Shown here in pieces: positions 1 to 64,000 of a DNA stretch of 64,000 bases. This stretch comes from Blastocatellia bacterium. Its GTDB lineage: Bacteria; Acidobacteriota; Blastocatellia; Pyrinomonadales; Pyrinomonadaceae. A program made the position numbers and the translations under genes. The stretch spans positions 20,734 through 84,733 of the forward strand of contig CAWEIN010000024.1 of the NCBI GenBank assembly GCA_963809065.1. The letters run 5' to 3'. The notes beneath the pieces were generated by a model. That model did no database searches, was not told the origin of the DNA, and saw nothing but the letters and a program-made list of their open reading frames with translations. Positions within the stretch are counted from its first letter, which is position 1; each line of letters begins with the position of its first letter.

Positions 1-2351
1 ATCGGTCTTGACGTTCCCGCCGGCCAGCACGGCAAACGCGTCTATGCTCTGATCGACGCCGGCACTTCAAGTGGTCTATTTCGCTCGGATGATGCCGGTG
101 AAGACTGGACTTTAATGAGCACCGACACGCGCATACTCAGTCGCGGCTGGTACTTCGGCGAAGTGCGAAGCGACCCAAAGAACCCTGATCTGGTCTACGT
201 TTCCAACGTCTCGCTTTATCGTTCCACCGATGGCGGGAAAAATTTCAAAGCGATTAGAGGCGCGCCGGGCGGTGACGACTATCACTCGCTCTGGATTGAT
301 CCAGAAAATCCAGGACGAATGATTGCGGGCGTCGATCAGGGGACTATTGTTACTCTGAACCGTGGCGTAACTTGGAGCACCTGGTACAACCAGCCAACTG
401 CGCAGTTTTATCACGTGGCAGTGGACAATCAGTTTCCCTACTGGGTCTATGGCGCGCAACAGGACAGCGGCACGGCGGCGGTGGTGAGTAGCAGCGACTA
501 TGGCCAGATCACCTATCGCGATTGGCATCCCATCGGCGCCGGCGAGAGCGGCTACATTCTTCCTGATCCGTTGAATCCGCAGATTGTTTATGGCGGCAGC
601 ACGGGCGGCGATCTCTATCGCTTCGATACGAAAACCGGACAAGTGGAGGACGTGTCGCCAACCCCGGCCGAGATCGGAATGAACGTGCGACAGCGTTATC
701 CCTGGACCACGCCGCTTGCCTTTTCGTTTCAAGCTCCGCACGCGCTTTATCAGTCTTCTCAGTTTTTGATGAAGACTGCGGATAGCGGCAAGAGTTGGAA
801 AGTTATAAGTCCCGATCTGACCTTGCGACCGGGTGAAAAGGAAGAAGGCGCGCAAGGTGTTATCTACACCATCGCGACCTCGCCGGTTGCGGCTGGAACA
901 ATTTGGGTGGGTACAGACAATGGCCTGGTTCAGTTAACGCGAAACGACGGCCTGACATGGAGCGAGGTCACACCGCCTGGCCTGGCGCCATGGAGCATGA
1001 TGAGTCTAATCGACGCTTCTCCTCACGACGCGGCAAGCGCTTTCGCGGCCATTGATCGTCACCAGATGGACGACATCGCACCGCACATTTATCGCACTCA
1101 CGATTTCGGAAAAACGTGGACGAAGATCACAAGTGGTATTCCCGCGAATGCTTATGTGCATGCGGTGCGTGAAGATCCTGTTCGCAAAGGCCTTTTGTTC
1201 GCAGGCACTGAGCTGGGTGTTTACGTTTCGTTCAACGATGGTGAGCTATGGCAGCCCTTGCAACAAAATCTTCCGATAACGCCCATTCGCGATCTCGTGG
1301 TTAAGGGGAACGACCTAGTAGTCGCCACGCACGGGCGTTCCTTCTGGATTCTTGACAACGTCTCGCCGTTGCGTGAATTGAATTCAACGACTGCCGCGGC
1401 GAGTGCCTATCTATTTCACCCGGCAACTGCGATTCGGCTGCGCAAGAACGAAGCCCGCGACACGCCGCTGGAGCCCGAGACGCCTGTGGGTAAGAATCCT
1501 CCTGCGGGAGCAATCATAGATTTCAGTTTGCAAACAATTCCGGCGGGTGCAGTGACGCTTGAAATCAGGGATAGCAAGGGCGCTCTGGTTAGAAAATACT
1601 CGAGCAGCGACGCGCCAGGAAAAATTGACGAGACACAATCGTTTCCTACGTATTGGTTCAACCCGCCGGCGCCGCTGTCGAAGCACCTTGGCTTGAATCG
1701 GTTCGTCTGGGATTTGCGGTACGAACGTCCGCGCGCGCTGCGCTTTGGCTACAGCATAGCGGCTGCATATGGCGACGACGCGATCATGCAGCCGGAAGGG
1801 CCGTTGGTGTTGCCCGGCATATATCAAGTGCAGCTGTCGGTTGACGGTAAAACATACACCGCGCCACTTGAGGTCAAGATGGATCCACGCGTCAAGACTT
1901 GCAGCGATTGCGCTGCGTCAACAGCTCACGCTCGAGACACAAATCATGCAAGCGATGCGGGACAGTTATCAGACCGTTCAGGAGATTCGCGATTTGCGCG
2001 CTCAGTTGAACGACCTGCAAAACTAAGTTAAGGACTGATGCGAGTGCGAAACCAGTACTCGAGGCTATTGCTGCACTGGATAAGAAGGCGGCGGAGCTGG
2101 TCGCGGTCGAGCAGACGTATCCACCAGTCGGCATTGTCTCAGCAGCGTCATTGAATGGCGCGCTCGGTTCATTGATGGTTCTGGTAGATAGCGCTGACGC
2201 CGCGCCAACTGCTCAGGCTGCAAGCGCTTTCGCGACCTACCAGAAACTGCTCGCTCAGGAATTAGCGAAATGGGCGGGGTTAAAGAAGAATGATATTCCG
2301 GCGTTGAATACGATGTTACGACAGAGCCAACTGCCGCCAATTAAAGAGTAA
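1..2351 (+). pseudogene. BNR/Asp-box repeat (sortilin/VPS10-like) beta-propeller glycosidase-like protein. The 5' end lies outside the window and the C-terminal ~150 aa is split over three frames.
   Basis: Frame 1 is open from base 1 with no start codon in the window. Asp-box-like motifs recur (STDGGKNF, TADSGKSW, RNDGLTWS, THDFGKTW, FNDGELW). After ~1897 a coherent sequence continues in frame 2 (LRQQLTLETQIMQAMRDSYQTVQEIRDL). After ~2026 it continues in frame 3 (KPVLEAIAALDKKAAELVAVEQ...) to the stop at 2351. Confidence 0.7.
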
Positions 2352-2387
2352 TTTTGGAGTTGCCAGACAGATCCAACGTGTTCTGAG

Positions 2388-2520
2388 CAAAATCAGAACT
2401 GGGAGCGATAGCGACCAGCCAAAAGCACAACTGACGAGGAACTGCAGCCTCAGCCGTTTCAATCCGAACTTTGTGAAGTGAATCCTTGGCTGGTCGCTAT
2501 CGCTCCCAGTTCTGATTTTG
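2388..2520. repeat. REPIN copy 1: two inverted 33-nt REP arms with a ~67-nt loop
   Basis: caaaatcagaactgggagcgatagcgaccagcc at 2388-2420 and its reverse complement at 2488-2520. The element lies between convergent genes. Confidence 0.9.
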
Positions 2521-2591
2521 TCGGACCAGTGTTGAGTGTTCAACTCAGTAGGACGAACCAGTACAACGGCGCTGATGCGATTCACGGTCTC

Positions 2592-3347
2592 CTACTCTCC
2601 CAAGGTCACGACTTGGCCTACACGAAGCTCGCCCGCCCTGACCACCGTGCCATACACGCCGGCGTAATTGTTGTTCATTCGTACAACGGTCTTCATCACT
2701 TCAGAATCTTTCTGGGCTGTGTCTGGGTCTAGATTAACCATGACACATCGCTCATCCTTCATCGTTACCCCGATGGCCGCCATCGCGTCTGCTCCTCTGT
2801 TCCCTTCACCAAACATCAATGTGCGGCCTACCCACTCGTTTTCAGCAAACGGCTCAACGTTATGTGTTTCGATCACAACGTTTGGTCGAAATCTGCGAAG
2901 GTCAACCTCTCGCCCTGATTCGCGCTCGACGCCATGCACGGTGCCGAGGCTGATTACAGAAATACAGGCTTCGTCGAAGATGCCGTGCTTGAGATTCATC
3001 AATTCGACGTCACTGCCATACCGGCTAGAAATTTCCTGTCGCAGCTCGTCACTTTGTATTTCAAATACTTTGCCGTCTGGCGTGCGAACATGAGTCGGGA
3101 GTAACTCTGGAGTTTTGCTGTCGAGCCCAAATGGTTTATAGAGGAGCAACTGCGGTAGTTTGCTCGCTGTCAGCCAAGGGAACTCAGTTTTATCGTTGAG
3201 TCGCCGAACAGCTAACCTGCGATCACCCTCAATGCCATGCCAACCTAGCCTTGCAACATCTAATGATTCACCGGCCATTGACTTAACCGGGTAACGAAAG
3301 ATGGCGCTAATCCGTCCCAGTTCCATATGACTCCATAGCAACTCCAA
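2592..3347 (-). CDS. MOSC domain-containing protein (YcbX-like: N-terminal beta-barrel plus MOSC)
   Basis: 251-aa ORF. The N-terminus ISAIFRYPVKSMAGESL and the length fit the MOSC_N+MOSC architecture. An alternative start at 3326 (MELGRIS) is possible. Confidence 0.7.
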   Translation of the reverse strand: MELLWSHMELGRISAIFRYPVKSMAGESLDVARLGWHGIEGDRRLAVRRLNDKTEFPWLTASKLPQLLLYKPFGLDSKTPELLPTHVRTPDGKVFEIQSDELRQEISSRYGSDVELMNLKHGIFDEACISVISLGTVHGVERESGREVDLRRFRPNVVIETHNVEPFAENEWVGRTLMFGEGNRGADAMAAIGVTMKDERCVMVNLDPDTAQKDSEVMKTVVRMNNNYAGVYGTVVRAGELRVGQVVTLGE

Positions 3348-3350
3348 CCC

Positions 3351-4724
3351 TTAGAACAACTCCGCCAGCGCTTCTTCAACTGACTTAACTCCCACGACGT
3401 CAACACCCAGCAAACGTTCCAACCCGGACTTGTTCGACCCGGGCATCACAATCTTTTTGAAACCGAGCGCCTGCGCTTCACGCGCGCGCACCGCCGCCTG
3501 CGTCGTGCCCCGCACCTCTCCCGTCAGGCCCACTTCACCGAAAACTGTCGTGTGCGCATCAATGGGAATATTCTTGAAACTCGACGTGATCGCTGCTACC
3601 ACACCCAGGTCCACAGCCGGCTCGTCAACTTCCAACCCGCCCGCGATGTTAACGAAGACGTCGTCGCCGAGCATCTGCAGGCCGAGTCGCTTTTCGAGCA
3701 TGGCCATCAGAAGAGCCACGCGATTCTGATCCACGCCCTGCGTCATACGCCGTCCTGTTCCATATTTGGTTTCTGAAACGAGCGCCTGGATCTCCACCAG
3801 CAAAGGCCGGGTGCCTTCCATGCAAGCAGTGACAACTGAACCCGCCACGTTGTGCGGTCGCTCCTGCAAAAACATCTGCGACGGATTCGCGACTGGCACG
3901 AGTCCGGCGCCCGTCATCTCAAAAACTCCGATCTCGTTTGCCGCGCCGAATCGATTCTTAACCGCCCGCACGATGCGATGGTTGTGGTGTCGCTCGCCTT
4001 CAAAGTACAGAACTGTATCGACGATGTGTTCGAGCGCCTTCGGCCCGGCAATCGATCCGTCCTTGGTAATGTGGCCAATCAGGAAAACCGGAATGGTGCG
4101 GTTTTTCGCCAGCAGGAGAAACTGGTGCGCCGCTTCCCTCACCTGCGACACTGATCCTGGCGCCGATTCGATCATTGCGGAGAAAACTGTCTGAATGGAA
4201 TCGACGACAATCGCGGCGGGATTGAGACGTTCAACCTCATGAAAAATATTCTCGAGGTTCGTTTCCGGCAGCAGGAAGAGATTCTTCGCTTCAATCCGCA
4301 GTCGTTCGCCGCGAAGTTTTATCTGGCGCTCAGATTCCTCTCCGGAAACGTATAGAACTGCGTTATTGCCCGCGCCGTTTGCGCTGAGCCGATCCGCTAC
4401 TTGCAGCATCAGGGTGCTTTTCCCGATACCAGGATCCCCGCCGATCAGCACTAGTGTTCCAGGCACCAGGCCGCCGCCGAGCACGCGATCAAATTCAGTT
4501 ACTCCCGAAGAAATGCGCGTCTCATCCTGCGATTCGATTTCAGAGTAGGCGATGGCGGTGACGTCGCGGAGTTTAAAGCCATTGCGAATCGTCCCCTTCT
4601 TCGCGGTGCGCTCGCGCTCCTCAACCAGCGAATTCCATTCGCCGCACTCGGGACATTTTCCCAGCCACTTGCGCGATTGGTGTCCGCAGTTCTGACACGC
4701 AAAAATTGTTTCCGGTTTTTTCAA
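3351..4724 (-). CDS. radA: DNA repair protein RadA
   Basis: N-terminal CxxC..CxxC zinc ribbon (CQNCGHQSRKWLGKCPECGEW), Walker A GDPGIGKST, the KNRFG motif and a Lon-like C-terminal domain. Confidence 0.95.
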   Translation of the reverse strand: MKKPETIFACQNCGHQSRKWLGKCPECGEWNSLVEERERTAKKGTIRNGFKLRDVTAIAYSEIESQDETRISSGVTEFDRVLGGGLVPGTLVLIGGDPGIGKSTLMLQVADRLSANGAGNNAVLYVSGEESERQIKLRGERLRIEAKNLFLLPETNLENIFHEVERLNPAAIVVDSIQTVFSAMIESAPGSVSQVREAAHQFLLLAKNRTIPVFLIGHITKDGSIAGPKALEHIVDTVLYFEGERHHNHRIVRAVKNRFGAANEIGVFEMTGAGLVPVANPSQMFLQERPHNVAGSVVTACMEGTRPLLVEIQALVSETKYGTGRRMTQGVDQNRVALLMAMLEKRLGLQMLGDDVFVNIAGGLEVDEPAVDLGVVAAITSSFKNIPIDAHTTVFGEVGLTGEVRGTTQAAVRAREAQALGFKKIVMPGSNKSGLERLLGVDVVGVKSVEEALAELF

Positions 4725-4734
4725 GCGTTTGTTC

Positions 4735-5088
4735 TCACAAGAGCGCCTTTACGTTTTCCGTCGGTCGACCCAGCACGGCGCGTTTGCCGCGTTCGACAAT
4801 CGGGCGCTGAATCAAGTCCGGATTCTCGACCATGAGAGAAACGAGTTCCTCGTCCGTGAACTCGCCTTTGCCGAGACCGAGTTCACGGTAGATGGGCTCG
4901 CTCGTGCGCAGGATGTCGCGCGGCGTCAGTTTCATCTTGGCCAGTAGTTCCTCAAGCTTTTCCTTTGAAAGAGGCTCAATGTAGTAGTTGACTTTAGAAA
5001 AATCGACACCGTTGTCGGTCAGAAAACGATTCATCTCACGACATTTGGTGCAGGTTGGTTTTTCGTAAACTGTGATTTGGTCTTTCAT
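4735..5088 (-). CDS. ArsC/Spx/YffB-family thioredoxin-fold protein
   Basis: MKDQITVYEKPTCTKCREMNRFL with a CxxC motif; family-typical length of 117 aa from the ATG at 5088. The longer ORF to 5202 reads into a low-complexity repeat (KPKTKS...) and is rejected. Confidence 0.7.
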   Translation of the reverse strand: MKDQITVYEKPTCTKCREMNRFLTDNGVDFSKVNYYIEPLSKEKLEELLAKMKLTPRDILRTSEPIYRELGLGKGEFTDEELVSLMVENPDLIQRPIVERGKRAVLGRPTENVKALL

Positions 5089-5091
5089 TTT

Positions 5092-5257
5092 GCTCTTGGT
5101 CTTTGGTCTTGGTCTTTGGCCTTTGGGTTTTGGTGTTCGGGTTTTTTGGCTTTCGGTCTTTGGTTTTTGGTTTTTTTTGGGATTTGAAATTTCAGATCTC
5201 AAATCTCAGAACCAAAGACAAAAGTCCAAAGACCAAAGGCCAAAGACCCAAGACCAA
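5092..5257. repeat. Long imperfect palindrome built from short words (ggtctttgg / ccaaagacc arms, central gatttgaaatttcagatctcaaatc)
   Basis: The inverted symmetry is visible directly. It fills the gdh-arsC-like spacer. Confidence 0.8.
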
Positions 5258-5260
5258 CTC

Positions 5261-6529
5261 TTACGGAAATATTCCGCGCACCTTTGTCGCCTCAGCCACA
5301 CGGTCAACTGCCAGGATGTAGGCGCCAGTTCGCATGTCCGTGTTGTAGCGTTGCGCAGTAGCGTAAACCGAATTGAATGCGGTGCGCATCGCCTGCTCCA
5401 GCGTGTCGTTGATCTGTTTCTCCGACCAGAAAAACGAATACTGATCCTGCACCCATTCATAATAGCTCACGGTAACTCCACCCGCGTTGGCAAGAATATC
5501 CGGGATCAGGAACACCCCCTGGTCCGCCAGCACTCGATCCGCACCAGGCGTCGTCGGCCCGTTGGCCAACTCCGCAATGATCTTCGCCTTAACTTGTCCA
5601 ACATTAGCTAAGGTGATCGCATTCTCAAGCGCCGAGGGAAGCAGGATGTCGCAGTCGACGCCGATGATTTCTTCCGGTGATATCGCTTTCGTTCCCGGCA
5701 GACCGTACAGCGATTTGGTTTCAGCCTTATGACGCAAAGCGGCTTGGACGTCCATGCCGTATTCCGAGTAGAGTCCGGCTCTAGAATCGCAAGCGGCTAC
5801 CACTTTGGCGCCATCCGCTGCCACGAGTCGTGCGATATTTGCTCCCGCGTTCCCGAATCCATGCACCGCGACGCGCGCACCCTTGAGGGCGATGCCCTTC
5901 ACTTTGCAAGCCTCGCGCAAAGCATAGAGGCAACCGCGCGCGGTAGCTTCGGCACGACCAAGCGAGCCGCCGAGTGAGATCGGTTTGCCGGTAACCACAC
6001 CCAGTTCCGTATGGCCACGTATCATTGAAATCGTGTCCATAATCCAGGCCATTGTTTGTTCGTCCGTATAAACGTCGGGTGCCGGGATATCACGATCCGG
6101 GCCGATAATCGGTGCAATCTCAAACGCGTAGCGGCGCGTCAAACGTTCCAACTCATCCTTCGAGAGGCTCTTCGGATCGCAAATCACCCCGCCCTTGCCG
6201 CCGCCATAAGGAATTCCCACCGTCGCGCATTTCCAGGTCATCCACGAGGCAAGGGCTTTCACCTCATCGAGCGTAACGTTCGGGTGATAGCGTATGCCGC
6301 CTTTGCACGGCCCGCGTGCGATGTTGTGTTGCACCCGATATCCCTCAAAGACCTGCACGTCGCCGCCGTCCATTTTTACCGGGATGGAAACTATCAACTG
6401 CCGCTTGGGGGTACTCAGGACAGCGCGCGTGGACGAGTCGAGATCGAGATAGTCGGCAGCGCGGTTGAATTGCTGCTTGGCAATTTGAAACGGATTGAGT
6501 TCTTCCGCCAAGGCCTCGCTGGTCGCCAT
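5261..6529 (-). CDS. gdhA: Glutamate dehydrogenase (Glu/Leu/Phe/Val dehydrogenase family)
   Basis: Motifs PCKGGIRYHPNV and GIPYGGGKGGV, with a GFGNAG Rossmann motif. The start at 6529 (MATSEAL) follows a GGAG-type RBS. The upstream extension to 6673 reads through a repeat. Confidence 0.9.
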   Translation of the reverse strand: MATSEALAEELNPFQIAKQQFNRAADYLDLDSSTRAVLSTPKRQLIVSIPVKMDGGDVQVFEGYRVQHNIARGPCKGGIRYHPNVTLDEVKALASWMTWKCATVGIPYGGGKGGVICDPKSLSKDELERLTRRYAFEIAPIIGPDRDIPAPDVYTDEQTMAWIMDTISMIRGHTELGVVTGKPISLGGSLGRAEATARGCLYALREACKVKGIALKGARVAVHGFGNAGANIARLVAADGAKVVAACDSRAGLYSEYGMDVQAALRHKAETKSLYGLPGTKAISPEEIIGVDCDILLPSALENAITLANVGQVKAKIIAELANGPTTPGADRVLADQGVFLIPDILANAGGVTVSYYEWVQDQYSFFWSEKQINDTLEQAMRTAFNSVYATAQRYNTDMRTGAYILAVDRVAEATKVRGIFP

Positions 6530-6605
6530 TTGTTCTTCTCCTGGGATGGGGTTTGGAAAGCGGGGCAATCGTATCAGCGACGAGCCCGAAGTCCCAAGTC
6601 GCGTT

Positions 6606-6720
6606 GAAGTTTCAAGTTTCAAGTTCCAGGTTTCAAGTTCTGAGCTCTCCTCAAATCCGCTGGTGCAGGTCACCGACGTGAATCCGAACTTGAAACTTGG
6701 AACTTGAAACTCGGAACTTC
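6606..6720. repeat. Word-type palindrome (gaagtttcaagtttcaagttccaggtttcaagttc and its inverse)
   Basis: 35-nt arms at 6606-6640 and 6686-6720 are reverse complements with few mismatches. Confidence 0.85.
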
Positions 6721-6805
6721 CTCACGTAACCGGAGTCTAATCTTCCGAGTTAGCTGCGGACCCGAATGGCACCGGCGCTGTAGATCAGACAGGAGAGAAA
6801 AAGCG

Positions 6806-7603
6806 ATGTTTAATAACCTGATTGAATCGAGTTCGCATGCGAGCGAATTCAAACGCCGCGGTTCGTTTGTCCTCTTTACCACCGTAACCTATATGTTGCT
6901 CTTCACGGTCGCCGGTGTGATTAGTATCTATGCTTACGATGCGCGGCTGGACGATCAGAACCTGGAATTCGTCACGATGCTGAATCCGGTGGATCTGCCG
7001 GCGCCGCCAGTTGCGGTTACCCATGCGCCGCCCCCAAAAAGCGGCACGACAAAACCTATCCCAATCGTGCGCCAGATCGCGATGGCCAGCGTAAATCATC
7101 CGGAGATCGTCCCTGATCATACTTCTGCTGCGCCAAACAAGAATCTGCCGGTTCCCGACCACGGAACCTATACTCTTGGAGATCATGATTCAGGTCCGGT
7201 TGAACCGGTAGGAAGTGGCGAACGCGGAAATGGCAACAGCCCAAGCAACGCCAGCCAGCCGGCCGTGGTTGAAATCGTCACGCCGCCACCGCCGCAACCA
7301 CCAATTGAGAAGCCTGTGCCGAGAGTGGTCAGCAAAGGCGTCATCACCGGGCTGGCTCTCTCTCTGCCAAAACCGATGTATCCGCAGATAGCAAGACAAG
7401 CGCGAGCAAACGGACCCGTGAACGTTCAGGTATTGATTGATGAATCCGGCAAAGTCATTTCCGCAAAAGCGGTTAATGGACATCCTCTGCTGCTGGCCGC
7501 AGCTCAACAGGCCGCATATGGAGCTCGCTTCTCGCCTACTAAGCTCGGCGATCAAGCAGTGAAGGTCTCAGGAGTGATCACCTATAACTTTGTGCTGCAG
7601 TAG
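6806..7603 (+). CDS. TonB-family energy transducer, paralog 1
   Basis: N-terminal anchor MFNNLIESSSHASEFKRRGSFVLFTTVTYMLLF, a Pro-rich linker (PPPPQPPIEKPVP), and a TonB_C-like end (PMYPQIARQARANGPVNVQVLIDESGKVISAKAV). AGGAG RBS before the ATG at 6806. Confidence 0.85.
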   Translation: MFNNLIESSSHASEFKRRGSFVLFTTVTYMLLFTVAGVISIYAYDARLDDQNLEFVTMLNPVDLPAPPVAVTHAPPPKSGTTKPIPIVRQIAMASVNHPEIVPDHTSAAPNKNLPVPDHGTYTLGDHDSGPVEPVGSGERGNGNSPSNASQPAVVEIVTPPPPQPPIEKPVPRVVSKGVITGLALSLPKPMYPQIARQARANGPVNVQVLIDESGKVISAKAVNGHPLLLAAAQQAAYGARFSPTKLGDQAVKVSGVITYNFVLQ

Positions 7604-7717
7604 ACGTAGCTGAGACCAACGGCACTCGGGATTCCCAAGTTCCCTACCTAAACAAAGAGGTGCGCAGACCAACGGGCCCGTGCACCTCTCCTGCCTTGAG
7701 AAAAATAGGAGACTGCT

Positions 7718-8509
7718 ATGTTTAATAATCTAATTGAATCGAGTTCGCACGCGCGTGAGTTAAAACGCCGCGGTTCGTTTGTTCTTTTTACCACCACAAC
7801 CTACGCACTGCTCTTCATCGTGGCCGGCGTGATCAGCATTTATGCGTACGATGCCCGGCTTGAGGAGCCGGCGGGCCAAATCATAGTGGTTAACCCGGTG
7901 GACCTTGAGGTACCGAAAGCGGATGCAGTGAAGGCGAAAATCGCGCCCACCATGGGCGGCAATAACGGAGGCGCGTTTGTCCGTAAGGACCCGATGTCTG
8001 ACGTTGACTCTAAGCTAGTGCCAAAAACAATTTCAGCAGCACGAAACACAAATCCTGTCTTGCCGCCCGGCGTTACTGTCACAAGGGATAACTTCAACTC
8101 CGACCCTGGCGGCCTGGGAATGGGACACTCTGGCGTTGGAGGTAGCGGCGAGGGCAGCAACGCAACAAAGACAGTACGAGTGGATGTGGATCCGCCTCCG
8201 CCTACGCCTGTGGAAAAACCTAAGCCGGCTGTGTTGCCCAAGAAGATAATTAACGGGGATGCGTTATCGCTGCCGAAGCCGCCGTACCCTCCCATAGCAA
8301 AGCAGTTGGGAATCCAGGGAACGGTAAACGTGCAAGTCCTCGTCGATGAATCGGGTAGAGTGATTTCTGCGAAGGCAGTGGCCGGTAACCCCGCGCTGAT
8401 GCGAGCGGCGCAACAAGCCGCCCTGAATGCCCGATTCTCACCAACGATGATTGGCGATCAAGCAGTGAAGGTCTCGGGAATAATTATCTACAACTTCGTA
8501 TTGCAGTGA
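7718..8509 (+). CDS. TonB-family energy transducer, paralog 2
   Basis: Same N-terminal 50 aa and the same C-terminal domain as the preceding gene (PPYPPIAKQLGIQGTVNVQVLVDESGRVISAKAV). Confidence 0.85.
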   Translation: MFNNLIESSSHARELKRRGSFVLFTTTTYALLFIVAGVISIYAYDARLEEPAGQIIVVNPVDLEVPKADAVKAKIAPTMGGNNGGAFVRKDPMSDVDSKLVPKTISAARNTNPVLPPGVTVTRDNFNSDPGGLGMGHSGVGGSGEGSNATKTVRVDVDPPPPTPVEKPKPAVLPKKIINGDALSLPKPPYPPIAKQLGIQGTVNVQVLVDESGRVISAKAVAGNPALMRAAQQAALNARFSPTMIGDQAVKVSGIIIYNFVLQ

Positions 8510-8530
8510 ACGTGAGTTGGTTACCCCCTA

Positions 8531-8600
8531 TGGAGTGCGCCGACCTGTCGGCGCTTTGGTCGCTGGCGGAAGAAAAGCGGTGACAGGTCACCGCACTCCA
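8531..8600. repeat. Palindromic REP of the tggagtgcggtgacctgtcaccgc family
   Basis: tggagtgcgccgacctgtcggcgctttgg ... gcggtgacaggtcaccgcactcca. Confidence 0.8.
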
Positions 8601-8646
8601 AAATGCGCGGTTCTCACAGGAGTCACGGCCCACTGCCCGCGGGCTC

Positions 8647-9825
8647 CTACGGCTCCTTCAGTGCCAGCCGCAACACGTGGTTGCGCGCCGCGATGAAGAG
8701 CTCATCCTTATCGTTGAAGACCATGCCCGACGCCGTTCCAGGAGGATCGAACGTCGCCAGATAACGGCCGTTACTATCAAAGACCTGCACGCCTTTGAAA
8801 TCGCTCACGTAGATGCGACCGTTACCATCGACGGCGATAGCGGACGGCGCACGAAATTGCCCGGCCTGATCACCGGCATCACCAAAACGCGTGATGAATT
8901 TTCCCTCCGGCGAAAACTTGAAAACGGCATTGTTGAATGATCCAAGCGCGTAGATATTTCCGAGCCCGTCTACAGCTACTTGTGTGTCCAGTTCGGATTC
9001 ATCAGTGACTGAGCTAATCGCAGCGCGAATGGTTCGCGTGACCTGACCGGAAGAATTGAAGCGCACGATGTCATCGCGGTTCTTGTACCATGACGCTATC
9101 AGGCTGCCGTCCGCACCAACACGAATGTCATCAAACCCCCAGCCTTCTGAATACGACAACTTGCCAAGGAGATTTCCCGTCTCACCCTGGTGACGGGAGA
9201 TTGTTCCACTCTGCACGACATACACCACGCCATTTCGATCCGCAGCCATTCCGGTCAGCGGCATCTTCGGATCGACCATCCACTGTGTGATGAATTTTCC
9301 CTCCGCATCAAACACCTGTATGCGTCCGCCTATGTATTCACCCACGTAAATCTTTCCGGACGCGTCGACCGCGATGGCGCGCGCGTCCTTAAACATTCCC
9401 GGACCGATCCCTTCAGAACCAAAGTCGAGTGTTGTATTGGCAAATGCGTTTGCGGGCTGGGTTTTTCCGCCGAGAGCTGTGGGTCCGTTTCTGGTTGACG
9501 ACGGTGGCGATGGTGGGGTTACCACCTTTGAGCGCATGCCGCTAAGCAGCGGAACGAGAAAGCCCCCCATTGCAATCGCACCGATGACGACGCCAATAAC
9601 CGGGATCAGCACGATTAATAAAATGATCTTGGTCGCTTTGGTTCCGCTGTTCCGCAGGTCGATGTTGACGTGCGAAATAATCTGGGCCGGGCGGCCTCTC
9701 ATTTCATCCGGAACAGACAATGCGCTGTTGCAATAGGTACAGCGGGCCGTCAGGTTTGCGCCGATTACATCCTGTTCGTAGCTAACCGGCGCGCCACACT
9801 TGGGGCAATCGAAAGTTTTCAGCAT
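8647..9825 (-). CDS. NHL-repeat beta-propeller protein with N-terminal zinc ribbon and one TM helix
   Basis: CPKCGAP...CTYCNS at the N-terminus; TM helix ILLIVLIPVIGVVIGAIAMGGFLV; repeated G.IYV.D/G.F..P.GIAVD blades. Confidence 0.75.
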   Translation of the reverse strand: MLKTFDCPKCGAPVSYEQDVIGANLTARCTYCNSALSVPDEMRGRPAQIISHVNIDLRNSGTKATKIILLIVLIPVIGVVIGAIAMGGFLVPLLSGMRSKVVTPPSPPSSTRNGPTALGGKTQPANAFANTTLDFGSEGIGPGMFKDARAIAVDASGKIYVGEYIGGRIQVFDAEGKFITQWMVDPKMPLTGMAADRNGVVYVVQSGTISRHQGETGNLLGKLSYSEGWGFDDIRVGADGSLIASWYKNRDDIVRFNSSGQVTRTIRAAISSVTDESELDTQVAVDGLGNIYALGSFNNAVFKFSPEGKFITRFGDAGDQAGQFRAPSAIAVDGNGRIYVSDFKGVQVFDSNGRYLATFDPPGTASGMVFNDKDELFIAARNHVLRLALKEP

Positions 9826-9840
9826 TTATAACTCCGCTTG

Positions 9841-9974
9841 TTTTGGAGTGCGGTGACCTGTCACCGCTTTGGTCTTGGGCGGGTTGACGCCCGAGTCTTT
9901 AACTGCTGCTAACGAACCGTGGTTGCGACAGGTCGCAACCGACCAAAGCGGTGACAGGTCACCGCACTCCAAAA
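9841..9974. repeat. Palindromic REP, same family as 8531-8600, full hairpin
   Basis: ttttggagtgcggtgacctgtcaccgctttggtc at 9841-9874 and its reverse complement at 9941-9974. Confidence 0.85.
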
Positions 9975-9985
9975 AGCCTCCTGCC

Positions 9986-10513
9986 TCACCAGCCCATGCG
10001 CTCACGCAGCGAAGTAATCTGCGCGACATGATGTGGACCATGCCAGGCGTAAAGCGCTACATTCTTATCAAGACTAACAATCCCGATCTCAGGATGACGA
10101 AACGTTCGTTGAAAATCTTCCCGCTTTAGCGAACGTAGAAACCAAATCCAGCGGCCATGGACAGCGTCCAGCAGATCGAGTGAGAGCGATATCGGAGCCT
10201 GGCGCGCGTCGTCCAGTTGTGCCCAACGATCTTCGAAGTAAGGCTTGACGGTCGGTTCGTCTTCCGTGAGGGCGAGCTTGAAACGAGTGTAGGAAGTGAG
10301 ATGACTCTCAGGAACATGATGCACCACCTGGCGAACGGTCCAGCCGTCCGGTCGATAAGGCGTGTCGAGTTGTTCCTCATTTAAGCCGTCAACCGCCGCG
10401 CGCATGCGTGCCGGCGTTTCCTCAATTTTTGCCAGGCAAGCCTCACGCTCGTCGTCGCCAAGTGGCTTTTCATATTTGAATTCGCCGATGGGGTAACGCA
10501 GATCCATTATCAC
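9986..10513 (-). CDS. DinB/YfiT-family metal-dependent hydrolase/transferase
   Basis: Conserved His positions (VVHHVPESH, AWHGPHHVAQI) and a 175-aa length. Confidence 0.75.
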   Translation of the reverse strand: MIMDLRYPIGEFKYEKPLGDDEREACLAKIEETPARMRAAVDGLNEEQLDTPYRPDGWTVRQVVHHVPESHLTSYTRFKLALTEDEPTVKPYFEDRWAQLDDARQAPISLSLDLLDAVHGRWIWFLRSLKREDFQRTFRHPEIGIVSLDKNVALYAWHGPHHVAQITSLRERMGW

Positions 10514-10591
10514 CTCCGGGTTGTGTCTGGTCAGCAGTTCAGATTATTCTCGCGCGACCATTCTATAAGTTGACCTTTGGTCGCGACAACT

Positions 10592-11802
10592 ATGATGGAA
10601 ACAGCGGAAGTTGTAATTATCGGCAGCGGCATTGTCGGCTCCAGCGTGGCCTATCACCTTGCCGAGCAAGGCTGCACCAACGTCCTGGTAATCGAACGCG
10701 AAGCCCATCAGGGCAAAGGCTCAACTGGAAAAAGCATGGGTGGCGTGCGGGCGCAGTTTGCCACGCCGGTTAACATTCAGATGTCGCGCTACTCGATCGA
10801 CTTCTTTTCGCGTTTCGACGAAGTGATCGGGCACCCGGCTGACTATCGTGCCCATGGCTATCTGTTTTGCGCCACCACCGAGCGGCATCTCGAGTATCTC
10901 AAAACAAATCGCAACGGCAGTTGGCCCTTGGCGTTAAGAACGTCGAACTGGTTTCGCGCGAAGACATCGCGAAGTTTGTGCCGCAACTGCGCGTTGATGA
11001 CATACTCGGTGGCACGTTCTGTCAAACGGATGGCTTCGTCGATCCGCACAGCGTGATGATGGGTTTTATGCTCAACGCGCGCGAACGCGGCGTTCGCCTT
11101 TGGCTCGACACTCAAGTTACCGGGATTGAAGTTGAGAGAGGTGCTGGGACCGCGGGCGTCTCGCCCGCTTCCGATCCGGGATCGACAACGTCCCGAATCA
11201 CCGGCGTGATGACAACGCGTGGTCGGGTCTCAACCCCGATCGTGGTCAACGCCGCGGGCGCGTGGGCTGCGGAAGTTGCCGGATTCGCCGGCTCGGAGTT
11301 GCCGGTCGAACCCTTGCGTCGGCAGCTTGTTCCCACCGAACCGTTCGACGGTCTTCCACAACGGTTCCCCATGGTCATCGATATGTCTACCGGTTTTCAT
11401 TTCCGTCGCGAGGGAAAAGGAATTCTGTTGGCTTGGAACGATCCGGACGAGACTCCGGGATTCAAGACTGACTTTGACCCTGCGTTTGTGGAAAAGATTC
11501 TGACCCGCGCCGCCGATCGCGTGCCGCGTCTGGCTGAGGCCGAAGTGAATCCGCGCCGCGCCTGGGCAGGTCTTTATGAGATGACTCCCGACCACCACGC
11601 TGTCATTGGTCCTGCGCCCGATGTGGCGGGCTTGTATTTTGTCAACGGATTTAGTGGACACGGTGTCATGCACTCCCCCGCTTCGGGACGCATTACGGCC
11701 GACCTGATTCTCAATGGTCATTCCGAGCTCGTCGATGCGACCCAGCTGAATGTGGCACGGTTTGCGAGGGGCCAGTTACTCGAAGAGACCGCAGTGTTGT
11801 GA
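10592..11802 (+). pseudogene. FAD-dependent oxidoreductase (DAO / sarcosine-oxidase-beta family), interrupted by one frameshift near 10905-10920
   Basis: The N-terminal part is in frame 2 ([21 protein letters not shown] dinucleotide fold) and the rest in frame 1 ([14 protein letters not shown]...VVNAAGAWA...[11 protein letters not shown]). The two ORFs overlap at 10867-11056. Confidence 0.8.
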
Positions 11803-11945
11803 AGAGCTGAGCACGCTGGCTGGATATGCCGTGGCTGGCCTGTTTTCAGATATTGACTCCGGATAACTTCTCACTTATAAACCAAGCGCGCCCGGCCTGA
11901 CAGCGGCTAATCGGTTCATCTCACGTAGTCTCAAAGGATCAGATC

Positions 11946-14021
11946 ATGCCTCCAACAATCAATGCCGATACAATCACTTTCGAAAACAAGCACACCGCGA
12001 GAGCAGTCTTCCCAACGGCAGGTGACAGTGATGGAAACATCATTGACGCACTCGACCTGGTCGACTACAAAGCTGTGCTCCTCATCATCGGCGGGGCGGA
12101 TAATCTGACCGACTCCCTCAAGCCCAAGCTCACTCAATTGTTTTCCCGCGGCATCGCCCGCGCAGCGATGGGTGTGAACGCCGTAATTCTCGACGGCGGC
12201 ACAAAAGCCGGCGTGATGGAGATGATGGGCCAGGGTGTGGCCGATCGCGGTTTTAAGTCGCAGTTGATCGGAGTCGCTCCGCGTGGACTGGTTAATTACC
12301 CAGGCAGCAAAGGTGCGGGCGAAACGCAACTCGATCCCAACCATACACACTTCGTACTCGTCGATGGCGAAGCCTGGGGAGACGAAACTGGCAGCCTGTT
12401 TGATCTCGCCGTTGCGCTAACTAATAAGAAACCAACGAATAAGAAACTAACGAACAAGAAACTGCCGGTCATAGCTCTGCTTACCGCGGGCGGAGACACC
12501 ACCAAAAAAGAAGCGTTGCTGGCCGTCCGTCAAAACATTCCATTGATTGTCGTTGAGGGTAGCGGCGGTATGGCCGATGAGATCGCCACCGCCTGGAGAG
12601 CCAGGACGAACCTGCCGGACGATCCGATCATGGCCGAGATCATCGCCGACGGCAGAATTGAACTTTACCTGTTAAGTAGTTCGGTAAAAAGTGCTGAACG
12701 TTTGATCCTACGAGAGCTCGGTGACGATAACGTCCTGCTGCAAGCCTGGGGGCGCTTTGCCGACTACGATCTTAACGCGATTCTGCAGCAGAAGAGATTT
12801 CACCGCCAGCAGCAAGCGATTCTAATAATCGGACTTCTGATTACAGCTCTGGCACTGATAAACGAGATATATAACGGAAATCAGCAACGGCTCAGCTTTG
12901 AGCGTTGGTGGCCAATTGTTCGGGAAGGTGAAATCTTTAATGGGCCAATCGGTTGGACAATCGTTCACTACTTACTGATAGCCTCACCAATCCTCGTTAC
13001 GGTTCTCATAACTGCTGCGAGTCGGTTCAAACAGGGAAACAAGTGGCTCTTGTTGCGGGCCGGCGCCGAGGCGATCAAGCGCGAGATTTATCGTTTTCGA
13101 GCCGGTGCTGACGCTTATGCCGAACAAGTTGTAACCTCGACGGCAACCCCACCTGCGGGTACAACGACAGCGCTTCCAACACCTCCGCCTGAACAGGTCT
13201 TAGCGAAAAGAGTTGAAGACATCACCCGGCGCGTTATGCGTACCGAGGTAAATTCGACGAGCCTCGTTCCCTATGATAGAGAAAAGGGCTTTCCGCCGGA
13301 CATGTACGCTGCTCAGAGTGGAGATGACGGTTTTAGCCCGCTAACCGGGGATCAATATGTTCGTTTACGTCTGGGAGGCCAGCTCTCCTTTTACAGAAAA
13401 AAAACCGTCAAGCTTGAAAAGCAATTGAAATGGGTTCAGTGGTCGATCTTCATAGTCGGTGGTTTGGGGACTTTTCTAGCAGCAATTAGCCGGCAAGTCT
13501 GGGTTGCGTTGACTACAGCAGTGGCTGCGGCGCTAACGACGTATTTAAGTTATCACCAAACCGAAAACACTCTGACGAAATACAATCAGGCCGCCACGGA
13601 TCTTGAAAACTGCAAGGCATGGTGGACCGCACTGACGGCGGACGAGCAGGCCAACCCGGAGAACGTCACCGCGCTCGTGAATCATACTGAACAAGTGCTC
13701 GAGTCAGAGTTGAACGGCTGGGTGCAACAGATGCAGGACGCCCTGGCAAACCTCCGAGACAGTCAGGAACCGAAAAAGCAAGTGCCTGCGCCGGAGGAAG
13801 ATCCCAGCAAACCACTGGCGCCCGCGAATGGCCAGCCACCTGCCGATGGCCAGGCCGAAGATGAGCCACCCGCTGATGGCGAGCCACCCGCTGATGGTGA
13901 ACCACCTGCTGATGGTGAATCACCCGCTGATGGCGAGCCACCCGCTGATGGTGAACCACCTGCCGATGGTGAACCACCCGCTGATGGTGAACCGCCTCCG
14001 GATCAGCCAGGCGACGACTAA
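11946..14021 (+). CDS. TRPM-like SLOG (LSDAT) domain fused to two SLATT/DUF4231-like 2TM modules, with a C-terminal EPPADG repeat tail
   Basis: Gly-rich Rossmann motifs LLIIGGADN, VILDGGTKAGVMEMMG, THFVLVDGEAWGDE, LLTAGGDTTKKE and IVVEGSGGMADEIA. Two TM hairpins follow: ILIIGLLITALALINEIY with IVHYLLIASPILVTVLITAA, and WSIFIVGGLGTFLAAI with VWVALTTAVAAALTTYL. Confidence 0.7.
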   Translation: MPPTINADTITFENKHTARAVFPTAGDSDGNIIDALDLVDYKAVLLIIGGADNLTDSLKPKLTQLFSRGIARAAMGVNAVILDGGTKAGVMEMMGQGVADRGFKSQLIGVAPRGLVNYPGSKGAGETQLDPNHTHFVLVDGEAWGDETGSLFDLAVALTNKKPTNKKLTNKKLPVIALLTAGGDTTKKEALLAVRQNIPLIVVEGSGGMADEIATAWRARTNLPDDPIMAEIIADGRIELYLLSSSVKSAERLILRELGDDNVLLQAWGRFADYDLNAILQQKRFHRQQQAILIIGLLITALALINEIYNGNQQRLSFERWWPIVREGEIFNGPIGWTIVHYLLIASPILVTVLITAASRFKQGNKWLLLRAGAEAIKREIYRFRAGADAYAEQVVTSTATPPAGTTTALPTPPPEQVLAKRVEDITRRVMRTEVNSTSLVPYDREKGFPPDMYAAQSGDDGFSPLTGDQYVRLRLGGQLSFYRKKTVKLEKQLKWVQWSIFIVGGLGTFLAAISRQVWVALTTAVAAALTTYLSYHQTENTLTKYNQAATDLENCKAWWTALTADEQANPENVTALVNHTEQVLESELNGWVQQMQDALANLRDSQEPKKQVPAPEEDPSKPLAPANGQPPADGQAEDEPPADGEPPADGEPPADGESPADGEPPADGEPPADGEPPADGEPPPDQPGDD
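13830..14003 (+). repeat. 18-bp in-frame tandem repeat (~9.7 copies) encoding (E/Q)PPADG
   Basis: gagccacccgctgatggc units with synonymous and third-base variation. Confidence 0.9.
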
Positions 14022-14074
14022 TAAGACTCAAGCTGCAATGAGAAGCTCTGCCTTGAGGTCTGAAACATTACCTT

Positions 14075-14270
14075 TCATTCACACCGGGCTTAAGTCCGGT
14101 GATATGTGCAACACGAGGTTAGTGAACCGTTTTAACGGTTTACTCCTCTTCAGCAGATTGAGCGTAGTTTAGTCCGAAGAAGTTGCCTCGTCAGTCGGAG
14201 AGAGAATCCGTTAAAACAATTCTTATTATCCGGTGCGGTATATCACTGGGCTGAAGCCCGGTGTGAATGA
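14075..14270. repeat. Palindromic element with arms tcattcacaccgggcttaagtccggtgatat
   Basis: The left arm starts at 14075 and the right arm ends at 14270. There is an inner secondary inverted repeat (ccgttttaacgg / ccgttaaaac). Confidence 0.8.
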
Positions 14271-14324
14271 TACGTAATCTTTCTAGGCAAATCAGCAGCG
14301 AGATCAGGGCTGAAAAGTTCTGGC

Positions 14325-15008
14325 TTATTTCTTATTAAGCCAATTCGCGATAGTGTCCATGACCGACGCATAGACGTGGTCCTGGGGGCCCTGACTCTTA
14401 GGAACTTTCAAGGAATGATCGCCGCCTTCGACGACGTGAAGTGTTGGGCTGAGGTGATGTTTCTCGAAAACGGCACGCAACTCGTCGGGCGTGCCGAAGG
14501 TATCGCGTGAGCCTTGAACGAAGAGCATCGGTGCCTTGATCTCGGGTAGATGGCCGTCACGAAGTTTATCGGGCCGGCCCGGTGGATGAAGCGGGTAACC
14601 AAGAAACACCAGCGCGCCGACTACTTTCGCGCCTTCAGGCTGAGCCGCAACCTGCGATGCGATGCGGCCACCCATCGACTTGCCACCGATAGCAAGGCGA
14701 TTCCCTTTCAACTTCTTATGGTTGCTTGCCGCGTCGATAACAGAGAGGTAACAACTCTCCAACTTATGTTTCGGATCAGGCACATGACGTCCCTGTTCCA
14801 TGTAGAGGAAGTTGAATGTCATGACATCAATACCGCGCTCCGCCAACCCGTTTGCGAACAGGCGGATGAAACCACTTAACTGATTCGCGCCGGCTCCATG
14901 ACCGAGGATCAGAGTTGAGCCTGAGCGGAGCTTCTTCGGAGCTAAATAGAGTAGCGCGCTTACACTATCGCTCTCGTTAATTGCGATCGTGACTTTATCC
15001 GGTTCCAT
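14325..15008 (-). CDS. Alpha/beta hydrolase (dienelactone-hydrolase / KANL3-Tex30-like)
   Basis: LILGHGAGA, nucleophile elbow GGKSMGG, and a C-terminal GGDHSL. Confidence 0.75.
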   Translation of the reverse strand: MEPDKVTIAINESDSVSALLYLAPKKLRSGSTLILGHGAGANQLSGFIRLFANGLAERGIDVMTFNFLYMEQGRHVPDPKHKLESCYLSVIDAASNHKKLKGNRLAIGGKSMGGRIASQVAAQPEGAKVVGALVFLGYPLHPPGRPDKLRDGHLPEIKAPMLFVQGSRDTFGTPDELRAVFEKHHLSPTLHVVEGGDHSLKVPKSQGPQDHVYASVMDTIANWLNKK

Positions 15009-15059
15009 AGCCGTCGCAGTTTAATGCATGCCGGTTTATTCCCATAGGCCGACCCGGTA

Positions 15060-15162
15060 GTGTCCTAATTTGGGTTTTCTGTCACGCAAACTGTTAATTT
15101 GCGCGCGCGTTGAATGCCCCTCAGCATCGCAAACTAACAGTTTGCTTTACAAATTAGGACAC
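15060..15162. repeat. Inverted repeat gtgtcctaatttg ... caaattaggacac enclosing gcaaactgttaatttgc / gcaaactaacagtttgc
   Basis: Seen directly in the divergent spacer 15009-15235. Confidence 0.7.
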
Positions 15163-15235
15163 GACCGCGGACTCCAGGGAATTGACGAGCGCTTGCCATT
15201 CATGTTCCCCTGCAACGCCAACCAGGAGCAATAAA

Positions 15236-16633
15236 ATGTCGGGCCGGACTTATCTCCGCAAGAATTCAATCGTCCTTCCCGGTGTTCTAAGTGCCGCGGT
15301 CTATTTATTAATTTTTGTCTTCTACCTTCGAGGCCCTCGAGCTTATTCCCGCACTCCGCGAGAATTGTTCGCCTGGTTTTTCTGTATTGCGTTGCTGCTC
15401 CTCTTTCGGAAAGGTTACCAACGAATCAGACTCGCGGATAAGCCTCCGATTCGTGCAATCCTAGGCTTTGCCGCGATTTTCTGTTTTTTAGCTTTCCTTA
15501 CTTTTCCGTTTCATTCGACCGATGTCTTTGGTTACATCAATCGTGGCTGGCAACAGGTCAACTACGGGCAAAATCCTTACGTTCATCACTTAAACGACAT
15601 TCCAAACTGGCGCCAGGATCCAATGTTGCGAGAACACTGGATCTACAATCCGAATCCCTATGGCTTCCTGTTCACCTTACTGGCAAGACTCATTACCTGG
15701 TTAAGTGCCGGCAATTGGTGGGCGGCCCTGGCGCTATTCAAAGCGACTAACATTCTTGCCTATGCCGGAACCGGCTGGCTACTCTGGTCGGCGTCGAAGC
15801 AGGTCTCATACATCAGACCAGAAACCGCTCTATATCTTTTTCTCTGGAACCCGCTAATACTGCTGCACCACATTGCTAATGGGCACAATGACTTGCTTGT
15901 TGGTTTCATGGTCGCACTCTCGGTCTACCTGGCGCTCACGCGAAGATACTTTTGGATTGTTCCGGCGTTGGTTGCCGCCACGCTTTTGAAATTTGGACCG
16001 GTATTGCTCATACCGCCGGCCCTGGTGCTGGTCATAAAAAAAGCGGGATGGAAGACTGCCGCACTAAGTTGCCTGGTTGCGCTGGTGATCTCGGCCCTTA
16101 TCTGTTTTCCTTACTTGCGCGATTGGCAGCAATTGAGACTGGTTGACATGCAGGACAACGCGACCCTGATCGACAACTCACTGCACTCACTATTGATTCA
16201 CATATTTGAGAACATCGCTCGTGTCTTTTCCGCTCTAGCGCCACTGCATTCGACAGTTAACTCGGCGATAAAAGCAATTCTGCGCGTGAGCCTGATTGTA
16301 TTCGTAGTGTATCAGTGGCTAAAGATACCCAAAGACTTCACCGCGAAAGTGTTTGCCTCGAAATCTCTTTGGATTCTTTTCGCGCTCATCTGCGTGGCAA
16401 GCTCTAAGTTCAACGCCTGGTATATGGGAATGCTTTTGCCACTCGCCCTTTTGCTCGACGATGAGTATCCGCTACGACGGCTGGTGGTCTTGATGTCATG
16501 CACGCAGTTGCTGTCGCTTACTTTCCTCAAGCAGGCATACATGTTGAATTATTTTGCCCTGATGTTGATACCGGCGTGGCTGATCTTCAGAAAGAGAAAA
16601 AAACCAACTCAGATGGCAGAAAGCAAAGCTTGA
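15236..16633 (+). CDS. Polytopic membrane protein, DUF2029/GT87 (MptB-like) glycosyltransferase family
   Basis: More than 10 predicted TM helices, with the loop motif HSTDVFGYINRGWQQVNYGQNPY. AGGAG RBS before the ATG at 15236. Confidence 0.5.
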   Translation: MSGRTYLRKNSIVLPGVLSAAVYLLIFVFYLRGPRAYSRTPRELFAWFFCIALLLLFRKGYQRIRLADKPPIRAILGFAAIFCFLAFLTFPFHSTDVFGYINRGWQQVNYGQNPYVHHLNDIPNWRQDPMLREHWIYNPNPYGFLFTLLARLITWLSAGNWWAALALFKATNILAYAGTGWLLWSASKQVSYIRPETALYLFLWNPLILLHHIANGHNDLLVGFMVALSVYLALTRRYFWIVPALVAATLLKFGPVLLIPPALVLVIKKAGWKTAALSCLVALVISALICFPYLRDWQQLRLVDMQDNATLIDNSLHSLLIHIFENIARVFSALAPLHSTVNSAIKAILRVSLIVFVVYQWLKIPKDFTAKVFASKSLWILFALICVASSKFNAWYMGMLLPLALLLDDEYPLRRLVVLMSCTQLLSLTFLKQAYMLNYFALMLIPAWLIFRKRKKPTQMAESKA

Positions 16634-16662
16634 AGGGAAACACTTACTGACACCGCGTGTTG

Positions 16663-17826
16663 TCACAAGTAAATGCGTGGTACGCGTTCACTGACTCCGC
16701 AAGTTACTTCGTATGAAAGAGTACCCGCCGTTCTGGCAATCTCTTCGGCAGACACTGAAAGCTCTCCTTCAGTACCAAGAAAGGTTACTTGATCTTCTGT
16801 CTGTACGCCCGGCACATTGGTGACGTCGATCAACGTCAGATCCATGGATATGCGGCCGATGACCGTGGCATAGCCCCCACGGATGATCGCGTGACCGCGA
16901 TTAGAAAGCGCGCGCATGTAGCCGTCGTCGTACCCAATCGGAACGGTTGCGACCAGTGTCTTTCGCGAAGCTTCGAAAGTGCAGCCATAACCGACTGTCT
17001 CCCCTTGCGGCACCCATTTCAACAAAGTGATGCGCGAATGAAGTGACATCACCGGCTGCAGGTTCACCTCACGATCCTCCGGCGCGAGGATGTCGCGCCA
17101 GAGGCCATAGAGAACTCCGCCGGGACGAACCAGGTTACCCCACGCATTAGGCTGACCAAAGATGGCAGCAGAATTCGCCAGGTGGCGGTAGGTCGGTTCA
17201 AATCCGTGCTCTCGAAAAGTTGAAACGGCTTTCTCGAAGCGTTGACTCTGATCATTAGTTAGTAGTTCACAGGAAGGTTCGTCGGCGGCGGCGAAGTGAG
17301 TCATGAAGCCATCGACCCGAATGTTTTTGAACCTCTTCAAGCCACCCGCAAAATCTGAGACTTTATCGAAACGCACTCCCAAACGCCCCATGCCGGTGTC
17401 GATCTTCACGTGCACATCGGCAACGACCTGGCGCTCGCGCGCCGCGCGATCGAATGCTTCAATCATGTCCAGCCGATAGACAACGGGTACGAGCTGATGC
17501 TGCAGACAGGACGTTGCTTGTTCTCCCCAAAAACCGGCCAGACAAAGGATCGGCCTGGTAATACCCGCATTTCTGAGTTCAATTCCCTCTTCGGGCAAGG
17601 CGACGCCAAACCAGTCAGCGCCCTCGCGCTCCAGCCGTCGCGCACACTCGACCGCGCCGTGGCCGTAGGCGTTAGCCTTCACCACGGCCATCACGTTTAC
17701 ATCCGGTCCGACGCGATCTTTGACGAGGTGGAAATTGGCAGCTAGTGCATTGAGGTCGATCTCGGTCCAGGTTGGCCGTCCGCCGGAATTTTCGGGCGGT
17801 TCGATTTCGGATTTAGGCAGCATCAA
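16663..17826 (-). CDS. alr: Alanine racemase
   Basis: PLP-lysine motif AVVKANAYGHG and the C-terminal barrel motif GYGCTF...VPIGYDDGY. Confidence 0.93.
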   Translation of the reverse strand: MMLPKSEIEPPENSGGRPTWTEIDLNALAANFHLVKDRVGPDVNVMAVVKANAYGHGAVECARRLEREGADWFGVALPEEGIELRNAGITRPILCLAGFWGEQATSCLQHQLVPVVYRLDMIEAFDRAARERQVVADVHVKIDTGMGRLGVRFDKVSDFAGGLKRFKNIRVDGFMTHFAAADEPSCELLTNDQSQRFEKAVSTFREHGFEPTYRHLANSAAIFGQPNAWGNLVRPGGVLYGLWRDILAPEDREVNLQPVMSLHSRITLLKWVPQGETVGYGCTFEASRKTLVATVPIGYDDGYMRALSNRGHAIIRGGYATVIGRISMDLTLIDVTNVPGVQTEDQVTFLGTEGELSVSAEEIARTAGTLSYEVTCGVSERVPRIYL

Positions 17827-17987
17827 TCGATCTATTGGTTTTTAAATCTGCGAGAATGGGATTGCTAACAGCAAGCTAAGTTACACTGAAAATAACAAAA
17901 GCCCCAACCGAGAGTGCTGGTGGGTACTGATGCAGTTGGACAAACTCTGTTTTTTCATCGGCTGATAATTCGCGCCCCGATAGTGGA

Positions 17988-18158
17988 GTGAGGTCAGTAC
18001 CACCGCGCGGTAGCAGGTGGGTTTTTCGATTGCCGATTGTCTATTTCCGATTGCCAATTGATTCTATCGCCAGACGCCAATCGGAAATCAGAAATCGGCG
18101 ATTGACGATCTCCAACCGGCCCCCACATGCTACCGCGTGGTGGTACTGACCTCATCAC
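17988..18158. repeat. Composite palindrome: outer arms gtgaggtcagtaccaccgcgcggtagc, inner cgattgccgatt/aatcggcaatcg words
   Basis: The outer arms at 17988 and 18158 are reverse complements. The inner word repeat is the same family as at 24394-24483. Confidence 0.8.
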
Positions 18159-18314
18159 GCCGTCAATGCCAATAGCTCAAAGAAGAATCTCAAACCGCAT
18201 CAGTAACTTGCTTGTGCAGTTTGTGTAAATAGAAGCGAGATGCGCCGTGACGGATTCGGGATTTCTGTATCCGGCTCGTTGGTGTGTAGGAGTTCGTTTG
18301 GTTGGATAAGCGAT

Positions 18315-18794
18315 TTAGTTATTTACGAATCTAATTTTTCTTACGCCTACCTGGACTACATCCCCTGCTTCGCTCTTGTCGGGTTTTACCAGCGTCAAAA
18401 CAATTGCGCCTTCGTTCTTCAGTTTACCCTGCGTCGCTACTATGAATTTACCCGGGTTATCCGAAGGAAAAAGTCCAAAGCTGCCGAGGTAGACTTGCTC
18501 ATTCGTCATGGTCTGATAATAAACCTTAAAAGCAACCGGGAGTTTTTTCGGGTTGACGACTTTAACCACTTCCACTTGCACAAAGCGATTGCCCTCGGCG
18601 TTTTCATGCTGGCTGAGAGGCTGCACGACACTGAGGCTATTCAAATCCAGGTAATACAATTTCTCGTCCTTGCTCACGGTGTTTCGCTTGTTAGCTTCGT
18701 TGTTAACCAGATTGAGCGTTTGGCCAGAACAAGAAGTCAAAGAAATAGCGGTGAGGCAAATAAAGACGCTCAACTTTTTCAGCATCGTTGGCAT
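18315..18794 (-). CDS. Lipoprotein; stand-alone paralog of the C-terminal (KFDV-like) domain of the adjacent polyphenol oxidase
   Basis: Lipobox LTSC. YLGSFGLFPSDNPGKFIV parallels HYAGSFGFFGTTEPSD...QFLV in the neighbour, with the same strand pattern around it. Confidence 0.6.
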   Translation of the reverse strand: MPTMLKKLSVFICLTAISLTSCSGQTLNLVNNEANKRNTVSKDEKLYYLDLNSLSVVQPLSQHENAEGNRFVQVEVVKVVNPKKLPVAFKVYYQTMTNEQVYLGSFGLFPSDNPGKFIVATQGKLKNEGAIVLTLVKPDKSEAGDVVQVGVRKIRFVNN

Positions 18795-18922
18795 GGTATA
18801 GAAAGGATGCCGGCGGGGATGGGGAGGATGCCCGGCGGGATCTGAACATAGTCTTCATCCCGACGTGACGCTGAAATCCTGTAACCGAATTCCAGCGTCA
18901 CAGCCGAGACGGGGGGAAAGCT

Positions 18923-20377
18923 TTATTCGGAAGGCGGATTGACGATCACCGGAGTTGTAATAATATCTATCTTTTCGAGTTGAAGCTCCGTGTCCGCTTT
19001 CTCAAATTGCCCGTCAAATGCCGCCGGCACTAGTTGTACTGAGATCGGCGTTCCATCTTTGAGCTCCCCAGAGCGCTTCAGTCGTTGCAATGTATCGGTA
19101 ACGTTCACCAGGAATTGTGGCTGGTGTTTGTGTCCGGTATTGTCGCTTGGTTCGGTCGTTCCAAAGAAACCGAAGCTGCCGGCATAATGAGGATCACTGG
19201 TTGGTGTGTTGCTATCCGCCTTCGGCAAATTGACGAATACGCGGACGGCAAAATCACTGCTAGCCGGTAACTGCGCGAAATCAATAGTCACAAACACTTT
19301 TTCTTTGGACGCATCAGCATTAATGATACTGGTGAAGTCGGCGCTGGAGAGCTTAGTTTCACGCGACATGGGTCTGGCAATGCTAACGGCCGCCTTGTCG
19401 GCAAGACGAACTCTTTGCTTCACCTCGAACCTGATATTCGCGCCTTCTTTGAGTCGCTTCTCAAGCTTCTTAAAATCCTTAATAGCCACCACCGCGGGGT
19501 TGCTGCCAATTGCGCTACTTTCATATTGATAGCTAACCAAGGGCAGAATTGTGGTTAATCCCGCAGCCATGCTGGCAGGATTTCCATCCTGGTCGACGAA
19601 ATGACTGTTCACGTGATTAACCCAGGCGGGATCATTTGTGTTGTTATTTCCCAGATCGATATTCCACTTGGCCCAGCAGTAGTCGATCATACAGTGATGC
19701 GTCCAAAAAACAGGATCCAGCGCTGATCCGCCGGTGCCCATGGTACCTCCAACATTGCTGTGAACAAGGTTATGTGGTGTGCCTTCGAGCTGCTGCCGGA
19801 AAGTGAAGAAATTTGTATCGGCCATGATGGGATCCAGCTCTGCGGTACTTACGAACGAGGCGCCGGTCATGTCCGTATCGCTTCTTGCCAGAAAGAGCAC
19901 GCTGCTGGGATCCAGAAAGGCCGGATTAATGGCTCCATTTTGGTTCCAATTCCAATACGGTAGGCCAAACTTTGGCTTGCCCGTCAACTTTTGGCAGATT
20001 CTTTCAAAGAACAGCAAATATGCCCGGTGCCAATCAAAGAAGTGATCAGTACCATGTTCACAAAAGTTAAAGCAGCAGCCCGTTCCGTGTATTGCTGCCT
20101 GTGCGGTCCAACTTATCGGATTGTTTCCAGCCAAATCCTTCATTGCCTTCACAGCGTCACGATAGATGGCAATGTCAGCATCCACTTCTGGCGAACCGGT
20201 TCTTAGCCGCCGCCGGATGGGTCGGTTCTTAATATCCTCGATAATTTTTTCGCAGCCTCCGAAAGTGCCCATCAGCAGGCCGATACTGATAAACCCAAGG
20301 CCCTGGACAAAGACTCGTCGGCTGAAACCATTTGAGGAGGTTAGCTCGTCGGTAAAACTTTTGGTGGGGTTTTCCAT
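18923..20377 (-). CDS. Tat-exported tyrosinase / plant-type polyphenol oxidase with a C-terminal shielding domain
   Basis: Twin-arginine signal SRRVFVQGLG. CuA site IHGTGCCFNFCEHGTDHFFDWHRAY, CuB site HNLVHSNVGG...DPVFWTHHCMIDYCW. DWL/KFDV-like C-terminal region (FVDQDGNP, VFVTIDF, YAGSFGFFG). Confidence 0.85.
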   Translation of the reverse strand: MENPTKSFTDELTSSNGFSRRVFVQGLGFISIGLLMGTFGGCEKIIEDIKNRPIRRRLRTGSPEVDADIAIYRDAVKAMKDLAGNNPISWTAQAAIHGTGCCFNFCEHGTDHFFDWHRAYLLFFERICQKLTGKPKFGLPYWNWNQNGAINPAFLDPSSVLFLARSDTDMTGASFVSTAELDPIMADTNFFTFRQQLEGTPHNLVHSNVGGTMGTGGSALDPVFWTHHCMIDYCWAKWNIDLGNNNTNDPAWVNHVNSHFVDQDGNPASMAAGLTTILPLVSYQYESSAIGSNPAVVAIKDFKKLEKRLKEGANIRFEVKQRVRLADKAAVSIARPMSRETKLSSADFTSIINADASKEKVFVTIDFAQLPASSDFAVRVFVNLPKADSNTPTSDPHYAGSFGFFGTTEPSDNTGHKHQPQFLVNVTDTLQRLKRSGELKDGTPISVQLVPAAFDGQFEKADTELQLEKIDIITTPVIVNPPSE

Positions 20378-20645
20378 GATGTTCTCTTTGGTGGCCCAAA
20401 GTCCTTTCGTTATTCACGCCGGGCGGCGCTCAATTTGTGTTGAGAATATGAGGCTCGATCAAGCGAGTCGGCGAGGGAACAACGGCTCGTGAGAATCAGC
20501 CCTCGTGGTTCGGCTGGACGATATTCCCGTAGCAGGCAAAAGTCAACAGTTTTGCCAGGCGTAAAGCCTCAAGTTGGCGCGCCTGCACTCGGAGCTGCGA
20601 AACGGCTTGAATGAGTAGCGAATTTCTCTTGTGAGCTTGTAGGGT

Positions 20646-22028
20646 CTATTCGCCACGGTAGAGATTATCAAACCGCATGCTGGAGGGAGTAAAGCGGAGT
20701 CTAACTGTGTCTGTGGGACCGTTGCGCTGCTTGGCTACGATCAGCTCAGCAACATTCTTTTCGTCGTCAGGCATGCTGTCGCGCTCTTCGGGGGTCTTGT
20801 AGATCTCGGGTCGGTAGATGAACGCTACCACGTCCGCATCCTGTTCCAGCGCGCCTGACTCACGCAGGTCTGCGAGCTGCGGCCGGTGATCAGAGCGCGA
20901 CTCCGGCGCGCGCGATAACTGCGACAGCGCGACCAGCGGCACGTTCAACTCCTTGGCGAGCCCTTTGAGTTCTCGCGAAATTTGTGACACCTCCTGCTGC
21001 CGCGACTCGAAACGCTTTGCCGAGCCACTCATCAACTGCAGGTAGTCAACCACGATCAGATCGAGACGTTTTTGTTCCGCCGCCAGCCGGCGGGCCTTCG
21101 CGCGCATTTCCAGAACTGTTATGCCGGCGCTGTCATCCAGAAATATTCTCGTGTCCGACAGTGTGTTCAGCGCTTTACCAATCTGCGTCCACTCAGCCCG
21201 AGACAGAAAACCGTTGCGAAAACGCTGGGCGTCGATGTTGGCCTGCGAACAAAGCATGCGCATGACCAGTGCTTCCTTGGACATCTCAAGCGAAAACATG
21301 CCGACGACGGCGCCGGGAACATGGATAGCTGCGTTCTCCGCCAACATCAACGCGAAACTCGTTTTACCCATCGAGGGTCGCGCGGCAACAATAATCAAGT
21401 CCTGACGTTGCAGACCGGAAGTCAGCGTATCGAGATCGGCAAACCCGGTTGTCAGGCCAGTTAAGACCGATGATCGACCTTCCATCTCCTGGATTTTTTC
21501 CAGGAGTTCCTGTGCGACCGGCTTAACGTGAACAAAGCCCTGGCGCAGACGTTCGTCAGCCAATTCAAAGATGGCGTGTTCGGCGTGGTCGAGAATCAGT
21601 TCTGGTTCGTCTTCCTGTTCGAGAGCCTCCTGGGTGATTTTATTCGCAGCCCTAATTAGCTGACGCAGCATCGACTTTCCGCGAACGACCTTCGCGTAGT
21701 GTGCGATGTTGGTCGAGTGTGGCAGCCCATAGGTGAGATTGGTGATGAAGCTGATTCCGCCGACAGACTCGAGTGCATTGTCCTTCTTAAGTTCCTCTCC
21801 GATCAGGATTGGATTGATCTCGGCTCCACGTTCGAAAAGTGCCGTCATCGCCAGAAAAATTCGCCGGTGTGAAGGCACATAGAAATCCTCGGGACGTAAT
21901 AGCTCGATCGCCTGACTGATCAGGCCGTTGTCTAGAATTATGCCGCCAAGTATGGCGCGCTCGGCTTCGGCGCTGTTTGGCAGAGAACGCTCAAGCGATT
22001 GCTCGCGAATGGGGTCAGGACTTGCCAT
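20646..22028 (-). CDS. dnaB: Replicative DNA helicase DnaB
   Basis: Walker A ARPSMGKTSFAL; DYLQLM; LSQLSR. Confidence 0.95.
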   Translation of the reverse strand: MASPDPIREQSLERSLPNSAEAERAILGGIILDNGLISQAIELLRPEDFYVPSHRRIFLAMTALFERGAEINPILIGEELKKDNALESVGGISFITNLTYGLPHSTNIAHYAKVVRGKSMLRQLIRAANKITQEALEQEDEPELILDHAEHAIFELADERLRQGFVHVKPVAQELLEKIQEMEGRSSVLTGLTTGFADLDTLTSGLQRQDLIIVAARPSMGKTSFALMLAENAAIHVPGAVVGMFSLEMSKEALVMRMLCSQANIDAQRFRNGFLSRAEWTQIGKALNTLSDTRIFLDDSAGITVLEMRAKARRLAAEQKRLDLIVVDYLQLMSGSAKRFESRQQEVSQISRELKGLAKELNVPLVALSQLSRAPESRSDHRPQLADLRESGALEQDADVVAFIYRPEIYKTPEERDSMPDDEKNVAELIVAKQRNGPTDTVRLRFTPSSMRFDNLYRGE

Positions 22029-22205
22029 TTAAGAATTTGTCCACGAAGCGTTAAAGGGCGAAATGCAACAGACTGAGGCAAGATCCAGTAACTAGTTCAG
22101 TCCCGGGGGCGTTGCCCCAGGCTTTTACATTTCGATGCCGTTGGCGCTCCGTTTTGATAGTCAACCCTGAACTCGAAGTGGTTGTAATCAGATGTGTCGC
22201 ACAAG

Positions 22206-22242
22206 AAAATGACGCTGCAAGTAGAACCAAACCTGCAGCGTC
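22206..22242 (-). terminator. Possible intrinsic terminator/attenuator between rplI and dnaB
   Basis: On the minus strand a 9-bp stem (gacgctgca..tgcagcgtc) is followed by attttctt. Confidence 0.35.
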
Positions 22243-22287
22243 GAACTATAATCCGAGGACGCTAAAAAAGCGACGTGCGCAGCTGTT

Positions 22288-22839
22288 TTATTCCTCCGCA
22301 CCCTCGCCAGTTTCTTCCTGCGCCGGGCTTGCTTGTTTGGCGAGCTCTGCTTCCTGCTCGGGAGTCATGTGGCCGACGATGACTTCGCCTTCCGGAACGA
22401 CCTTAACCTGAAGATCTATCGACACTTCACGATGCAGTCGCAGCGGGACGGTGAACTCGCCCAGGCGCTTGATCGGTTCTCGCAAGTGCAGGCGATGCCG
22501 ATCGATCTCGTAGCCGCGTTCCTTGAGTGATTCGGCAATATCCATTGACGTCACCGACCCATAGAGAGCGCCCTGCTCGCCGGATTTGCGTTTGAACTCC
22601 AGCACCAGCTTGCTGATTTGCTCTGCTTGTCCCTCAGCGGTGATTCGTTCGCTTGCTTCCTTCTTGAGTAGCGCCGCGCGCTCGCCCTCGATCTGTTTGA
22701 CGTTACTGCTGGTAGCTTCCACCGCCAGCTTGCGCGGCAATAAATAATTGCGCGCGTATCCGGCTCTAACGCGGACTATCTCACCGCGTGCGCCGAGATC
22801 ATCAACATCTTCGCGTAAAAGTATTTTGGTGTGCGCCAT
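22288..22839 (-). CDS. rplI: 50S ribosomal protein L9 with an extended acidic C-terminus
   Basis: ILLREDVDDLGARGEIVRVRAGYARNYLLPRKLA. Confidence 0.93.
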   Translation of the reverse strand: MAHTKILLREDVDDLGARGEIVRVRAGYARNYLLPRKLAVEATSSNVKQIEGERAALLKKEASERITAEGQAEQISKLVLEFKRKSGEQGALYGSVTSMDIAESLKERGYEIDRHRLHLREPIKRLGEFTVPLRLHREVSIDLQVKVVPEGEVIVGHMTPEQEAELAKQASPAQEETGEGAEE

Positions 22840-22877
22840 GTTGGCTGCTCCTTCCTTAGTCCGATCCCAGTTGCGGC

Positions 22878-23180
22878 CTAGTCAGTCGTATACGGCAGCA
22901 GCGCGATATTGCGCGCGCGCTTGATTGCCTCGGCCAGCATGCGCTGATGAATGGCGCAGTTGCCCGATATACGCCGGGGCAGAATCTTGCCGCGTTCCGG
23001 AATGAAGTTTCCCAGGAACCTGGCGTCTTTAAAATCAATGATGTCTACCTTTTCAATGCAGAAACGGCAGATGCGGCGGCGGCGCATGCGGCGTCCGCCA
23101 CGACCTTGAGAGGGCCGGCCCCGGTCAAAATCATCATCGCCGTTGTAACGCCGCCCTCGGTCTTCGTAGTTTGTCGACAT
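22878..23180 (-). CDS. rpsR: 30S ribosomal protein S18
   Basis: CRFC...IDFKD...[39 protein letters not shown]. Confidence 0.95.
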
Positions 23181-23291
23181 AGCTACCTCTTAAAGTCAAT
23201 CGTGAATAATAAATGGTGAATAGAAAAGTGAACGGTTGCACTCACCATCAATAAACCCAGCGACGGCTGGACTCAGCCGCCATTGATTACG

Positions 23292-23729
23292 TTACGCGGC
23301 GTCTTCTTCTGCTTCAGCCACATCGGGGCGAGCAAACTCCGTCGCGCCGCCGCGCCGCTGTTCGTCCTTGTTGCCAGGCCGCTTTTCGGCTTTCTTCGCT
23401 CGCTTCGCTCTAAACTTCTCCGCGCGGCGGCGATCCTCATCCACACGCACCGTGATGTAGCGGATGATCCGGTCGTTGACGCGCATGCGACGCTCGAGCT
23501 CGGCAATCTCCCGGCCGGACCCTTCGATTTCCAACAGCCAGAAGCTGCCTTCAGTTTTATGAAGAATCTCATAAGCCAATTGGCGTCTGCCCATGCTTTC
23601 GGACTTGGTTATCACGCCGCCCTGGTCAGTCACAATTTGCTTGAAACTATCGGTCAGTCGCGTAACTTCATCTTCATCCGCGGTGGGATCAACAATGAAC
23701 ACCACTTCATATTGTCTTTGCGTTTCCAA
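23292..23729 (-). CDS. rpsF: 30S ribosomal protein S6 with a basic/acidic tail
   Basis: YEVVFIVDP...GRRQLAYEI. Confidence 0.92.
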   Translation of the reverse strand: METQRQYEVVFIVDPTADEDEVTRLTDSFKQIVTDQGGVITKSESMGRRQLAYEILHKTEGSFWLLEIEGSGREIAELERRMRVNDRIIRYITVRVDEDRRRAEKFRAKRAKKAEKRPGNKDEQRRGGATEFARPDVAEAEEDAA

Positions 23730-23814
23730 AATCTTTCTCCTTTAGAACATTGATGAGTTATGAGTGCTGAGTCATGAGTGAAGTCGTCCGGTTTTACTCA
23801 TCAATCATAAATCA

Positions 23815-24393
23815 TCACTCATTACTGTTATGCAATGTCATCGCTTGCAGAACTCCATCTCGCAGGATGGACCGAATTGCTTTCTCACTTCTTCCCAAAA
23901 CTTCTTCAACTGCGGGTCTCATGGCTCCGGAAAACGAATCAAGTACAAATTTCTTTGAATCCGCGATCGGATGCTCAGGTTGAATACCGATTCGCAGCCT
24001 CGTGAACTCGTCAGTGCCGAGCGCTGCGATAATCGACTTCAGACCATTGTGACCCCCCGCCGAACCCCTCGCTCGAATGCGAATCTTTCCAAACGGCAAC
24101 GCCAGATCGTCGGAGATGACAATCAACGTGTCACCCGGTGCCGCCGCCGCCAGTTTGTGCCTGGCAAACAGGCAAGCCACAGCTTCTCCGCTGAGATTCA
24201 TGTAGGTCTGCGGCTTCACCAACTTGACGCTGCGGCCTTCAATACTGCCGCGCGCGACCAGCGACTGACACTCACGGCGATATTTATCAATCCCGGCGTC
24301 CGAGCTTAGCTTGTCAATCAACATGAACCCGAGATTGTGGCGCGACCACTCATACTCTTTGCCCGGATTCCCCAGACCAACGATCAAAACCAT
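23815..24393 (-). CDS. pth: Peptidyl-tRNA hydrolase
   Basis: MVLIVGLGNPGKEYEWSRHNLGF...GGHNGLKS. The longer ORF to 24450 reads into a repeat. Confidence 0.93.
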   Translation of the reverse strand: MVLIVGLGNPGKEYEWSRHNLGFMLIDKLSSDAGIDKYRRECQSLVARGSIEGRSVKLVKPQTYMNLSGEAVACLFARHKLAAAAPGDTLIVISDDLALPFGKIRIRARGSAGGHNGLKSIIAALGTDEFTRLRIGIQPEHPIADSKKFVLDSFSGAMRPAVEEVLGRSEKAIRSILRDGVLQAMTLHNSNE

Positions 24394-24483
24394 TGCCGAC
24401 TGCCAATTTCCGATTGCCAATTGATCACAGCAGCAGCGTTGCATTTGCAATCGGCAATCGGCAATCGCAAATCGGCAATCGGG
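24394..24483. repeat. Word-type palindrome (ccgattgccaattg / caatcggcaatcgg)
   Basis: Seen directly in the ctc-pth spacer. Confidence 0.75.
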
Positions 24484-25176
24484 CTATTCCTTCTTGCCCT
24501 TTTCGCCCTTTTCGCCTTCGCCACCTTCTTCGTCTTCCTTCTTGCCCTTACCGATTACTTCCGGCTCCGCGGGTCCTTCAGCCTCAACAACCGGCGCAGC
24601 GACTTCTTCCTTCACTATGCCCACGGTTGCAATCACCGAATCCTGCGCGGTAAGTATCTCGATACGCTCGTCAACAGGAATGTCTGAAACGTGGATCACA
24701 TCATGAACACCAAGATTCGAAACGTCGATGTTGAAGGCGTCGGGAATCTCACGCGGCTCGCAACGAATTTCAATCTCACGAATGATCTGTTCGAGCACGC
24801 CCTGCTCTTCACGCACACCGACGGGTTCGCCAACAAGGTGTAGGGGAACAGTAACCTCGATTTTTTGTCCCTTTACCAGGCGAGTCAGATCAGCATGTAT
24901 TAAGCGCCCCCGAATCGGATCTACCTGCCGGTCATTAAACATGACTTCACTGGCACCGAGCCCTTCGATGTCGAGCGTGAAAATGGTGTTACGTCCGGAT
25001 TCCGATCGCAAGATTGCCGCCAGTTCTCGAAGCGGCACCAGAGCGGCCACACTGCCGCCTTCGCCACCGTATACTGAAACTGGAACCATTCCTTCGCGGC
25101 GGGCCCGTCGCGCATCATTCTTGCCGCGACCTTCACGTTTGGTTGCCCGAACTGTAATGTCCTTCTGTTCTGCCAT
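24484..25176 (-). CDS. rplY: 50S ribosomal protein L25 / general stress protein Ctc
   Basis: REGRGKNDARRARREGMVPVSVYGG... two-domain Ctc form with an acidic tail. Confidence 0.9.
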   Translation of the reverse strand: MAEQKDITVRATKREGRGKNDARRARREGMVPVSVYGGEGGSVAALVPLRELAAILRSESGRNTIFTLDIEGLGASEVMFNDRQVDPIRGRLIHADLTRLVKGQKIEVTVPLHLVGEPVGVREEQGVLEQIIREIEIRCEPREIPDAFNIDVSNLGVHDVIHVSDIPVDERIEILTAQDSVIATVGIVKEEVAAPVVEAEGPAEPEVIGKGKKEDEEGGEGEKGEKGKKE

Positions 25177-25372
25177 AACTGCTCCTCTTTAAGCCTCTCT
25201 ACAAAGGTTCAGCGACTGGTCGCTGAGGCTTCCAATCTGAGATCTAAAATTTGACTTCGGCCTGGTGACGAGATTTCTCGTCCGGGGCCAAAGCAATTTG
25301 AGATCTGAGATCTAAAATCTCAGAACCAATCGCTGATGGACTCCTATTTAAGCCATCAGTGTTTGCCCTTCG

Positions 25373-26320
25373 CTAAACGAAGAGCGAGGAAACGCTGGTT
25401 TCCTCATGGATCGACTTGATCGCTTTCGCCAGAAGCGGCGCGATACTAAGTACTTTTATCTTTTCAAACTTGCACGCGTTATCGCGTAGCGGAATCGTAT
25501 TCGTAATCATTATCTGCTCGATTTCAGAGTCACCGAGCTGCTGCACTGCGTGTCCCGACAAGACGGCGTGCGTGAAACACGCATGAATACTTGCGGCCCC
25601 AGCACTCTTAAGGGCCTTAGCCACTTTTGTCAACGAGCCGCCAGTATCGCACATGTCGTCGACAATTAGACAGCTGCGGCCTCGCACGTCGCCAACCACG
25701 TTCATCACTTCAGCAACATTTGCCTTTTCGCGCCGCTTGTCGCACAAGGCGAGTTCCGCATCCAGGCGCTTGGCATATGCGCGAGCTCTTTCAGCGCCAC
25801 CAGTATCGGGCGCAACTACAGTCAGGTTCGGCAGCGGGTTTTCCTGATAATAGCCAATCATGACCGGCGCCGAGTAAAGGTGATCGACCGGAATATCAAA
25901 GAACCCTTGAATCTGCGCGGCGTGCAGGTCGATCGTCAACAGGCGATCCGCCCCGGCCACCGTTATCAGGTTTGCCACCAGCCTCGCCGAAATTGGCACC
26001 CGCGGCCGGTCCTTTTTATCAGAGCGGCCATACCCGTAATAAGGTATTACCGCCGTGATGCGTTCGGCTGAAGATCGACGAAAGGCATCGAGCATTATCA
26101 ATAACTCCATCAGATGCTCGTCAGTGGGCGGACAAGTTGGCTGGACTATGAACACGTCGCCACCGCGCACGTTCTCATCGATCTGGAAATTAAACTCACC
26201 GTCCGAGAAGCGTTCCGTTATGGCGCGCCCCATATCGCAGCCAAGATGGCGGGCAATCTCTTCCGCCAGATTCGGATTTGCATTTCCCGAAAAAACCTTA
26301 ATGCCGCCAGTTGTGCCCAT
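25373..26320 (-). CDS. prs: Ribose-phosphate pyrophosphokinase
   Basis: DLHAAQIQGFFDIPVDHL and the PRPP loop IVDDMCDTGGSL. Start at 26320 (MGTTGGIKVFSG). Confidence 0.94.
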   Translation of the reverse strand: MGTTGGIKVFSGNANPNLAEEIARHLGCDMGRAITERFSDGEFNFQIDENVRGGDVFIVQPTCPPTDEHLMELLIMLDAFRRSSAERITAVIPYYGYGRSDKKDRPRVPISARLVANLITVAGADRLLTIDLHAAQIQGFFDIPVDHLYSAPVMIGYYQENPLPNLTVVAPDTGGAERARAYAKRLDAELALCDKRREKANVAEVMNVVGDVRGRSCLIVDDMCDTGGSLTKVAKALKSAGAASIHACFTHAVLSGHAVQQLGDSEIEQIMITNTIPLRDNACKFEKIKVLSIAPLLAKAIKSIHEETSVSSLFV

Positions 26321-26407
26321 AAGAAAAGTGATAAGTGAAGAGTGATAAGTGAAAGAGTACCGAGCAGCCTGCTCAACACTTTTCACTCATCACTTTCACT
26401 GCTGTGA

Positions 26408-26482
26408 TGGCTGGGGCGGGAGGATTCGAACCTACGAATGCCGGTTCCAAAGACCGGTGCCTTACCACTTGGCTACGCCCCA
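26408..26482 (-). tRNA. tRNA-Gln (anticodon TTG), CCA encoded
   Basis: The reverse complement tggggcgtagccaagtggtaaggcaccggtctttggaaccggcattcgtaggttcgaatcctcccgccccagcca folds as a cloverleaf with a 7-bp acceptor stem and anticodon loop ctTTGga. There is one T:C mismatch in the T stem. Confidence 0.9.
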
Positions 26483-26522
26483 ATATCAGATCCAGAGTTA
26501 AAAGAGCGTAAGAACGGAATAT

Positions 26523-27440
26523 CTACGAACCTACGGCGCGAAGGTATTCAGTCTGCGACACTGTAACACAAGGAAACATGCGCCAGCCCGCTTCAAGTTG
26601 AATTTCATTTGCGGCGCGTTGCTGATCTTCCTCGTCGGCAAAGATACCAAATACGCTCGAACCACTGCCAGCCAACGACGCGCCAAGAGCACCAGCCTGA
26701 AGTAAGGTTTTTTTAGTTCGTCTAATCTCAGGCTCAATATCAAAGATCACGGACTCAAAATCGTTCTTAAGCGAGTCTCCCAGAGTCCACGGTTGCGAAT
26801 GACCAGAATTCGCCTCGCTTTGCGAAACTGAAAGAATAGGGTTCGTATTCTTTGTTGTCAAGGCAGCGGCATCGAGCGCCTTGTAGGCTGCAGGTGTGGA
26901 AATTCCGGCGTTTGGCGTGATTACGATAAGGTACCGGCGAACAGGTTCAGCGGCACTCGCTAGCGGTGAAAGTGTCGTACCTGTTCCAGTCGCTTCAACG
27001 CATCCTCCAAGCAGGAAAAAGGGGACATCTGCGCCCAGTTTCGCAGCGATCTCCAACAGGTGATCGATCGCGGCTTTAAGTTGCCATAGTCGTTTGAGCG
27101 CCAGAAGTGTAACTGCGGCGTTTGATGACGCTCCACCTAATCCCGCCTTGATAGGGATTCTCTTTTCGAGCCGAACGCGGATTCCCCGTTCTACTTGAAA
27201 GCGCTCCCGCAGAGCGTCAGCTGCGCGGACAATAAGGTTATCGCTACCAGTTGGAATGTCGGGGTTGTCGCAGGAAAGTGTGACTGCGCGATCTTCACTT
27301 AGCTCGAAGTGAAGTTCGTCTTGAAGAGAAATTGTTTGTAAGAGGGTCTTGACGTCGTGGTATCCGTCCGGACGCCTGCCCACAATTTCTAGACTCCAAT
27401 TGATCTTGGCAAATGAAGGAAGACTTGAGAGAAGACTGAG
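26523..27440 (-). CDS. ispE: 4-diphosphocytidyl-2-C-methyl-D-erythritol kinase
   Basis: PIKAGLGGASSNAA. The conserved N-terminus (PSFAKINWSLEIVGRRPDGYH) extends upstream of the GTG at 27383 as far as an in-frame stop at 27441-27443. No ATG/GTG/TTG lies in that stretch, so the start is uncertain. Confidence 0.85.
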   Translation of the reverse strand, partial: LSLLSSLPSFAKINWSLEIVGRRPDGYHDVKTLLQTISLQDELHFELSEDRAVTLSCDNPDIPTGSDNLIVRAADALRERFQVERGIRVRLEKRIPIKAGLGGASSNAAVTLLALKRLWQLKAAIDHLLEIAAKLGADVPFFLLGGCVEATGTGTTLSPLASAAEPVRRYLIVITPNAGISTPAAYKALDAAALTTKNTNPILSVSQSEANSGHSQPWTLGDSLKNDFESVIFDIEPEIRRTKKTLLQAGALGASLAGSGSSVFGIFADEEDQQRAANEIQLEAGWRMFPCVTVSQTEYLRAVGS

Positions 27441-27503
27441 TCACTTTTGGGGCAGCAGACTTTCCAATTTCCTGGTCGCCGCCGTCAATGGACGTGCGGG
27501 CGA

Positions 27504-28224
27504 CTAGCGAGCTATGAAAACCTGGGTCAAGTATGTACTGCCATCAGCGGCAACGTAGCTGCCAATAGCCGATGCCTGAAAACCCGGGTAAAGCATATTG
27601 GCGCGATGCCCGGAAGACGTTAGCCATCTTTCAACCGCAAAGCCACCAGGATCTTCATAGCCTTTATTATACGCGATGTTTTCGCCGATAACTCGGAAGT
27701 GAAGAATTCCACTCGCGCGTGCTCGTTCTTTTAGTTGTAGCCCGTCCGGAGTTTCGTGAGAAAAGTACCCGAGGCTCGCCATTTGTTCTGAGTGTTTTCT
27801 GGCCAGGCGGCACAGTTCGGGATCCCAGACCAGCGTCGGCAGTCCATTTTTAGCGCGCGCCACATTAGTCTGCTCGAAAGCGCGACGTTCGACGGCATTC
27901 GCATCTTCAAGGGCAGGTGAACTTGAAGGCACCGATTTCGATGCGGCGACCGAATCTTCAAAGACGCTGTCGCGGCCGCGAGTTCCGGGCCTCGGCCATC
28001 GGTCCAGAAATGAGACGAGCAACCGGTCCCGGCTGCGTGTTCTGCGCTAATGCACTTTGAAAGAGGCCCAGGGACGCCAGCAACAATGTGGCGGCAACGA
28101 GCGTGCGAGTCGTTAACTTGGAAGTGAGCGTATATGCCGCTGGGCTGGTCAAGATTGCAAATGTCATGACATTGGTCCCGCCCGAGCGCGCTCGTAATAG
28201 CAAGCGGCTTAGCGAAAGGCCCAT
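27504..28224 (-). pseudogene. Secreted CAP/SCP/PR-1-like domain protein; the signal-peptide part and the CAP domain are in different frames
   Basis: The CAP domain lies at 27504-28022 (GYFSHETPDG...GENIAYN...GHRANM). A signal-like N-terminus lies at 27958-28224 (VAATLLLASLGLFQSALAQ) in another frame. One indel is inferred near 27960-28020. Confidence 0.65.
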
Positions 28225-28358
28225 GAGGTAGGCTGTTTTAGCAATGAAACCTGGCCGGGGCCGGCAGGTCAGAACGTCCCAACCACACTAGCAAACGGAT
28301 AAACGAAGATCAACACTTTTCGGCCTCAGTGGTCAGCGGTTAGGGCTAACTGTAAGGC

Positions 28359-28928
28359 CTAGCTTTCGCTTTCCAGGAGATTTGTGCTGTTTTCGGTAGC
28401 GGTATATCGCTGAACGGCTTGTTCCCAGGAGGGGCGGAGAGGGTAACCATAAAACAAGAGAATGGCGGCTGCGACCACGCCTGCGGTGAATGTGTACCAA
28501 ACTTGTCCGCTCATGAGCGTGCAGACGAAACCTATTAACGCGACCGCAATCCCGATGACCGCCATAAGCAGCGCCGTCTTTTGTAGCGTGGCTAAGAGCC
28601 CGGACGGACCACGAAGCGCTGCAATATCCTGCAAGCGCATCTTTGCGAGTCGCGTGCGTCGCAGGGCTATGGCGCCGAGTCCAAGGATGGGGATGATGAT
28701 CCTAAAGGTCATGTCGAGGGAAGAACTATTGCGCGGCGTCAGAAACTTTTGACTCACGTAAGAGAGAATACTCAAGAGAATGACCGCAACTAAAAGCGAC
28801 AACACTGTGGTCGCCGTTGACTTGTGACGGCGCAGCAGTTCAGCCTGTACATCTGACGATAAGGCGCTGGAGTTTGCCATATTGTGGGTTCCTGGCTTTA
28901 TCATCCGCCAACCCGCGATACTGATCAA
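28359..28928 (-). CDS. Hypothetical membrane protein (4 predicted TM helices)
   Basis: 189-aa ORF with hydrophobic segments. No recognisable family. Confidence 0.45.
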   Translation of the reverse strand: MISIAGWRMIKPGTHNMANSSALSSDVQAELLRRHKSTATTVLSLLVAVILLSILSYVSQKFLTPRNSSSLDMTFRIIIPILGLGAIALRRTRLAKMRLQDIAALRGPSGLLATLQKTALLMAVIGIAVALIGFVCTLMSGQVWYTFTAGVVAAAILLFYGYPLRPSWEQAVQRYTATENSTNLLESES

Positions 28929-29023
28929 GACAAAAGATCAGACATCAAAAATCGAAAGGGGCTCGTCATGAAACTATGACGAGCCCCAGACAAGGCAATG
29001 CTAAAACCGACTATCGCCCAATA

Positions 29024-30571
29024 CTATGGCTTTATCGGCCCCTGTGTTGCAGGCGTAGTCGGTGGCGGTTGGATGGCATTCTGTGTCGGCGGCCGCGGGT
29101 TGGAATTAGCCGGCACCTGACGATTGGAGCGCTGCACGGGTGCTATCGGTGTCACATTTGCCGGTAAGAGTCCGTTGTATTTAATGGCTTCATCAATCAA
29201 GTCCTGTCTTCCTTCTTTCTTGTCTTTACTGATAAGTATCCCGTCAGAGTTGAAAGATACATCCGCTTTACCCAAAACTTCCTTCATCAAGTTTCCCATA
29301 AAGCCGTCTCGTTCGGCTGGCGCCAGGTTTCGACGCGCCGGATCGGGCTCAGGAATCGGAACGCCTATGATACTCAACTGATCTTTTGCTTTTTCAGCGT
29401 ACTCGCTGTTGGGGAAATTACGGAGCAGATCCTGATAATACTTGGCCGCTTCATCCGGTTCTTCTTCCTGCTGATAGGTGTAAGCCAGCCTGAATAAAAC
29501 TGCATCCCGCAAAGAGAAGTTGGGATACTTCTCGATCACTTCCTTGTAGCGCGACTGGGCTCCTTTGAGACCACCCTTCTTGCCAACGTAACGGTCCTGA
29601 TAGAAGACACCAATCTGATATCCATGCATTGCCAGGTTTTCCTGCGTCTCACGTAGGCGATCTTCAACGATGGGCCGCAAATTGGTCTGCGGATATTGCT
29701 GCAGTAGTGCTTTGAGACGTTGCTCCGCTTTGCGCGCGTGAGTTATGTCACGGTTGGCCAGTCCCATCTGCCGCATTTCAGCTTCCGCGACTTTCAACAT
29801 CGCGTCATCCGCAAGCGGATCCGTCGGGAAAAATGTCAGCCAGTCCAGATAAGCCTGAGCTGCCTGAATTAAAGAGGCGGTCGTTCCTTCAAGATAGAAG
29901 GAGTCGGCAATCGCCAGCTTGGCAAGTGGTAGAAAAGGTGAATCAGGGTAGGTGTTTATGATGGTGGAAAAGAGAAGGCGGCCAGTCTCATGACTTCCCT
30001 TGCGCACTTGTGTTGCTGCTTCTTCAAACAACACTCGATCCCTTCCCGGGGCAACTGTGCTCGTCAACTCTTCAATCTTGTCATCGCCGCCACCGCCAAG
30101 GAGACCGAAGAAACGGCCCTTCTTTTTCTTTTTCGCTGGCGCGGCCGCTGTCGCTGCGACGGTGGTTCTCGCGCCGGCAGTAGCCTGAAGTCCCGCCTGT
30201 ACGCGAGTGTTGAGATCGGCAACCGAAGTCTCCAATCGATCCAGGATGGTGGGGTCGTAGCGTTCGGAGCGCTCCTGCTTGGCACGTAAGTCGTTAAGCT
30301 CGGAAGTGACTGACCCGACTTCCTTTTCCAAACCGCGCAGCCGCTCGCGCGGATCATCCGGATTTTTCTTCTCGCTTGCGCTTGGCGCTGCCATCGATGA
30401 AATTGCGCTGGTGAGAGAACGCCGCATCCCATCCAACTTTGAACGCATCACGTCCATACGTTGAAGCGGCGTCAGGTCGCTCTGCGCACCTCCCTGCGCC
30501 AGCACCGTGGCCGCTAAGGCCAAAACCAGCGCGGCGCAAATTAGCGATTGAGCAGATAAGCGAGAATGCAT
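29024..30571 (-). CDS. TPR-repeat outer-membrane lipoprotein (BamD/YfiO-like) with an N-terminal coiled coil and a Pro-rich tail
   Basis: Signal peptide, then TPR-like segments (YPDSPFLPLAKLAIADSFYLEG, FPTDPLADDAMLKVAEAEM, YPNFSLRDAVLFRLAYTY, FPNSEYAEKAKDQL). Confidence 0.55.
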   Translation of the reverse strand: MHSRLSAQSLICAALVLALAATVLAQGGAQSDLTPLQRMDVMRSKLDGMRRSLTSAISSMAAPSASEKKNPDDPRERLRGLEKEVGSVTSELNDLRAKQERSERYDPTILDRLETSVADLNTRVQAGLQATAGARTTVAATAAAPAKKKKKGRFFGLLGGGGDDKIEELTSTVAPGRDRVLFEEAATQVRKGSHETGRLLFSTIINTYPDSPFLPLAKLAIADSFYLEGTTASLIQAAQAYLDWLTFFPTDPLADDAMLKVAEAEMRQMGLANRDITHARKAEQRLKALLQQYPQTNLRPIVEDRLRETQENLAMHGYQIGVFYQDRYVGKKGGLKGAQSRYKEVIEKYPNFSLRDAVLFRLAYTYQQEEEPDEAAKYYQDLLRNFPNSEYAEKAKDQLSIIGVPIPEPDPARRNLAPAERDGFMGNLMKEVLGKADVSFNSDGILISKDKKEGRQDLIDEAIKYNGLLPANVTPIAPVQRSNRQVPANSNPRPPTQNAIQPPPTTPATQGPIKP

Positions 30572-30616
30572 ATAACTAAAACCTCCAGGAACATCGTACG
30601 ATTGCTGATTGCTGAA

Positions 30617-31295
30617 TTAAACCCATTGCACGGTGGCCTCGCGTAGTCCGCGCACCGCCGCTTCCGGATCTGGCGCGCCGAAAATCGCCGAGCCGGCCAC
30701 GATAATTTCCGCGCCGGCGGCCACTACCGAAGCAATGTTTTCCAGGTCGATACCGCCATCAATTTCTATGCGTATCCGCAAGTTGGCGCTCATCGATCAT
30801 GCGCCTGAGGCGCCTCACTTTATCGGTCGCAGTCTCAATAAACTTCTGTCCACCGAAGCCAGGATTCACTGACATCACGAGCACATAATCAGCGAAGGGC
30901 AAGGCCTCCGATAAAGATTCGATCGGTGTCGCTGGGTTGAGCACAACTCCAGCCTGCGCGCCGGCGGCTTTAATAGACGCTAAAGTTCGATGCAGATGGG
31001 CATCAGCTTCAAGGTGCACGGAAACCATTCTCGCGCCCGCCTCAACAAACTGTTGCGCATATCTTCCCGGCTCAGAAATCATAAGGTGCGCATCGATCGG
31101 CAGCCCTGTCGCCCGCGTAAGTGACTTAACGACAGGCAAGCCAATGGTCAAGTTGGGAACAAAGTGCCCGTCCATCACATCGACATGCAGGATCGTCGCA
31201 CCACCGCGCGTGACCGCCTCGATTTCTTCGCCCAAACGCGAAAAGTCGGCCGACAAGATCGAGGGAGCGATATCAATTGTCCTGCCGTTAATCAT
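30617..31295 (-). pseudogene. rpe: Ribulose-phosphate 3-epimerase, C-terminal ~50 aa shifted out of frame by a 1-nt indel near 30776-30782
   Basis: IAPSILSADF, HVDVMDGHFVPN and VMSVNPGFGGQ lie in the ORF 30759-31295. The conserved continuation [31 protein letters not shown] is in the adjacent frame, ending at 30617. Confidence 0.9.
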
Positions 31296-31318
31296 TTCAG
31301 ATCTTATTCCAAGGACTC

Positions 31319-31972
31319 TTAATTGGGCCTGATCGCAGGCGATGGCCTGGCTGGTGGCCGCCCATTTCCATTCTGATTAACGGCTCGATTTGAGTTCATA
31401 TTAATCGCCGGCCGATTTAGATTTGGGTTAAGAGACCGATTCGCGTTGCCGTTATTCGAGTTCCTGTTTGTAGTCGTCGCGCGATTAGTATTTCCGTTTC
31501 GATTTAGCGCGTTGGCGTTTTCGTTATCGTTAGCGTTCTTGTTCCTGGGCCGCTTGGGTTTATTTTCATTCGCCGAAGTCGTCTCGTTGGTATTCGCGGG
31601 CTTCTCTTCAGGCGACTTTTCCGGAGCGGCAACGTCGGAAGCCTCACCTTCTTTCGCCGGTCGACTCACGTCCATAGCTACAGTCTGGCCAACTTTTACT
31701 ACCTCGCCTCCCCTCGGCAGTTGAAACAGGACCGAATCGGCCTTTACCTGGCTGCTGGGCCGCGTGGCCCGAACGCGAAAGTTCAAGCCGGCATCGCCCA
31801 GAACTCGCTCAGCCTCGGAGCGCTCCTTCCCAACCACGTCAGGAACTTTTACTTCTGGACTGCGGAGAGACAGGAATACGGTGGTGGCGAGACCAAGCAC
31901 AAAAACGATCGCTATCGCGATCACGATGACGAGCCTTCGTACTACCGAGAGTGCGCCGGTGGCCTTGTTCAC
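31319..31972 (-). CDS. PASTA-domain membrane protein with an Asn-rich low-complexity tail
   Basis: One N-terminal TM helix and a PASTA-like segment VPDVVGKERSEAERVLGDAGLNFRV...GQTVAMDVS. The tail is NANDNENANALNRNGNTN... Confidence 0.6.
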   Translation of the reverse strand: MNKATGALSVVRRLVIVIAIAIVFVLGLATTVFLSLRSPEVKVPDVVGKERSEAERVLGDAGLNFRVRATRPSSQVKADSVLFQLPRGGEVVKVGQTVAMDVSRPAKEGEASDVAAPEKSPEEKPANTNETTSANENKPKRPRNKNANDNENANALNRNGNTNRATTTNRNSNNGNANRSLNPNLNRPAINMNSNRAVNQNGNGRPPARPSPAIRPN

Positions 31973-32071
31973 GTAGCTAACCTCTTTAACACCAAACTAC
32001 CGATCGGGCCTAAACCAAGCTGCGAAGTCTACCATCCGCTAGAGCCTCTCGCAAACTAACGGCTTCCCCAC

Positions 32072-33433
32072 TTAGACAGATAGTAACGGGCCTTTTCGCT
32101 CAAATGTGGCAATGAAAAAACCATCGGTTCCTTGCCGCTGTGGCCAGGTTCGAGCTTGGCCTAGCGAGGTTTTCAGCGCGTCGTTCGCGGTTAACTCAAC
32201 CAGTCGGAAGGTCTCGTTGTTATCAAGGAACGTTTGGACTACCTGTTCGTTTTCGTCACGCTCAACCGAACAAGTCGAATAAATCAAGCGACCTCCCGGT
32301 CTGACTACGCGCCCCGCGTTGAAAAGAAGTTGCTTCTGACGCTCCGCCAGGTCGTCAATGTCTGCGGGTGAGATGCGCCAACGGATTTCGGGGTTGCGCC
32401 TTAGAGTGCCCGTTCCGGAACACGGGGCGTCAACTAAAACTCGGTCAAAAGTGCCCTCCGCGAAGGGTAAAGGCCGTAAACCATCGAGCGCGATGCACTG
32501 AATGCTACTCAATCCTTGTAATTCAGCGGAGGAAACAAGGGTCCTTAAACGGTGCTCGTGCAAATCTGCGGCGACTATTACGGCTGAATCCAGACTAAGG
32601 TCGGCGAGCTGAGTCGTCTTGCTCCCCGGCGCGGCGCACAGATCCAGCACACGCTGGCCCGGCTGGACATCCAACTGCATCGCAACTAACTGGGACGCCT
32701 CATCCTGAACATATACTCTTCCCGCGGTGATGAGCTCTGCCAATAAAGTCGCGGCTCCATTGATACGCCATGCACCTGGCGCAACTGTTGAAGGGATCAG
32801 TTGCGCACCTGCCGCTCTCAAGATTTCGCATACGTCAGCCTCGTGAGCGCGACTCCTCACAACCCGGAAGGCAACCGGCGCGGCCTCATTATTGGCGTGC
32901 GCCAACGCCTCGGCTTCCGCGCTACCGAATGCTGTGGTCCAGCGTTCAATCAACCACTGCGGGTGTGAAGTAGCGACAGACACGTGCTCCACCGGATCTT
33001 GAATATCACTGGTGGGATCTATTTCAGGCTCGCGCGTTGCGCGTCGTAATACAGCGTTGACAAAACTCCCAGCCGAACGCAGGCGCGCGAAGTGGACCAG
33101 TTTCACCGACTCGTTGACTGCAGCGGAAGCTGGAACACGCGAAAGAAACCGCAATTGATAAAGACCGATTCTGAGAATGATCCGAATGGACTCATCGAGG
33201 CCGGCAACCTTCCGGTTCGCGTAGTGTTCGATCAACCGGTCCAGCCATAGTTGCCGCCGCACCACACCCATGACCAGCTCATGACAGAGCGCCCTGTCTG
33301 AGGACGATAATTCGTCTTCTCGCGAAGCCAAAAGAACCGAAGCGTAAGCGCCTTCTCCCACACGCCGCAGGACCTCAAATGCGGTCAAGCGCGCCGGCGA
33401 AACAGAATTAGACTTCACCAAATCGGTCGCCAA
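32072..33433 (-). CDS. rsmB: 16S rRNA (cytosine967-C5)-methyltransferase
   Basis: NusB-like N-terminus; DLCAAPGSKTT; DAPCSGTGTLRRNPE; YSTCS. Confidence 0.92.
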   Translation of the reverse strand: MATDLVKSNSVSPARLTAFEVLRRVGEGAYASVLLASREDELSSSDRALCHELVMGVVRRQLWLDRLIEHYANRKVAGLDESIRIILRIGLYQLRFLSRVPASAAVNESVKLVHFARLRSAGSFVNAVLRRATREPEIDPTSDIQDPVEHVSVATSHPQWLIERWTTAFGSAEAEALAHANNEAAPVAFRVVRSRAHEADVCEILRAAGAQLIPSTVAPGAWRINGAATLLAELITAGRVYVQDEASQLVAMQLDVQPGQRVLDLCAAPGSKTTQLADLSLDSAVIVAADLHEHRLRTLVSSAELQGLSSIQCIALDGLRPLPFAEGTFDRVLVDAPCSGTGTLRRNPEIRWRISPADIDDLAERQKQLLFNAGRVVRPGGRLIYSTCSVERDENEQVVQTFLDNNETFRLVELTANDALKTSLGQARTWPQRQGTDGFFIATFERKGPLLSV

Positions 33434-34343
33434 CCTTCAGATGTGTTCCGTTTAGAAAATCTCTTATGCTCATGCGGCGCTTGGCTTCGGGCTGCACTTC
33501 GATTAATCGCAGCGCGGTCTCATCGCCACACTTCACGACGAGATCGTCGCCATGCGCGATTAGCACCTCACCCACCTCACCATCCAGTGACGTAGTTTTA
33601 GTAACAGCGGCCTTCCAGACAATCAACCGTTGCGATTTGTAACTCGTGTAGGCGGTGGGCCAGGGTTGAAAGCCTCGCACGCAACGTTCGATGGTCGTTG
33701 CGTTGTTCAACCAGTTAACCAATCCATGCTGCTTCGTCAATAGCGGCGCAAACGTAGCGGCTTGATCGTGTTGGGGACGCGGTGTTATGCGATCAAGCTG
33801 GCGAAACGTTTCGCTCAACAGGTCTGCGCCGATAAGCGACAGGCGTTGCATTAGCTGTGGCGAAGTTTCCTCCTGGCCAATCATCGTCTCTTGTTGCAAA
33901 AGAATTGGGCCGGAGTCCAACTCTTCTTCGATGAACATGGTCGTGACACCCGTCCTCGTCTCTCCATTTACGATTGCCCAATTGGCCGGCGCCGCACCGC
34001 GATAGAGCGGCAGTAAGGAGAAGTGCACGTTTATGCAGCCGCGACGTGGCGCGCGCAGAAACTCCGGCGGCAGAATGCGACCATAAGCGACTACTACAGC
34101 AACCTCAGCTTCATATGACGCAAACAGTTCCTTCGCTTCCTGAGTTTTGATTTTCTTTGGCTGCTCGACCTGCAGGCCATGTTCGAGGGCAAACTTTTTG
34201 ATTGGAGGCAACTGCATCTTGTCGCCCCGTCCGGCGGGCTTATCTGGTTGGGTCCAGACGGCGACAACCTGGTGGCCGTCCGTTAGCAGTCGCTCGAGCG
34301 ATGACACTGCGGATTGCGGCGTACCCATGAAGACAATGCGCAT
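33408..34343 (-). CDS. fmt: Methionyl-tRNA formyltransferase
   Basis: MRIVFMGTP...HFSLLPLYRGAAP. The longer ORF to 34418 reads into a REP. Confidence 0.93.
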   Translation of the reverse strand: MRIVFMGTPQSAVSSLERLLTDGHQVVAVWTQPDKPAGRGDKMQLPPIKKFALEHGLQVEQPKKIKTQEAKELFASYEAEVAVVVAYGRILPPEFLRAPRRGCINVHFSLLPLYRGAAPANWAIVNGETRTGVTTMFIEEELDSGPILLQQETMIGQEETSPQLMQRLSLIGADLLSETFRQLDRITPRPQHDQAATFAPLLTKQHGLVNWLNNATTIERCVRGFQPWPTAYTSYKSQRLIVWKAAVTKTTSLDGEVGEVLIAHGDDLVVKCGDETALRLIEVQPEAKRRMSIRDFLNGTHLKVGDRFGEV

Positions 34344-34356
34344 TATTTTAAGCAAA

Positions 34357-34463
34357 AGAGCGGGGGCAAGCCCGCCTTCCCAACCTGCGAATTGGTCAAG
34401 CTTGTCGCTAGCATTCAACTGGCACGGATTCGCAGGTTGGGAAGGCGGGCTTGCCCCCGCTCT
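34357..34463. repeat. Palindromic REP (agagcgggggcaagcccgccttcccaacctgcgaat and its inverse)
   Basis: 36-nt arms are visible directly in the pruA-fmt spacer. Confidence 0.85.
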
Positions 34464-34472
34464 GAGTCTCTT

Positions 34473-36059
34473 TTAGATCCCTGCTCTTTTTTCTACCGCA
34501 GCCGTGGCCCCAACCTTCTCCGCTGACACCTTCGCCTGCATGAACAGCAAAAGATAATCACGACCGCCGGCTTTCGAATCAGTGCCTGACATATTGAAGC
34601 CACCGAAAGGATGAACACCCACCAGCGCTCCCGTGCACTTGCGATTAAGGTAGAGATTGCCAACGTGAAATTCCTGGCGTGCGCGCGCTAGCTTTGCTTC
34701 GTCTGTGCTGTAGACGGCGCCAGTCAAACCGAATTGCGTGTCATTGGCGATTTCTAACGCATCGTCGTAATTCTGGGCCTTGATTACGGCCAGAACTGGT
34801 CCGAATATTTCTTCCTGTTCAATAGTAGCGCCGGGCTTCACGTCAGCGATGACTGTAGGTTCGATAAAGAACCCTTGCTCGCCATCTGAACCGCCGCCAG
34901 CCACTACTCGCCCGCCTTCGCTCTTGCCCTTTTCGATGTATGCGTTGATTGTCTTGAATGCCTTTTCGTTAATAACAGCACTCATCTTCATCGCGCCATC
35001 ACTTGGATCACCCATCGTGACCTTCCGAGTTTGCTCGGCAATTCTTTCCAGCATCTCGTCGTAAACTTTCGCGTCGATGATTGCGCGCGAACAGGCCGAA
35101 CACTTCTGACCCTGAAAGCCGAAGGCTGACTGCACAACTCCGGTCGCCGCATCCTCGAGGTTCGCATCAGCTGCAACAATGATCGCGTCCTTGCCGCCCA
35201 TCTCCGCAACCACGCGCTTGATCCAGATTTGTCCGTCCTGGACCTTCGCCGCGCGCTCGTTGATTCGCAAACCAACTTCCTTCGAACCGGTGAACGCAAT
35301 GAAACGCGTTTTCGGATGGTCAACAATAACGTCGCCCACTTCCGCTCCTGATCCGGTCATGAAATTGACTACACCGGCCGGCACACCAGCCTCTTCAAGA
35401 ATTTCGAAAAACTTGTAGGCAATCGTTGGGGCATCGGATGAAGGTTTGAGTACGACGGTGTTGCCTGTAACAAAAGCGGCGCTCGTCATGCCTGCCATGA
35501 TCGCAAGTGGAAAGTTCCACGGCGGGATCACCGCCACCACGCCAAGCGGGATGTAGGTCAGATGGTTCTCTTCACCGGGGACATTCACCAATGGCTGATT
35601 GCCTGCGTAACGCAACATCTCGCGGCCATAGAACTCAAGAAAATCAATCGCCTCGGCAGTATCGCCATCCGCCTCGGCCCACGTTTTTGCGACCTCATGA
35701 ATCATCCAGGCCGACAGCTCGTGCTTCCGCTCGCGCAAAATTCCGGCGACGCGAAACAAAAGGTCGGCACGCTCCGCGGGACTCGTCTTCTTCCAGGTTC
35801 GAAAAGCGGTAGCAGCTGACTCAACAGCTTTATTGGCCAACTCCTTCGTTGCCTTCTGAAAGCGGCCCACTACTTCTGTGCGATTGGCAGGATTGATACT
35901 GTCGAGTTTGGCATCGGTGGTGATGCGTTCGCCGCCGATCACCAGGAGGTATTCGCGGCCCAACTCGCTCCTAACTTTCGCCAGCGCCACGCGCATTGCC
36001 TTCGCATTCTCTTCCTTGCTGAAATCAGTAAACGGTTCGTTACGAAATTCTGTTGGCAT
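34473..36059 (-). CDS. pruA: L-glutamate gamma-semialdehyde (1-pyrroline-5-carboxylate) dehydrogenase
   Basis: Aldehyde dehydrogenase catalytic motifs VAEMGGKDA and FGFQGQKCSACSR; 528 aa. Confidence 0.88.
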   Translation of the reverse strand: MPTEFRNEPFTDFSKEENAKAMRVALAKVRSELGREYLLVIGGERITTDAKLDSINPANRTEVVGRFQKATKELANKAVESAATAFRTWKKTSPAERADLLFRVAGILRERKHELSAWMIHEVAKTWAEADGDTAEAIDFLEFYGREMLRYAGNQPLVNVPGEENHLTYIPLGVVAVIPPWNFPLAIMAGMTSAAFVTGNTVVLKPSSDAPTIAYKFFEILEEAGVPAGVVNFMTGSGAEVGDVIVDHPKTRFIAFTGSKEVGLRINERAAKVQDGQIWIKRVVAEMGGKDAIIVAADANLEDAATGVVQSAFGFQGQKCSACSRAIIDAKVYDEMLERIAEQTRKVTMGDPSDGAMKMSAVINEKAFKTINAYIEKGKSEGGRVVAGGGSDGEQGFFIEPTVIADVKPGATIEQEEIFGPVLAVIKAQNYDDALEIANDTQFGLTGAVYSTDEAKLARARQEFHVGNLYLNRKCTGALVGVHPFGGFNMSGTDSKAGGRDYLLLFMQAKVSAEKVGATAAVEKRAGI

Positions 36060-36127
36060 TTCGGTTAATCACTCCAAACTAAGATTTTTCCTCAATGTTA
36101 TCACATACCCTGACACTCTTCAGATTC

Positions 36128-36270
36128 GGCTCTGCCGCCTTCCGTGCGGAAAGGCTATGCCTTTCCGTCGCTACCTTACAAAAACTTCGCCGAGGCTGAG
36201 CCTCGGCGAAAAGAATTTAAAAGCGTCGTCTGGTAAGGCAAAGCCTTACCGCACGGAAGGCGGCACAGCC
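36128..36270. repeat. Palindromic REP (ggctctgccgccttccgtgcggaaaggc / gccttaccgcacggaaggcggcacagcc)
   Basis: Seen directly in the def-pruA spacer. Confidence 0.8.
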
Positions 36271-36278
36271 GCTGGGTT

Positions 36279-36800
36279 CTACTTCGCCACCCACTTTCCA
36301 GCCTTCTGCAATTTCTTAATCTTACGCTTCACCAGTTCTCGTTTGAGCGCGCTCATTTTGTCGAGAAACACGATGCCATCGCAGTGATCTGTCTCGTGCA
36401 GCATGCACCGGGCAGTCAGTTCCGTCTCATCAATCTCGAATTCGTTACCGTTGATGTCGTGAGCGCGAACGATAGCTCGCAGGCTACGCTCAACCGGTGT
36501 AAAGATTCCTGGGAACGAAAGACAGCCTTCTTCGCCGTTCTGCTCGCCTTCAACGTGAATCACTTCGGGATTAATCATCACCACGCGCTGATCTGGATCC
36601 TTGCCGGCCGAGCAGTCCATCACAAACAGCCGCCTGGCAACACCGACCTGCACCGCAGCCAGCCCTACGCCAGGCGCCGAGTACATTGTCTCAAACATAT
36701 CGCTGACGAGTTTCTTGAGGCTGTCGCCAAACTCCGTGACCGGGTCACCCGGCGCGTCGAGTATCGGATTGGGCCAGGTCACTATTTCCATCAATGCCAT
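36279..36800 (-). CDS. def: Peptide deformylase
   Basis: GVGLAAVQVG, EGCLSFPG, HETDHCDG. Confidence 0.95.
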   Translation of the reverse strand: MALMEIVTWPNPILDAPGDPVTEFGDSLKKLVSDMFETMYSAPGVGLAAVQVGVARRLFVMDCSAGKDPDQRVVMINPEVIHVEGEQNGEEGCLSFPGIFTPVERSLRAIVRAHDINGNEFEIDETELTARCMLHETDHCDGIVFLDKMSALKRELVKRKIKKLQKAGKWVAK

Positions 36801-36999
36801 TACTTATTTTCCAACTCCGAAATAACTGCTTTTCCCGAACTATTGATTCTATTCTGAATTTTCCCTAAATGTCAGCCCGAGTCTAATTGAAAGTCTCTGT
36901 GCGCCCTCTGTGATCTCTGTGCCTCTGTGGTGAAGTTTGTCGAGTAAAATCCACCACAGAGAGACAGAGGACACCGAGGTGGCACAGAGAAGAGTGCTA

Positions 37000-38169
37000 T
37001 CAATACCCTCTAAGTTGTTCGCGATACCCTTCGAAGTTTCGCTTCATTTCACCCAAACTATCTCCTCCAAACTTTTCGCGCATCGCTCCCGCCAACACCA
37101 TTGCCATCATTGCCTCGCCGATCACACCAGCAGCAGGCACGGCCGTAATGTCTGAGCGTTCAAATGCCGCCGACTCTTCCTGCTTCGTATCAATGTCCAC
37201 TGAGCGCAAGGGACGACGCAGCGTCGAAAGCGGTTTTAAATGTCCACGTATTCGAATCTCTTCGCCGTTAGTGACGCCACCCTCGAGACCACCGGCGCGA
37301 TTTGTTTCGCGTATGAATTCTTTCGACTCATTGTTGTAAGCAATCTCGTCGTGAACTTCCGACCCCGGCAACGCGCTCGCTTCGCTCCCTGCGCCGATGG
37401 AAACCGCTTTTACAGCCGGAATTGACATGACGGACTGCGCCAGGCGTCCGTCCAGTTTCAAATCCCAGGCCGTGTGCGAACCGAGTCCGGGAATAACGCC
37501 ACGAGCCACGACTTCAAAGATCCCGCCCAGCGTGTCACCGGCCTCGCGCTTGGCATCAATCAATTCGATCATCTGCTGTTGCAGCTGCGCGTCGGCGCAA
37601 TGCAAAGGCGCATCGTCTGGAATCGCGGCCACTTCGTCCCATGATAGTTGCAGCGGTTTCTCGGGAATCCCTCCGAGCTGAACAACATGGCTGCGAATCT
37701 CAACGCCGAAGGAAGCCAGCAGTTGTTTCGCTAACGCTCCGCATGCAACTCGTGCCGTCGTTTCCCGTGCCGACGCTCGCTCGAGAATGTTACGCAGGTC
37801 GCGCGAGTCATATTTCTGTCCACCCGCAAGATCAGCGTGTCCTGGCCGTGGGCGCTTTAGTCGCCGGGATTTCTCTGGCGCGATCTCAAGCGGCTCAGCG
37901 GCCATTACCTCAGTCCAGTTCGCCCAGTCTTTGTTCTCGATCATTAGAGCGATGGGCGAACCGAGCGTTAACCCGTGACGCACACCACTCAAAATCTCCG
38001 CCTGGTCCTGCTCAATCTTCATACGACCACCGCGACCATAACCCCACTGGCGTCGCCGCAGCTCGTAATTGATTTGCGCAACATCAACCGGCAGGCCGGC
38101 AGGCAAGCCTTCAACAATCGCAACGAGCGCGCGACCATGTGATTCCCCAGCTGTGGTGAAACGGAACAT
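37000..38169 (-). CDS. aroC: Chorismate synthase
   Basis: [12 protein letters not shown]...[12 protein letters not shown]...RPGHADL. Confidence 0.95.
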
Positions 38170-38262
38170 GGCAGTGGTCAGTGGCCAGTAGTCAGTGGTC
38201 AGTGGTCAGTGGTCAGTGGTCAGCGGTCAGAAGCACGCTACTACGGACGACGGACCACTGAC
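38165..38262. repeat. Heptamer tandem repeat (cagtggt x ~8) paired with a downstream complementary ccactga word
   Basis: gtcagtggtcagtggtcagtggtcagtggtcagcggtcag, seen directly. Confidence 0.8.
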
Positions 38263-38270
38263 AACCGCAG

Positions 38271-39861
38271 TTACAAGTATTCCTCAGAAAAAATATTTCC
38301 ACGGCCCAAAATACCGGCCGGATCAAACGCGCGTTTGAGCGAAGCCATCTCGCGCAGATTCTCTTCGCTGTAAAACAAAGGGAGATAATCCCGCTTCAGT
38401 TTTCCGATGCCATGTTCTGCAGAAAGAGTTCCGCCAAGGACGACAGCACGTTTCAAGAACTGCAAATAAATCTCTCTCGCCTTCGTCGCTTCATCATCAT
38501 CTCGCGGCAGGATGTTGACGTGGACGTGGTTGTCGCCGATATGGCCAAAGATCGTGTACCGCAATTGGCTCGCTCGCAACGTGTCCTGATAGAAGCGCAG
38601 CATTTCCGGAAACGCCGCATCGGGCACAGACATGTCGGTGGAGACTTTTCGTTGCTGGTGACGCGCGAACCACTCATTCATAAGTACCGGTAAGGCGTGA
38701 CGAAATTCGCGCAGCCTGGCCTGATCCTGTTCGCCGGTCGCAAACCAGGAACCCTCAAGCTAGAGCCTGATTCTCTTCAAGCAGCGCCAGCCACTCGGTC
38801 ATCAGACGATCTTCGGTCGCCGGCGTTGTCTCCTGCTCGAAAAAGATCGCGCCAGTTGCATCGGCCGGAATTGTCTCGTACTTCTGACGCAGAAACCCCA
38901 GCGATTCACGATCGAAGTATTCCAACGCTCGCGCGTCAACCAAACTAACTGCCTGATCACCCATCTCAGTTGAGGACCTGGCGTAGCGACGCGTGACTTC
39001 GAGCGCTTTCTCGACGAGCGGGCCTAGACGGCTTGCTTTTTTGTCATTTGACTCGCGATTCTGAAGCGAGCGGCTTCGCGCCTCACTAACGAAAGACAAA
39101 ATGTCTTCGTCAGTCTTAAAGAAAACGATGCCACTCAGCAGTCCTTCCGGCTTTGGCAGCAGCTCGACTTCGACTTCAACTATGACCCCCAGCGTCCCCT
39201 CGCTGCCGATGAAAAGATCAAGTACATCCATCCCCGGCGCGACGTAGTAACCGGAAGCGTGCTTGCGCGTGTGCGGCATGTGATAGGAAGGCAACTGGAC
39301 TTGAAGTAAACGGCCGGAAGGCAGCGGAATCCTGATGCGTCCCATCGGATCGGCGTGAAGTTCTTCACGACGCAAATCAATTAGCTCGCCGCTTGCCAGC
39401 GCAATCTTCAACCTCTTCACATATTTTCTGGTCGGCCCATACTTGAACGTGCGGGCCCCCGACGCGTTCGTCGCCACCGTCCCACCGAGAAAACAGCTAC
39501 GCTCGGTCGGGTCAGGCGGATAGAAAAGATTTTCTGATTCGACAAAGCGTTGCAGATCAGCAAGCCTGACGCCCGCTTCGACACACGCGCCGCCGCCGAC
39601 CTTTTTGTGGGCTACACTTTTTATTTGATCGAGTTTGTCGGTCGCCAGCACGATTCCGGCGAAGGGTATGCGGCCGCCGACCGTGCCGGTACCGGCGCCG
39701 GAAACAGTGACAGGAGTCTTCTTCTCCGAAGCCTCTCGCAAAATTGCCCCAACTTCGTCAGCGTTTTCAGGAAAGACCACGCGCTCCGCCAGCCCGTCGC
39801 GCATGTGACTGGCGTCGGAAAGGAAGGACTCGATCTCGTCGGGATCAGACTTAATAAGCAT
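38271..39861 (-). pseudogene. FAD-linked oxidase (GlcD / D-lactate dehydrogenase family), split by one frameshift near 38752-38765
   Basis: The FAD_binding_4 part lies at 38755-39861 (VTVSGAGTGTVGG). The C-terminal part lies at 38271-38681 (HIGDNHVHVNIL, LSAEHGIGKLK). The linking peptide LEGSWFATGEQDQARLREFRHALPVL is open in the C-terminal frame. Confidence 0.85.
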
Positions 39862-39880
39862 TACGAATCACTCAGGCGAT

Positions 39881-40005
39881 TTGCTGGGACCGCGGGCGTC
39901 CCGCCCGCAAATGAGCGCGAAGCGCGAAAATGAATTGGAAAGCTACTCCGAAAGACTTCGCGCCTGCGGCGCGTTTGCGGGCGAGGGCGCCCGCGGTCCC
40001 AGCAA
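39881..40005. repeat. GC-rich palindromic element (ttgctgggaccgcgggcgtcccgcccgc ... gcgggcg.gggcgcccgcggtcccagcaa)
   Basis: Seen directly. Same family as 56595-56708 and 58170-58283. Confidence 0.85.
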
Positions 40006-40015
40006 TTCACTTGAC

Positions 40016-42004
40016 TCACGCCAGGGTAAGTTCGCGTTCGCGCAAGACCTTAATTCGATCGCGCAGCTCAGCCGCCTTCTCAAACTCAAATCGTTTTGCC
40101 GCTCCACGCATTTCGGTTTCGAGTCTCGCTATCGTCGCTTCAATATTTGCAGGCGAGTAATCTTCGATATCATCCAATTCGGTTGGCATCTTGAAGTAGT
40201 CAGCCTCGGAAGCAGTTATCAGAGTTGACTCAATCGGCTTTACGATCGTCATTGGCGTAATTCCCTGCTCCTCGTTGTACGCCTCCTGAATCGAACGGCG
40301 GCGGCGAGTCTCGTCCATGGCCCGCTTCATCGACTCAGTGATGCGATCCGCGTAAAGAATCGCTTTGCCCTTCGAGTTTCGCGCGGTGCGACCGATTGTT
40401 TGTATAAGCGACTGTTCGGAACGCAGAAACCCCTCCTTGTCCGCGTCAAGGATCGCTACCAGTGAAACTTCCGGAAGGTCAAGACCTTCACGCAGGAGAT
40501 TGATGCCAACCAGAACATCAAACTCCCCGCGTCTCAGATCACGCAGGATTTTTATGCGCTCAAGCGTCTCAATGTCCGAATGCAGGTAACGCACGCGCAC
40601 GCCAACTTCCGTGAAATATTCAGTCAGGTCTTCCGCCATCCGCTTAGTCAGAGTTGTTACCAGCACGCGCTCGTGACGCTCAGCTCGTTGCCGGCATTCC
40701 TCAAGCAGGTGATCGATCTGACCCTTGACCGGTTGCACTTCAACTTCCGGATCCAACAAGCCCGTCGGCCTGATGATTTGCTCAATTACCTCACCGCCCG
40801 ACTTGGTTAACTCATACGGGCCAGGCGTTGCCGAGACATACATTGTTTGTCCGATGCGAGCTTCAAACTCACTAAAGTTCAACGGGCGATTATCGAGTGC
40901 CGAAGGCAAACGGAAGCCATACTCAACCAAAGTGCGTTTGCGCGACTGATCTCCTTCAAACATGCCGCGAATCTGCGGAATGCTTTGGTGCGACTCGTCA
41001 ATTACCATCATGGTGTCACGTGGCAGATAGTCGAGCAGCGTAGGGGGCGGCTCCCCTTGTTTTTTGCCGGTAAGATGGCGTGAATAGTTTTCAATGCCGC
41101 GACAGAAGCCCATCTCCTTGATTAGTTCCAGATCAAACATAGTGCGCTGATGCAGGCGCTGCGCTTCGAGTAGTTTGCCTTCAGCGATCAGCTTGGGCTC
41201 CCACCACTCCAGCTCTTCCTTGATGGATTTCAGCGCTCGTTTGATCGTAGGCCTCGACATTACATAGTGACTCTTGGGGTAGATTGGGACGCGTGTCGTG
41301 TGTTTGGTAATTACTTCACCAAGTAGCGGGTCAATTGTGGAGATTGAATCTACTTCCTCTCCCCAGAGCTCTATGCGAAACGCCTGGTCCTGATAACTTG
41401 GATAGATCTCCACCACGTCGCCGCGCACCCGAAAACTCCCGCGCTGAAAGTTCACGTCGTTACGTTCATACTGCAACTCGACCAATCGTTGCAGCAGCGC
41501 TTCGCGCGTAATCCGCGTGCCTGGTTCCAGAAAAAGCAGCATGCCGTAGTAGGCGTCTGGGTCACCGAGGCCATAGATACAAGAGACACTGGCAACAACA
41601 ATCACATCGCGCCGTTCAAACAACGCGCGGGTCGCCGACATGCGTAAACGATCGATTTCCTGGTTAACGATCGCCTCCTTCTCAATGTAGACGTCACCGG
41701 CCGGCATATAGGCTTCAGGCTGGTAGTAGTCGTAATAGGAGACGAAGTATTCGACGGCATTATCCGGAAAGAGCGACCTGAACTCCTGATAAAGCTGAGC
41801 TGCCAAAGTCTTGTTGTGAGCCAGGACGAGTGTGGGACGTTGGGTCTGTTGAATAACACTCGCGATAGTGAAGGTCTTGCCGCTGCCGGTAATTCCGAGC
41901 AGAACCTGATCCTTAAGGCCTTCGCTGAGCCCTCGCACCAGAGCCTCGATGGCCTGGGGCTGATCGCCTTTGGGTTGGTAAGTTGATTGCAGCTTAAAAG
42001 GCAT
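40016..42004 (-). CDS. uvrB: Excinuclease ABC subunit B
   Basis: [14 protein letters not shown] box, C-terminal UVR domain ([17 protein letters not shown]). Confidence 0.96.
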
Positions 42005-42440
42005 GTGAAGGTAGATAGTAAATGGTAAGTCGCAAATTGTGAAAAGCAGTGAAAGCTGAGCTAGCTGTGCAGTAGCCCGACAGTGATGGAGGGCTCAGGT
42101 TCGTGACACTCGATCCTCGAACTATGCCTGAGACTGGAAAGCCGCGAAGAACCTGGAAGTTCTTTGCGGCTTTCATGTCGAACCTGACTTTTGTTTTCGC
42201 CCAGGCTGCGGAGTGCGCTCTCACGAGCCTGGCTGCCAATCTCGTAAATCTCTTCCGTAACCGCCGAGCGAACTTTCCACTGTCTGAAAATCTCGTCGAT
42301 CGCTTTGGCTGGTTCTTGATTGTCGTGGAGCCATTCTCTTCGATTGTGTAGTCTTCTTCTTCGACTGGCAGGACGCCTCGGCTTTCGCGCGCACGAGCTT
42401 CGATCTCAAATCTTTCGCTCTCTTCCACAATCCCCAACGC
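41994..42440 (-). CDS. Hypothetical protein; start and frame uncertain
   Basis: The minus-strand frame is open across the AMIN-gene/uvrB spacer. A second frame ([38 protein letters not shown]) looks equally protein-like. No family recognised. Confidence 0.25.
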
Positions 42441-42499
42441 TTCAACTTCCCGCCTTGGCGCGGGTTTTCCTGTGCACTGAAGTTGGGCGTCCTCGTCTC

Positions 42500-43405
42500 T
42501 TAATTGCGCTTCAGCCTGTCCTGACGACGATGCACAACAAAAACCAGATAGAGAATGAGGCTGAGCGGGATCAGCGCACCGAGCAATGTGGCCAGCCGAT
42601 TCGCCGACATCCACAGACTCACGGCGGCCATGGAGATTCCCGAACCAGAAGAACTGTTCGCTGGACCGGAACTTGACTGCGCGATTGGTGTCGAGGCCGA
42701 CAATGGTTGATAACTCGTAGACGTGCCCGGCGACAGAATCGACGACGGTGACGACGAAGGCGAAGCAGATGCCGCCACGTTTGCCGCCGTCAACTGGTTA
42801 TTTTCCGAATTGTTCGAATTCGTTTTTGGATATGCTTGCCGAGGGGGATCGATCGATCCAATCGAACCGTCTCGGCCGGTAACCGTTCGTACACGAGACG
42901 CTGCTGAATCTGAGGGCCCTGGTCCAGCCGTCGCAGGTCCGCGATCTCCTGAAGGATTTTCCGAATTGAGTAAAGGGATTCTGTTTGCCGCTGAAAAAAC
43001 AACGTCCAGGTGATTTCCGCGCTGATCGACTCGCGCCGTCGCGCCCGGCTGCAATTTAAAAGAAACGATTTGGCTATCGCCCACCTTTTGAACCTGAATA
43101 TCTTCAAAACCGTCTGCCCGGAAGTGCGGCGCTGGCGCAGCAAGATCCGCGAGCGAAATCTTGACATAGAACCGATCGCCGCGACGGAAGGCTTTGTAGT
43201 CGATCAACGGCGAGTCTGAGACTACTGTCACACGCGAACCTTCAGCAGCCCCTCCCAGTTGTATCGCGGTAATCTGCTTGTTCTCTCTAACCTGCGACGC
43301 GGCCGGTGTGAAAAAAAGTAAAGTCAAAGACACACAAAACAGCAACGCGACGCCGTTGGGCCGTTTCTTTTCTAAATTCATAGACTTAAGAAGTTCGGTT
43401 TTCAT
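42500..43405 (-). CDS. AMIN-domain protein with a Ser/Pro-rich linker and a C-terminal TM anchor
   Basis: Signal/TM segment GVALLFCVSLTLLFF. AMIN-like block ITAIQLGGAAEGSRVTVVSDSPLIDYKAFRRGDRFYVKI...LDVVFS. C-terminal TM LLGALIPLSLILYLVFVV. The start is 43405 or 43381. Confidence 0.5.
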   Translation of the reverse strand: MKTELLKSMNLEKKRPNGVALLFCVSLTLLFFTPAASQVRENKQITAIQLGGAAEGSRVTVVSDSPLIDYKAFRRGDRFYVKISLADLAAPAPHFRADGFEDIQVQKVGDSQIVSFKLQPGATARVDQRGNHLDVVFSAANRIPLLNSENPSGDRGPATAGPGPSDSAASRVRTVTGRDGSIGSIDPPRQAYPKTNSNNSENNQLTAANVAASASPSSSPSSILSPGTSTSYQPLSASTPIAQSSSGPANSSSGSGISMAAVSLWMSANRLATLLGALIPLSLILYLVFVVHRRQDRLKRN

Positions 43406-43628
43406 TGGGGGAAAGAGGTTCGGCAGTAGCATCAGCTGATCCTCGGCGCGGGCAGTCCAGAGAATCACATTTCAAGATCAGCCGAGTCATGGTTGGCCTC
43501 CGCTTCGGAATTAGGTTGCTGAATCGGCTACTGATAGTGAGCGTCTGACCGGCGTGAAGATCCACTTGCCATCACTGCCCCGCCAAACCTTACTAACCCC
43601 ATGTCGGAGCATCCTGCTGCGCTCGAAT

Positions 43629-44057
43629 TCAGCCCTCAACCGTTGGATTCTCTGTCCATTCCGCGTCGTCCGAATTCTCCGCGCGCACACTTTCCGATAC
43701 TTGTACGACCGCTTGCTGCGAACGAAGCTTGGGCGATACACGCAAAACAAACAGACCCAGCGCTATGACAATGAAAACACTGGTGGTGGAATAAACTGAG
43801 GCCAACGCGTTCAACGCAACCTCATCTTCGCCCTGGACGGTTACTTCCTCGCCTGCCGCGCCATCGCGTTCGGGGCGTGATTGTGCCGGAAGGGCCGAGC
43901 TGGGAGAATCGCGCCGCGATTGTTGGGCATAGGTCCCACCAATAACCGCAAGCGACAAGATCATCGCAGCGCCAAACCTGAATCCAACCCGAGCAAAGCT
44001 AGGCCTTTGGTTCAGACTACAAATTACCAATTGTCTCAGAATGAAAAGATTCTTCAT
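43629..44057 (-). CDS. Hypothetical membrane protein
   Basis: 142-aa ORF with two hydrophobic segments, lying between the response regulator and the AMIN gene on the same strand. Confidence 0.4.
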   Translation of the reverse strand: MKNLFILRQLVICSLNQRPSFARVGFRFGAAMILSLAVIGGTYAQQSRRDSPSSALPAQSRPERDGAAGEEVTVQGEDEVALNALASVYSTTSVFIVIALGLFVLRVSPKLRSQQAVVQVSESVRAENSDDAEWTENPTVEG

Positions 44058-44182
44058 GTTGTGGAAGGTGGCCGGGAAGTACTGGCCTTTGGATTGGCTC
44101 TGGGCCGGCTGGAAGAAATCAATCGCGAGTCTGTTGATTAAGACCGGCAGTTGATTTTTGGGAGAGAGCGGACAAACTAACG

Positions 44183-44956
44183 TTACTGTTCGTCGCTAAA
44201 CTTGTAGCCAATTCCCCAAACGGTTAGGACCATTTGAGGATTCTCCGGATTTTCTTCGATCTTGGCTCGCAACCGGTTGATGTGTGAATCAATAGTCCGG
44301 TCGTAACCTTCGTAAGAGTAGTCCCAGATCTTTTCAAGCAGGTATTTGCGGGGAAAGACCCTACCCGGGTTCGCTGCGAAGAGGCGGAGGAGATCAAACT
44401 CTTTTGGAGTCAATTCCACTTGCCGCTCTCCGATAGTAACTTCTCGTCTTGCTGGATCAATGCGTAGGCTGCCACGAACGACTGGAGCCTCATCTTTGCT
44501 GGCGTCGGTGCTGACGGGCGTTCGACTGCGACGAAGGACTGATTTGATGCGGGCTTCAAGTTCACGCAAGCTAAATGGCTTGGTGATGTAATCATCCGCG
44601 CCCATTTCGAGGCCAAGTACTTTATCAACCACGTCGTCTTTCGCGGTGAGCATGAGAATCGGCATGTGACTCGCCTTTTCACGAAGCTCGCGGCAAACAG
44701 CCAGACCGTCCATTTTTGGCAGCATGAGATCGAGAACTACAGCATCGGGAGGATCATCCAGTGCTGCCTTCACACCCATCAAGCCATCTTCGACGGTTTT
44801 CACGTTATAACCTGCGCGAGAGAAGTACTCGCTGATTGCGCTCGAAATATTTTCGTCGTCTTCAACGACGAGCAGTGAAACTCTGCGCTCGAGCGGTTCG
44901 GCTGGTTGACTATTGTCCCTGGACGTTTTCTGTCTGTCAGCGGCTGTGTTCGTCAT
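44183..44956 (-). CDS. OmpR/PhoB-family response regulator
   Basis: Receiver motifs LLVVEDDE, VVLDLMLPKMDG, LTAKD and a KP motif. Winged helix LTPKEFDLLRLFAANPGRVF...RTIDSHINRLRAKIE. Start at 44956. Confidence 0.9.
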   Translation of the reverse strand: MTNTAADRQKTSRDNSQPAEPLERRVSLLVVEDDENISSAISEYFSRAGYNVKTVEDGLMGVKAALDDPPDAVVLDLMLPKMDGLAVCRELREKASHMPILMLTAKDDVVDKVLGLEMGADDYITKPFSLRELEARIKSVLRRSRTPVSTDASKDEAPVVRGSLRIDPARREVTIGERQVELTPKEFDLLRLFAANPGRVFPRKYLLEKIWDYSYEGYDRTIDSHINRLRAKIEENPENPQMVLTVWGIGYKFSDEQ

Positions 44957-45265
44957 CAGAATGACCCAGAAGGAACTGACATGCAGGGGTTTTGGAGGTC
45001 TGGCGTCATGGGGTACAACGCCACGTCGGGCGAACGGAATACTACAGGACAACCCCGGCAAACTCAAGCCCTAACTTTTGCTGGCTCAACGGCAAAGCCC
45101 ACAAGGCCAACATTATGGAGCACCCGACGTATATTTCCAGAAACCGGACCATCCCCTAAGGTCCGAATAGCGAAATCACCGATAAGAGTCTTTCGTACGA
45201 GCCAGGCGCCGATCGCTTTCAGCACGTGCCCAAAAAAGTCTGAACAGGACTGACCATTCTACAAC

Positions 45266-47875
45266 TCATGGGGTTTGCGTACCCTGGCTGGCAGTTCCGG
45301 CGACTGACTTACGAAGGGCTATCTCATACTCACCGAGTCGGGCCCTCATTCGGCCCGAAATCCCACCGTTGCGGGCTATTTGCTCCAAAACTGCAAGCCC
45401 CTTCGGATCCCCCAAACTAACCAAGGCATCACCGGCAGCTGTTGCCAGATTATAGTCGTCAGCCTCGAAGCCTTTACCGGCTGCCTCAGCGACCACCTTA
45501 AACGCCCTGGGTTCGTAGGCCCCAATTCGTCCCAGCAATCGGAGCGCTGCTGCTCTCACCTGACTGGCATTACCCACTGCTGCGTAACGAAGACCCACGT
45601 CAAGCGATCTCTTGTCCCTTAATTCGCCGAGTCCCGCTAGCGCTGAAGCCTTTATGTTGTCACGCCACGACGGCAGATTCAGCAGCTTTACCAATGATGG
45701 GTAGGCTTCGGGGCTTTTCGTATCACCGAGCGCTAAGGCGGCGACCTTGATAACCGCGTAACTCTGATCGTTCAAAAACTTCAAATATAAACTTGCCAGC
45801 CCAGGGTCTTTGGAAACTGCCAGTGAAGCTATGGCCCTGGCGCGCACGCGAGCGTTGACATCGCCGGTCGCCGCAATTAGTGCGTTTCGCGTGCTGGGCG
45901 CTTTCAGGTCCGCAAGCGCGGTAACAGCGTTGACTCTGACGCCCCAGAATTTGTCATTAGTGGCAACGTTTGAAAACGCTTGCGCTATTTGCTGTTTCTC
46001 AGTTTCCGAAATCGTCGGCGCCCCGATGCGGGTTTGAAGTTGACCGAGCGCCCAAACTCGTCCCAGAACGTCTTCATCTCGCGTCATTTGATAAGCCAAT
46101 TCATCAGTGGTTTTCTCAAACTCCAATTCCTTGATTAAGGTGCCGTGATAATCAAAGTTGACCAGCAACGGTTTTGAGTCAACCGCTAAGCTAAAGATCT
46201 GTTGCTTCTTTGGAAGAATTTGCACTCGCTCGAGGCGCATTCCCGCAGCCGTACCGATCTCTATGTTCACTGGAGTCTGAAAGAGCGCCACTTGAGGAAA
46301 CTGGGACGTGTTATCGATCGTCTGTAGTTGTTCGACGGAAAGGGTCAAAATCTTCGTGGCAGGATTGTAGTCTTGCTTAACGCGGAAAATTGGATGCCCC
46401 ATTTTGTAGAGCCATTCGTCGAAGAACCAATCCATTGCCTGACCAGTAGATTCCTCAATCGCAATCCGAAATTGCTCGGTCTCTACCGGTTGATTGGCAT
46501 ACTTGTTCAGGTAGTAGTTGATTGCTCTCCACCAATTGTCTTCACCAAGCGCTTGCCTGAGCATGTGTAGCACGGCCCCACCGCGCGGGTAGGCATAGGT
46601 GTCGAAAACTGAATCGGGCGTGGCGTAGTTCTTCGTCACAATTGGATGACGGTTGCCCTGCTTCCAGGCAGCAAGGTAGGCATCCTGGTTGGCTTTTACA
46701 TCCGAATAGAGAAAATCGTCGCCACCCAATTTGTGTTCATCCCACATCGCCTGGAAGTAGGTCGCAAAACTTTCATTAAGCCAAATGTCGGACCAATCCC
46801 TGCACGTGACGTAGTCACCAAACCACTGGTGTGCCAGCTCGTGAGCCTGTAGGCCGTCGGTGTTTGAATCGAGTTCAGTGCGCGCATCGTGAATCATATT
46901 ATCCGTTTGCGTTGTGGCGCTGATGTTTTCCATTCCGCCGCCAAAATCACGTGCAGTGGTTTGAGCATACTTCGCGTAGGGATACTTCAATCCCGTCTTC
47001 TCAGAAAAGAACTTAACCATCTCCGCTAGCCGTGCAGTACTCGCTTTGCCTTCCTTGACTTCGCTGGGATAGACATTGGTGATGATTGGAATGCCCAGGT
47101 ACTCGCTGACGATCGGAACGTACTCGCCCACGATAATTGAGGTCAGGTAACTGGCGTGTGGCTGCTCTATTTTCCAATGGAAGGTGCGCGTTCCATCCTT
47201 GTTCTCTTTGGTGTCAAGGAGCTTTCCGTTTGAGATTACCGATAGCGGTTTCTCTACAGTAGCCGTAATCTCAGAAGTGAAGAAATCATTCGGATGGTCA
47301 TAACAGGGAAACCAATAGTGGTTGTACTCACTTTCTCCCTGCGACCAAATCTGCTTTGGCCTCGTAGGATCGTCAGGCGTTGGCTTGATGAACCTCAGCG
47401 GCGCTCCCACTAAACCGGCAAGCTTCGATTGCGGGCCGTTGGTGTGGTACTCAATAACCAGGCTAACTTCGTCAGTTGGCTGATATGGACGTCCTAGTTC
47501 TATGCGCAACTTTTGGTTGGCCGGATCCATCTCAAACTTCAGCTCGGCTCCGCCCATTTTTACTGAGGAAATCGTCATTTCTGCGGCATCAAGCTCTATC
47601 TTTCGCAAATCCGCGACCAGTGGTTTGAAGCTTAAGTTTTCGACACCACTGAGCTCTTCCTGTTCCCAGTTAAACCTAATATCGAGGGCAATATGCCGCG
47701 TATCGAAATTTCGATCAGGAATGTATTGAATCGGCGGAAGTAAGTGTGATTGCTGAGCGGTCTGAAGAACCTTGTCAAGAACCGGCAAAGTCTTCCCGAA
47801 TGTAGTTGTCGTCAGAATCAATATCAGGACTAACGAGAGGACCTGAAGTTCACGCCGAAAAATACGAAACCTCAT
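45266..47875 (-). CDS. M1-family aminopeptidase (aminopeptidase N-like) with C-terminal HEAT/ARM repeats
   Basis: GGMEN exopeptidase motif; HELAHQWFGD...WLNESFATY zinc site; signal peptide; HEAT-like repeats in the last ~250 aa. Confidence 0.9.
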   Translation of the reverse strand: MRFRIFRRELQVLSLVLILILTTTTFGKTLPVLDKVLQTAQQSHLLPPIQYIPDRNFDTRHIALDIRFNWEQEELSGVENLSFKPLVADLRKIELDAAEMTISSVKMGGAELKFEMDPANQKLRIELGRPYQPTDEVSLVIEYHTNGPQSKLAGLVGAPLRFIKPTPDDPTRPKQIWSQGESEYNHYWFPCYDHPNDFFTSEITATVEKPLSVISNGKLLDTKENKDGTRTFHWKIEQPHASYLTSIIVGEYVPIVSEYLGIPIITNVYPSEVKEGKASTARLAEMVKFFSEKTGLKYPYAKYAQTTARDFGGGMENISATTQTDNMIHDARTELDSNTDGLQAHELAHQWFGDYVTCRDWSDIWLNESFATYFQAMWDEHKLGGDDFLYSDVKANQDAYLAAWKQGNRHPIVTKNYATPDSVFDTYAYPRGGAVLHMLRQALGEDNWWRAINYYLNKYANQPVETEQFRIAIEESTGQAMDWFFDEWLYKMGHPIFRVKQDYNPATKILTLSVEQLQTIDNTSQFPQVALFQTPVNIEIGTAAGMRLERVQILPKKQQIFSLAVDSKPLLVNFDYHGTLIKELEFEKTTDELAYQMTRDEDVLGRVWALGQLQTRIGAPTISETEKQQIAQAFSNVATNDKFWGVRVNAVTALADLKAPSTRNALIAATGDVNARVRARAIASLAVSKDPGLASLYLKFLNDQSYAVIKVAALALGDTKSPEAYPSLVKLLNLPSWRDNIKASALAGLGELRDKRSLDVGLRYAAVGNASQVRAAALRLLGRIGAYEPRAFKVVAEAAGKGFEADDYNLATAAGDALVSLGDPKGLAVLEQIARNGGISGRMRARLGEYEIALRKSVAGTASQGTQTP

Positions 47876-48145
47876 TTAATAATTTCTCCTGCAGTTGGAA
47901 TTCCTAAGTGCATTGGAACCAGAAATCTTATGTAAGCCTTAATTTCACCTCGCGGTTATTGTTGCACGGAAGGCGTCGGTCTGAAAGCCAGTACGGCGGC
48001 CCACTTCGACTCTTAACGCAGGCCTATTCTGTTAGCCTGATATTTTTCTTGCTGGTTGCGCCCACTGGGACTTCGACGCGCGACATCGCCGTCGGTAATA
48101 GCGAAGAGTGGTATCAATACTGACAAAGTTAAAACCATTGCTTTC

Positions 48146-48174
48146 TTGACAAAGTTTTTTCACGCGAGCAGAAT
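48146..48174 (+). promoter_or_regulatory. Candidate sigma-70 promoter of purC
   Basis: TTGACA at 48146-48151, a 17-nt spacer, then CAGAAT at 48169-48174, about 60 nt upstream of the ATG at 48236. Confidence 0.35.
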
Positions 48175-48235
48175 CTTCGCTCGCCGCTTCTCAAGAAAAA
48201 TTCTTTCAAGCATTGCGAATAGCAGCCACTACCAA

Positions 48236-49126
48236 ATGACAACAGCTACCAGCTCACAAATGTCCGTTAACCTAAATTTGTTGAAACGTGGAAAAGTCCG
48301 GGATGTCTATGAAGTTGATGACTCCCGTCTCCTGATCGTAGCCACCGATCGAATCTCCGCGTTCGATTGCATCCTGCCGACAGCTATCGCGCGCAAGGGC
48401 GAGGTCTTAACTTCTCTCTCGAAGTTTTGGTTTGAGAAGCTCGCGCACATCGTTCCAAACCATTTCATCACAATCGACAACGAGGAGATGCCTGAAGCGG
48501 TCAAGCAAGCTGCGGACCTTAAGGGGCGCTCAATGCTCGTCAGCAAAGCTGAGGTCTTCCCGGTGGAATGTGTTGTGCGCGGCTACCTTGTAGGATCCGG
48601 TTGGAAAGACTACCTGCGGACGGGCGAAGTGTGCGGCCACAAATTACCCGAAAATCTGCTCGAGTCCGCGGAATTAGAGGAGCCAATCTTTACGCCTTCG
48701 ACCAAAGCAGATGTAGGCCATGACGAAAACATTAGCGAGGATCGAGTGCGGGAACTGCTCGGTGCAGATACCGCAAACTATCTGCGTGAAACTTCTCTGC
48801 GTCTCTATAATGAAGCACGAAGCTACGCCCGTGGCCGCGGAATAATCATCGCCGATACAAAGTTTGAGTTTGGACGCGATCAAAATGGTCAAATAATTCT
48901 GGTTGATGAAGTGTTGACTCCGGATTCCTCCCGCTTTTGGCCCGCGGAGAGCTATAACCCCGGCAAATCACAAGCCTCATTTGATAAGCAGTTTGTGCGC
49001 GACTATCTGGAAACGCTTGACTGGAACAAGCAGCCACCCGCCCCACCTTTGCCCGCGGAAGTTGCCTCTGCGACCACGTCTCGTTATCTGGAAGCGTACC
49101 GCCTGCTAACCGGCGAAGAACTCTGA
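48236..49126 (+). CDS. purC: Phosphoribosylaminoimidazole-succinocarboxamide synthase
   Basis: GKVRDVYEV, LIVATDRISAFD, IIIADTKFEFG. An alternative start at 48260 is possible. Confidence 0.93.
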   Translation: MTTATSSQMSVNLNLLKRGKVRDVYEVDDSRLLIVATDRISAFDCILPTAIARKGEVLTSLSKFWFEKLAHIVPNHFITIDNEEMPEAVKQAADLKGRSMLVSKAEVFPVECVVRGYLVGSGWKDYLRTGEVCGHKLPENLLESAELEEPIFTPSTKADVGHDENISEDRVRELLGADTANYLRETSLRLYNEARSYARGRGIIIADTKFEFGRDQNGQIILVDEVLTPDSSRFWPAESYNPGKSQASFDKQFVRDYLETLDWNKQPPAPPLPAEVASATTSRYLEAYRLLTGEEL

Positions 49127-49160
49127 GTCTAAGTCTATTTGACCTGGGATACTTAAGAAG

Positions 49161-49400
49161 ATGCGCGCCCGGCTCGAAGCCTTAATCGATGAGATGTTGG
49201 ACGGCCACATTCTATTGGCCGAAGCTGTCAACGAATTCGAAAGGCTCTACATCAAGAAAGCACTCGCAAGAAACAAGGATCACCTTTCCAGGACCGCCAA
49301 GGCCCTCGGCATACACCGAAACACGATTTCAAAGCGAGTTGCTGACCAATCCAAAATGAGGCGACCTCTGACCCGTGCCGCACGCAGCGGAACGCGCTAA
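49161..49400 (+). CDS. Fis-family helix-turn-helix DNA-binding protein
   Basis: 79 aa. The end EFERLYIKKALARNKDHLSRTAKALGIHRNTISKRV matches the Fis/NtrC-type HTH pattern. Confidence 0.7.
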   Translation: MRARLEALIDEMLDGHILLAEAVNEFERLYIKKALARNKDHLSRTAKALGIHRNTISKRVADQSKMRRPLTRAARSGTR

Positions 49401-49603
49401 CTACCTCATGATCTTCTCCGGAGACCGCGCGCGTCCCACTCCTACTAGATTTGTCAATTCCCAAATCCTCGCGGCTGCCGCACATGCAGGCGGACGCCCA
49501 CATTTCCGGCGGGCTTTGTCCACCATGCGGAATTGAGTGCTGTCCCGGTGTTTTCCATCTTGACGACACTTGACTTTGCGATAGTGGCTGGCTGCACCGT
49601 CAG

Positions 49604-49734
49604 ACAAAATCAGAACTGGGAGCGATAGCGACCAGCCGATCACTCACTCAACTTTCCAGAAGCTGGAGCGCTGGTGCACATTTTCATGAGTTGACTCCTC
49701 GGCTGGTCGCTATCGCTCCCAGTTCTGATTTTGT
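49604..49734. repeat. REPIN copy 2
   Basis: Arms at 49604-49637 and 49701-49734. The loop shares gtgcacattttcatgagttgactc with other copies. Confidence 0.9.
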
Positions 49735-49807
49735 GTAGAGATCGGCTCCACGAACCACGAGGAGACTTTTTGCGCAAAGCAGATCCTATGAATATGCCCT
49801 GGCATGG

Positions 49808-49836
49808 TTGACATTGATTCCGCAGCGTTTTATGCT
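49808..49836 (+). promoter_or_regulatory. Sigma-70-type promoter of groESL
   Basis: TTGACA at 49808-49813, a 17-nt spacer, then TATGCT at 49831-49836, abutting the CIRCE operator. Confidence 0.6.
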
Positions 49837-49862
49837 TAGCACTCATCCGCAGAGAGTGCTAA
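49836..49862 (+). promoter_or_regulatory. CIRCE operator (HrcA binding site)
   Basis: Perfect TTAGCACTC-N9-GAGTGCTAA, 69 nt upstream of groES. Confidence 0.92.
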
Positions 49863-49930
49863 AGTCGGACGAAGTTCAGTGCTAAAATACGCAATCTTAC
49901 AAGGGAAAACTGAAAGGAGAACTCCAAAGC

Positions 49931-50263
49931 ATGTCGACAAATATTACACCTCTCCATGACCGCGTCATCGTACGCCGCATTGAGGAGGGAGAGCAGGTTC
50001 GTGGGGGAATTATTATCCCCGATTCCGCCAAGGAAAAGCCGCAGGAAGGCGAGGTCGTTGCGGCCGGGGCAGGCAAATACAAGGAAGATGGAACCAGACA
50101 ACCTCTCGACGTCAAACCTGGCGATAGAGTCTTGTTTGGCAAGTACAGTGGTTCTGAAATCAAGATCGACGGTGAAGAGCTGCTGATTATGCGCGAAGAT
50201 GAGATCCTCGGAATCATCGCACGCGCCGGCGCAGCCACTGGAACCAAGAAGGGCGGCAAGTAG
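49931..50263 (+). CDS. groES: Co-chaperonin GroES with a short extended C-terminus
   Basis: [42 protein letters not shown]. Confidence 0.95.
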
Positions 50264-50298
50264 GGTCCGGAAGACTTGGCCGCTGCTTTTGTTTCTAA

Positions 50299-51987
<1,689 letters not shown>

Positions 51988-52031
51988 CGAAGGCTTGGGG
52001 AACCCAATCAGTTCCCTTCCCTTAAACAAAA

Positions 52032-52075
52032 GCGGCCTGCCTTCTAACAAGAAGTTGGGCCGCCTTTCTTTTGTG
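52032..52075 (+). terminator. Possible intrinsic terminator after groEL
   Basis: gcggcc ... ggccgc stem followed by ctttcttttgt. Confidence 0.4.
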
Positions 52076-52094
52076 CGGTTCCTTCAGTGGCTAC

Positions 52095-52142
52095 ACAAAA
52101 TCAGAACTGGGAGCGACAGCGACCAGCCGATCACTCAACTGA
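52095..52142. repeat. Solo left REP arm plus 14 nt of REPIN loop, truncated at a rearrangement junction
   Basis: 52094-52142 is identical to 52266-52314. After caactga it joins directly to a copy of the RAYT 3' end. Confidence 0.85.
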
Positions 52143-52266
52143 AACCGAGCAGGATGTTATTGACGCAGTAGTGTACGTTCAGTACGAACAGGGTGAATAG
52201 TGTGGAAGTAAAAGACAAAATCAAAACCGCAAGCGATGTGACTCGATGAACGATCACGGTCGGCAC

Positions 52267-52403
52267 ACAAAATCAGAACTGGGAGCGACAGCGACCAGCC
52301 GATCACTCAACTGACAACACTCCGGCTTGGGGCCGCCTCTTTCGTGCACATTTCATAACTTGACACTCTAGCTGGTCGCTATCGCTCCCAGTTCTGATTT
52401 TGT
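52267..52403. repeat. REPIN copy 3 (upstream flank of RAYT)
   Basis: Arms at 52267-52300 and 52371-52403. Confidence 0.9.
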
Positions 52404-52495
52404 GTGGCGAGGTCAAGATTTCTTGCAACAAACGGCAGAAGACAACAAAGCCGAAGTGCTGGTGGAATTCGCACTACGGGTCCTACGATGTTTGT

Positions 52496-52994
52496 ATGGG
52501 GAAGGCCGATTTTGAATTTAGTAATATTCCACAGGCTTATCTTATAACGTTCCGAGGCTACGGAACGTGGCTTCACGGAGACAAACGCGGCTCGGTGGAC
52601 CGAACCCACAACCGATTTGGAACCCCACGCCTGATCCCAAACGAACGGCGACGTCAGCTGAACCTCGAAAGGCTCAAGCATAAACCGGTGCGTTTAGAAG
52701 AACCGCCGAGGCTTCTGGTAGGGGGCGCCATAAGAGAGATTTGTAAGAAGCGCCACTGGGATCTCTGGATTGTGAATGCAAGAACCAATCATATTCATGC
52801 GGTGGTTACCGCACCCTTGCAAGCCAGAACTCGTCTTAACGGCACTTAAAGCAAATGCCACCCGGAAACTAAGAGAGGCTGGCTATTGTGATGGTGAAAG
52901 TCCTTGGGCCAAGCGTGGGAGCAAGAGATATTTGTGGACCGAGCAGGATGTTATTGACGCAGTAGTGTACGTTCAGTACGAACAGGGTGAATAG
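52496..52994 (+). pseudogene. REP-associated tyrosine transposase (RAYT, IS200/IS605-like Y1 HUH transposase), one frameshift near 52810-52830
   Basis: N-terminal AYLITFRGYGTWLHGDKRGSVD and the HUH motif TNHIHAVV lie in frame 2. The continuation KPELVLTALKANATRKLREAGY...SPWAKRGSKRYLWTEQDV (candidate catalytic Tyr in RY) is in frame 3. REPINs flank both sides. Confidence 0.8.
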
Positions 52995-53060
52995 TGTGGA
53001 AGTAAAAGACAAAATCAAAACCGCAGGCGATGTGACTCGATGAACGATCACGGTCGGCAC

Positions 53061-53197
53061 ACAAAATCAGAACTGGGAGCGACAGCGACCAGCCGATCAC
53101 TCAATTGACAACACTCCGGCTTGGGGCCGCCTCTTTCGTGCACATTTCATAACTTGACACTCTAACTGGTCGCTATCGCTCCCAGTTCTAATTTTGT
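53061..53197. repeat. REPIN copy 4 (downstream flank of RAYT)
   Basis: Arms at 53061-53094 and 53166-53197. Part of the 268-bp direct repeat 52938-53205. Confidence 0.9.
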
Positions 53198-53642
53198 GTG
53201 GCGAGAGTTAATGCCTAACCCCAGGTTGCATTTGTTATGTTTGTCAAGCGAACCCCTCTCGTTTAGCCAAACCACTACGAGCAAGGAATTTTGCAAAAAG
53301 ACCGGAAACTCCAACGCCTCAACTATTAAAGACCTCTGCGCTGAGAACGACCTTGAAGGTGTTCCTCGAAAAAAAGGCAGAATTCTGCCACTCTATTAGG
53401 CACGCAACACCGATGTAAGAATCTTGCAAGAAACCTACAATCCGGCCTCCCTGAATTGAACGGTTCCACTTGATCGCTTTACCCTGAATTGGAAGTCGGT
53501 CCGTTTAAGTCGTTTATCCTTAACGTCAGCACACCCTAAAAGGAGAACACAGTCCGCCCGCTGGAAGAACTGCCGTAAGGCCTGCCCCCAGGTCTCAGCG
53601 AACAAAAAGTTCACCCTTCGCGCGTAAACGTGTATCAAGTTT

Positions 53643-54770
53643 ATGCCCCTAGCCGCCGCTCCCACGACGCTCGGTTACTCGCCAACCGAACATCCAACTA
53701 CAGATCGTAAGCCCTGGTCTAACAGAGATGCTTCGACCGCTGAAGCAAGAGAGTCGAAACTCATCGGGCAATCACCGGTGATGCAAAAGCTCTTTTCTGT
53801 CATTGGCAGAGTAGCGCCAAACGATAGCTCTGTACTTATTACCGGCGCCACCGGAACCGGCAAGGAACTCGTGGCCCGCGCTATCCACGACCAAAGCCCT
53901 CGCCGCGAGGGTAAGTTTGTCGACGTGAATTGCTCGGCAATTCCCGAAACGCTAATCGAAGCAGAACTATTTGGCCACCAGCGCGGTTCGTTTACCGGCG
54001 CGCTTGCCAACAACTGCGGTCTCTTCGAGAAAGCTTCCGGCGGAACTCTGTTCCTCGATGAAATTGACGCCCTAAACCTATCTGCTCAGGCAAAACTTCT
54101 GCGCGTGCTGCAGGAGCGCACGGTGAGAAGGATTGGCGCCCGCACTAACATCGCCATCGATGTGCGCGTTATTTCGGCGACGAACTGCGACCTCGCTCAG
54201 GAAGTTCAAGCCGGCCGTTTCCGTCCGGATCTTTACTACCGCCTGCGCGTGCTTCCGCTCCATCTCCCCGAACTCTGCACCCGCGGAAACGATGTCGAAC
54301 TATTGATCGAACACTTCCTGCGACTCAAGGCCGAGCGCGAAGGTCTTCCTCCCCGTCGGTTTTCGAGCGAAGCAATGCGCGCCCTGGTTGAATACCCCTG
54401 GCCGGGTAATGTTCGAGAACTCGAGAATGCGGTGGCTTATGCAATGGCGATTGGTGCTGAGGAGCAACTCGGGTTGGAAGATTTGCCAATAGAGATCACC
54501 AACAATCGCATTCAGCCGAATACGTCAGATTTCAGAGACGTTCTTGAGGCCTATATGAATGAGACTGTTCCGCTGGCAGAGATTGAGAAGCGCTATATCC
54601 TTTCAGTCTTGCAGCAATTCGGCGGCAATCAGGTGCGCGCCGCAGCTGCGCTGGGAATCGATCGCAGCAAACTCTATCGTCGTCTCAAACAGTATGGTGT
54701 GATGGCGGTGAAGTTTTTGCAGGAAGAACAAAACGGTATGCAACTGCGAACCTGGTCTGACAAGGCCTAG
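53643..54770 (+). CDS. Sigma-54-dependent transcriptional activator (AAA+ plus Fis-type HTH) with no N-terminal sensory/receiver domain
   Basis: Walker [24 protein letters not shown] (GAFTGA-type loop), [10 protein letters not shown]-terminal [24 protein letters not shown]. Only ~40 aa precede the AAA+ core. Confidence 0.9.
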
Positions 54771-54881
54771 CAGGACGCTCTCGTGGCCCCGACCATAGCG
54801 GCGAATCGACTTCGGTCGGTTCGCCGCTACCGCTTTTTGCTCGCTGATACTTAACGAGCTGAGCATCCTTAACCGAGCTAA

Positions 54882-55220
54882 ATGGTCAAGCTCCTACAAA
54901 AATGCTTGCTCATTGCACTGACGGTTACTGCCGCAGCCGTTTGGAGTTGGTGGATGTATTTGGATGGCTACTATTACCAGCATGCCCCCACGACGCCGGT
55001 AATTGCTGAAGGCAGAATCCACCCCCGGATCGTCCACCATGGCTGGCAGGTTTTTCTCACCGACAAAGAAAAGTTCAACCTCGACGTGTTATATCCGTCG
55101 CTCCCGCTTGTCTGCATTCTCATTGCCGGACTACTCGATAAACACTGGAAACATTTCTATTTTGCAAGGAACTCACGCCGTGCCGATCTAATCTCTCCGA
55201 TAACGAAGAAAAAGAATTAG
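54882..55220 (+). CDS. Small hypothetical membrane protein
   Basis: 112-aa ORF with two hydrophobic helices. No family recognised. Confidence 0.4.
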   Translation: MVKLLQKCLLIALTVTAAAVWSWWMYLDGYYYQHAPTTPVIAEGRIHPRIVHHGWQVFLTDKEKFNLDVLYPSLPLVCILIAGLLDKHWKHFYFARNSRRADLISPITKKKN

Positions 55221-55231
55221 CGGCGAACGCA

Positions 55232-55413
55232 GCTTTGCACAAAAAGTCTACTCACGGCCGTGGAATTGAGTTATCTGCTAATACAAAATCAGAACTGGGA
55301 GCGATAGCGACCAGCCGGACAGTCAACTTATGAAAATGCGCCCCAACAGGGCTCCAATCTCAGTAAAGTTGACTTGTTCGGCTGGTCGCTATCGCTCCCA
55401 GTTCTGATTTTGT
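55232..55413. mobile_element. MITE left arm (gctttgcacaaaaagtctactcacgg...) plus REPIN copy 5; right MITE arm missing
   Basis: REP arms at 55283-55316 and 55380-55413. The left flank is homologous to 58623-58674 and 62291-62351. Confidence 0.8.
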
Positions 55414-55455
55414 GTAGGGCTCTCCCCTTTTCCCTTGTCAATTACCTGTTTAGCT

Positions 55456-56385
55456 CTAATGCTTGCTAATGGGCGTTGCGCGGTAGCTATTATTGAAAGG
55501 CGCCAGCTCAGTTCCCTTTGCCGCTTCTGCAGCTTTGAGTTGTTCGGTCGAGTGGTAGATCGTCTTCTTCGACTTCGGCAGCAAACCAGCAACCTCCATG
55601 TCGCCGTTAACGACTGCGATGGATTTCCGGCTCTCATCGAGCACCGCCTCATCGCCTTTCTTCAACGCCCAAATCAATGCCACCGGTGAGGAGTACGGGA
55701 GAATCGCAGCACCGGTAGCAATGGCCGCAGCCACCACTGCCTTACTACGATTCTTTCCCAGCAGGCGGTCAGAAAGTTTGATCGGCACGATGGTGCCGTC
55801 AACTGCAACCACGTCTTCCACTACCCAACCCAGCAAACCACCACGGCCCCATGATTCAGCCGGCTTGCTCTTCACCACATGCGCCCGCACCAGTGACCCT
55901 CGTTCAATCACAACTACGCCGTTAACCAGCACACGCCGCGACACCAGGAATTTGATTTTGTCGCCCTCGCTGGCATCGGCGGATGAAACTGGCACAGCCG
56001 CTTCAATCTGCAACACTGTTCCGGCGGGGATTCGAATACGGGTGGTCGGCGGTGCCGGCTCGGCCACAGGAACAGTCATCGGTGTGGCGGAAGGAGGTCC
56101 ATAGGGCACCATGACCATCGCCATGACCACGGTGTCCGGCAGACCCTTCGTTTTCAACTCCCGCAACACCTGAGGAAAGGTATCGAAGTTACAGGGTGAG
56201 GTTACGATCCTGCTGATGATATCGCCCGGCTTCATGCCGGCGCGGTGCATTCGCAGAACATCCCCATTGTGTAGAACTTTAGTGGGTGGTTGAGGCGCTG
56301 CAGCTTGCGCGAAGGCGAGCGAACAATTTGCGAGGAGGAAGACAGCAACGAGCAGGATATGTTTGCACTTCATGTGAGCCCTCAT
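55456..56385 (-). CDS. Secreted hypothetical protein
   Basis: Signal peptide KHILLVAVFLLANCSLAFAQ. The N-terminal module NGDVLRMHRAGMKPGDIISRIV...LRELKTKGLPDTVVMAMV resembles a short helical repeat that I recall as common in Acidobacteria proteins (recollection, unverified). Confidence 0.5.
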   Translation of the reverse strand: MRAHMKCKHILLVAVFLLANCSLAFAQAAAPQPPTKVLHNGDVLRMHRAGMKPGDIISRIVTSPCNFDTFPQVLRELKTKGLPDTVVMAMVMVPYGPPSATPMTVPVAEPAPPTTRIRIPAGTVLQIEAAVPVSSADASEGDKIKFLVSRRVLVNGVVVIERGSLVRAHVVKSKPAESWGRGGLLGWVVEDVVAVDGTIVPIKLSDRLLGKNRSKAVVAAAIATGAAILPYSSPVALIWALKKGDEAVLDESRKSIAVVNGDMEVAGLLPKSKKTIYHSTEQLKAAEAAKGTELAPFNNSYRATPISKH

Positions 56386-56594
56386 AAGTTCGGAGCAGAG
56401 AACACAGTTGTCTACCAGTCATGGAGCAACCAATATGCCGGGAGAACAAGCCCGCACTTTCCCCCGCAAAATGGGCTTTCTCGCAGCAGCTGCGGTTGCG
56501 GTCTGTGGGCGATGGAGCGACAACTGCTCGCTGGCGAGCAGCGTTGAGGTTACAAACCAATAAACTCAACTGAACCTGGAACCACTCAAGCGAC

Positions 56595-56708
56595 TTGCTG
56601 GGACCGCGGGCGTCCCGCCCGCAAACGCGCCGTCAGGCGCGCAGTTCTTGGGCGGCGATCTTTTCGCGCTTCGCGCTCATTGCGGGCGGGACGCCCGCGG
56701 TCCCAGCA
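56595..56708. repeat. GC-rich palindromic element, copy 2, embedded in a ~200-bp repeat unit (56581-56780)
   Basis: ttgctgggaccgcgggcgtcccgcccgc ... gcgggcgggacgcccgcggtcccagca. The flanks match 58156-58355. Confidence 0.85.
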
Positions 56709-56791
56709 CATCACTGGACCGTTCCGAATTTGTGCGGCGTATGTAGACGAGCAATACTTCGCTCGTGCCAAACTGAACTAAGAGTCATAAT

Positions 56792-57064
56792 CTCCACATA
56801 CACCTGCAAAGACTCCACATACACCTGCAAAGACTCCACATACACCTGCAAACACTCCACATGCACCTGCAAAGACTCCATGAGCACGTGCAAAGACTCC
56901 ATATGCACGTGCAAAGACTCCACCTACACGTGCAAAGTCCCCATATATACGTGCAAACACTCCATCTTCATGTGCAAAACAGCCACATTCAGCTGCAAAG
57001 ACGCCATATAAACGTGCAGAACTCCCATATACACCGCGCAAGAATCTGCCCTCAAGCCCAAATT
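56792..57064. repeat. 21-bp tandem array, ~12-13 units, degenerating 5' to 3'
   Basis: Units 1-2 are identical (ctccacatacacctgcaaaga). Later units keep the CC.A......C.TGCAAAGA core and drift progressively. Confidence 0.92.
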
Positions 57065-57313
57065 GCGCAAAATGCTGAATTAAACTGCAATTTCCCCTAT
57101 CCGGCAGCCTAAACCAATGCTAATATGCGCGGCGACAGCTGCTTCTTTTCAAACGAACCCGGCTGTCGCGGTCAACCGTTAGACACTGATTGATGGCCAG
57201 TCCTCATCGCCTCAGGCTGACCTCAATCAGTTCGAGAACTCACTCACTTCCTCGCTCCTCTTTTCCGACCGGGAAGTGAAAACCTTTCACCGCAGCTTTC
57301 CTCAGGAGGATTC

Positions 57314-58051
57314 ATGAACGACAACGAAAGTAGAAAACATCAGATGTTTGTCCGCGCCCAGCAATTCCTTGCCAACCGTGCGGCGGACTTTGGACCCGGC
57401 AGTCTGGTCAAAGACTTGATTGCAGATCTCGGAGGAGTCATAACTGAGTTGGACGGCTACGCTGCTGCTCAAGCGTCCGGCGGCAGCAGCGCCCGGCAAG
57501 GGACCGTCACACGTGCAGAGGCAAGAGCCGCCCTGCGTGAAGACCTGGAGGCAATCAACCGCACTGCGCGAACGATGGATGACGAGCCGGGACTAATCGA
57601 AAAGTTTCGTCTGCCTCGACCATTCAATGATCAGCAGCTGATTAGTGCGGCGCGGCATTTTGCGATCGACGCAGCGCCACTAAAAAACTCATTCATTGCG
57701 CACGAGTTGGCCGGCAATTTTCTCGAGGACATGGCAGCGGACATAGCGGCGCTGGAAGAGGCGATAGGCAATCAGTCTGGCGGCATTGGGAATCGCGTGG
57801 CTGCGAGCGCAGCCATCGACGAAGCTATAGAACGCGGCACGGTAATAACGCGCAAGTTGGGTGCGATTATGAAGAATAAATATGGAAACGATCGCGCCAC
57901 TATTGCGGAATGGACCAGCGCCAGCCACACGGAACGCCCGCCGCGTCGCCGGCGGGAACCGGGCGCCGGCGCTCCTGCACCCACAACTGGCGGAGCACCA
58001 CCGCCGCCACCTAGCGGCGGAACTGAGCCACCGCCACCCGCTGCGGGCTAA
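57314..58051 (+). CDS. Hypothetical alpha-helical protein with a Pro/Gly-rich C-terminus
   Basis: 245-aa ORF with GGAGG immediately upstream of the ATG. No family recognised. Confidence 0.5.
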   Translation: MNDNESRKHQMFVRAQQFLANRAADFGPGSLVKDLIADLGGVITELDGYAAAQASGGSSARQGTVTRAEARAALREDLEAINRTARTMDDEPGLIEKFRLPRPFNDQQLISAARHFAIDAAPLKNSFIAHELAGNFLEDMAADIAALEEAIGNQSGGIGNRVAASAAIDEAIERGTVITRKLGAIMKNKYGNDRATIAEWTSASHTERPPRRRREPGAGAPAPTTGGAPPPPPSGGTEPPPPAAG

Positions 58052-58059
58052 TCGGTATT

Positions 58060-58150
58060 TCATGACAGCGGACTGACAGAAGGTTGCCGGGGGTGGGTTC
58101 CAATTGATCGGAACGCCACCCCCGGTTACTTCCTAATAAAAATCTTTCGC
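58060..58150. repeat. ~90-bp hairpin-containing repeat (ccgggggtgg...ccacccccgg), copy 1
   Basis: Homologous to 62045-62135. Both copies sit just 3' of a plus-strand gene. Confidence 0.75.
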
Positions 58151-58169
58151 CAACGACCACTCAAGCGCC

Positions 58170-58283
58170 TTGCTGGGAACGGGGCGTCCCGCCCGCAATG
58201 AGCGCGAAGCGCGAAAACATCGCCAGCCAAAAGACTGCGCGCCTGACGGCGCGTTTGCGGGCGGGACGCCCGCGCTCCCAGCA
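58170..58283. repeat. GC-rich palindromic element, copy 3
   Basis: Same arms as 56595-56708, with the same conserved flanks accactcaagcg.cttgctggg and cccagcacatcact.gaccgttcc. Confidence 0.85.
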
Positions 58284-58621
58284 CATCACTTGACCGTTCC
58301 GTGTTTGCGCGATTTACGTTGATGAGGAAATACTTAGCTCATACCGAACTGATACGGAAGTACCTTTTTAGGGCGTTACCGTTTAAGAGGGCGGTGACGC
58401 CCTTTTGCCTCATAAGGGCCATGCCTAAGCGGAGATTTGCCCTCTCCAGATCCACTTAGGATTAGAAAACGGCTGAGCAAAAATTCGACGATTGCATGAA
58501 TTTTATTTGCAACCAAAACAGTCTAACTGGTATCTGAGCAACCGCACAGCTCTTCCCAACCCGAGTACTGGGTCAGTTTGATGTCCGATAAGCTTTAGCT
58601 TGTCGTGGTGCTACGACAAAC

Positions 58622-58865
58622 GGCTTTGCACAAAAAGTCTAATCCACGGCTGTGGAATTGGGCTCTCTCGTAACACAAAATCAGAACTGGGAGCGATAGC
58701 GACCAGCCCAACACTCCACTTTCCAGAAGTTGGAGCGCCTGTTTGGCCGCATTTTCATGAGTTGACTCTTCGGCTGGTCGCTATCGCTCCCAGTTCTGAT
58801 TTTGTGTAGACGTGGTTTCTGAAGTAAAACTGCTGGACACTTTTTGTGCAAAGCTACGACAAACT
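58622..58865. mobile_element. 244-bp MITE (terminal inverted repeat gctttgcacaaaaagt) carrying REPIN copy 6 (58675-58805), flanked by a 10-bp direct duplication
   Basis: tacgacaaac occurs at 58612-58621 and again at 58866-58875. An uninterrupted inverted copy of the target element lies at 59743-59842. Confidence 0.85.
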
Positions 58866-59042
58866 GAAGTTTGTCGGACATTTTCGTTGAAACTGACCCA
58901 CTACCCCATCCCGGCTCTCTCCCTGGAATCCCGAACTTATTAGTGATTTCTTCCTTAAGAAATCTATCAACTACGTCTGTACGCCTAGTTGGGAGACCAG
59001 AGGAGTCCCCACACTAAGGCCATCGCCGAACGAGGGGAACCC

Positions 59043-59225
59043 ATGTCCACTAAGGAATTAGAAAAAATTAAGGAATTAGAACAAATTGAAGATCGCGCTC
59101 GGCGTGGACTGCCTATTGATTCCGAAGTGATACTAACCTTGACCGCCTACCTTCGTGACGTCTTACAGGAAAAAGTAAACGCTGAAGCTGTTGCGCATGA
59201 GGCGCTAAAAAAAGGCGGGCATTAA
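59043..59225 (+). CDS. Small helical hypothetical protein (60 aa)
   Basis: MSTKELEKIKELEQIEDRARRGLPIDSEVILTLTAYLRDVLQEK... with a GAGGGGA RBS. A frameshifted paralog lies at 61172-61370. Confidence 0.5.
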   Translation: MSTKELEKIKELEQIEDRARRGLPIDSEVILTLTAYLRDVLQEKVNAEAVAHEALKKGGH

Positions 59226-59742
59226 CTCCCGGTGTACACCGCTGAAATAACATGCTCCTGTACTCTCAAGTCAGCTGCTCCCGAAGACTAAGTATGCCGA
59301 AGGTCGTGGACCGTTAGATTATCGATCTTCGCTTTCCTGAAAGGCCTCACGAAACCCTTCTTAATGTCATTGATGAGCGAGTCCCTTCATACATAGCCCA
59401 ACCGTTGCATCTCCAGTCACCTCTTTCGAGAACCCGCCCCTTTGACAACCTGGAGTGATGGCTACCGACAATCTTTATGTACGAGTTCCTGGCTTGGCTT
59501 GCTTCGGCGCATTGACTAGAAAAGCAAAACATTCCACAGTTTTGTTATCCAATCTAATTTTTCAAGGCAGGGGTGCATAGGCTGGTGATCGATTGAAAGC
59601 CACCGAGCGCTTGGTTTCCGTTCACAGAATCGAAAGTTTAGTTTCCTGTTACCCAATAGAACTTCAAAACCTGCCCAAAGACGTGCACTTCCAGGTACGT
59701 TTCCTTGGCGTCTTGATTGCAATATATCCACCGTGTGTTGCT

Positions 59743-59842
59743 GAGTAGTGGGTCAGTTTTAACGAAAATGTCCGACAAACTTCAGTTTGTCCTAGCACCA
59801 CGACAAGCTAAAGCTTATCGGACATCAAACTGACCCAGTACT
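59743..59842. repeat. ~100-bp self-complementary element (gggtcagttt...tgtccgacaaacttcagtttgtc...), intact copy
   Basis: It is the reverse complement of 58563-58621 joined to 58866-58908. Confidence 0.85.
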
Positions 59843-59850
59843 TATTCCTG

Positions 59851-60421
59851 ATGGATGTTGGGGCCGATTCAATGACGAAAGAACAGACACCCGAAAATAA
59901 AACTCATCCGCCTAATGAACCACATTTTGACGATGAGTTAACTATTTTAAAGGCCCGCCCGGTTGTGCCCTTAAAGAAGTTTGAGGAGAAGGGGGAGGTG
60001 GTTTTTATTTGGGATGTTCGCGCTGGCCATGTTTCTAGGTGCTGCTTCAGGCCTCATCTCGGGGTATTTCAAACTGCGCGAAGTTTCAGAGGAACCAGTC
60101 ATCCAATTAGGTGTTCCAACTGTAAGGGCGCCTCAAGAGCCCCTTCCTTCTACGGTATCTGAAGAGCTCGATACTAAGAACGGCTTTGGGAACCCTTTAC
60201 CGCACCTCTCTTCCGTTGAGGAACAGCAACTCAAACTCTTCACCCCAAAACACCCGGTTATCAGGCCGAGACGAGTATCAATAAATACAAAACACTCAGT
60301 CCCATTACCATCACTCTCTGAAGATGAAGAGTTGCGAAGAATTAGAGAGGCCTTGTTGACCGACGATTTGGAGAGGCGGCGAGTGCGGACCACGGAGAGA
60401 CGCGAACAGCGCAGATTTTGA
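59851..60421 (+). pseudogene. Hypothetical single-pass membrane protein, frameshift in a G-run near 59985-60000
   Basis: The N-terminal part (MDVGADSMTKEQTPENK...KKFEEKG) is in one frame. The TM segment and remainder (WFLFGMFALAMFLGAASGLISGYF...) are in the next frame. Confidence 0.45.
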
Positions 60422-60436
60422 GCGGGATGATCCGTC

Positions 60437-60694
60437 ATGATCAGAAAATTAACGTCAGGAAGATATGCTCTGTATTCGCGCAAATTGGATTCTAAGACGG
60501 GGAGGTCCAAGCGCCTGGGCACATTCGACAGCCGCCAAGCCGCAGAAGATCACGAACGCGCCATTGAAATACTTAAGACACAACGGATGATTGCGCGAGA
60601 AGGCATCTATAGCTCGGTTCACAGAGTAATCCGATGTATTCGGCAGGGTGAGGACAGTGACTATGGGAAGCTGAATGCTTCCGCCCAACCTTGA
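60437..60694 (+). CDS. Small basic hypothetical protein (SGRYALYSRKLDSKTG...LGTFDSRQAAEDHERAI motif)
   Basis: 85-aa ORF starting 13 nt after the previous stop. The N-terminal 45 aa resemble a widespread uncharacterised small-protein family (recollection only). Confidence 0.45.
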   Translation: MIRKLTSGRYALYSRKLDSKTGRSKRLGTFDSRQAAEDHERAIEILKTQRMIAREGIYSSVHRVIRCIRQGEDSDYGKLNASAQP

Positions 60695-60744
60695 GAGGCC
60701 AACAATATACTTGACTCATCAATTGAACACCCAACGATGGTCGG

Positions 60745-60858
60745 ACAAAATCAGAACTGGGAGCGATAGCGACCAGCCAAAGAATCACTTCAGCTTAGGC
60801 GGCATTTCCTGGTCACTTGCCCTCCTGGCTGGTCGCTGCGCTCCCAGTTCTGATTTTG
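60745..60858. repeat. REPIN copy 7 (short loop, degenerate right arm), inside a second inverted repeat (caatatacttgactcatcaa at 60703 and 60917)
   Basis: Arms at 60745-60778 and 60827-60858. Confidence 0.85.
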
Positions 60859-61171
60859 CGGTGGCCAAGTTGAATCTTCATCTGGTCAGTCTTGCAAACT
60901 GAACCGAGATTTCACGTTGATGAGTCAAGTATATTGCTGCCCTTGAGAGGCCAGTCCAAAGCTGGCCTTTCGGTTTTTGTGCCGTCTGAACGAAAATTAG
61001 AATCCTTTTTCCTGGTATGTCCTAATTTGAGCTGCGTCATGTGGCCTAGAGCGCCGTTTGTCCCGCTAAGGTTCCTTTGACCTTCATGTACGGTAGCGTG
61101 CAGACTGCTCGTCATATAATTTTGGCTTCCCCTTTGATCCCGTAATTCTGTCATTAAACGAGCGGTTCTCT

Positions 61172-61370
61172 ATGACTATTCAGGAACTCGAACAAATCGA
61201 ATATCGCGCGCAAACGGGGGCAGCCTGTTGACCCCGAACTCATACTGAGGTTGAGTGCCTACATTCGCGATAGCTTACAAGCAAAGGCAATCGCTGAGGC
61301 TATTGCTATTGAGGCCACAAGGCAGGCAGGTATGCAATCCCGGTATTACACCGTGGGAGTGTCCCGTTAG
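61172..61370 (+). pseudogene. Paralog of the 59043-59225 small protein, frameshifted in a G-run at ~61214-61220
   Basis: MTIQELEQIEYRAQ, then after a +1 shift GQPVDPELILRLSAYIRDSLQAKAIAEAIAIEA. This aligns with ELEQIEDRARRGLPIDSEVILTLTAYLRDVLQEKVNAEAVAHEA. Confidence 0.55.
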
Positions 61371-61584
61371 GTATTCTGTTAGCTGGCTTCCCGATTTCCG
61401 GGTTTTCTTTTTGTACGCTAGCGTATAGACCTGACGATCTAAAATTATTGCTATTCAGGGTAGAACAAATGCGGGGCGGCTGGTGACTTTGTTTCATCGC
61501 TTCGCGCCACTCGCCCCGCGACGAATTTGACCCTACCACTTACCTCCGAAATGAGTTGGCCTCCCGACTCCGAAAGGGCTAAAA

Positions 61585-61956
61585 ATGAAGTCCCCTAAGG
61601 CCCGTATCCTCTGCACAGAAGATGACGCAGACACACGCGAACTACTCATTCTCACGTTGCGGTTTGCTGGTTACGAGATAAAGTGCACCGATAGTGCTGA
61701 TGAAGCAATTGACCTTCTCACGAAGGAAAGGTTTGGCCTATGCCTTCTCGACAGTTGGTTGCCGGGAACCTCCGGCGAAGAGATATGCAAGAAGATCCGC
61801 GAGTTTGACGCCAAGATACCTATACTTTTCTATTCTGGCGCAGGCTTGCCTGCTGACAAGGAACGCGCCTTCAAAGCTGGAGCGCAAGGGTATCTCGTGA
61901 AGCCTGTTTTCGCGGAAGAGTTAATCAGTGAAGTCTCCCAACTGCTCAATACCTGA
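61585..61956 (+). CDS. Single-domain CheY-like response regulator receiver
   Basis: RILCTEDDADTRELL, CLLDSWLPGTSGEE, ILFYSGAG, KAGAQGYLVKP. Confidence 0.85.
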   Translation: MKSPKARILCTEDDADTRELLILTLRFAGYEIKCTDSADEAIDLLTKERFGLCLLDSWLPGTSGEEICKKIREFDAKIPILFYSGAGLPADKERAFKAGAQGYLVKPVFAEELISEVSQLLNT

Positions 61957-62203
61957 CTTAAAGACTACTACTAGCATCCTTTCCATTTAACCAGTCCGGT
62001 AGCCCTTGTTTGTGATTGAGATAAGCGCGGACTGCGATCTCCAAATTTCACGACAGCACACTGACAGAATGTTGCAGGGGGGTGGATTCCAATGATCGGG
62101 ACGCCACCCCCGGTTACGTCCCAATAAATTGATTCGGCTGTCGGCCCTCCGCGGGCTCTCGCATATTTTCGACTCGCGGATTTTGGCATCCAACCAGCGC
62201 CGC

Positions 62204-62569
62204 ACAAATACAGAACCGGGAGCGGTAGCGACCGGATTCAACTTGCCTAACCTTATGCAAAAGCGGAGCGCGCTTGTTCGAGGTGAAACAGCTTTGCACA
62301 AAGATTCTACTCACGGCTGTGGAATTGAGTTATCTGCCAATACAAAATCAGAACTGGGAGCGACAGCGACCAGCCGAACACTCAACTTTGGGGCCCTGTT
62401 GGGGTGCATTTTCATAAGTTGACTCTTCGAGCTGGTCGCTATCGCTCCCAGTTCTGATTTTGTGTAGAGCTCTCCGTGCGAGAAACCACGCTGAGTAGTT
62501 TCTGTACAAAGCAAAGTGAATCTATGGCATCTTGAACCCGGTCGCTACCGCTCCCGGTTCCGTATTTGT
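62204..62569. mobile_element. Three-layer nested repeat: a variant REPIN (arms acaaatacagaaccgggagcggtagcgaccgg) containing a MITE (62291-62512) containing REPIN copy 8 (62352-62463)
   Basis: Outer arms at 62204-62235 and 62538-62569. Middle arms gctttgcacaaag.../...ctgtacaaagc. Inner arms at 62352-62385 and 62431-62463. Confidence 0.85.
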
Positions 62570-62681
62570 CCAGCTGATGTTGATTGGCAATACTTCGCTC
62601 GTGCCATCGGAATGAATAACGCTGAAGCGTACGCTCTATTTCGGTAGGACGCGCGGCATGCCAACTATCAGCGTTAACCCA

Positions 62682-63242
62682 TCATTTCTCACTGGGCGCC
62701 GGCAATCGCTTCTGCGTCAAGTTAGTGCGGTAACTCTGTTCCAGGTACTCAGCGCCTTCGACAGTCAAAATCAGCCGTGAATTATCGTCGTACTGAACAA
62801 ATCTCTTCTGCACCAGATACCAGATCGTGAACTCGAGATGCTCGCGCGGCCGGCCAATCAGTTTCTCGAGGTCCATTAAATAGATAGAGGCTTGATTCTG
62901 TTCCAGGCGTCGCTTGGTGTAGAGGATTTCAAGCACCGAGAGCCGCGCGAGCTGTTCCATTTCAAAGTCGTTTTCAACTTGTGCGCCCGTAGCTACCAGC
63001 CGCCAGCGATCCTTGCGCTGCTGCTCATGCACAATGTCATACTGCGCCCGCTTTTCCGGATGGCTTAGGACGTTATAAGCCTCAAGGATTACACGGAACC
63101 GATCTTCATTACCCGTTGTTTGATTATCAGGATGGAAACGCTGCGCCAGCAAGCGAAAGACACGGTTAATCGTTTCCGGCTCTGCGCTGCTACTCACCTG
63201 CAGCACTTCATAGTAATCAACGCCTTTTTGTTCTTCTGGCAT
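62682..63242 (-). CDS. J-domain protein without a DnaJ zinc-finger/CTD; unrelated helical C-terminal domain
   Basis: DYYEVLQVSSSAEPETINRVFRLLAQRFHPDNQ...YNVLSHPEKRAQYD contains the HPD motif. Start at 63242. Confidence 0.8.
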   Translation of the reverse strand: MPEEQKGVDYYEVLQVSSSAEPETINRVFRLLAQRFHPDNQTTGNEDRFRVILEAYNVLSHPEKRAQYDIVHEQQRKDRWRLVATGAQVENDFEMEQLARLSVLEILYTKRRLEQNQASIYLMDLEKLIGRPREHLEFTIWYLVQKRFVQYDDNSRLILTVEGAEYLEQSYRTNLTQKRLPAPSEK

Positions 63243-63479
63243 AAGAGGAATATCCTTATCTAAGACCAACCTCTCGGGCAGAGATTTCGACCCGCTCCAA
63301 ACCCAACATACCATTAATGCGTTGAGATTTAGTAGCAAATCATTTGTTGTTGTGCTAACCGAAAGGCAAGGCCCTGTCACCTAAATCCTTTTGCGCCTCG
63401 CCCAAGGCGAGCGCTCAAAAATTGTTGTTCTGCCGATTCCTCATGAGAACCCCCAAAACCAACGGACCATCCGGGGCTT

Positions 63480-64000
63480 AAGCTTCTATATCGATACGTC
63501 TACTGCAAAGGCTGGGTCGGTTGAAACATGGTTATTGCGAGCGGAGCCTTCGCTGAGTGATTAAGCGACACGTGCTCGCTGGCGAGCAGTACTTAGGCGG
63601 ACAACCATGTTTAAGATGGGCGGAACCCATGCACAAAGCGCCTGTTTGAGCCACTAACTACCAAAACACGTAGACGATTCCAGCGGCCGGTCCACCAAGA
63701 GCTCCGCGGCACGACCGTTGCCGAGCGGAGCCTTGCACGAGGGATGTTGCCGTGCTCGACGGGAAGCAATCTATCAGGCTTTCTAGATGGCGCTCTGCAT
63801 TTCTTTGTGTAAAGCATGGTCTCGGTTGGTGCGGAGAGGCGCTTTGTGCATGAGTTCGCCCGATCTTAAGCATGGTTGTCCGCCTAAGTACTGCTCGCCA
63901 GCGAGCACGTGTCGCTTAATCACTCAGCGAAGGCTCCGCTCGCAATAACCATGTTTCAACCGACCTAGCCTTTGCAGTAGACGCATCGATATAGAAGCTT
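63480..64000. repeat. Large inverted repeat: 163-bp arms (63480-63642 and 63838-64000), 195-bp centre, truncated by the window end
   Basis: The arms are reverse complements with about 7 mismatches. The right arm ends exactly at base 64000, so the repeat may extend further. Confidence 0.9.

Follow-up and report, generated by a model that had tools for sequence, protein, structure and literature searches.

A TRPM-like SLOG sensor joined to two SLATT membrane modules at a conserved Pyrinomonadaceae locus, a candidate effector of Thoeris-like TIR systems

The stretch of DNA analysed here (hereafter the window, 64,000 nucleotides from a Pyrinomonadaceae bacterium) contains at positions 11946..14021 on the forward strand, stop codon included, one complete and intact open reading frame (ORF) that encodes a protein of 691 amino acids. 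Pfam, NCBIfam, an alignment of homologs and an AF2 model confirm its domain order as SLOG(LSDAT_prok)-DUF4231-SLATT_1. Inspection of the sequence located a Shine-Dalgarno-like AAGGA at 11934..11938 (+), with the ATG 7 nt downstream, and homologs align with the SLOG-SLATT protein from residue 1. A scan for sigma-70 promoters and terminators, using a sigma-70 model that is uninformative for Acidobacteriota, gave nothing above the shuffled expectation. The gene has no paralog within the 64-kb window. Its neighbours were annotated by Pfam as GDH, TonB, NHL, DinB, DAO, Abhydrolase_11, GT87 and alanine racemase.

All Pfam matches were judged against the curated gathering cut-offs and exceeded them. 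LSDAT_prok (PF18171) matched residues 43-222 with 164.6 bits (cut-off 25.4; E=2e-48), DUF4231 (PF14015) residues 282-394 with 33.0 bits (cut-off 24.7; E=8e-8) and SLATT_1 (PF18181) residues 471-592 with 81.3 bits (cut-off 26.3; E=8e-23). The eukaryotic model, LSDAT_euk, matched with 80.9 bits (E=1e-22), and the NCBIfam model of SLATT_1 scored 91 bits against a cut-off of 41 (E=6e-26). The AF2 model of the 691-residue chain had a mean pLDDT of 81.6 and a pTM of 0.71.

The N-terminal part of the protein (residues 1-258, 11946..12719, +; Pfam core residues 43-222) is a cytoplasmic SLOG domain resembling the MHR1/2 sensor of TRPM channels by Pfam, phmmer and Foldseek. It was modelled with pLDDT values above 90 across most of residues 11-250. 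Direct phmmer matches were obtained to nvTRPM2 (6co7, E=8e-15) and TRPM8 (6bpq, E=1e-14), and the best 50 Foldseek matches of the SLOG half of the model were all TRPM structures, including 7aov and 6pkx, with E-values down to 2e-13 and TMt values of 0.54 for 7aov and 0.75 for 9nw3_6A. Only the ~300 N-terminal residues superpose on TRPM with low r.m.s.d. Among prokaryotic proteins, the SLOG-SLATT architecture is the one most closely related to the ligand-sensing domain of TRPM. The sensor folds are homologous and share the glycine-rich motifs and the GSG helix cap, which binds the ADPR phosphates and is conserved between TRPM2 and the domain described here. In contrast, MHR3/4, the six-TM TRP pore and the TRP helix of TRPM2, TRPM8 and other TRPM channels are absent, and the membrane half is unrelated.

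Residues conserved across the family in the SLOG domain are G49, D83, G85, G89, G95, G109, N132, H133, W144, G182, R195, G205, G207, A210, D211 and E231. The MHR1/2 region of TRPM2 binds ADPR and 8-Br-cADPR (PMC6759353). In a pairwise phmmer alignment to 7aov, the ADPR contacts Y295, R302 and R358 of human TRPM2 correspond to E147, L154 and G208, so ADPR is not the straightforward prediction for the SLOG ligand. The conserved glycine-rich loops and the TIR linkage of relatives described below suggest that the domain may bind a nucleotide-derived ligand.

SLOG is the superfamily of the LOG enzymes, and the protein could alternatively be a membrane-anchored enzyme, in which a LOG-type, phosphoribohydrolase-like SLOG domain would, at the membrane, break down or process a nucleotide instead of gating a pore. 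R195, which is invariant in the SLOG-SLATT family, and the conserved acidic residues D211 and E231 would suit catalysis, and the LOG-like model TIGR00725 gave a weak match at residues 181-215 (E=0.0035). However, this match scored 16.8 bits against a cut-off of 106.9, and the sensor clade of TRPM MHR1/2, which is non-enzymatic, gave the best profile and fold matches. Moreover, conservation peaks in the transmembrane (TM) and juxtamembrane helices, which a mere anchor would not need. We therefore consider a catalytic role very unlikely.

Hydropathy and the AF2 model place four TM helices in two hairpins, at about residues 291-309, 339-357, 497-515 and 518-536. In the model, each hairpin is trailed by long helices. 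The charge pattern is positive-inside and fits the predicted topology. The first SLATT-clan module (DUF4231; residues 262-390, 12729..13115, +), delimited by Pfam, hydropathy, AF2 and charge pattern, consists of a pre-TM helix that runs unbroken into TM1 (291-309), a periplasmic loop (310-338), TM2 (339-357) and a juxtamembrane helix (363-386), with AF2 helices at 262-308, 333-360 and 363-386. The loop is poorly conserved and the juxtamembrane helix highly so; W367, R371, E375, K378, E380 and R385 are 97-100% conserved. A cytoplasmic linker (13116..13355, +), defined by conservation and AF2, follows. Its Pro/Thr-rich residues 391-414 are variable (conservation 0.17), compared with 0.54 for the conserved residues 415-470, and it is modelled as a helix at 415-431 and otherwise as coil.

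The second module (SLATT_1; residues 471-607, 13356..13766, +), recognised by Pfam, NCBIfam and AF2, comprises a pre-TM helix, TM3 (497-515) with a GGxG motif, a tight turn, TM4 (518-536) with a TT motif and two long, conserved cytoplasmic helices. AF2 helices span residues 468-513, 517-537 and 539-607, and N547, L553, L577, E582 and W592 are 100% conserved. The two modules are weakly similar to each other (E=0.001). Together, the TM and juxtamembrane helices show the strongest conservation in the protein. A Foldseek search of the membrane half against the PDB returned no significant match (best E 0.24), and no Pfam ion-channel domain was matched in the protein. SLATT domains, for which no structure has been solved, may permeabilise the membrane or form a pore.

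These results agree with the original prediction, which had been made from the sequence alone and described a TRPM-like SLOG domain fused to two SLATT-type two-TM modules. The five glycine-rich motifs that it quoted are all present and in the quoted order. The checks that it proposed gave LSDAT_prok and SLATT-clan profile matches above the cut-offs and a predicted structure whose SLOG half matches TRPM MHR1/2, in line with the phmmer matches to TRPM2 and TRPM8. Both TM hairpins with their trailing helices were recovered by hydropathy and AF2.

The C-terminus is an acidic, disordered tail (residues 608-691, 13767..14018, +), identified by pLDDT values below 50 and by its Pro/Ala/Glu/Gly-rich composition, with a net charge of -22. 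Tandem Repeats Finder (TRF) detected an 18-nt tandem repeat in it (13862-13993, +), encoding about seven copies of EPPADG. Such tails are present in the clade of the window's protein, with a median length of 87 residues and no conservation of sequence. A second TRF repeat (12417..12463, +) is an in-frame 15-nt unit present 3.1 times, which codes for KKPTN/KKLTN, inserted into a surface loop of the SLOG domain. This loop is occupied in about one third of the homologs, and its local pLDDT dips to 67.

Two in-frame repeat expansions within one ORF, a frameshifted neighbouring gene (DAO, see below) and the lack of a nearby partner are what might be expected if the gene were a non-functional remnant of a TIR system now lost, on its way to becoming a pseudogene. 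The repeats are, however, confined to a variable loop and the disordered tail, and the ORF is intact over its 691 codons. dN/dS values of 0.17-0.19 against the three closest orthologs indicate purifying selection, which acts on the SLOG and membrane halves alike (0.14-0.22). Of the 90 positions conserved across the SLOG-SLATT family, the protein has the consensus residue at 89, and the gene is kept across the whole bacterial family. Decay into a relic is thus hardly credible.

In Pyrinomonadaceae, the locus is a conserved one, passed on vertically and flanked by housekeeping genes. Synteny of the flanking genes, with the SLOG-SLATT gene in place, is seen in the relatives' loci L001, L002, L017, L018/19 and L006/7. 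The syntenic orthologs share 54-83% identity, and the GC content of the gene is unremarkable. The suggestion in the original prediction that the gene is an accessory insertion therefore fails: it is contradicted by the synteny across Pyrinomonadaceae, the normal GC content and the dN/dS of ~0.17. The gene lies among housekeeping neighbours at a syntenic site, and not in a defence island or mobile element. Separately, no homologs were found on viral contigs in IMG/VR, which led us to reject a viral origin.

Downstream of the gene, which converges with its 3' neighbour, the intergenic region holds a 222-nt inverted-repeat element (14062..14283) whose 44-nt arms are 86% complementary. It had been called a REP element. 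An arm search allowing up to three mismatches found one copy in the 64-kb window, and the entire intergenic sequence, compared by blastn with 98 loci, had one partial relative, in L079, so the element was not found to be repetitive in the sequences searched. Rfam returned noise and no match. The element probably plays no part in the function of the SLOG-SLATT gene.

Upstream, on the same strand, lies a gene for a DAO-family FAD oxidoreductase (10577..11802, +), a clade-specific syntenic neighbour with an apparent frameshift in the window, around 10900-10940. In 12 loci DAO lies immediately upstream on the same strand, ~127-312 nt away. The two genes could in principle form one unit, in which the SLOG-SLATT protein senses or transports the product of the oxidoreductase. 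The gaps are not operon-tight, however, and the pairing is seen in one clade and in no other branch of the family. In L001 (73% identity) DAO has been lost although the downstream synteny persists, and in the window it is the DAO gene that carries the frameshift while the SLOG-SLATT ORF is intact. We regard a functional partnership as extremely unlikely; the clade-limited synteny and the frameshift rule against the oxidoreductase as a partner. A metabolic operon conserved around the homologs, which the original prediction had named as evidence against its reading, was found in this trivial form only: DAO upstream in a single clade, missing elsewhere and frameshifted here.

Asking how relatives of the gene are organised, we surveyed the neighbourhoods of homologs. 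A TIR-domain gene lies at most two genes from the homolog in 17 of 97 loci and directly adjacent to it in 15. TIR ORFs are concentrated close to the homologs, with 18 among the 269 genes within two positions compared with 7 among the 419 farther off (Fisher p=0.001). Homolog and TIR gene often meet at tight junctions, which measure -4 nt (L016, L037), -8 nt (L071), +9 nt (L062, L056) and +17 nt (L097). The TIR partners have at least seven architectures (TIR-WD40, TIR-TPR, TIR-NHL, TIR-pentapeptide, TIR only, SIR2-TIR with nSTAND1, and TIR-AAA_16-TPR), which argues for repeated, independent coupling. In addition, single-chain fusions exist, namely TIR_2-SLOG-SLATT (P0378) and nSTAND1-SLOG-SLATT (P0245). 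TIR-linked members are spread across deep branches of the family tree. Linkage or fusion of relatives to TIR or STAND modules thus makes a Thoeris-like membrane effector, gated by a TIR signal, the best reading of the family. This operon coupling and these fusions also provide the strongest support for the nucleotide-gated membrane effector proposed in the original prediction.

The clade of the window's copy is a derived one, nested among the TIR-linked members, and none of its loci has an adjacent TIR gene (0 of 19, compared with 17 of the 74 other loci; Fisher p=0.019). As had been predicted, the window's copy has no adjacent cyclase, SMODS or TIR partner. The search for TIR genes, by six-frame TIR-HMM and tblastn, found none in the 64-kb window, and SMODS/cyclase and STAND genes were found neither adjoining the gene nor elsewhere within these 64 kb. 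Pfam annotation of the neighbouring genes, both in the window and in the annotated loci of relatives, revealed no CD-NTase (SMODS) gene. L006 and L007, which belong to the same clade, carry a TIR and nSTAND1 pair ~6.4 kb away. The clade keeps 89 of the 90 family-wide conserved positions and differs by two clade-specific switches only.

We propose that SLOG-SLATT proteins are nucleotide-sensing effectors of Thoeris-like TIR systems and that the window's copy is served in trans or by an endogenous metabolite, a reading to which we give slightly better than even chances. The protein would be an inner-membrane protein with four TM helices and both termini in the cytoplasm. Its N-terminal cytoplasmic SLOG domain, as the prokaryotic counterpart of TRPM MHR1/2, would serve as a sensor of small nucleotides, and the two SLATT hairpins with their conserved juxtamembrane helices as the output module. 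A TIR-type signal derived from NAD+, such as a cADPR isomer or an ADPR conjugate, would bind in the SLOG cleft, and the resulting change may be relayed along the long helix that is predicted to connect the SLOG domain and TM1 without a break. Rearrangement or oligomerisation of the TM hairpins would follow and yield an assembly that conducts or breaches the membrane. The collapse of the membrane potential would lead to growth arrest resembling abortive infection. By this model, the whole SLOG-SLATT family would form the effector arm of Thoeris-like TIR systems. As the window's clade has no adjacent TIR gene, its signal would come from a generator elsewhere in the genome or from an endogenous metabolite. 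Counting against the proposal are the lack of TIR, SMODS and STAND genes in the window, the lack of adjacent TIR genes in the clade, the housekeeping neighbours and the lack of viral homologs. Further points against it are the negative E. coli test of two TIR plus 'SLOG and 4TM' operons described below, the differing residues at the ADPR-contact positions of TRPM2 and the membrane half's lack of a PDB match.

The same absence of adjacent TIR genes (0/19 against 17/74) could also mean that the Pyrinomonadaceae clade descends from a TIR-coupled immune effector that lost its linked generator and now acts as a housekeeping, nucleotide-gated channel. Such a domesticated channel would respond to endogenous ADPR or another NAD+ breakdown product under stress, independently of TIR and in a manner similar to TRPM2. 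A fixed chromosomal site among housekeeping genes, orthologs at 54-83% identity, purifying selection on both halves and normal GC content are consistent with this. However, apart from the two clade-specific switches, the SLOG pocket and gating residues are the same as in TIR-linked members, so nothing points to a different ligand in the window's clade. In addition, L006 and L007 retain the TIR and nSTAND1 pair at a distance, and unlinked effectors equally fit signalling in trans. We therefore consider domestication unlikely. If it were true, the clade would represent a bacterial functional analogue of the ADPR-gated TRPM2, with the same sensor domain and an unrelated pore.

Proteins of this kind, LSDAT_prok-SLATT (PF18171, PF14015 and PF18181), were reportedly described by Burroughs, Zhang, Schaffer, Iyer and Aravind in 2015. 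The window's protein has the same domain order and Pfam composition, with no structural difference, and is set apart by its syntenic clade without an adjacent TIR gene. The family comprises ~1,000 clusters at 50% identity (E<=1e-30), of which the window's copy is an ordinary full-length member, and JGI names it 'TRPM family ion channel / conflict system pore-forming effector with SLATT domain'. PADLOC assigned to the window's protein a CBASS-type 2TM model only, and weakly (E=0.022); two TIR-linked homologs gave no match. CBASS 2TM and 4TM effectors likewise use SLATT-clan TM hairpins as nucleotide-activated membrane effectors, but their sensor is SAVED or a bare SLATT, whereas the window's protein would sense through SLOG and has no CD-NTase/SMODS gene near it.

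Among putative Thoeris effectors, a 2025 preprint includes one named 'SLOG and 4TM' that is paired with a TIR gene (10.64898/2025.12.03.692087, Tables S1/S2). This pairing is the arrangement that we find in 17 loci and in L097, and from which the window's copy differs in having no TIR gene. Going by the description, these effectors, IMG genes 2862473379 and 2691454910, appear to be of the same family as the window's protein; the TIRs of the preprint's '4TM SLOG' systems showed no meaningful similarity by blastp to those of the relatives' loci. The one experimental test found, in the heterologous host E. coli, was negative: two TIR plus 'SLOG and 4TM' systems, one from Streptomyces sp. GKU 895 and one from Ca. 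Nitrospira nitrosa, conferred no defence (10.64898/2025.12.03.692087). The statement in the original prediction that the architecture lacks experimental characterisation thus has to be qualified in view of these two operons. The SLOG domain of ThsA (type I Thoeris, SIR2-SLOG) binds 3'cADPR, and the type VII Thoeris effector ThsH, a SLATT protein, is activated by cADPR that a TIR has made (10.64898/2025.12.03.692087). Each of them has one of the two module types, ThsH lacking SLOG and ThsA lacking a membrane module and using a different SLOG subfamily, whereas the window's protein joins SLOG and SLATT in one chain. Compared with Thoeris as a whole, the window's copy has, by homology, a nucleotide-sensing effector domain and no adjoining TIR generator.

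The SLOG-SLATT family is large, already annotated by public pipelines and biochemically uncharacterised, and the window's gene is one of its ordinary members. What is new here are natural TIR and SLOG-SLATT operons with seven TIR partner architectures, and TIR-SLOG-SLATT and nSTAND1-SLOG-SLATT single-chain fusions, which are possible minimal experimental systems. The conserved clade without an adjacent TIR gene, also new, raises the question of how unlinked effectors are controlled. If the family were confirmed as a TIR-signal-gated pore, it would constitute an additional type of Thoeris and would link the way in which nucleotide gating arose in the TRPM channels of animals with NAD-derived immune signalling in bacteria.

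The gene at 11946–14021 (+) encodes a 691-aa protein and has an AAGGA ribosome-binding site 7 nt 5′ of the ORF. All five glycine-rich motifs listed in the original prediction were found, in the order stated. Pfam models matched LSDAT_prok at aa 43–222 (E = 2e-48; 164.6 bits against a cut-off of 25.4), LSDAT_euk (E = 1e-22), DUF4231 at aa 282–394 (E = 8e-8) and SLATT_1 at aa 471–592 (E = 8e-23), the last of which was also assigned by NCBIfam. The sole match in PADLOC v2, which has no effector model for SLOG-SLATT, was a weak '2TM effector' (E = 0.022). The topology was analysed using Kyte–Doolittle hydropathy and two AlphaFold2 models, one of the full-length protein (pLDDT 81.6, pTM 0.71) and one of aa 259–610 alone (pLDDT 87.3, pTM 0.84). 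Both approaches place four TM helices, paired as two hairpins (~291–309, 339–357, 497–515 and 518–536); the models add long helices before and after each hairpin and a disordered tail at aa 618–691. The charges of the TM flanks (+3, +4 and +5 on the cytoplasmic side; 0 on loop 310–338) fit an N-in/C-in topology. The DUF4231 and SLATT_1 modules resemble each other weakly (E = 0.001), and their sequences are consistent with a duplicated SLATT unit.

Two in-frame tandem repeats lie within the gene. The first, at 13862–13993 (18-nt unit, 7.3 copies), encodes EPPADG in the disordered acidic tail, with a net charge of −22; acidic Pro/Ala/Glu/Gly-rich tails with differing repeat units are found clade-wide (median 87 aa). 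The second, at 12417–12463 (15-nt unit, 3.1 copies), encodes KKPTN/KKLTN in a SLOG surface loop present in only about a third of the homologs.

The N-terminal half had been predicted to be a TRPM-like SLOG domain. In addition to the Pfam LSDAT matches, a phmmer search of PDB sequences returned only TRPM channels, namely nvTRPM2 (6co7, E = 8e-15) and TRPM8 (6bpq, E = 1e-14), followed in order by TRPM2, 3, 1, 5, 7 and 4. The best 50 Foldseek matches of the model were likewise all TRPM entries, among them the crystal structure of TRPM2 MHR1/2 (7aov, TMt 0.54) and zebrafish TRPM2 with bound ADPR (6pkx), and the superposition covers the N-terminal ~300 residues. These matches confirm the TRPM-like assignment.

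Human TRPM2 holds ADPR with Y295, R302, R358 and the N-terminal end of helix α7 (PMC6759353). In a pairwise phmmer alignment to 7aov, in which zebrafish numbering equals human minus 24, these residues correspond to E147, L154 and G208 of the window protein, and the GSG helix cap (G205-S206-G207) is conserved. This suggests that both proteins share a phosphate-binding scaffold, whereas the TRPM2-specific side chains appear to have no counterpart. A different set of polar residues is invariant in the bacterial family (D83, N132, H133, R195, D211 and E231), and judging from the alignment its SLOG ligand need not be ADPR.

The membrane half yielded no phmmer match to PDB sequences and nothing significant among PDB structures (best Foldseek E = 0.24, TM below 0.3), and is not a TRP-type pore. 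Conservation across 80 homologs peaks in the post-TM2 helix (W367, R371, E375, K378, E380, R385), in TM3/TM4 (GGxG and TT motifs) and in the C-terminal helices (N547, L553, L577, E582, W592), while the periplasmic loop, the Pro/Thr linker and the tail vary. Such a pattern fits a gating or oligomerisation apparatus on the cytoplasmic side better than it fits a passive anchor.

Homologs are encoded in thirteen species-representative genomes and 80 metagenome contigs, and searching 1.84 billion representatives exhaustively by HMM gave 1,008 clusters at E ≤ 1e-30. Clustering of neighbouring genes at all 97 loci revealed one recurrent partner outside the syntenic clade of the window gene, a ~1,000-aa protein combining TIR_2 with a WD40 propeller. 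Its gene comes immediately downstream of the homolog in the same orientation, at a spacing of −8 nt (L071) or +9 nt (L062, L056). Using an HMM built from the TIR proteins found beside homologs, we located a TIR gene at most two genes away in 17 of the 97 loci, adjacent in 15; TIR ORFs made up 18 of 269 genes within two positions, compared with 7 of 419 farther out (p = 0.001). The partners include TIR-WD40, TIR-TPR, TIR-NHL propeller, TIR-pentapeptide, TIR alone (ThsB-like), SIR2-TIR with nSTAND1, and TIR-AAA_16-TPR (17 nt upstream, L097). At a Chitinophagaceae locus (L016, 51% identity), the homolog and a SIR2_2+TIR_2 gene overlap, stop to start, by 4 nt, and an nSTAND1/AAA_16 NTPase gene follows 9 nt later; L008 has the same SIR2-TIR and nSTAND1 pair.

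Several representatives join these parts in one chain: P0378 (761 aa) is a TIR_2-LSDAT_prok-DUF4231-SLATT_1 fusion, P0245 (1055 aa) carries nSTAND1 on the SLOG-DUF4231-SLATT_1 core, and P0243 (1080 aa) has a tandem SLOG-SLOG-SLATT arrangement. All three are candidates for a single-chain form of the system. In Pfam architecture, the TIR-linked actinobacterial branch is identical to the window protein.

Other neighbours were also observed. At three loci of a divergent branch (L082:6247–8995, L083 and L063) the homolog precedes a convergent gene pair, which encodes TPR-S (a TPR sensor) and a 689-aa protein lacking any match in Pfam. An unannotated protein of ~200 aa (cluster C10) flanks the homologs of another branch (L073, L077, L080, L068, L076, L096). 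Cell-wall hydrolase genes recur near SLOG-SLATT homologs: LprI lysozyme-inhibitor-like and GH108 muramidase genes accompany those in L073, L077 and L080, and in L008 an N-acetylmuramidase gene lies between homolog and SIR2-TIR.

The best-supported reading is that the SLOG-SLATT family is the effector arm of Thoeris-like systems. Beyond architecture and linkage, we infer a sequence in which the repeat or STAND domains of the TIR protein would sense infection, the TIR protein would make an NAD+-derived nucleotide, the SLOG domain would bind it, and the SLATT hairpins would rearrange or oligomerise, breaching or depolarising the membrane. Each element has experimental precedent, but in other proteins: the ThsA SLOG binds 3′cADPR and ThsH, a SLATT effector, is responsive to cADPR made by TIR proteins (preprint 10.64898/2025.12.03.692087), and TRPM2 MHR1/2 binds ADPR and 8-Br-cADPR (PMC6759353). 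The original prediction is partly supported: its effector interpretation is strengthened for the family by TIR/STAND linkage, its insertion is contradicted, and its REP element is not confirmed.

The window gene does stand alone, as predicted: tblastn and a local TIR HMM run on six-frame ORFs detected no TIR or nSTAND relative across the 64 kb. Its neighbours encode glutamate dehydrogenase, two TonB-C proteins, an NHL propeller, a DinB_2 protein and, directly upstream on the same strand, a DAO-family FAD oxidoreductase (10577–11802, +), followed on the other side by a convergent Abhydrolase_11, a GT87-like membrane protein and alanine racemase. Pyrinomonadaceae and other Blastocatellia share the block NHL, DinB, DAO, focal gene, convergent Abhydrolase_11 and alanine racemase, kept at 54–83% protein identity of the focal gene. 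The GC content is unremarkable, and dN/dS against the three closest orthologs is 0.17–0.19 for the whole gene (SLOG half 0.21–0.22; membrane half 0.14–0.17). These results contradict an accessory insertion; the gene is vertically inherited under purifying selection. Compared with the closest syntenic genomes, the local gene order departs at one place only, the GT87-like polytopic glycosyltransferase gene (15182–16633, +) between Abhydrolase_11 and alanine racemase; relatives (cluster C16) lie near the focal gene in L004, L018 and L019, and the position is empty in L001 and L002.

The presumed REP element, which separates the SLOG-SLATT gene from the convergent Abhydrolase_11 gene, is a 222-nt inverted repeat at 14062–14283. 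Its 44-nt arms are 86% complementary and lie 134 nt apart, and a second inverted repeat, of 18 nt, is nested within it. Only one copy occurs in the window, Rfam gives no match, and a related contig holds one partial relative (L079:4182–4267), results that do not establish a repetitive element; a MITE-like element is conceivable, as is a plain bidirectional terminator.

The DAO gene was considered as a functional partner and rejected. It occupies position −1 in 12 loci but is clade-limited, absent upstream in L001 (where downstream synteny is retained) and in every other branch, and split over two frames in the window, and for these reasons we regard it as a syntenic neighbour. When aligned to the window, the intact 403-aa L017 ortholog covers 10592–10939 with aa 1–116 and 10900–11799 with aa 104–403, at ~90% identity either side of a frameshift near 10900–10940, which reflects either a recent pseudogene or a sequencing error.

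In a neighbour-joining tree, many of the deep branches hold TIR-linked members, among which the DAO-flanked clade of the window gene is nested. None of its 19 loci has a TIR gene within two genes, compared with 17 of the 74 loci with neighbours elsewhere (p = 0.019). The window protein has the consensus residue at 89 of the 90 positions conserved across the family (the exception being G478 for D), and this clade differs systematically from TIR-linked members at two positions only. The signal for the window copy could come from a TIR protein encoded elsewhere in the genome. Two members of this otherwise TIR-less clade carry TIR_2 and then an nSTAND1 NTPase ~6.4 kb downstream of the SLOG-SLATT gene (L006:18422–21953, L007:18579–21899), recalling the SIR2-TIR and nSTAND1 pair of L016 and L008; this could be a remnant or an in-trans partner. 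The signal could instead be an endogenous metabolite, the window copy having been domesticated into an endogenously gated channel, a reading that seems rather unlikely.

The SLOG-SLATT architecture was reportedly defined by computation in 2015 by Burroughs et al. It is covered by dedicated Pfam models and carries the JGI label 'TRPM family ion channel/conflict system pore-forming effector with SLATT domain'. The literature yielded no experimental work on SLOG-SLATT beyond the 2025 TIR-systems preprint, which lists '4TM SLOG', only presumed to be the same family, among 29 putative Thoeris types and in which two such operons (Streptomyces sp. GKU 895, Ca. Nitrospira nitrosa) gave no defence in E. 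coli (10.64898/2025.12.03.692087). The window gene is one more member of a known, biochemically uncharacterised family, and nothing categorically new. The family is nonetheless experimentally attractive, and a conserved clade without an adjacent TIR is a real puzzle.

Follow-up and report, generated by a model that had tools for sequence, protein, structure and literature searches.

The locus described here is probably a REPtron, that is, a class 3 TnpA_Y1 transposase gene resident at a fixed chromosomal site and flanked by its cognate repeats, with the action of the enzyme presumed by analogy. It lies in a 64-kb stretch of DNA, analysed over its whole length and called the window below, from a soil acidobacterium of Blastocatellia/Pyrinomonadaceae type. 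Loci of this kind have already been described, and the present copy is marked by an apparent local duplication-plus-deletion scar and a one-base frameshift. An earlier note on this DNA had proposed a REPIN-RAYT locus and left in doubt whether such a family had been described in this lineage. The cognate inverted doublets of that proposal were confirmed, its placement among the RAYTs of groups 1-5 was not, and the doubt is settled by a previous report of class 3 genes in Acidobacteria (PMC6006769).

The transposase and its class

The gene occupies 52496-52994 on the plus strand and comprises 165 codons once its reading frame is repaired. It is read in one frame from 52496 to 52816 and in the next from 52815 to 52994, and the single frameshift announced in the earlier note proved to be a +1 shift caused by one extra C in the plus-strand C-run at 52814-52816 (gcaCCCttgc, against gcgCCttgc in the intact relative L001). 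Removal of this base restores TAPCKPELVL, identical to P0001. A second gene of the window, for an oxidoreductase, is likewise split, at an A-run (10901-10908); because of this, and because the frameshift itself lies in a homopolymer, a reading of the gene as a pseudogene is insecure. The frameshift is either very recent or an error of the consensus. Upstream of the gene we found no sigma-70-like promoter. The palindrome CAAGATTTCTTGCAA in the same region was considered as a sigma-54 promoter and dismissed on inspection, its GG-to-GC spacing being 13 rather than 11.

The protein has a Y1 HUH transposase fold according to its predicted structure. We relied on structure prediction and Foldseek for this assignment because searches against PDB sequences, both with the single protein and with a 27-sequence profile, returned only chance matches (RsfS and histone H2A). 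The AlphaFold model (pLDDT 80.6) shows the order beta-alpha-beta-beta-alpha-beta-alpha, and its best 30 Foldseek matches in the PDB are all IS200/IS605 TnpA proteins or E. coli TnpA_REP. The latter (PDB 4ER8; PMC3333891; PMC3479197) aligns with E 2e-4, TMq 0.53 and an rmsd of 4.4 A, the lowest among the top matches, at an identity of only 12%. Profile searches, on whose outcome the earlier note had made its reading depend, were partly successful: Pfam Y1_Tnp (PF01797) is reached at 23.7 bits against a cut-off of 23, a borderline match covering residues 75-135 only, and two NCBIfam cut-offs are missed, that of transpos_IS200 (NF033573) with 21.6 bits against 55 and that of REP_Tyr_transpos (NF047646) with 14.4 bits against 80. 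Among aligned relatives, 27 of 27 match Y1_Tnp, with a best E of 1.1e-7. Fold, Y1_Tnp match and the motif NHIH thus agree with the earlier identification of a Y1 transposase carrying an HUH motif.

Three motifs characterize the protein, namely NHIH (NHVH in the family consensus), LWT and YVQYEQ. NHIH corresponds to residues 98-101 and its HUH part to 99-101, with the model placing a strand at 99-105, and both H99 and H101 are kept in 90 of 91 diverse representatives of clusters at 50% identity. The catalytic tyrosine had previously been sought in KRYLW; this residue, Y145, lies on a beta strand of the model (137-146) and is kept in 57 of 84 relatives. From conservation and the model, Y158, together with Q163, is the likelier candidate: it sits on the last helix (149-162), and among 82 diverse representatives of the 50% clusters it is retained in 76, while 72 keep Q163. 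The surrounding sequence is YVQYEQGE, for a family consensus of YVxYDQGEP, giving a Y-motif of the form Y----Q. The N-terminal segment YLITFRGYGTWLHGDxRGSVDRxHN is invariant or almost so and is retained in diverse representatives.

By motifs and flanks, the protein fits the description that Quentin et al. (2018, BMC Genomics 19:475, PMC6006769) gave of class 3 TnpA_Y1. That class is defined by NHVH, W[TA] and YV[VI][AENY]EQ, a long conserved N-terminal region and a 155-aa profile, is flanked by atypical hairpins with a CnGA foot, and occurs in Acidobacteria (PMC6006769). The present family shares NH[VI]H, W[TA], YV..EQ and the long conserved N-terminal region (165-170 aa here, against a median of 178 in that study), an apparently low copy number, an occurrence in Acidobacteria, and several weak, atypical hairpins that bear a 5' CnGA foot and recur at other places in the genome. 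It differs at position 3 of the Y-motif, which is Q here and V or I there. In soil Acidobacteriota the family is large, with 3424 clusters at 50% identity reached at E <=0.001 and 469 at E <=1e-30. The members of class 2, in contrast, all share the Y-motif Y---NP, and the canonical REP foot GT[AG]G is missing in subclasses 2.1, 2.3 and 2.6 (PMC6006769). Judged on its sequence, the protein is not a canonical RAYT of groups 1-5 of Bertels, because it stays far below the REP_Tyr_transpos cut-off, carries Y----Q instead of Y---NP, and is accompanied by the foot CAGA instead of GT[AG]G.

The partner hairpin and its doublets

The repeat that accompanies the gene is a REP unit of about 50 nt, with a 5' foot, CAGAA (CAGA in its short form), and after it a small hairpin, CTGG-GA-GC-GAYA-GC-GA-CCAG, with two tandem G.A mismatches. 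A 35-nt REP has 15 matches in the window at <=3 mismatches, where 0 are expected, and a 22-nt core has 17-18 matches in the 64 kb against 0.01 expected. Alone, a REP arm is a weak hairpin (-4.2 kcal/mol). Arms are nearly always paired, 66 of 72 having an inverted partner within 260 nt, and the window holds eight doublets of 115-137 nt with inverted arms. This agrees with the earlier claim that a hairpin-pair repeat flanks the gene on both sides and is scattered through the window. The folding check proposed at the same time was equally favorable, as each doublet forms one long hairpin of -37 to -59 kcal/mol with z between -9 and -16.

Two of the doublets bracket the gene. REPIN 1 (52267-52403) folds into one long hairpin of -44.7 kcal/mol (z -10.8), and REPIN 2 (53061-53197) has a stem weakened by three transitions (-37.2 kcal/mol); the loop of each includes a terminator-like hairpin. 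The other six belong to the family of REPIN 1. They are found at 2387-2521 (intergenic), 49604-49734, 55283-55413 (-59.1 kcal/mol), 58675-58805, 60745-60859 (whose right arm is a variant with a loop shorter by 1 nt) and 62342-62463, the last of which is nested within an older, diverged REPIN with a stem of CCGG/GGTA type (62204-62569). Doublets are intergenic and often lie between convergent genes. An Rfam search over 49-64 kb at E up to 1 returned no family, only sub-threshold look-alikes of miRNA precursors among the long hairpins.

To assess whether hairpin and gene belong together, a strict hairpin motif was sought within 700 nt of the gene at 77 distinct loci whose proteins are 52-91% identical. 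It was present at 47 of these, with compensatory changes in the stem, and was not found within that distance at the other 30. Motif density is 1.45 per kb near the gene and 0.084 per kb farther off, a 17-fold difference; shuffled sequence gave a single match in 709 kb. Of the 130 flanking motifs, 121 have a CnGA foot (CAGA or CGGA in 120 of the 130). At one pair of the stem, the counts of CG 52, UA 16, AU 2 and GC 2 indicate covariation, and the 34 double-change cells observed compare with 8.4 in shuffles, none of 500 shuffles reaching the observed value. Many relatives have the gene bracketed by inverted REPs (42 upstream-plus and 46 downstream-minus cases), with flanking arms up to 100% complementary in L042.

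Two further arrangements in relatives were considered and set aside. An apparent recurrent duplication of the gene 3' end in L003, belonging to a 130-nt repeat family, was rejected from BLAST and reading, as the similarity begins at the REPIN, 15 nt past the stop. An "inverted copy of the gene 3' end" in L001 (6493-6534 and 6730-6771) is better described as the arms of an older degenerate REPIN with REPIN C nested inside.

Several features set these loci apart from the published class 3 systems. The study of Quentin et al. covered 14-24 proteins, with hairpins found by hand and described as "secondary structures" rather than inverted doublets (PMC6006769). In the present system nearly all units come as doublets (REPINs), the hairpin combines, across more than 70 loci, a conserved tandem G.A core with outer stem pairs that covary, the host is of Blastocatellia/Pyrinomonadaceae type, and the gene site is syntenic.

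Genomic site, selection and comparison with other systems

The gene stands between groEL and a sigma-54 activator, as it does in a relative, 91% identical, that has an intact copy and no duplication. L001 and L002 carry an intact gene at the same groEL/sigma-54 activator site with REPINs on both sides, and L042 and L043, from two MAGs, share a gene site with each other. The gene is under purifying selection, as estimated from sequence comparison (dN/dS 0.08-0.16), and its dS of 0.24 does not exceed the 0.39 and 0.67 of its neighbours. No second copy was found in the window, which holds one gene and one fragment besides its eight doublets, or in the 12.5 kb examined of the 145-kb contig of L001. 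The doublets at 49604 and 55283 are missing from the orthologous spacers of L001. Such differences in presence between genomes, together with the nested doublet, suggest insertion events. The orthologous spacers of the window and L001 were aligned for REPIN ends and target sites and, being too diverged, gave no clean empty sites.

These observations bear on whether the gene and its flanking inverted REPs are instead an autonomous, selfish insertion sequence like those of IS200/IS605, with the doublets as its MITE-like deletion derivatives. The geometry would suit such an element, as a gene between a plus-strand REP upstream and a minus-strand REP downstream is a REPIN with the gene in its loop; moreover, class 3 has been noted to resemble "both IS and REPtrons", with three closely related copies in Solibacter usitatus (PMC6006769). 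We nevertheless regard an autonomous element as improbable. The window and L001/L002 share the chromosomal site across a dS of about 0.24-0.67, as L042 and L043 share theirs, the gene is under purifying selection, and it is outnumbered eight to one by doublets in 64 kb. There is no tnpB-like partner, the IS200 profile falls well short of its cut-off, and class 3 averages 1.2 copies per genome (PMC6006769).

At the opposite extreme, the repeats could be regulatory or structural elements of the host, such as terminators, mRNA stabilisers or protein-binding sites, kept by selection and gene conversion, and the gene a decaying passenger without a present role in spreading them. The frameshift in the window would fit a passenger, and the intergenic placement of the doublets, often between convergent genes, and the terminator-like hairpins in REPIN 1 and REPIN 2 would fit host elements. 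So would MAG MFD00905.bin.2.1, whose examined, REP-bearing stretches contain at least 57 occurrences of the pattern and no copy of the gene. This explanation is the least probable of those we considered, given that the hairpin tracks the gene in 47 of 77 relatives with strong local enrichment and stem covariation, that selection acts on the gene, whose part after the frameshift is undecayed (dN/dS 0.09), and that doublets seem to have inserted at new sites.

A REPtron, with a RAYT-like gene, remains the reading we prefer. By analogy with IS200/IS605 TnpA and E. coli TnpA_REP, the enzyme would bind the folded REP hairpin in single-stranded DNA, using the foot as guide, and would cut and rejoin the strand through a 5'-phosphotyrosine at Y158. 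Doublets would be copied to new intergenic sites, and the gene itself would stay single-copy and be inherited vertically.

Several known systems resemble this arrangement in part. The REPIN-RAYT systems of Pseudomonas and Enterobacteria (PMC3116915; groups 2 and 3, PMC5581495) likewise have a single resident Y1 gene flanked by inverted REP doublets, long-hairpin doublets in extragenic space with the doublet rather than the single REP as the unit, a position that looks vertically inherited, and purifying selection. They differ in having class 2 enzymes with Y---NP and a GT[AG]G foot, where the present system is of class 3 type with Y----Q and CAGA, a weak single-arm hairpin, and a host in the phylum Acidobacteriota. 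E. coli TnpA_REP and its REP-BIME elements (PMC3333891; PMC3479197) share, besides the fold, a gene amid inverted REP pairs and a guide tetranucleotide 5' of the hairpin, although guide, hairpin and Y-motif are all different here. With IS200/IS605 elements (IS608, ISDra2) the likeness lies in the HUH/Y1 fold, in the Tyr...Gln pair on the last helix and, presumably, in a chemistry of hairpin-plus-guide recognition of single-stranded DNA; unlike them, the present gene is apparently no multicopy IS, has side hairpins on opposite strands and no tnpB, scores under the IS200 equivalog cut-off, and occupies a site that is syntenic between genomes.

Within the phylum, the TIRYT/TIRtron systems (Di Nocera et al., 2013, PMC3733652), reported from Terriglobus, Koribacter, Acidobacterium and Granulicella, also combine a tyrosine transposase gene with inverted repeats, which can form dimer-organised repeat families. 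Many relatives here have one inverted REP on each side, a likeness of arrangement, and the hairpin differs from the TIR motif, GGGGWSAS.

The 794-nt repeat and what the locus means

A repeat search of the window reproduced to the base the direct repeat claimed previously, a 268-nt segment on the plus strand at 52144-52411 and again at 52938-53205, 99% identical and spaced by 794. The four differences between the copies are all transitions (52232A/53026G, 52311C/53105T, 52371G/53165A and 52396G/53190A). Copy 2 contains the gene 3' end, its spacer and REPIN 2. Copy 1 begins with an ectopic, 100% identical plus-strand copy of the last 18 codons and stop of the transposase gene (52144-52200), continues with the copied 3' spacer (52201-52259, plus strand), which includes a degenerate REP at 52215-52245, and ends with REPIN 1, so that a gene 3' end and a full REPIN do precede the gene, as had been described. 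Among the relatives compared, the ectopic fragment is confined to the lineage of the window; the duplication was not found in the intact relatives L001, L002, L049 and L003.

To the left of copy 1 stands a solo REP unit (52093-52142, plus strand), made up of a 5' CAGAA foot, a CTGG-GA-GC-GACA-GC-GA-CCAG hairpin and an inner segment, CCGATCACTCAACTGA, that is conserved. The unit recurs without a change at 52265-52314 and with 98% identity at 53059-53108, and it sits after the groEL terminator, in the position taken in L001 by the left arm of REPIN A. The earlier note had it as a solo arm with 14 nt of loop fused directly to the gene fragment. Its fusion at 52142 is real, the supposed loop is part of the conserved unit of about 50 nt, and the contact is not quite direct, as one unmatched A (52143) intervenes at the novel junction. 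This extra base is unexplained, and microhomology between REP unit and gene fragment is <=2 nt. The two ends of the repeat are of different kinds: the right end falls exactly where the right arm of the REPIN has its outer end, and the left end is a non-homologous junction within the ORF, its breakpoint in the REP unit lying 18 nt 3' of the hairpin, at the inner edge of the conserved unit of about 50 nt.

The period of 794 equals the spacing from upstream to downstream REPIN in relatives (791-797 in L001, 796 in L049). The flanking REPINs are direct repeats about 794 nt apart, between which unequal homologous recombination would have duplicated a unit of REPIN plus gene. A later illegitimate deletion of 623 bp would have taken out codons 1-147 of the first gene copy along with the inner part of the first REPIN, leaving the present order of REP unit, gene 3' end, REPIN, gene and REPIN. 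We offer this two-step history as a reconstruction, to which we give roughly even chances of being correct; we found no intermediate of a duplication followed by a deletion.

The same arrangement could also come from an assembly artefact, such as the serial joining of two strain variants of the REPIN-rich region. The region is dense in near-identical repeats, the assembly is apparently of metagenome type (the nearest relatives are metagenome contigs and MAGs), the two genes split at homopolymers show that the consensus is imperfect, and the intact relatives lack the duplication. We consider an artefact unlikely, however. The copies differ at four sites, so that a read simply collapsed or repeated does not explain them; the join of the REP unit to codon 148, with its extra base, looks more like the product of a biological deletion than like an overlap join; and the solo REP unit occupies the very place that the left arm of the first REPIN has in L001. 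Homopolymer indels also suggest long reads, which could span 1.1 kb.

Alternatively, the transposase itself may have made the junction, cutting single-stranded DNA at the inner REP end and at its own 3' coding end, followed by strand transfer. IS200/IS605 enzymes cut at a distance from their hairpins comparable to the 18 nt between hairpin and left breakpoint, and on its right the repeat stops at the end of a REPIN. The breakpoint within the ORF, in contrast, has no REP hairpin near it, the two breakpoints share no recognisable cleavage motif, and an extra base would not be expected from precise strand transfer. Moreover, only 6 of 72 arms are partnerless, and the other such arms share no recurrent truncation point. 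It is therefore doubtful that the join of REP unit and codon 148 is a footprint left by a class 3 enzyme that cut and rejoined single-stranded DNA at the inner REP edge, and we favor duplication followed by deletion.

On the reading by recombination, the duplication is a local example of REPINs as recombination substrates, of limited general importance. The locus as a whole has a wider bearing. Work on REPIN-RAYT systems has been confined almost entirely to Proteobacteria and their class 2 enzymes, and the definition of class 3 in 2018 drew on some two dozen proteins and hairpins found by hand (PMC6006769). To this, the present analysis adds that the class 3 genes of soil Acidobacteriota form a large family, that they have a sharply defined partner hairpin (CnGA foot, tandem G.A core, covarying stem) present as doublets, and that one lineage at least keeps the gene at a fixed site, with purifying selection acting on it. 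The locus and its relatives offer a concrete substrate and a predicted active site (Y158, Q163) for the biochemistry of class 3, and a second, independent example with which to ask how general REPIN-RAYT partnerships are among bacteria. Should the junction after all be an enzyme footprint, it would locate a class 3 cleavage site for the first time; if true, this would, together with the syntenic, selected gene and the doublets, mean that Blastocatellia have a REPIN-RAYT partnership that evolved independently, is vertically inherited, and is built on a class of transposase other than that of the proteobacterial systems.

Fold, family and reading frame of the transposase

The earlier note read the gene (window 52496-52994) as an IS200-like transposase of the REP-associated type. 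Against such profiles its repaired 165-residue product barely exceeded the threshold of Pfam Y1_Tnp (23.7 against 23 bits), which 27/27 aligned relatives matched, but it fell far below the cut-offs of the NCBIfam equivalogs for IS200 transposases (21.6 bits against 55) and for REP-associated tyrosine transposases (14.4 bits against 80). PDB sequence searches gave no match. Its AlphaFold model has HUH topology (pLDDT 80.6, pTM 0.75), and in a Foldseek search of the PDB its best 30 matches were, without exception, IS200/IS605 TnpA structures or E. coli TnpA_REP (4er8). Predicted topology and structural matches together establish the HUH fold, while a place in characterised families is not established at the level of sequence.

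The protein carries NHIH, LWT and YVQYEQ motifs and a conserved block, YLITFRGYGTWLHGD.RGSVDR. Class 3 of the Y1 HuH proteins is rare, occurs in Planctomycetes, Acidobacteria and Proteobacteria at a mean of ~1.2 copies per genome, and has NHVH, W[TA] and YV[VI][AENY]EQ (Y----Q) motifs with extended N-terminal conservation (Quentin et al., 2018; PMC6006769). Hairpins beside class 3 genes are atypical, with a 5' CnGA foot, and reach ~600 copies in Solibacter usitatus; the class was undetected by Bertels et al. (2017), whose RAYT groups 1-5 all fall into class 2 subclasses (PMC6006769). By its motifs, we assign the window transposase to class 3 TnpA_Y1, a family known in Acidobacteria before. The structure described in the earlier note is real, all its elements being present, and calling the locus a REPIN-RAYT system was right in the functional sense, although the family lies outside RAYT groups 1-5. 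It is a large family, with 1110 proteins retrieved by the first search, many carrying the JGI label 'REP element-mobilizing transposase RayT', and a representative library yielded 3424 clusters at 50% identity (E <= 0.001).

Residue conservation was scored in 90 diverse representatives (per-residue denominators 82-91). H99 and H101 were each conserved in 90/91, K118 in 91/91 and Q163 in 72/82. The tyrosine first proposed as catalytic, Y145 in KRYLW, is probably the wrong one, because it is less conserved (57/84) than Y158 (76/82) and the model places it on a beta strand; Y158, on the last helix, is the likely nucleophile.

The single frameshift noticed earlier is present in the sequence, the gene running in one frame over 52496-52816 and in the next over 52815-52994. 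Relative to the intact gene of L001, a metagenome contig, the run 52814-52816 holds one C too many. Once that C is taken out, the protein reads TAPCKPELVL, an exact match to the closest homologue, and the 58 codons past the shift keep all invariant residues (dN/dS 0.09). An FAD-dependent oxidoreductase gene (Pfam DAO; 10577-11802) is also split over two frames near the A-runs 10901-10908, its ORFs 10577-11056 and 10867-11802 covering profile positions 2-104 and 106-353. That two shifts within 64 kb both sit at homopolymers points to consensus indel errors or, failing that, to very recent mutations. It is doubtful that the transposase frameshift is real, and we withhold the label of pseudogene.

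REP units and doublets in the window

The REP family in the window is far beyond chance, with 15 matches to the 35-mer REP against 0 expected and 18 to its 22-nt core against 0.01 expected. The conserved unit, ~50 nt long, is ACACAAAA-TCAGAA-CTGG-GA-GC-GAYA-GC-GA-CCAG-CCGAACACTCAACT. Folding, which the earlier note had left to be modelled, gave only a weak hairpin for a lone unit (-4.2 kcal/mol, z about -2, two tandem G.A mismatches) against one long hairpin for doublets (-37 to -59 kcal/mol, z -9 to -16). Because 66 of the 72 REP arms examined have an inverted partner at most 260 nt away, the unit of the repeat is the doublet, or REPIN. Eight doublets lie in the window, besides an older, diverged doublet that encloses another, a solo unit and two degenerate ones; a 13-kb region around the gene contains 15/17 canonical arms.

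The loop of each gene-flanking doublet contains a small GC hairpin with a T-rich run behind it (52323-52344, 53117-53138), which resembles a terminator on the plus strand. Several doublets have in common some 50 nt of additional flank per side (about 55232-55470, 58624-58870, 62291-62525 and partly 49560-49790), and the flanks end in an outer inverted repeat, GCTTTGCACAAAAAG ... CTTTTTGTGCAAAGC. Doublet and flanks make up a composite of about 245 nt, and this whole element seems to be repeated. A canonical doublet (62342-62463) is nested inside the diverged one (62204-62569; CCGG-GA-GC-GGTA-GC-GA-CCGG), whose stem type is the one found beside the gene's more distant relatives. The outer doublet hints at a second REP subfamily, and perhaps at a further class 3 gene elsewhere in the genome.

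A probably resident gene and its proposed rearrangement

L001 (145 kb; protein 91% identical) is collinear with window 46554-56440, and its gene is intact and unduplicated, with groEL on one side, the sigma-54 activator on the other and two doublets in each flank. Three pairwise comparisons gave dN/dS of 0.16, 0.11 and 0.08 for the gene, and its dS (0.24) does not exceed the values for groEL (0.39) and the activator (0.67). Given the syntenic intact copy, the low dN/dS and a dS not above the neighbours', the data agree better with a resident, selected gene than with an IS. Two further observations fit insertion of doublets: those at 49604 and 55283 have no L001 counterpart, and one doublet is nested in another.

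In L001 an older degenerate doublet (6493-6534 / 6730-6771) encloses the doublet downstream of the gene, and its outer arm overlaps the gene stop codon. Window 56440-62677, 6.2 kb without an L001 counterpart (384 nt there), includes three to four doublets; it also has a 245-aa ORF (57314-58051) that could not be annotated and an isolated response-regulator receiver gene (61585-61956). At 56792-57035, in sequence that appears to be non-coding, a 21-nt unit (CTCCACATACACCTGCAAAGA) is repeated in tandem (11.6 copies, 80% matches). An inverted repeat with perfect 17-nt arms, GGGCGTCCCGCCCGCAA / TTGCGGGCGGGACGCCC, set 56 nt apart, lies at 58182-58271; it is unrelated to the REP family, and in Rfam it gave a miRNA-hairpin match below threshold. 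The transposase gene is preceded by a palindromic motif, CAAGATTTCTTGCAA, and the sigma-54 activator gene by a near-copy, TGTAAGAATCTTGCAAGAAACC (52416-52431, 53414-53439). Both are kept in L001 (5920-5938, 7209-7227), L003, another relative, has a similar motif, and the palindromes may be the site of a shared regulator; as a sigma-54 promoter the spacing does not fit.

The repeat search bore out a 268-nt direct repeat (52144-52411 / 52938-53205; 99% identical, spacing 794 nt). Its four differences are transitions, three of which weaken the downstream doublet's stem. As the earlier note described, the RAYT 3' end and a full REPIN precede the gene: 52144-52200 is a second copy of the last 18 codons and stop codon, and the doublet at 52265 follows. 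The element further left, taken for a REP arm with 14 nt of loop, is indeed fused to the 3' fragment, but it is a complete REP unit: 52093-52142 matches the start of the doublet at 52265 over 50 nt without a difference, and one unmatched base (52143) precedes the fragment. If X denotes the REP unit, F the 3' end of the gene with its spacer, R the remainder of the doublet and G the 5' spacer with most of the gene, the window reads X-a-F-X-R-G-F-X-R and relatives read X-R-G-F-X-R, their two X 791-797 nt apart. The solo X sits at the position of the first doublet's left arm in L001, and the ectopic F is confined to the window lineage. On the right the repeat ends exactly at the outer end of a doublet arm, and on the left at a non-homologous junction in codon 148.

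Because the 794-nt period equals the X-X spacing of relatives, the right end is an arm edge and the left junction is non-homologous, we infer REPIN-mediated duplication followed by deletion as the best and simplest history. Unequal homologous recombination between the doublets flanking the gene would have produced a full tandem duplication, and a 623-bp deletion (equivalent to 52315-52937) would then have taken out R and G of the first unit. No intermediate between the relatives' arrangement and that of the window was seen, and modest weight goes to two other possible explanations, that the transposase itself made the junction and that the repeat is an assembly artefact. A 37-codon GTG-initiated ORF (52087-52200) joins the solo REP unit in frame with the duplicated last 18 codons (the Y158 helix); this chimeric product of the rearrangement is probably meaningless.

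The repeat as probable partner of the gene

The REP pattern is sporadic in Pyrinomonadaceae MAGs. In the 8-kb stretches analysed from the long-read Blastocatellia MAG MFD00905.bin.2.1 (CAWHEH01; L004-L041), arms of exactly the type seen in the window number at least 57, mostly in doublets and spread over its contigs, and no class 3 gene was found in these stretches. Taken with the names borne by the closest homologues, this distribution of the REP pattern assigns the window to class Blastocatellia of the Acidobacteriota.

The motif N4-GAGC-N3-5-GCGA-N4', with four outer pairs, was searched in 77 distinct loci encoding relatives at 52-91% identity. It lies less than 700 nt from the gene in 47 loci and on both sides in 23 of the 53 with enough flank; its density is 1.45 per kb near the gene against 0.084 per kb further off, and a shuffled control gave one match in 709 kb. 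The foot, the bases 5' of the hairpin, reads CAGA 97 times and CGGA 23 times. With the pairing requirement dropped, 173/397 distinct matches have all four pairs. In 79 distinct hairpins, outer stem pairing is 91.8% against 83.8% in shuffles and double-change cells number 34 against 8.4, with 0/500 shuffles attaining the observed 34; slid controls collapse. Stem types include CTGG/CCAG, CCGG/CCGG, CCGC/GCGG, CAGG/CCTG, CCCC/GGGG and CGGG/CCCG. The foot usually points outward on both sides, so the gene stands in place of a doublet's loop. This family-wide definition of the hairpin, together with the synteny, is a modestly useful addition to the thinly described class 3.
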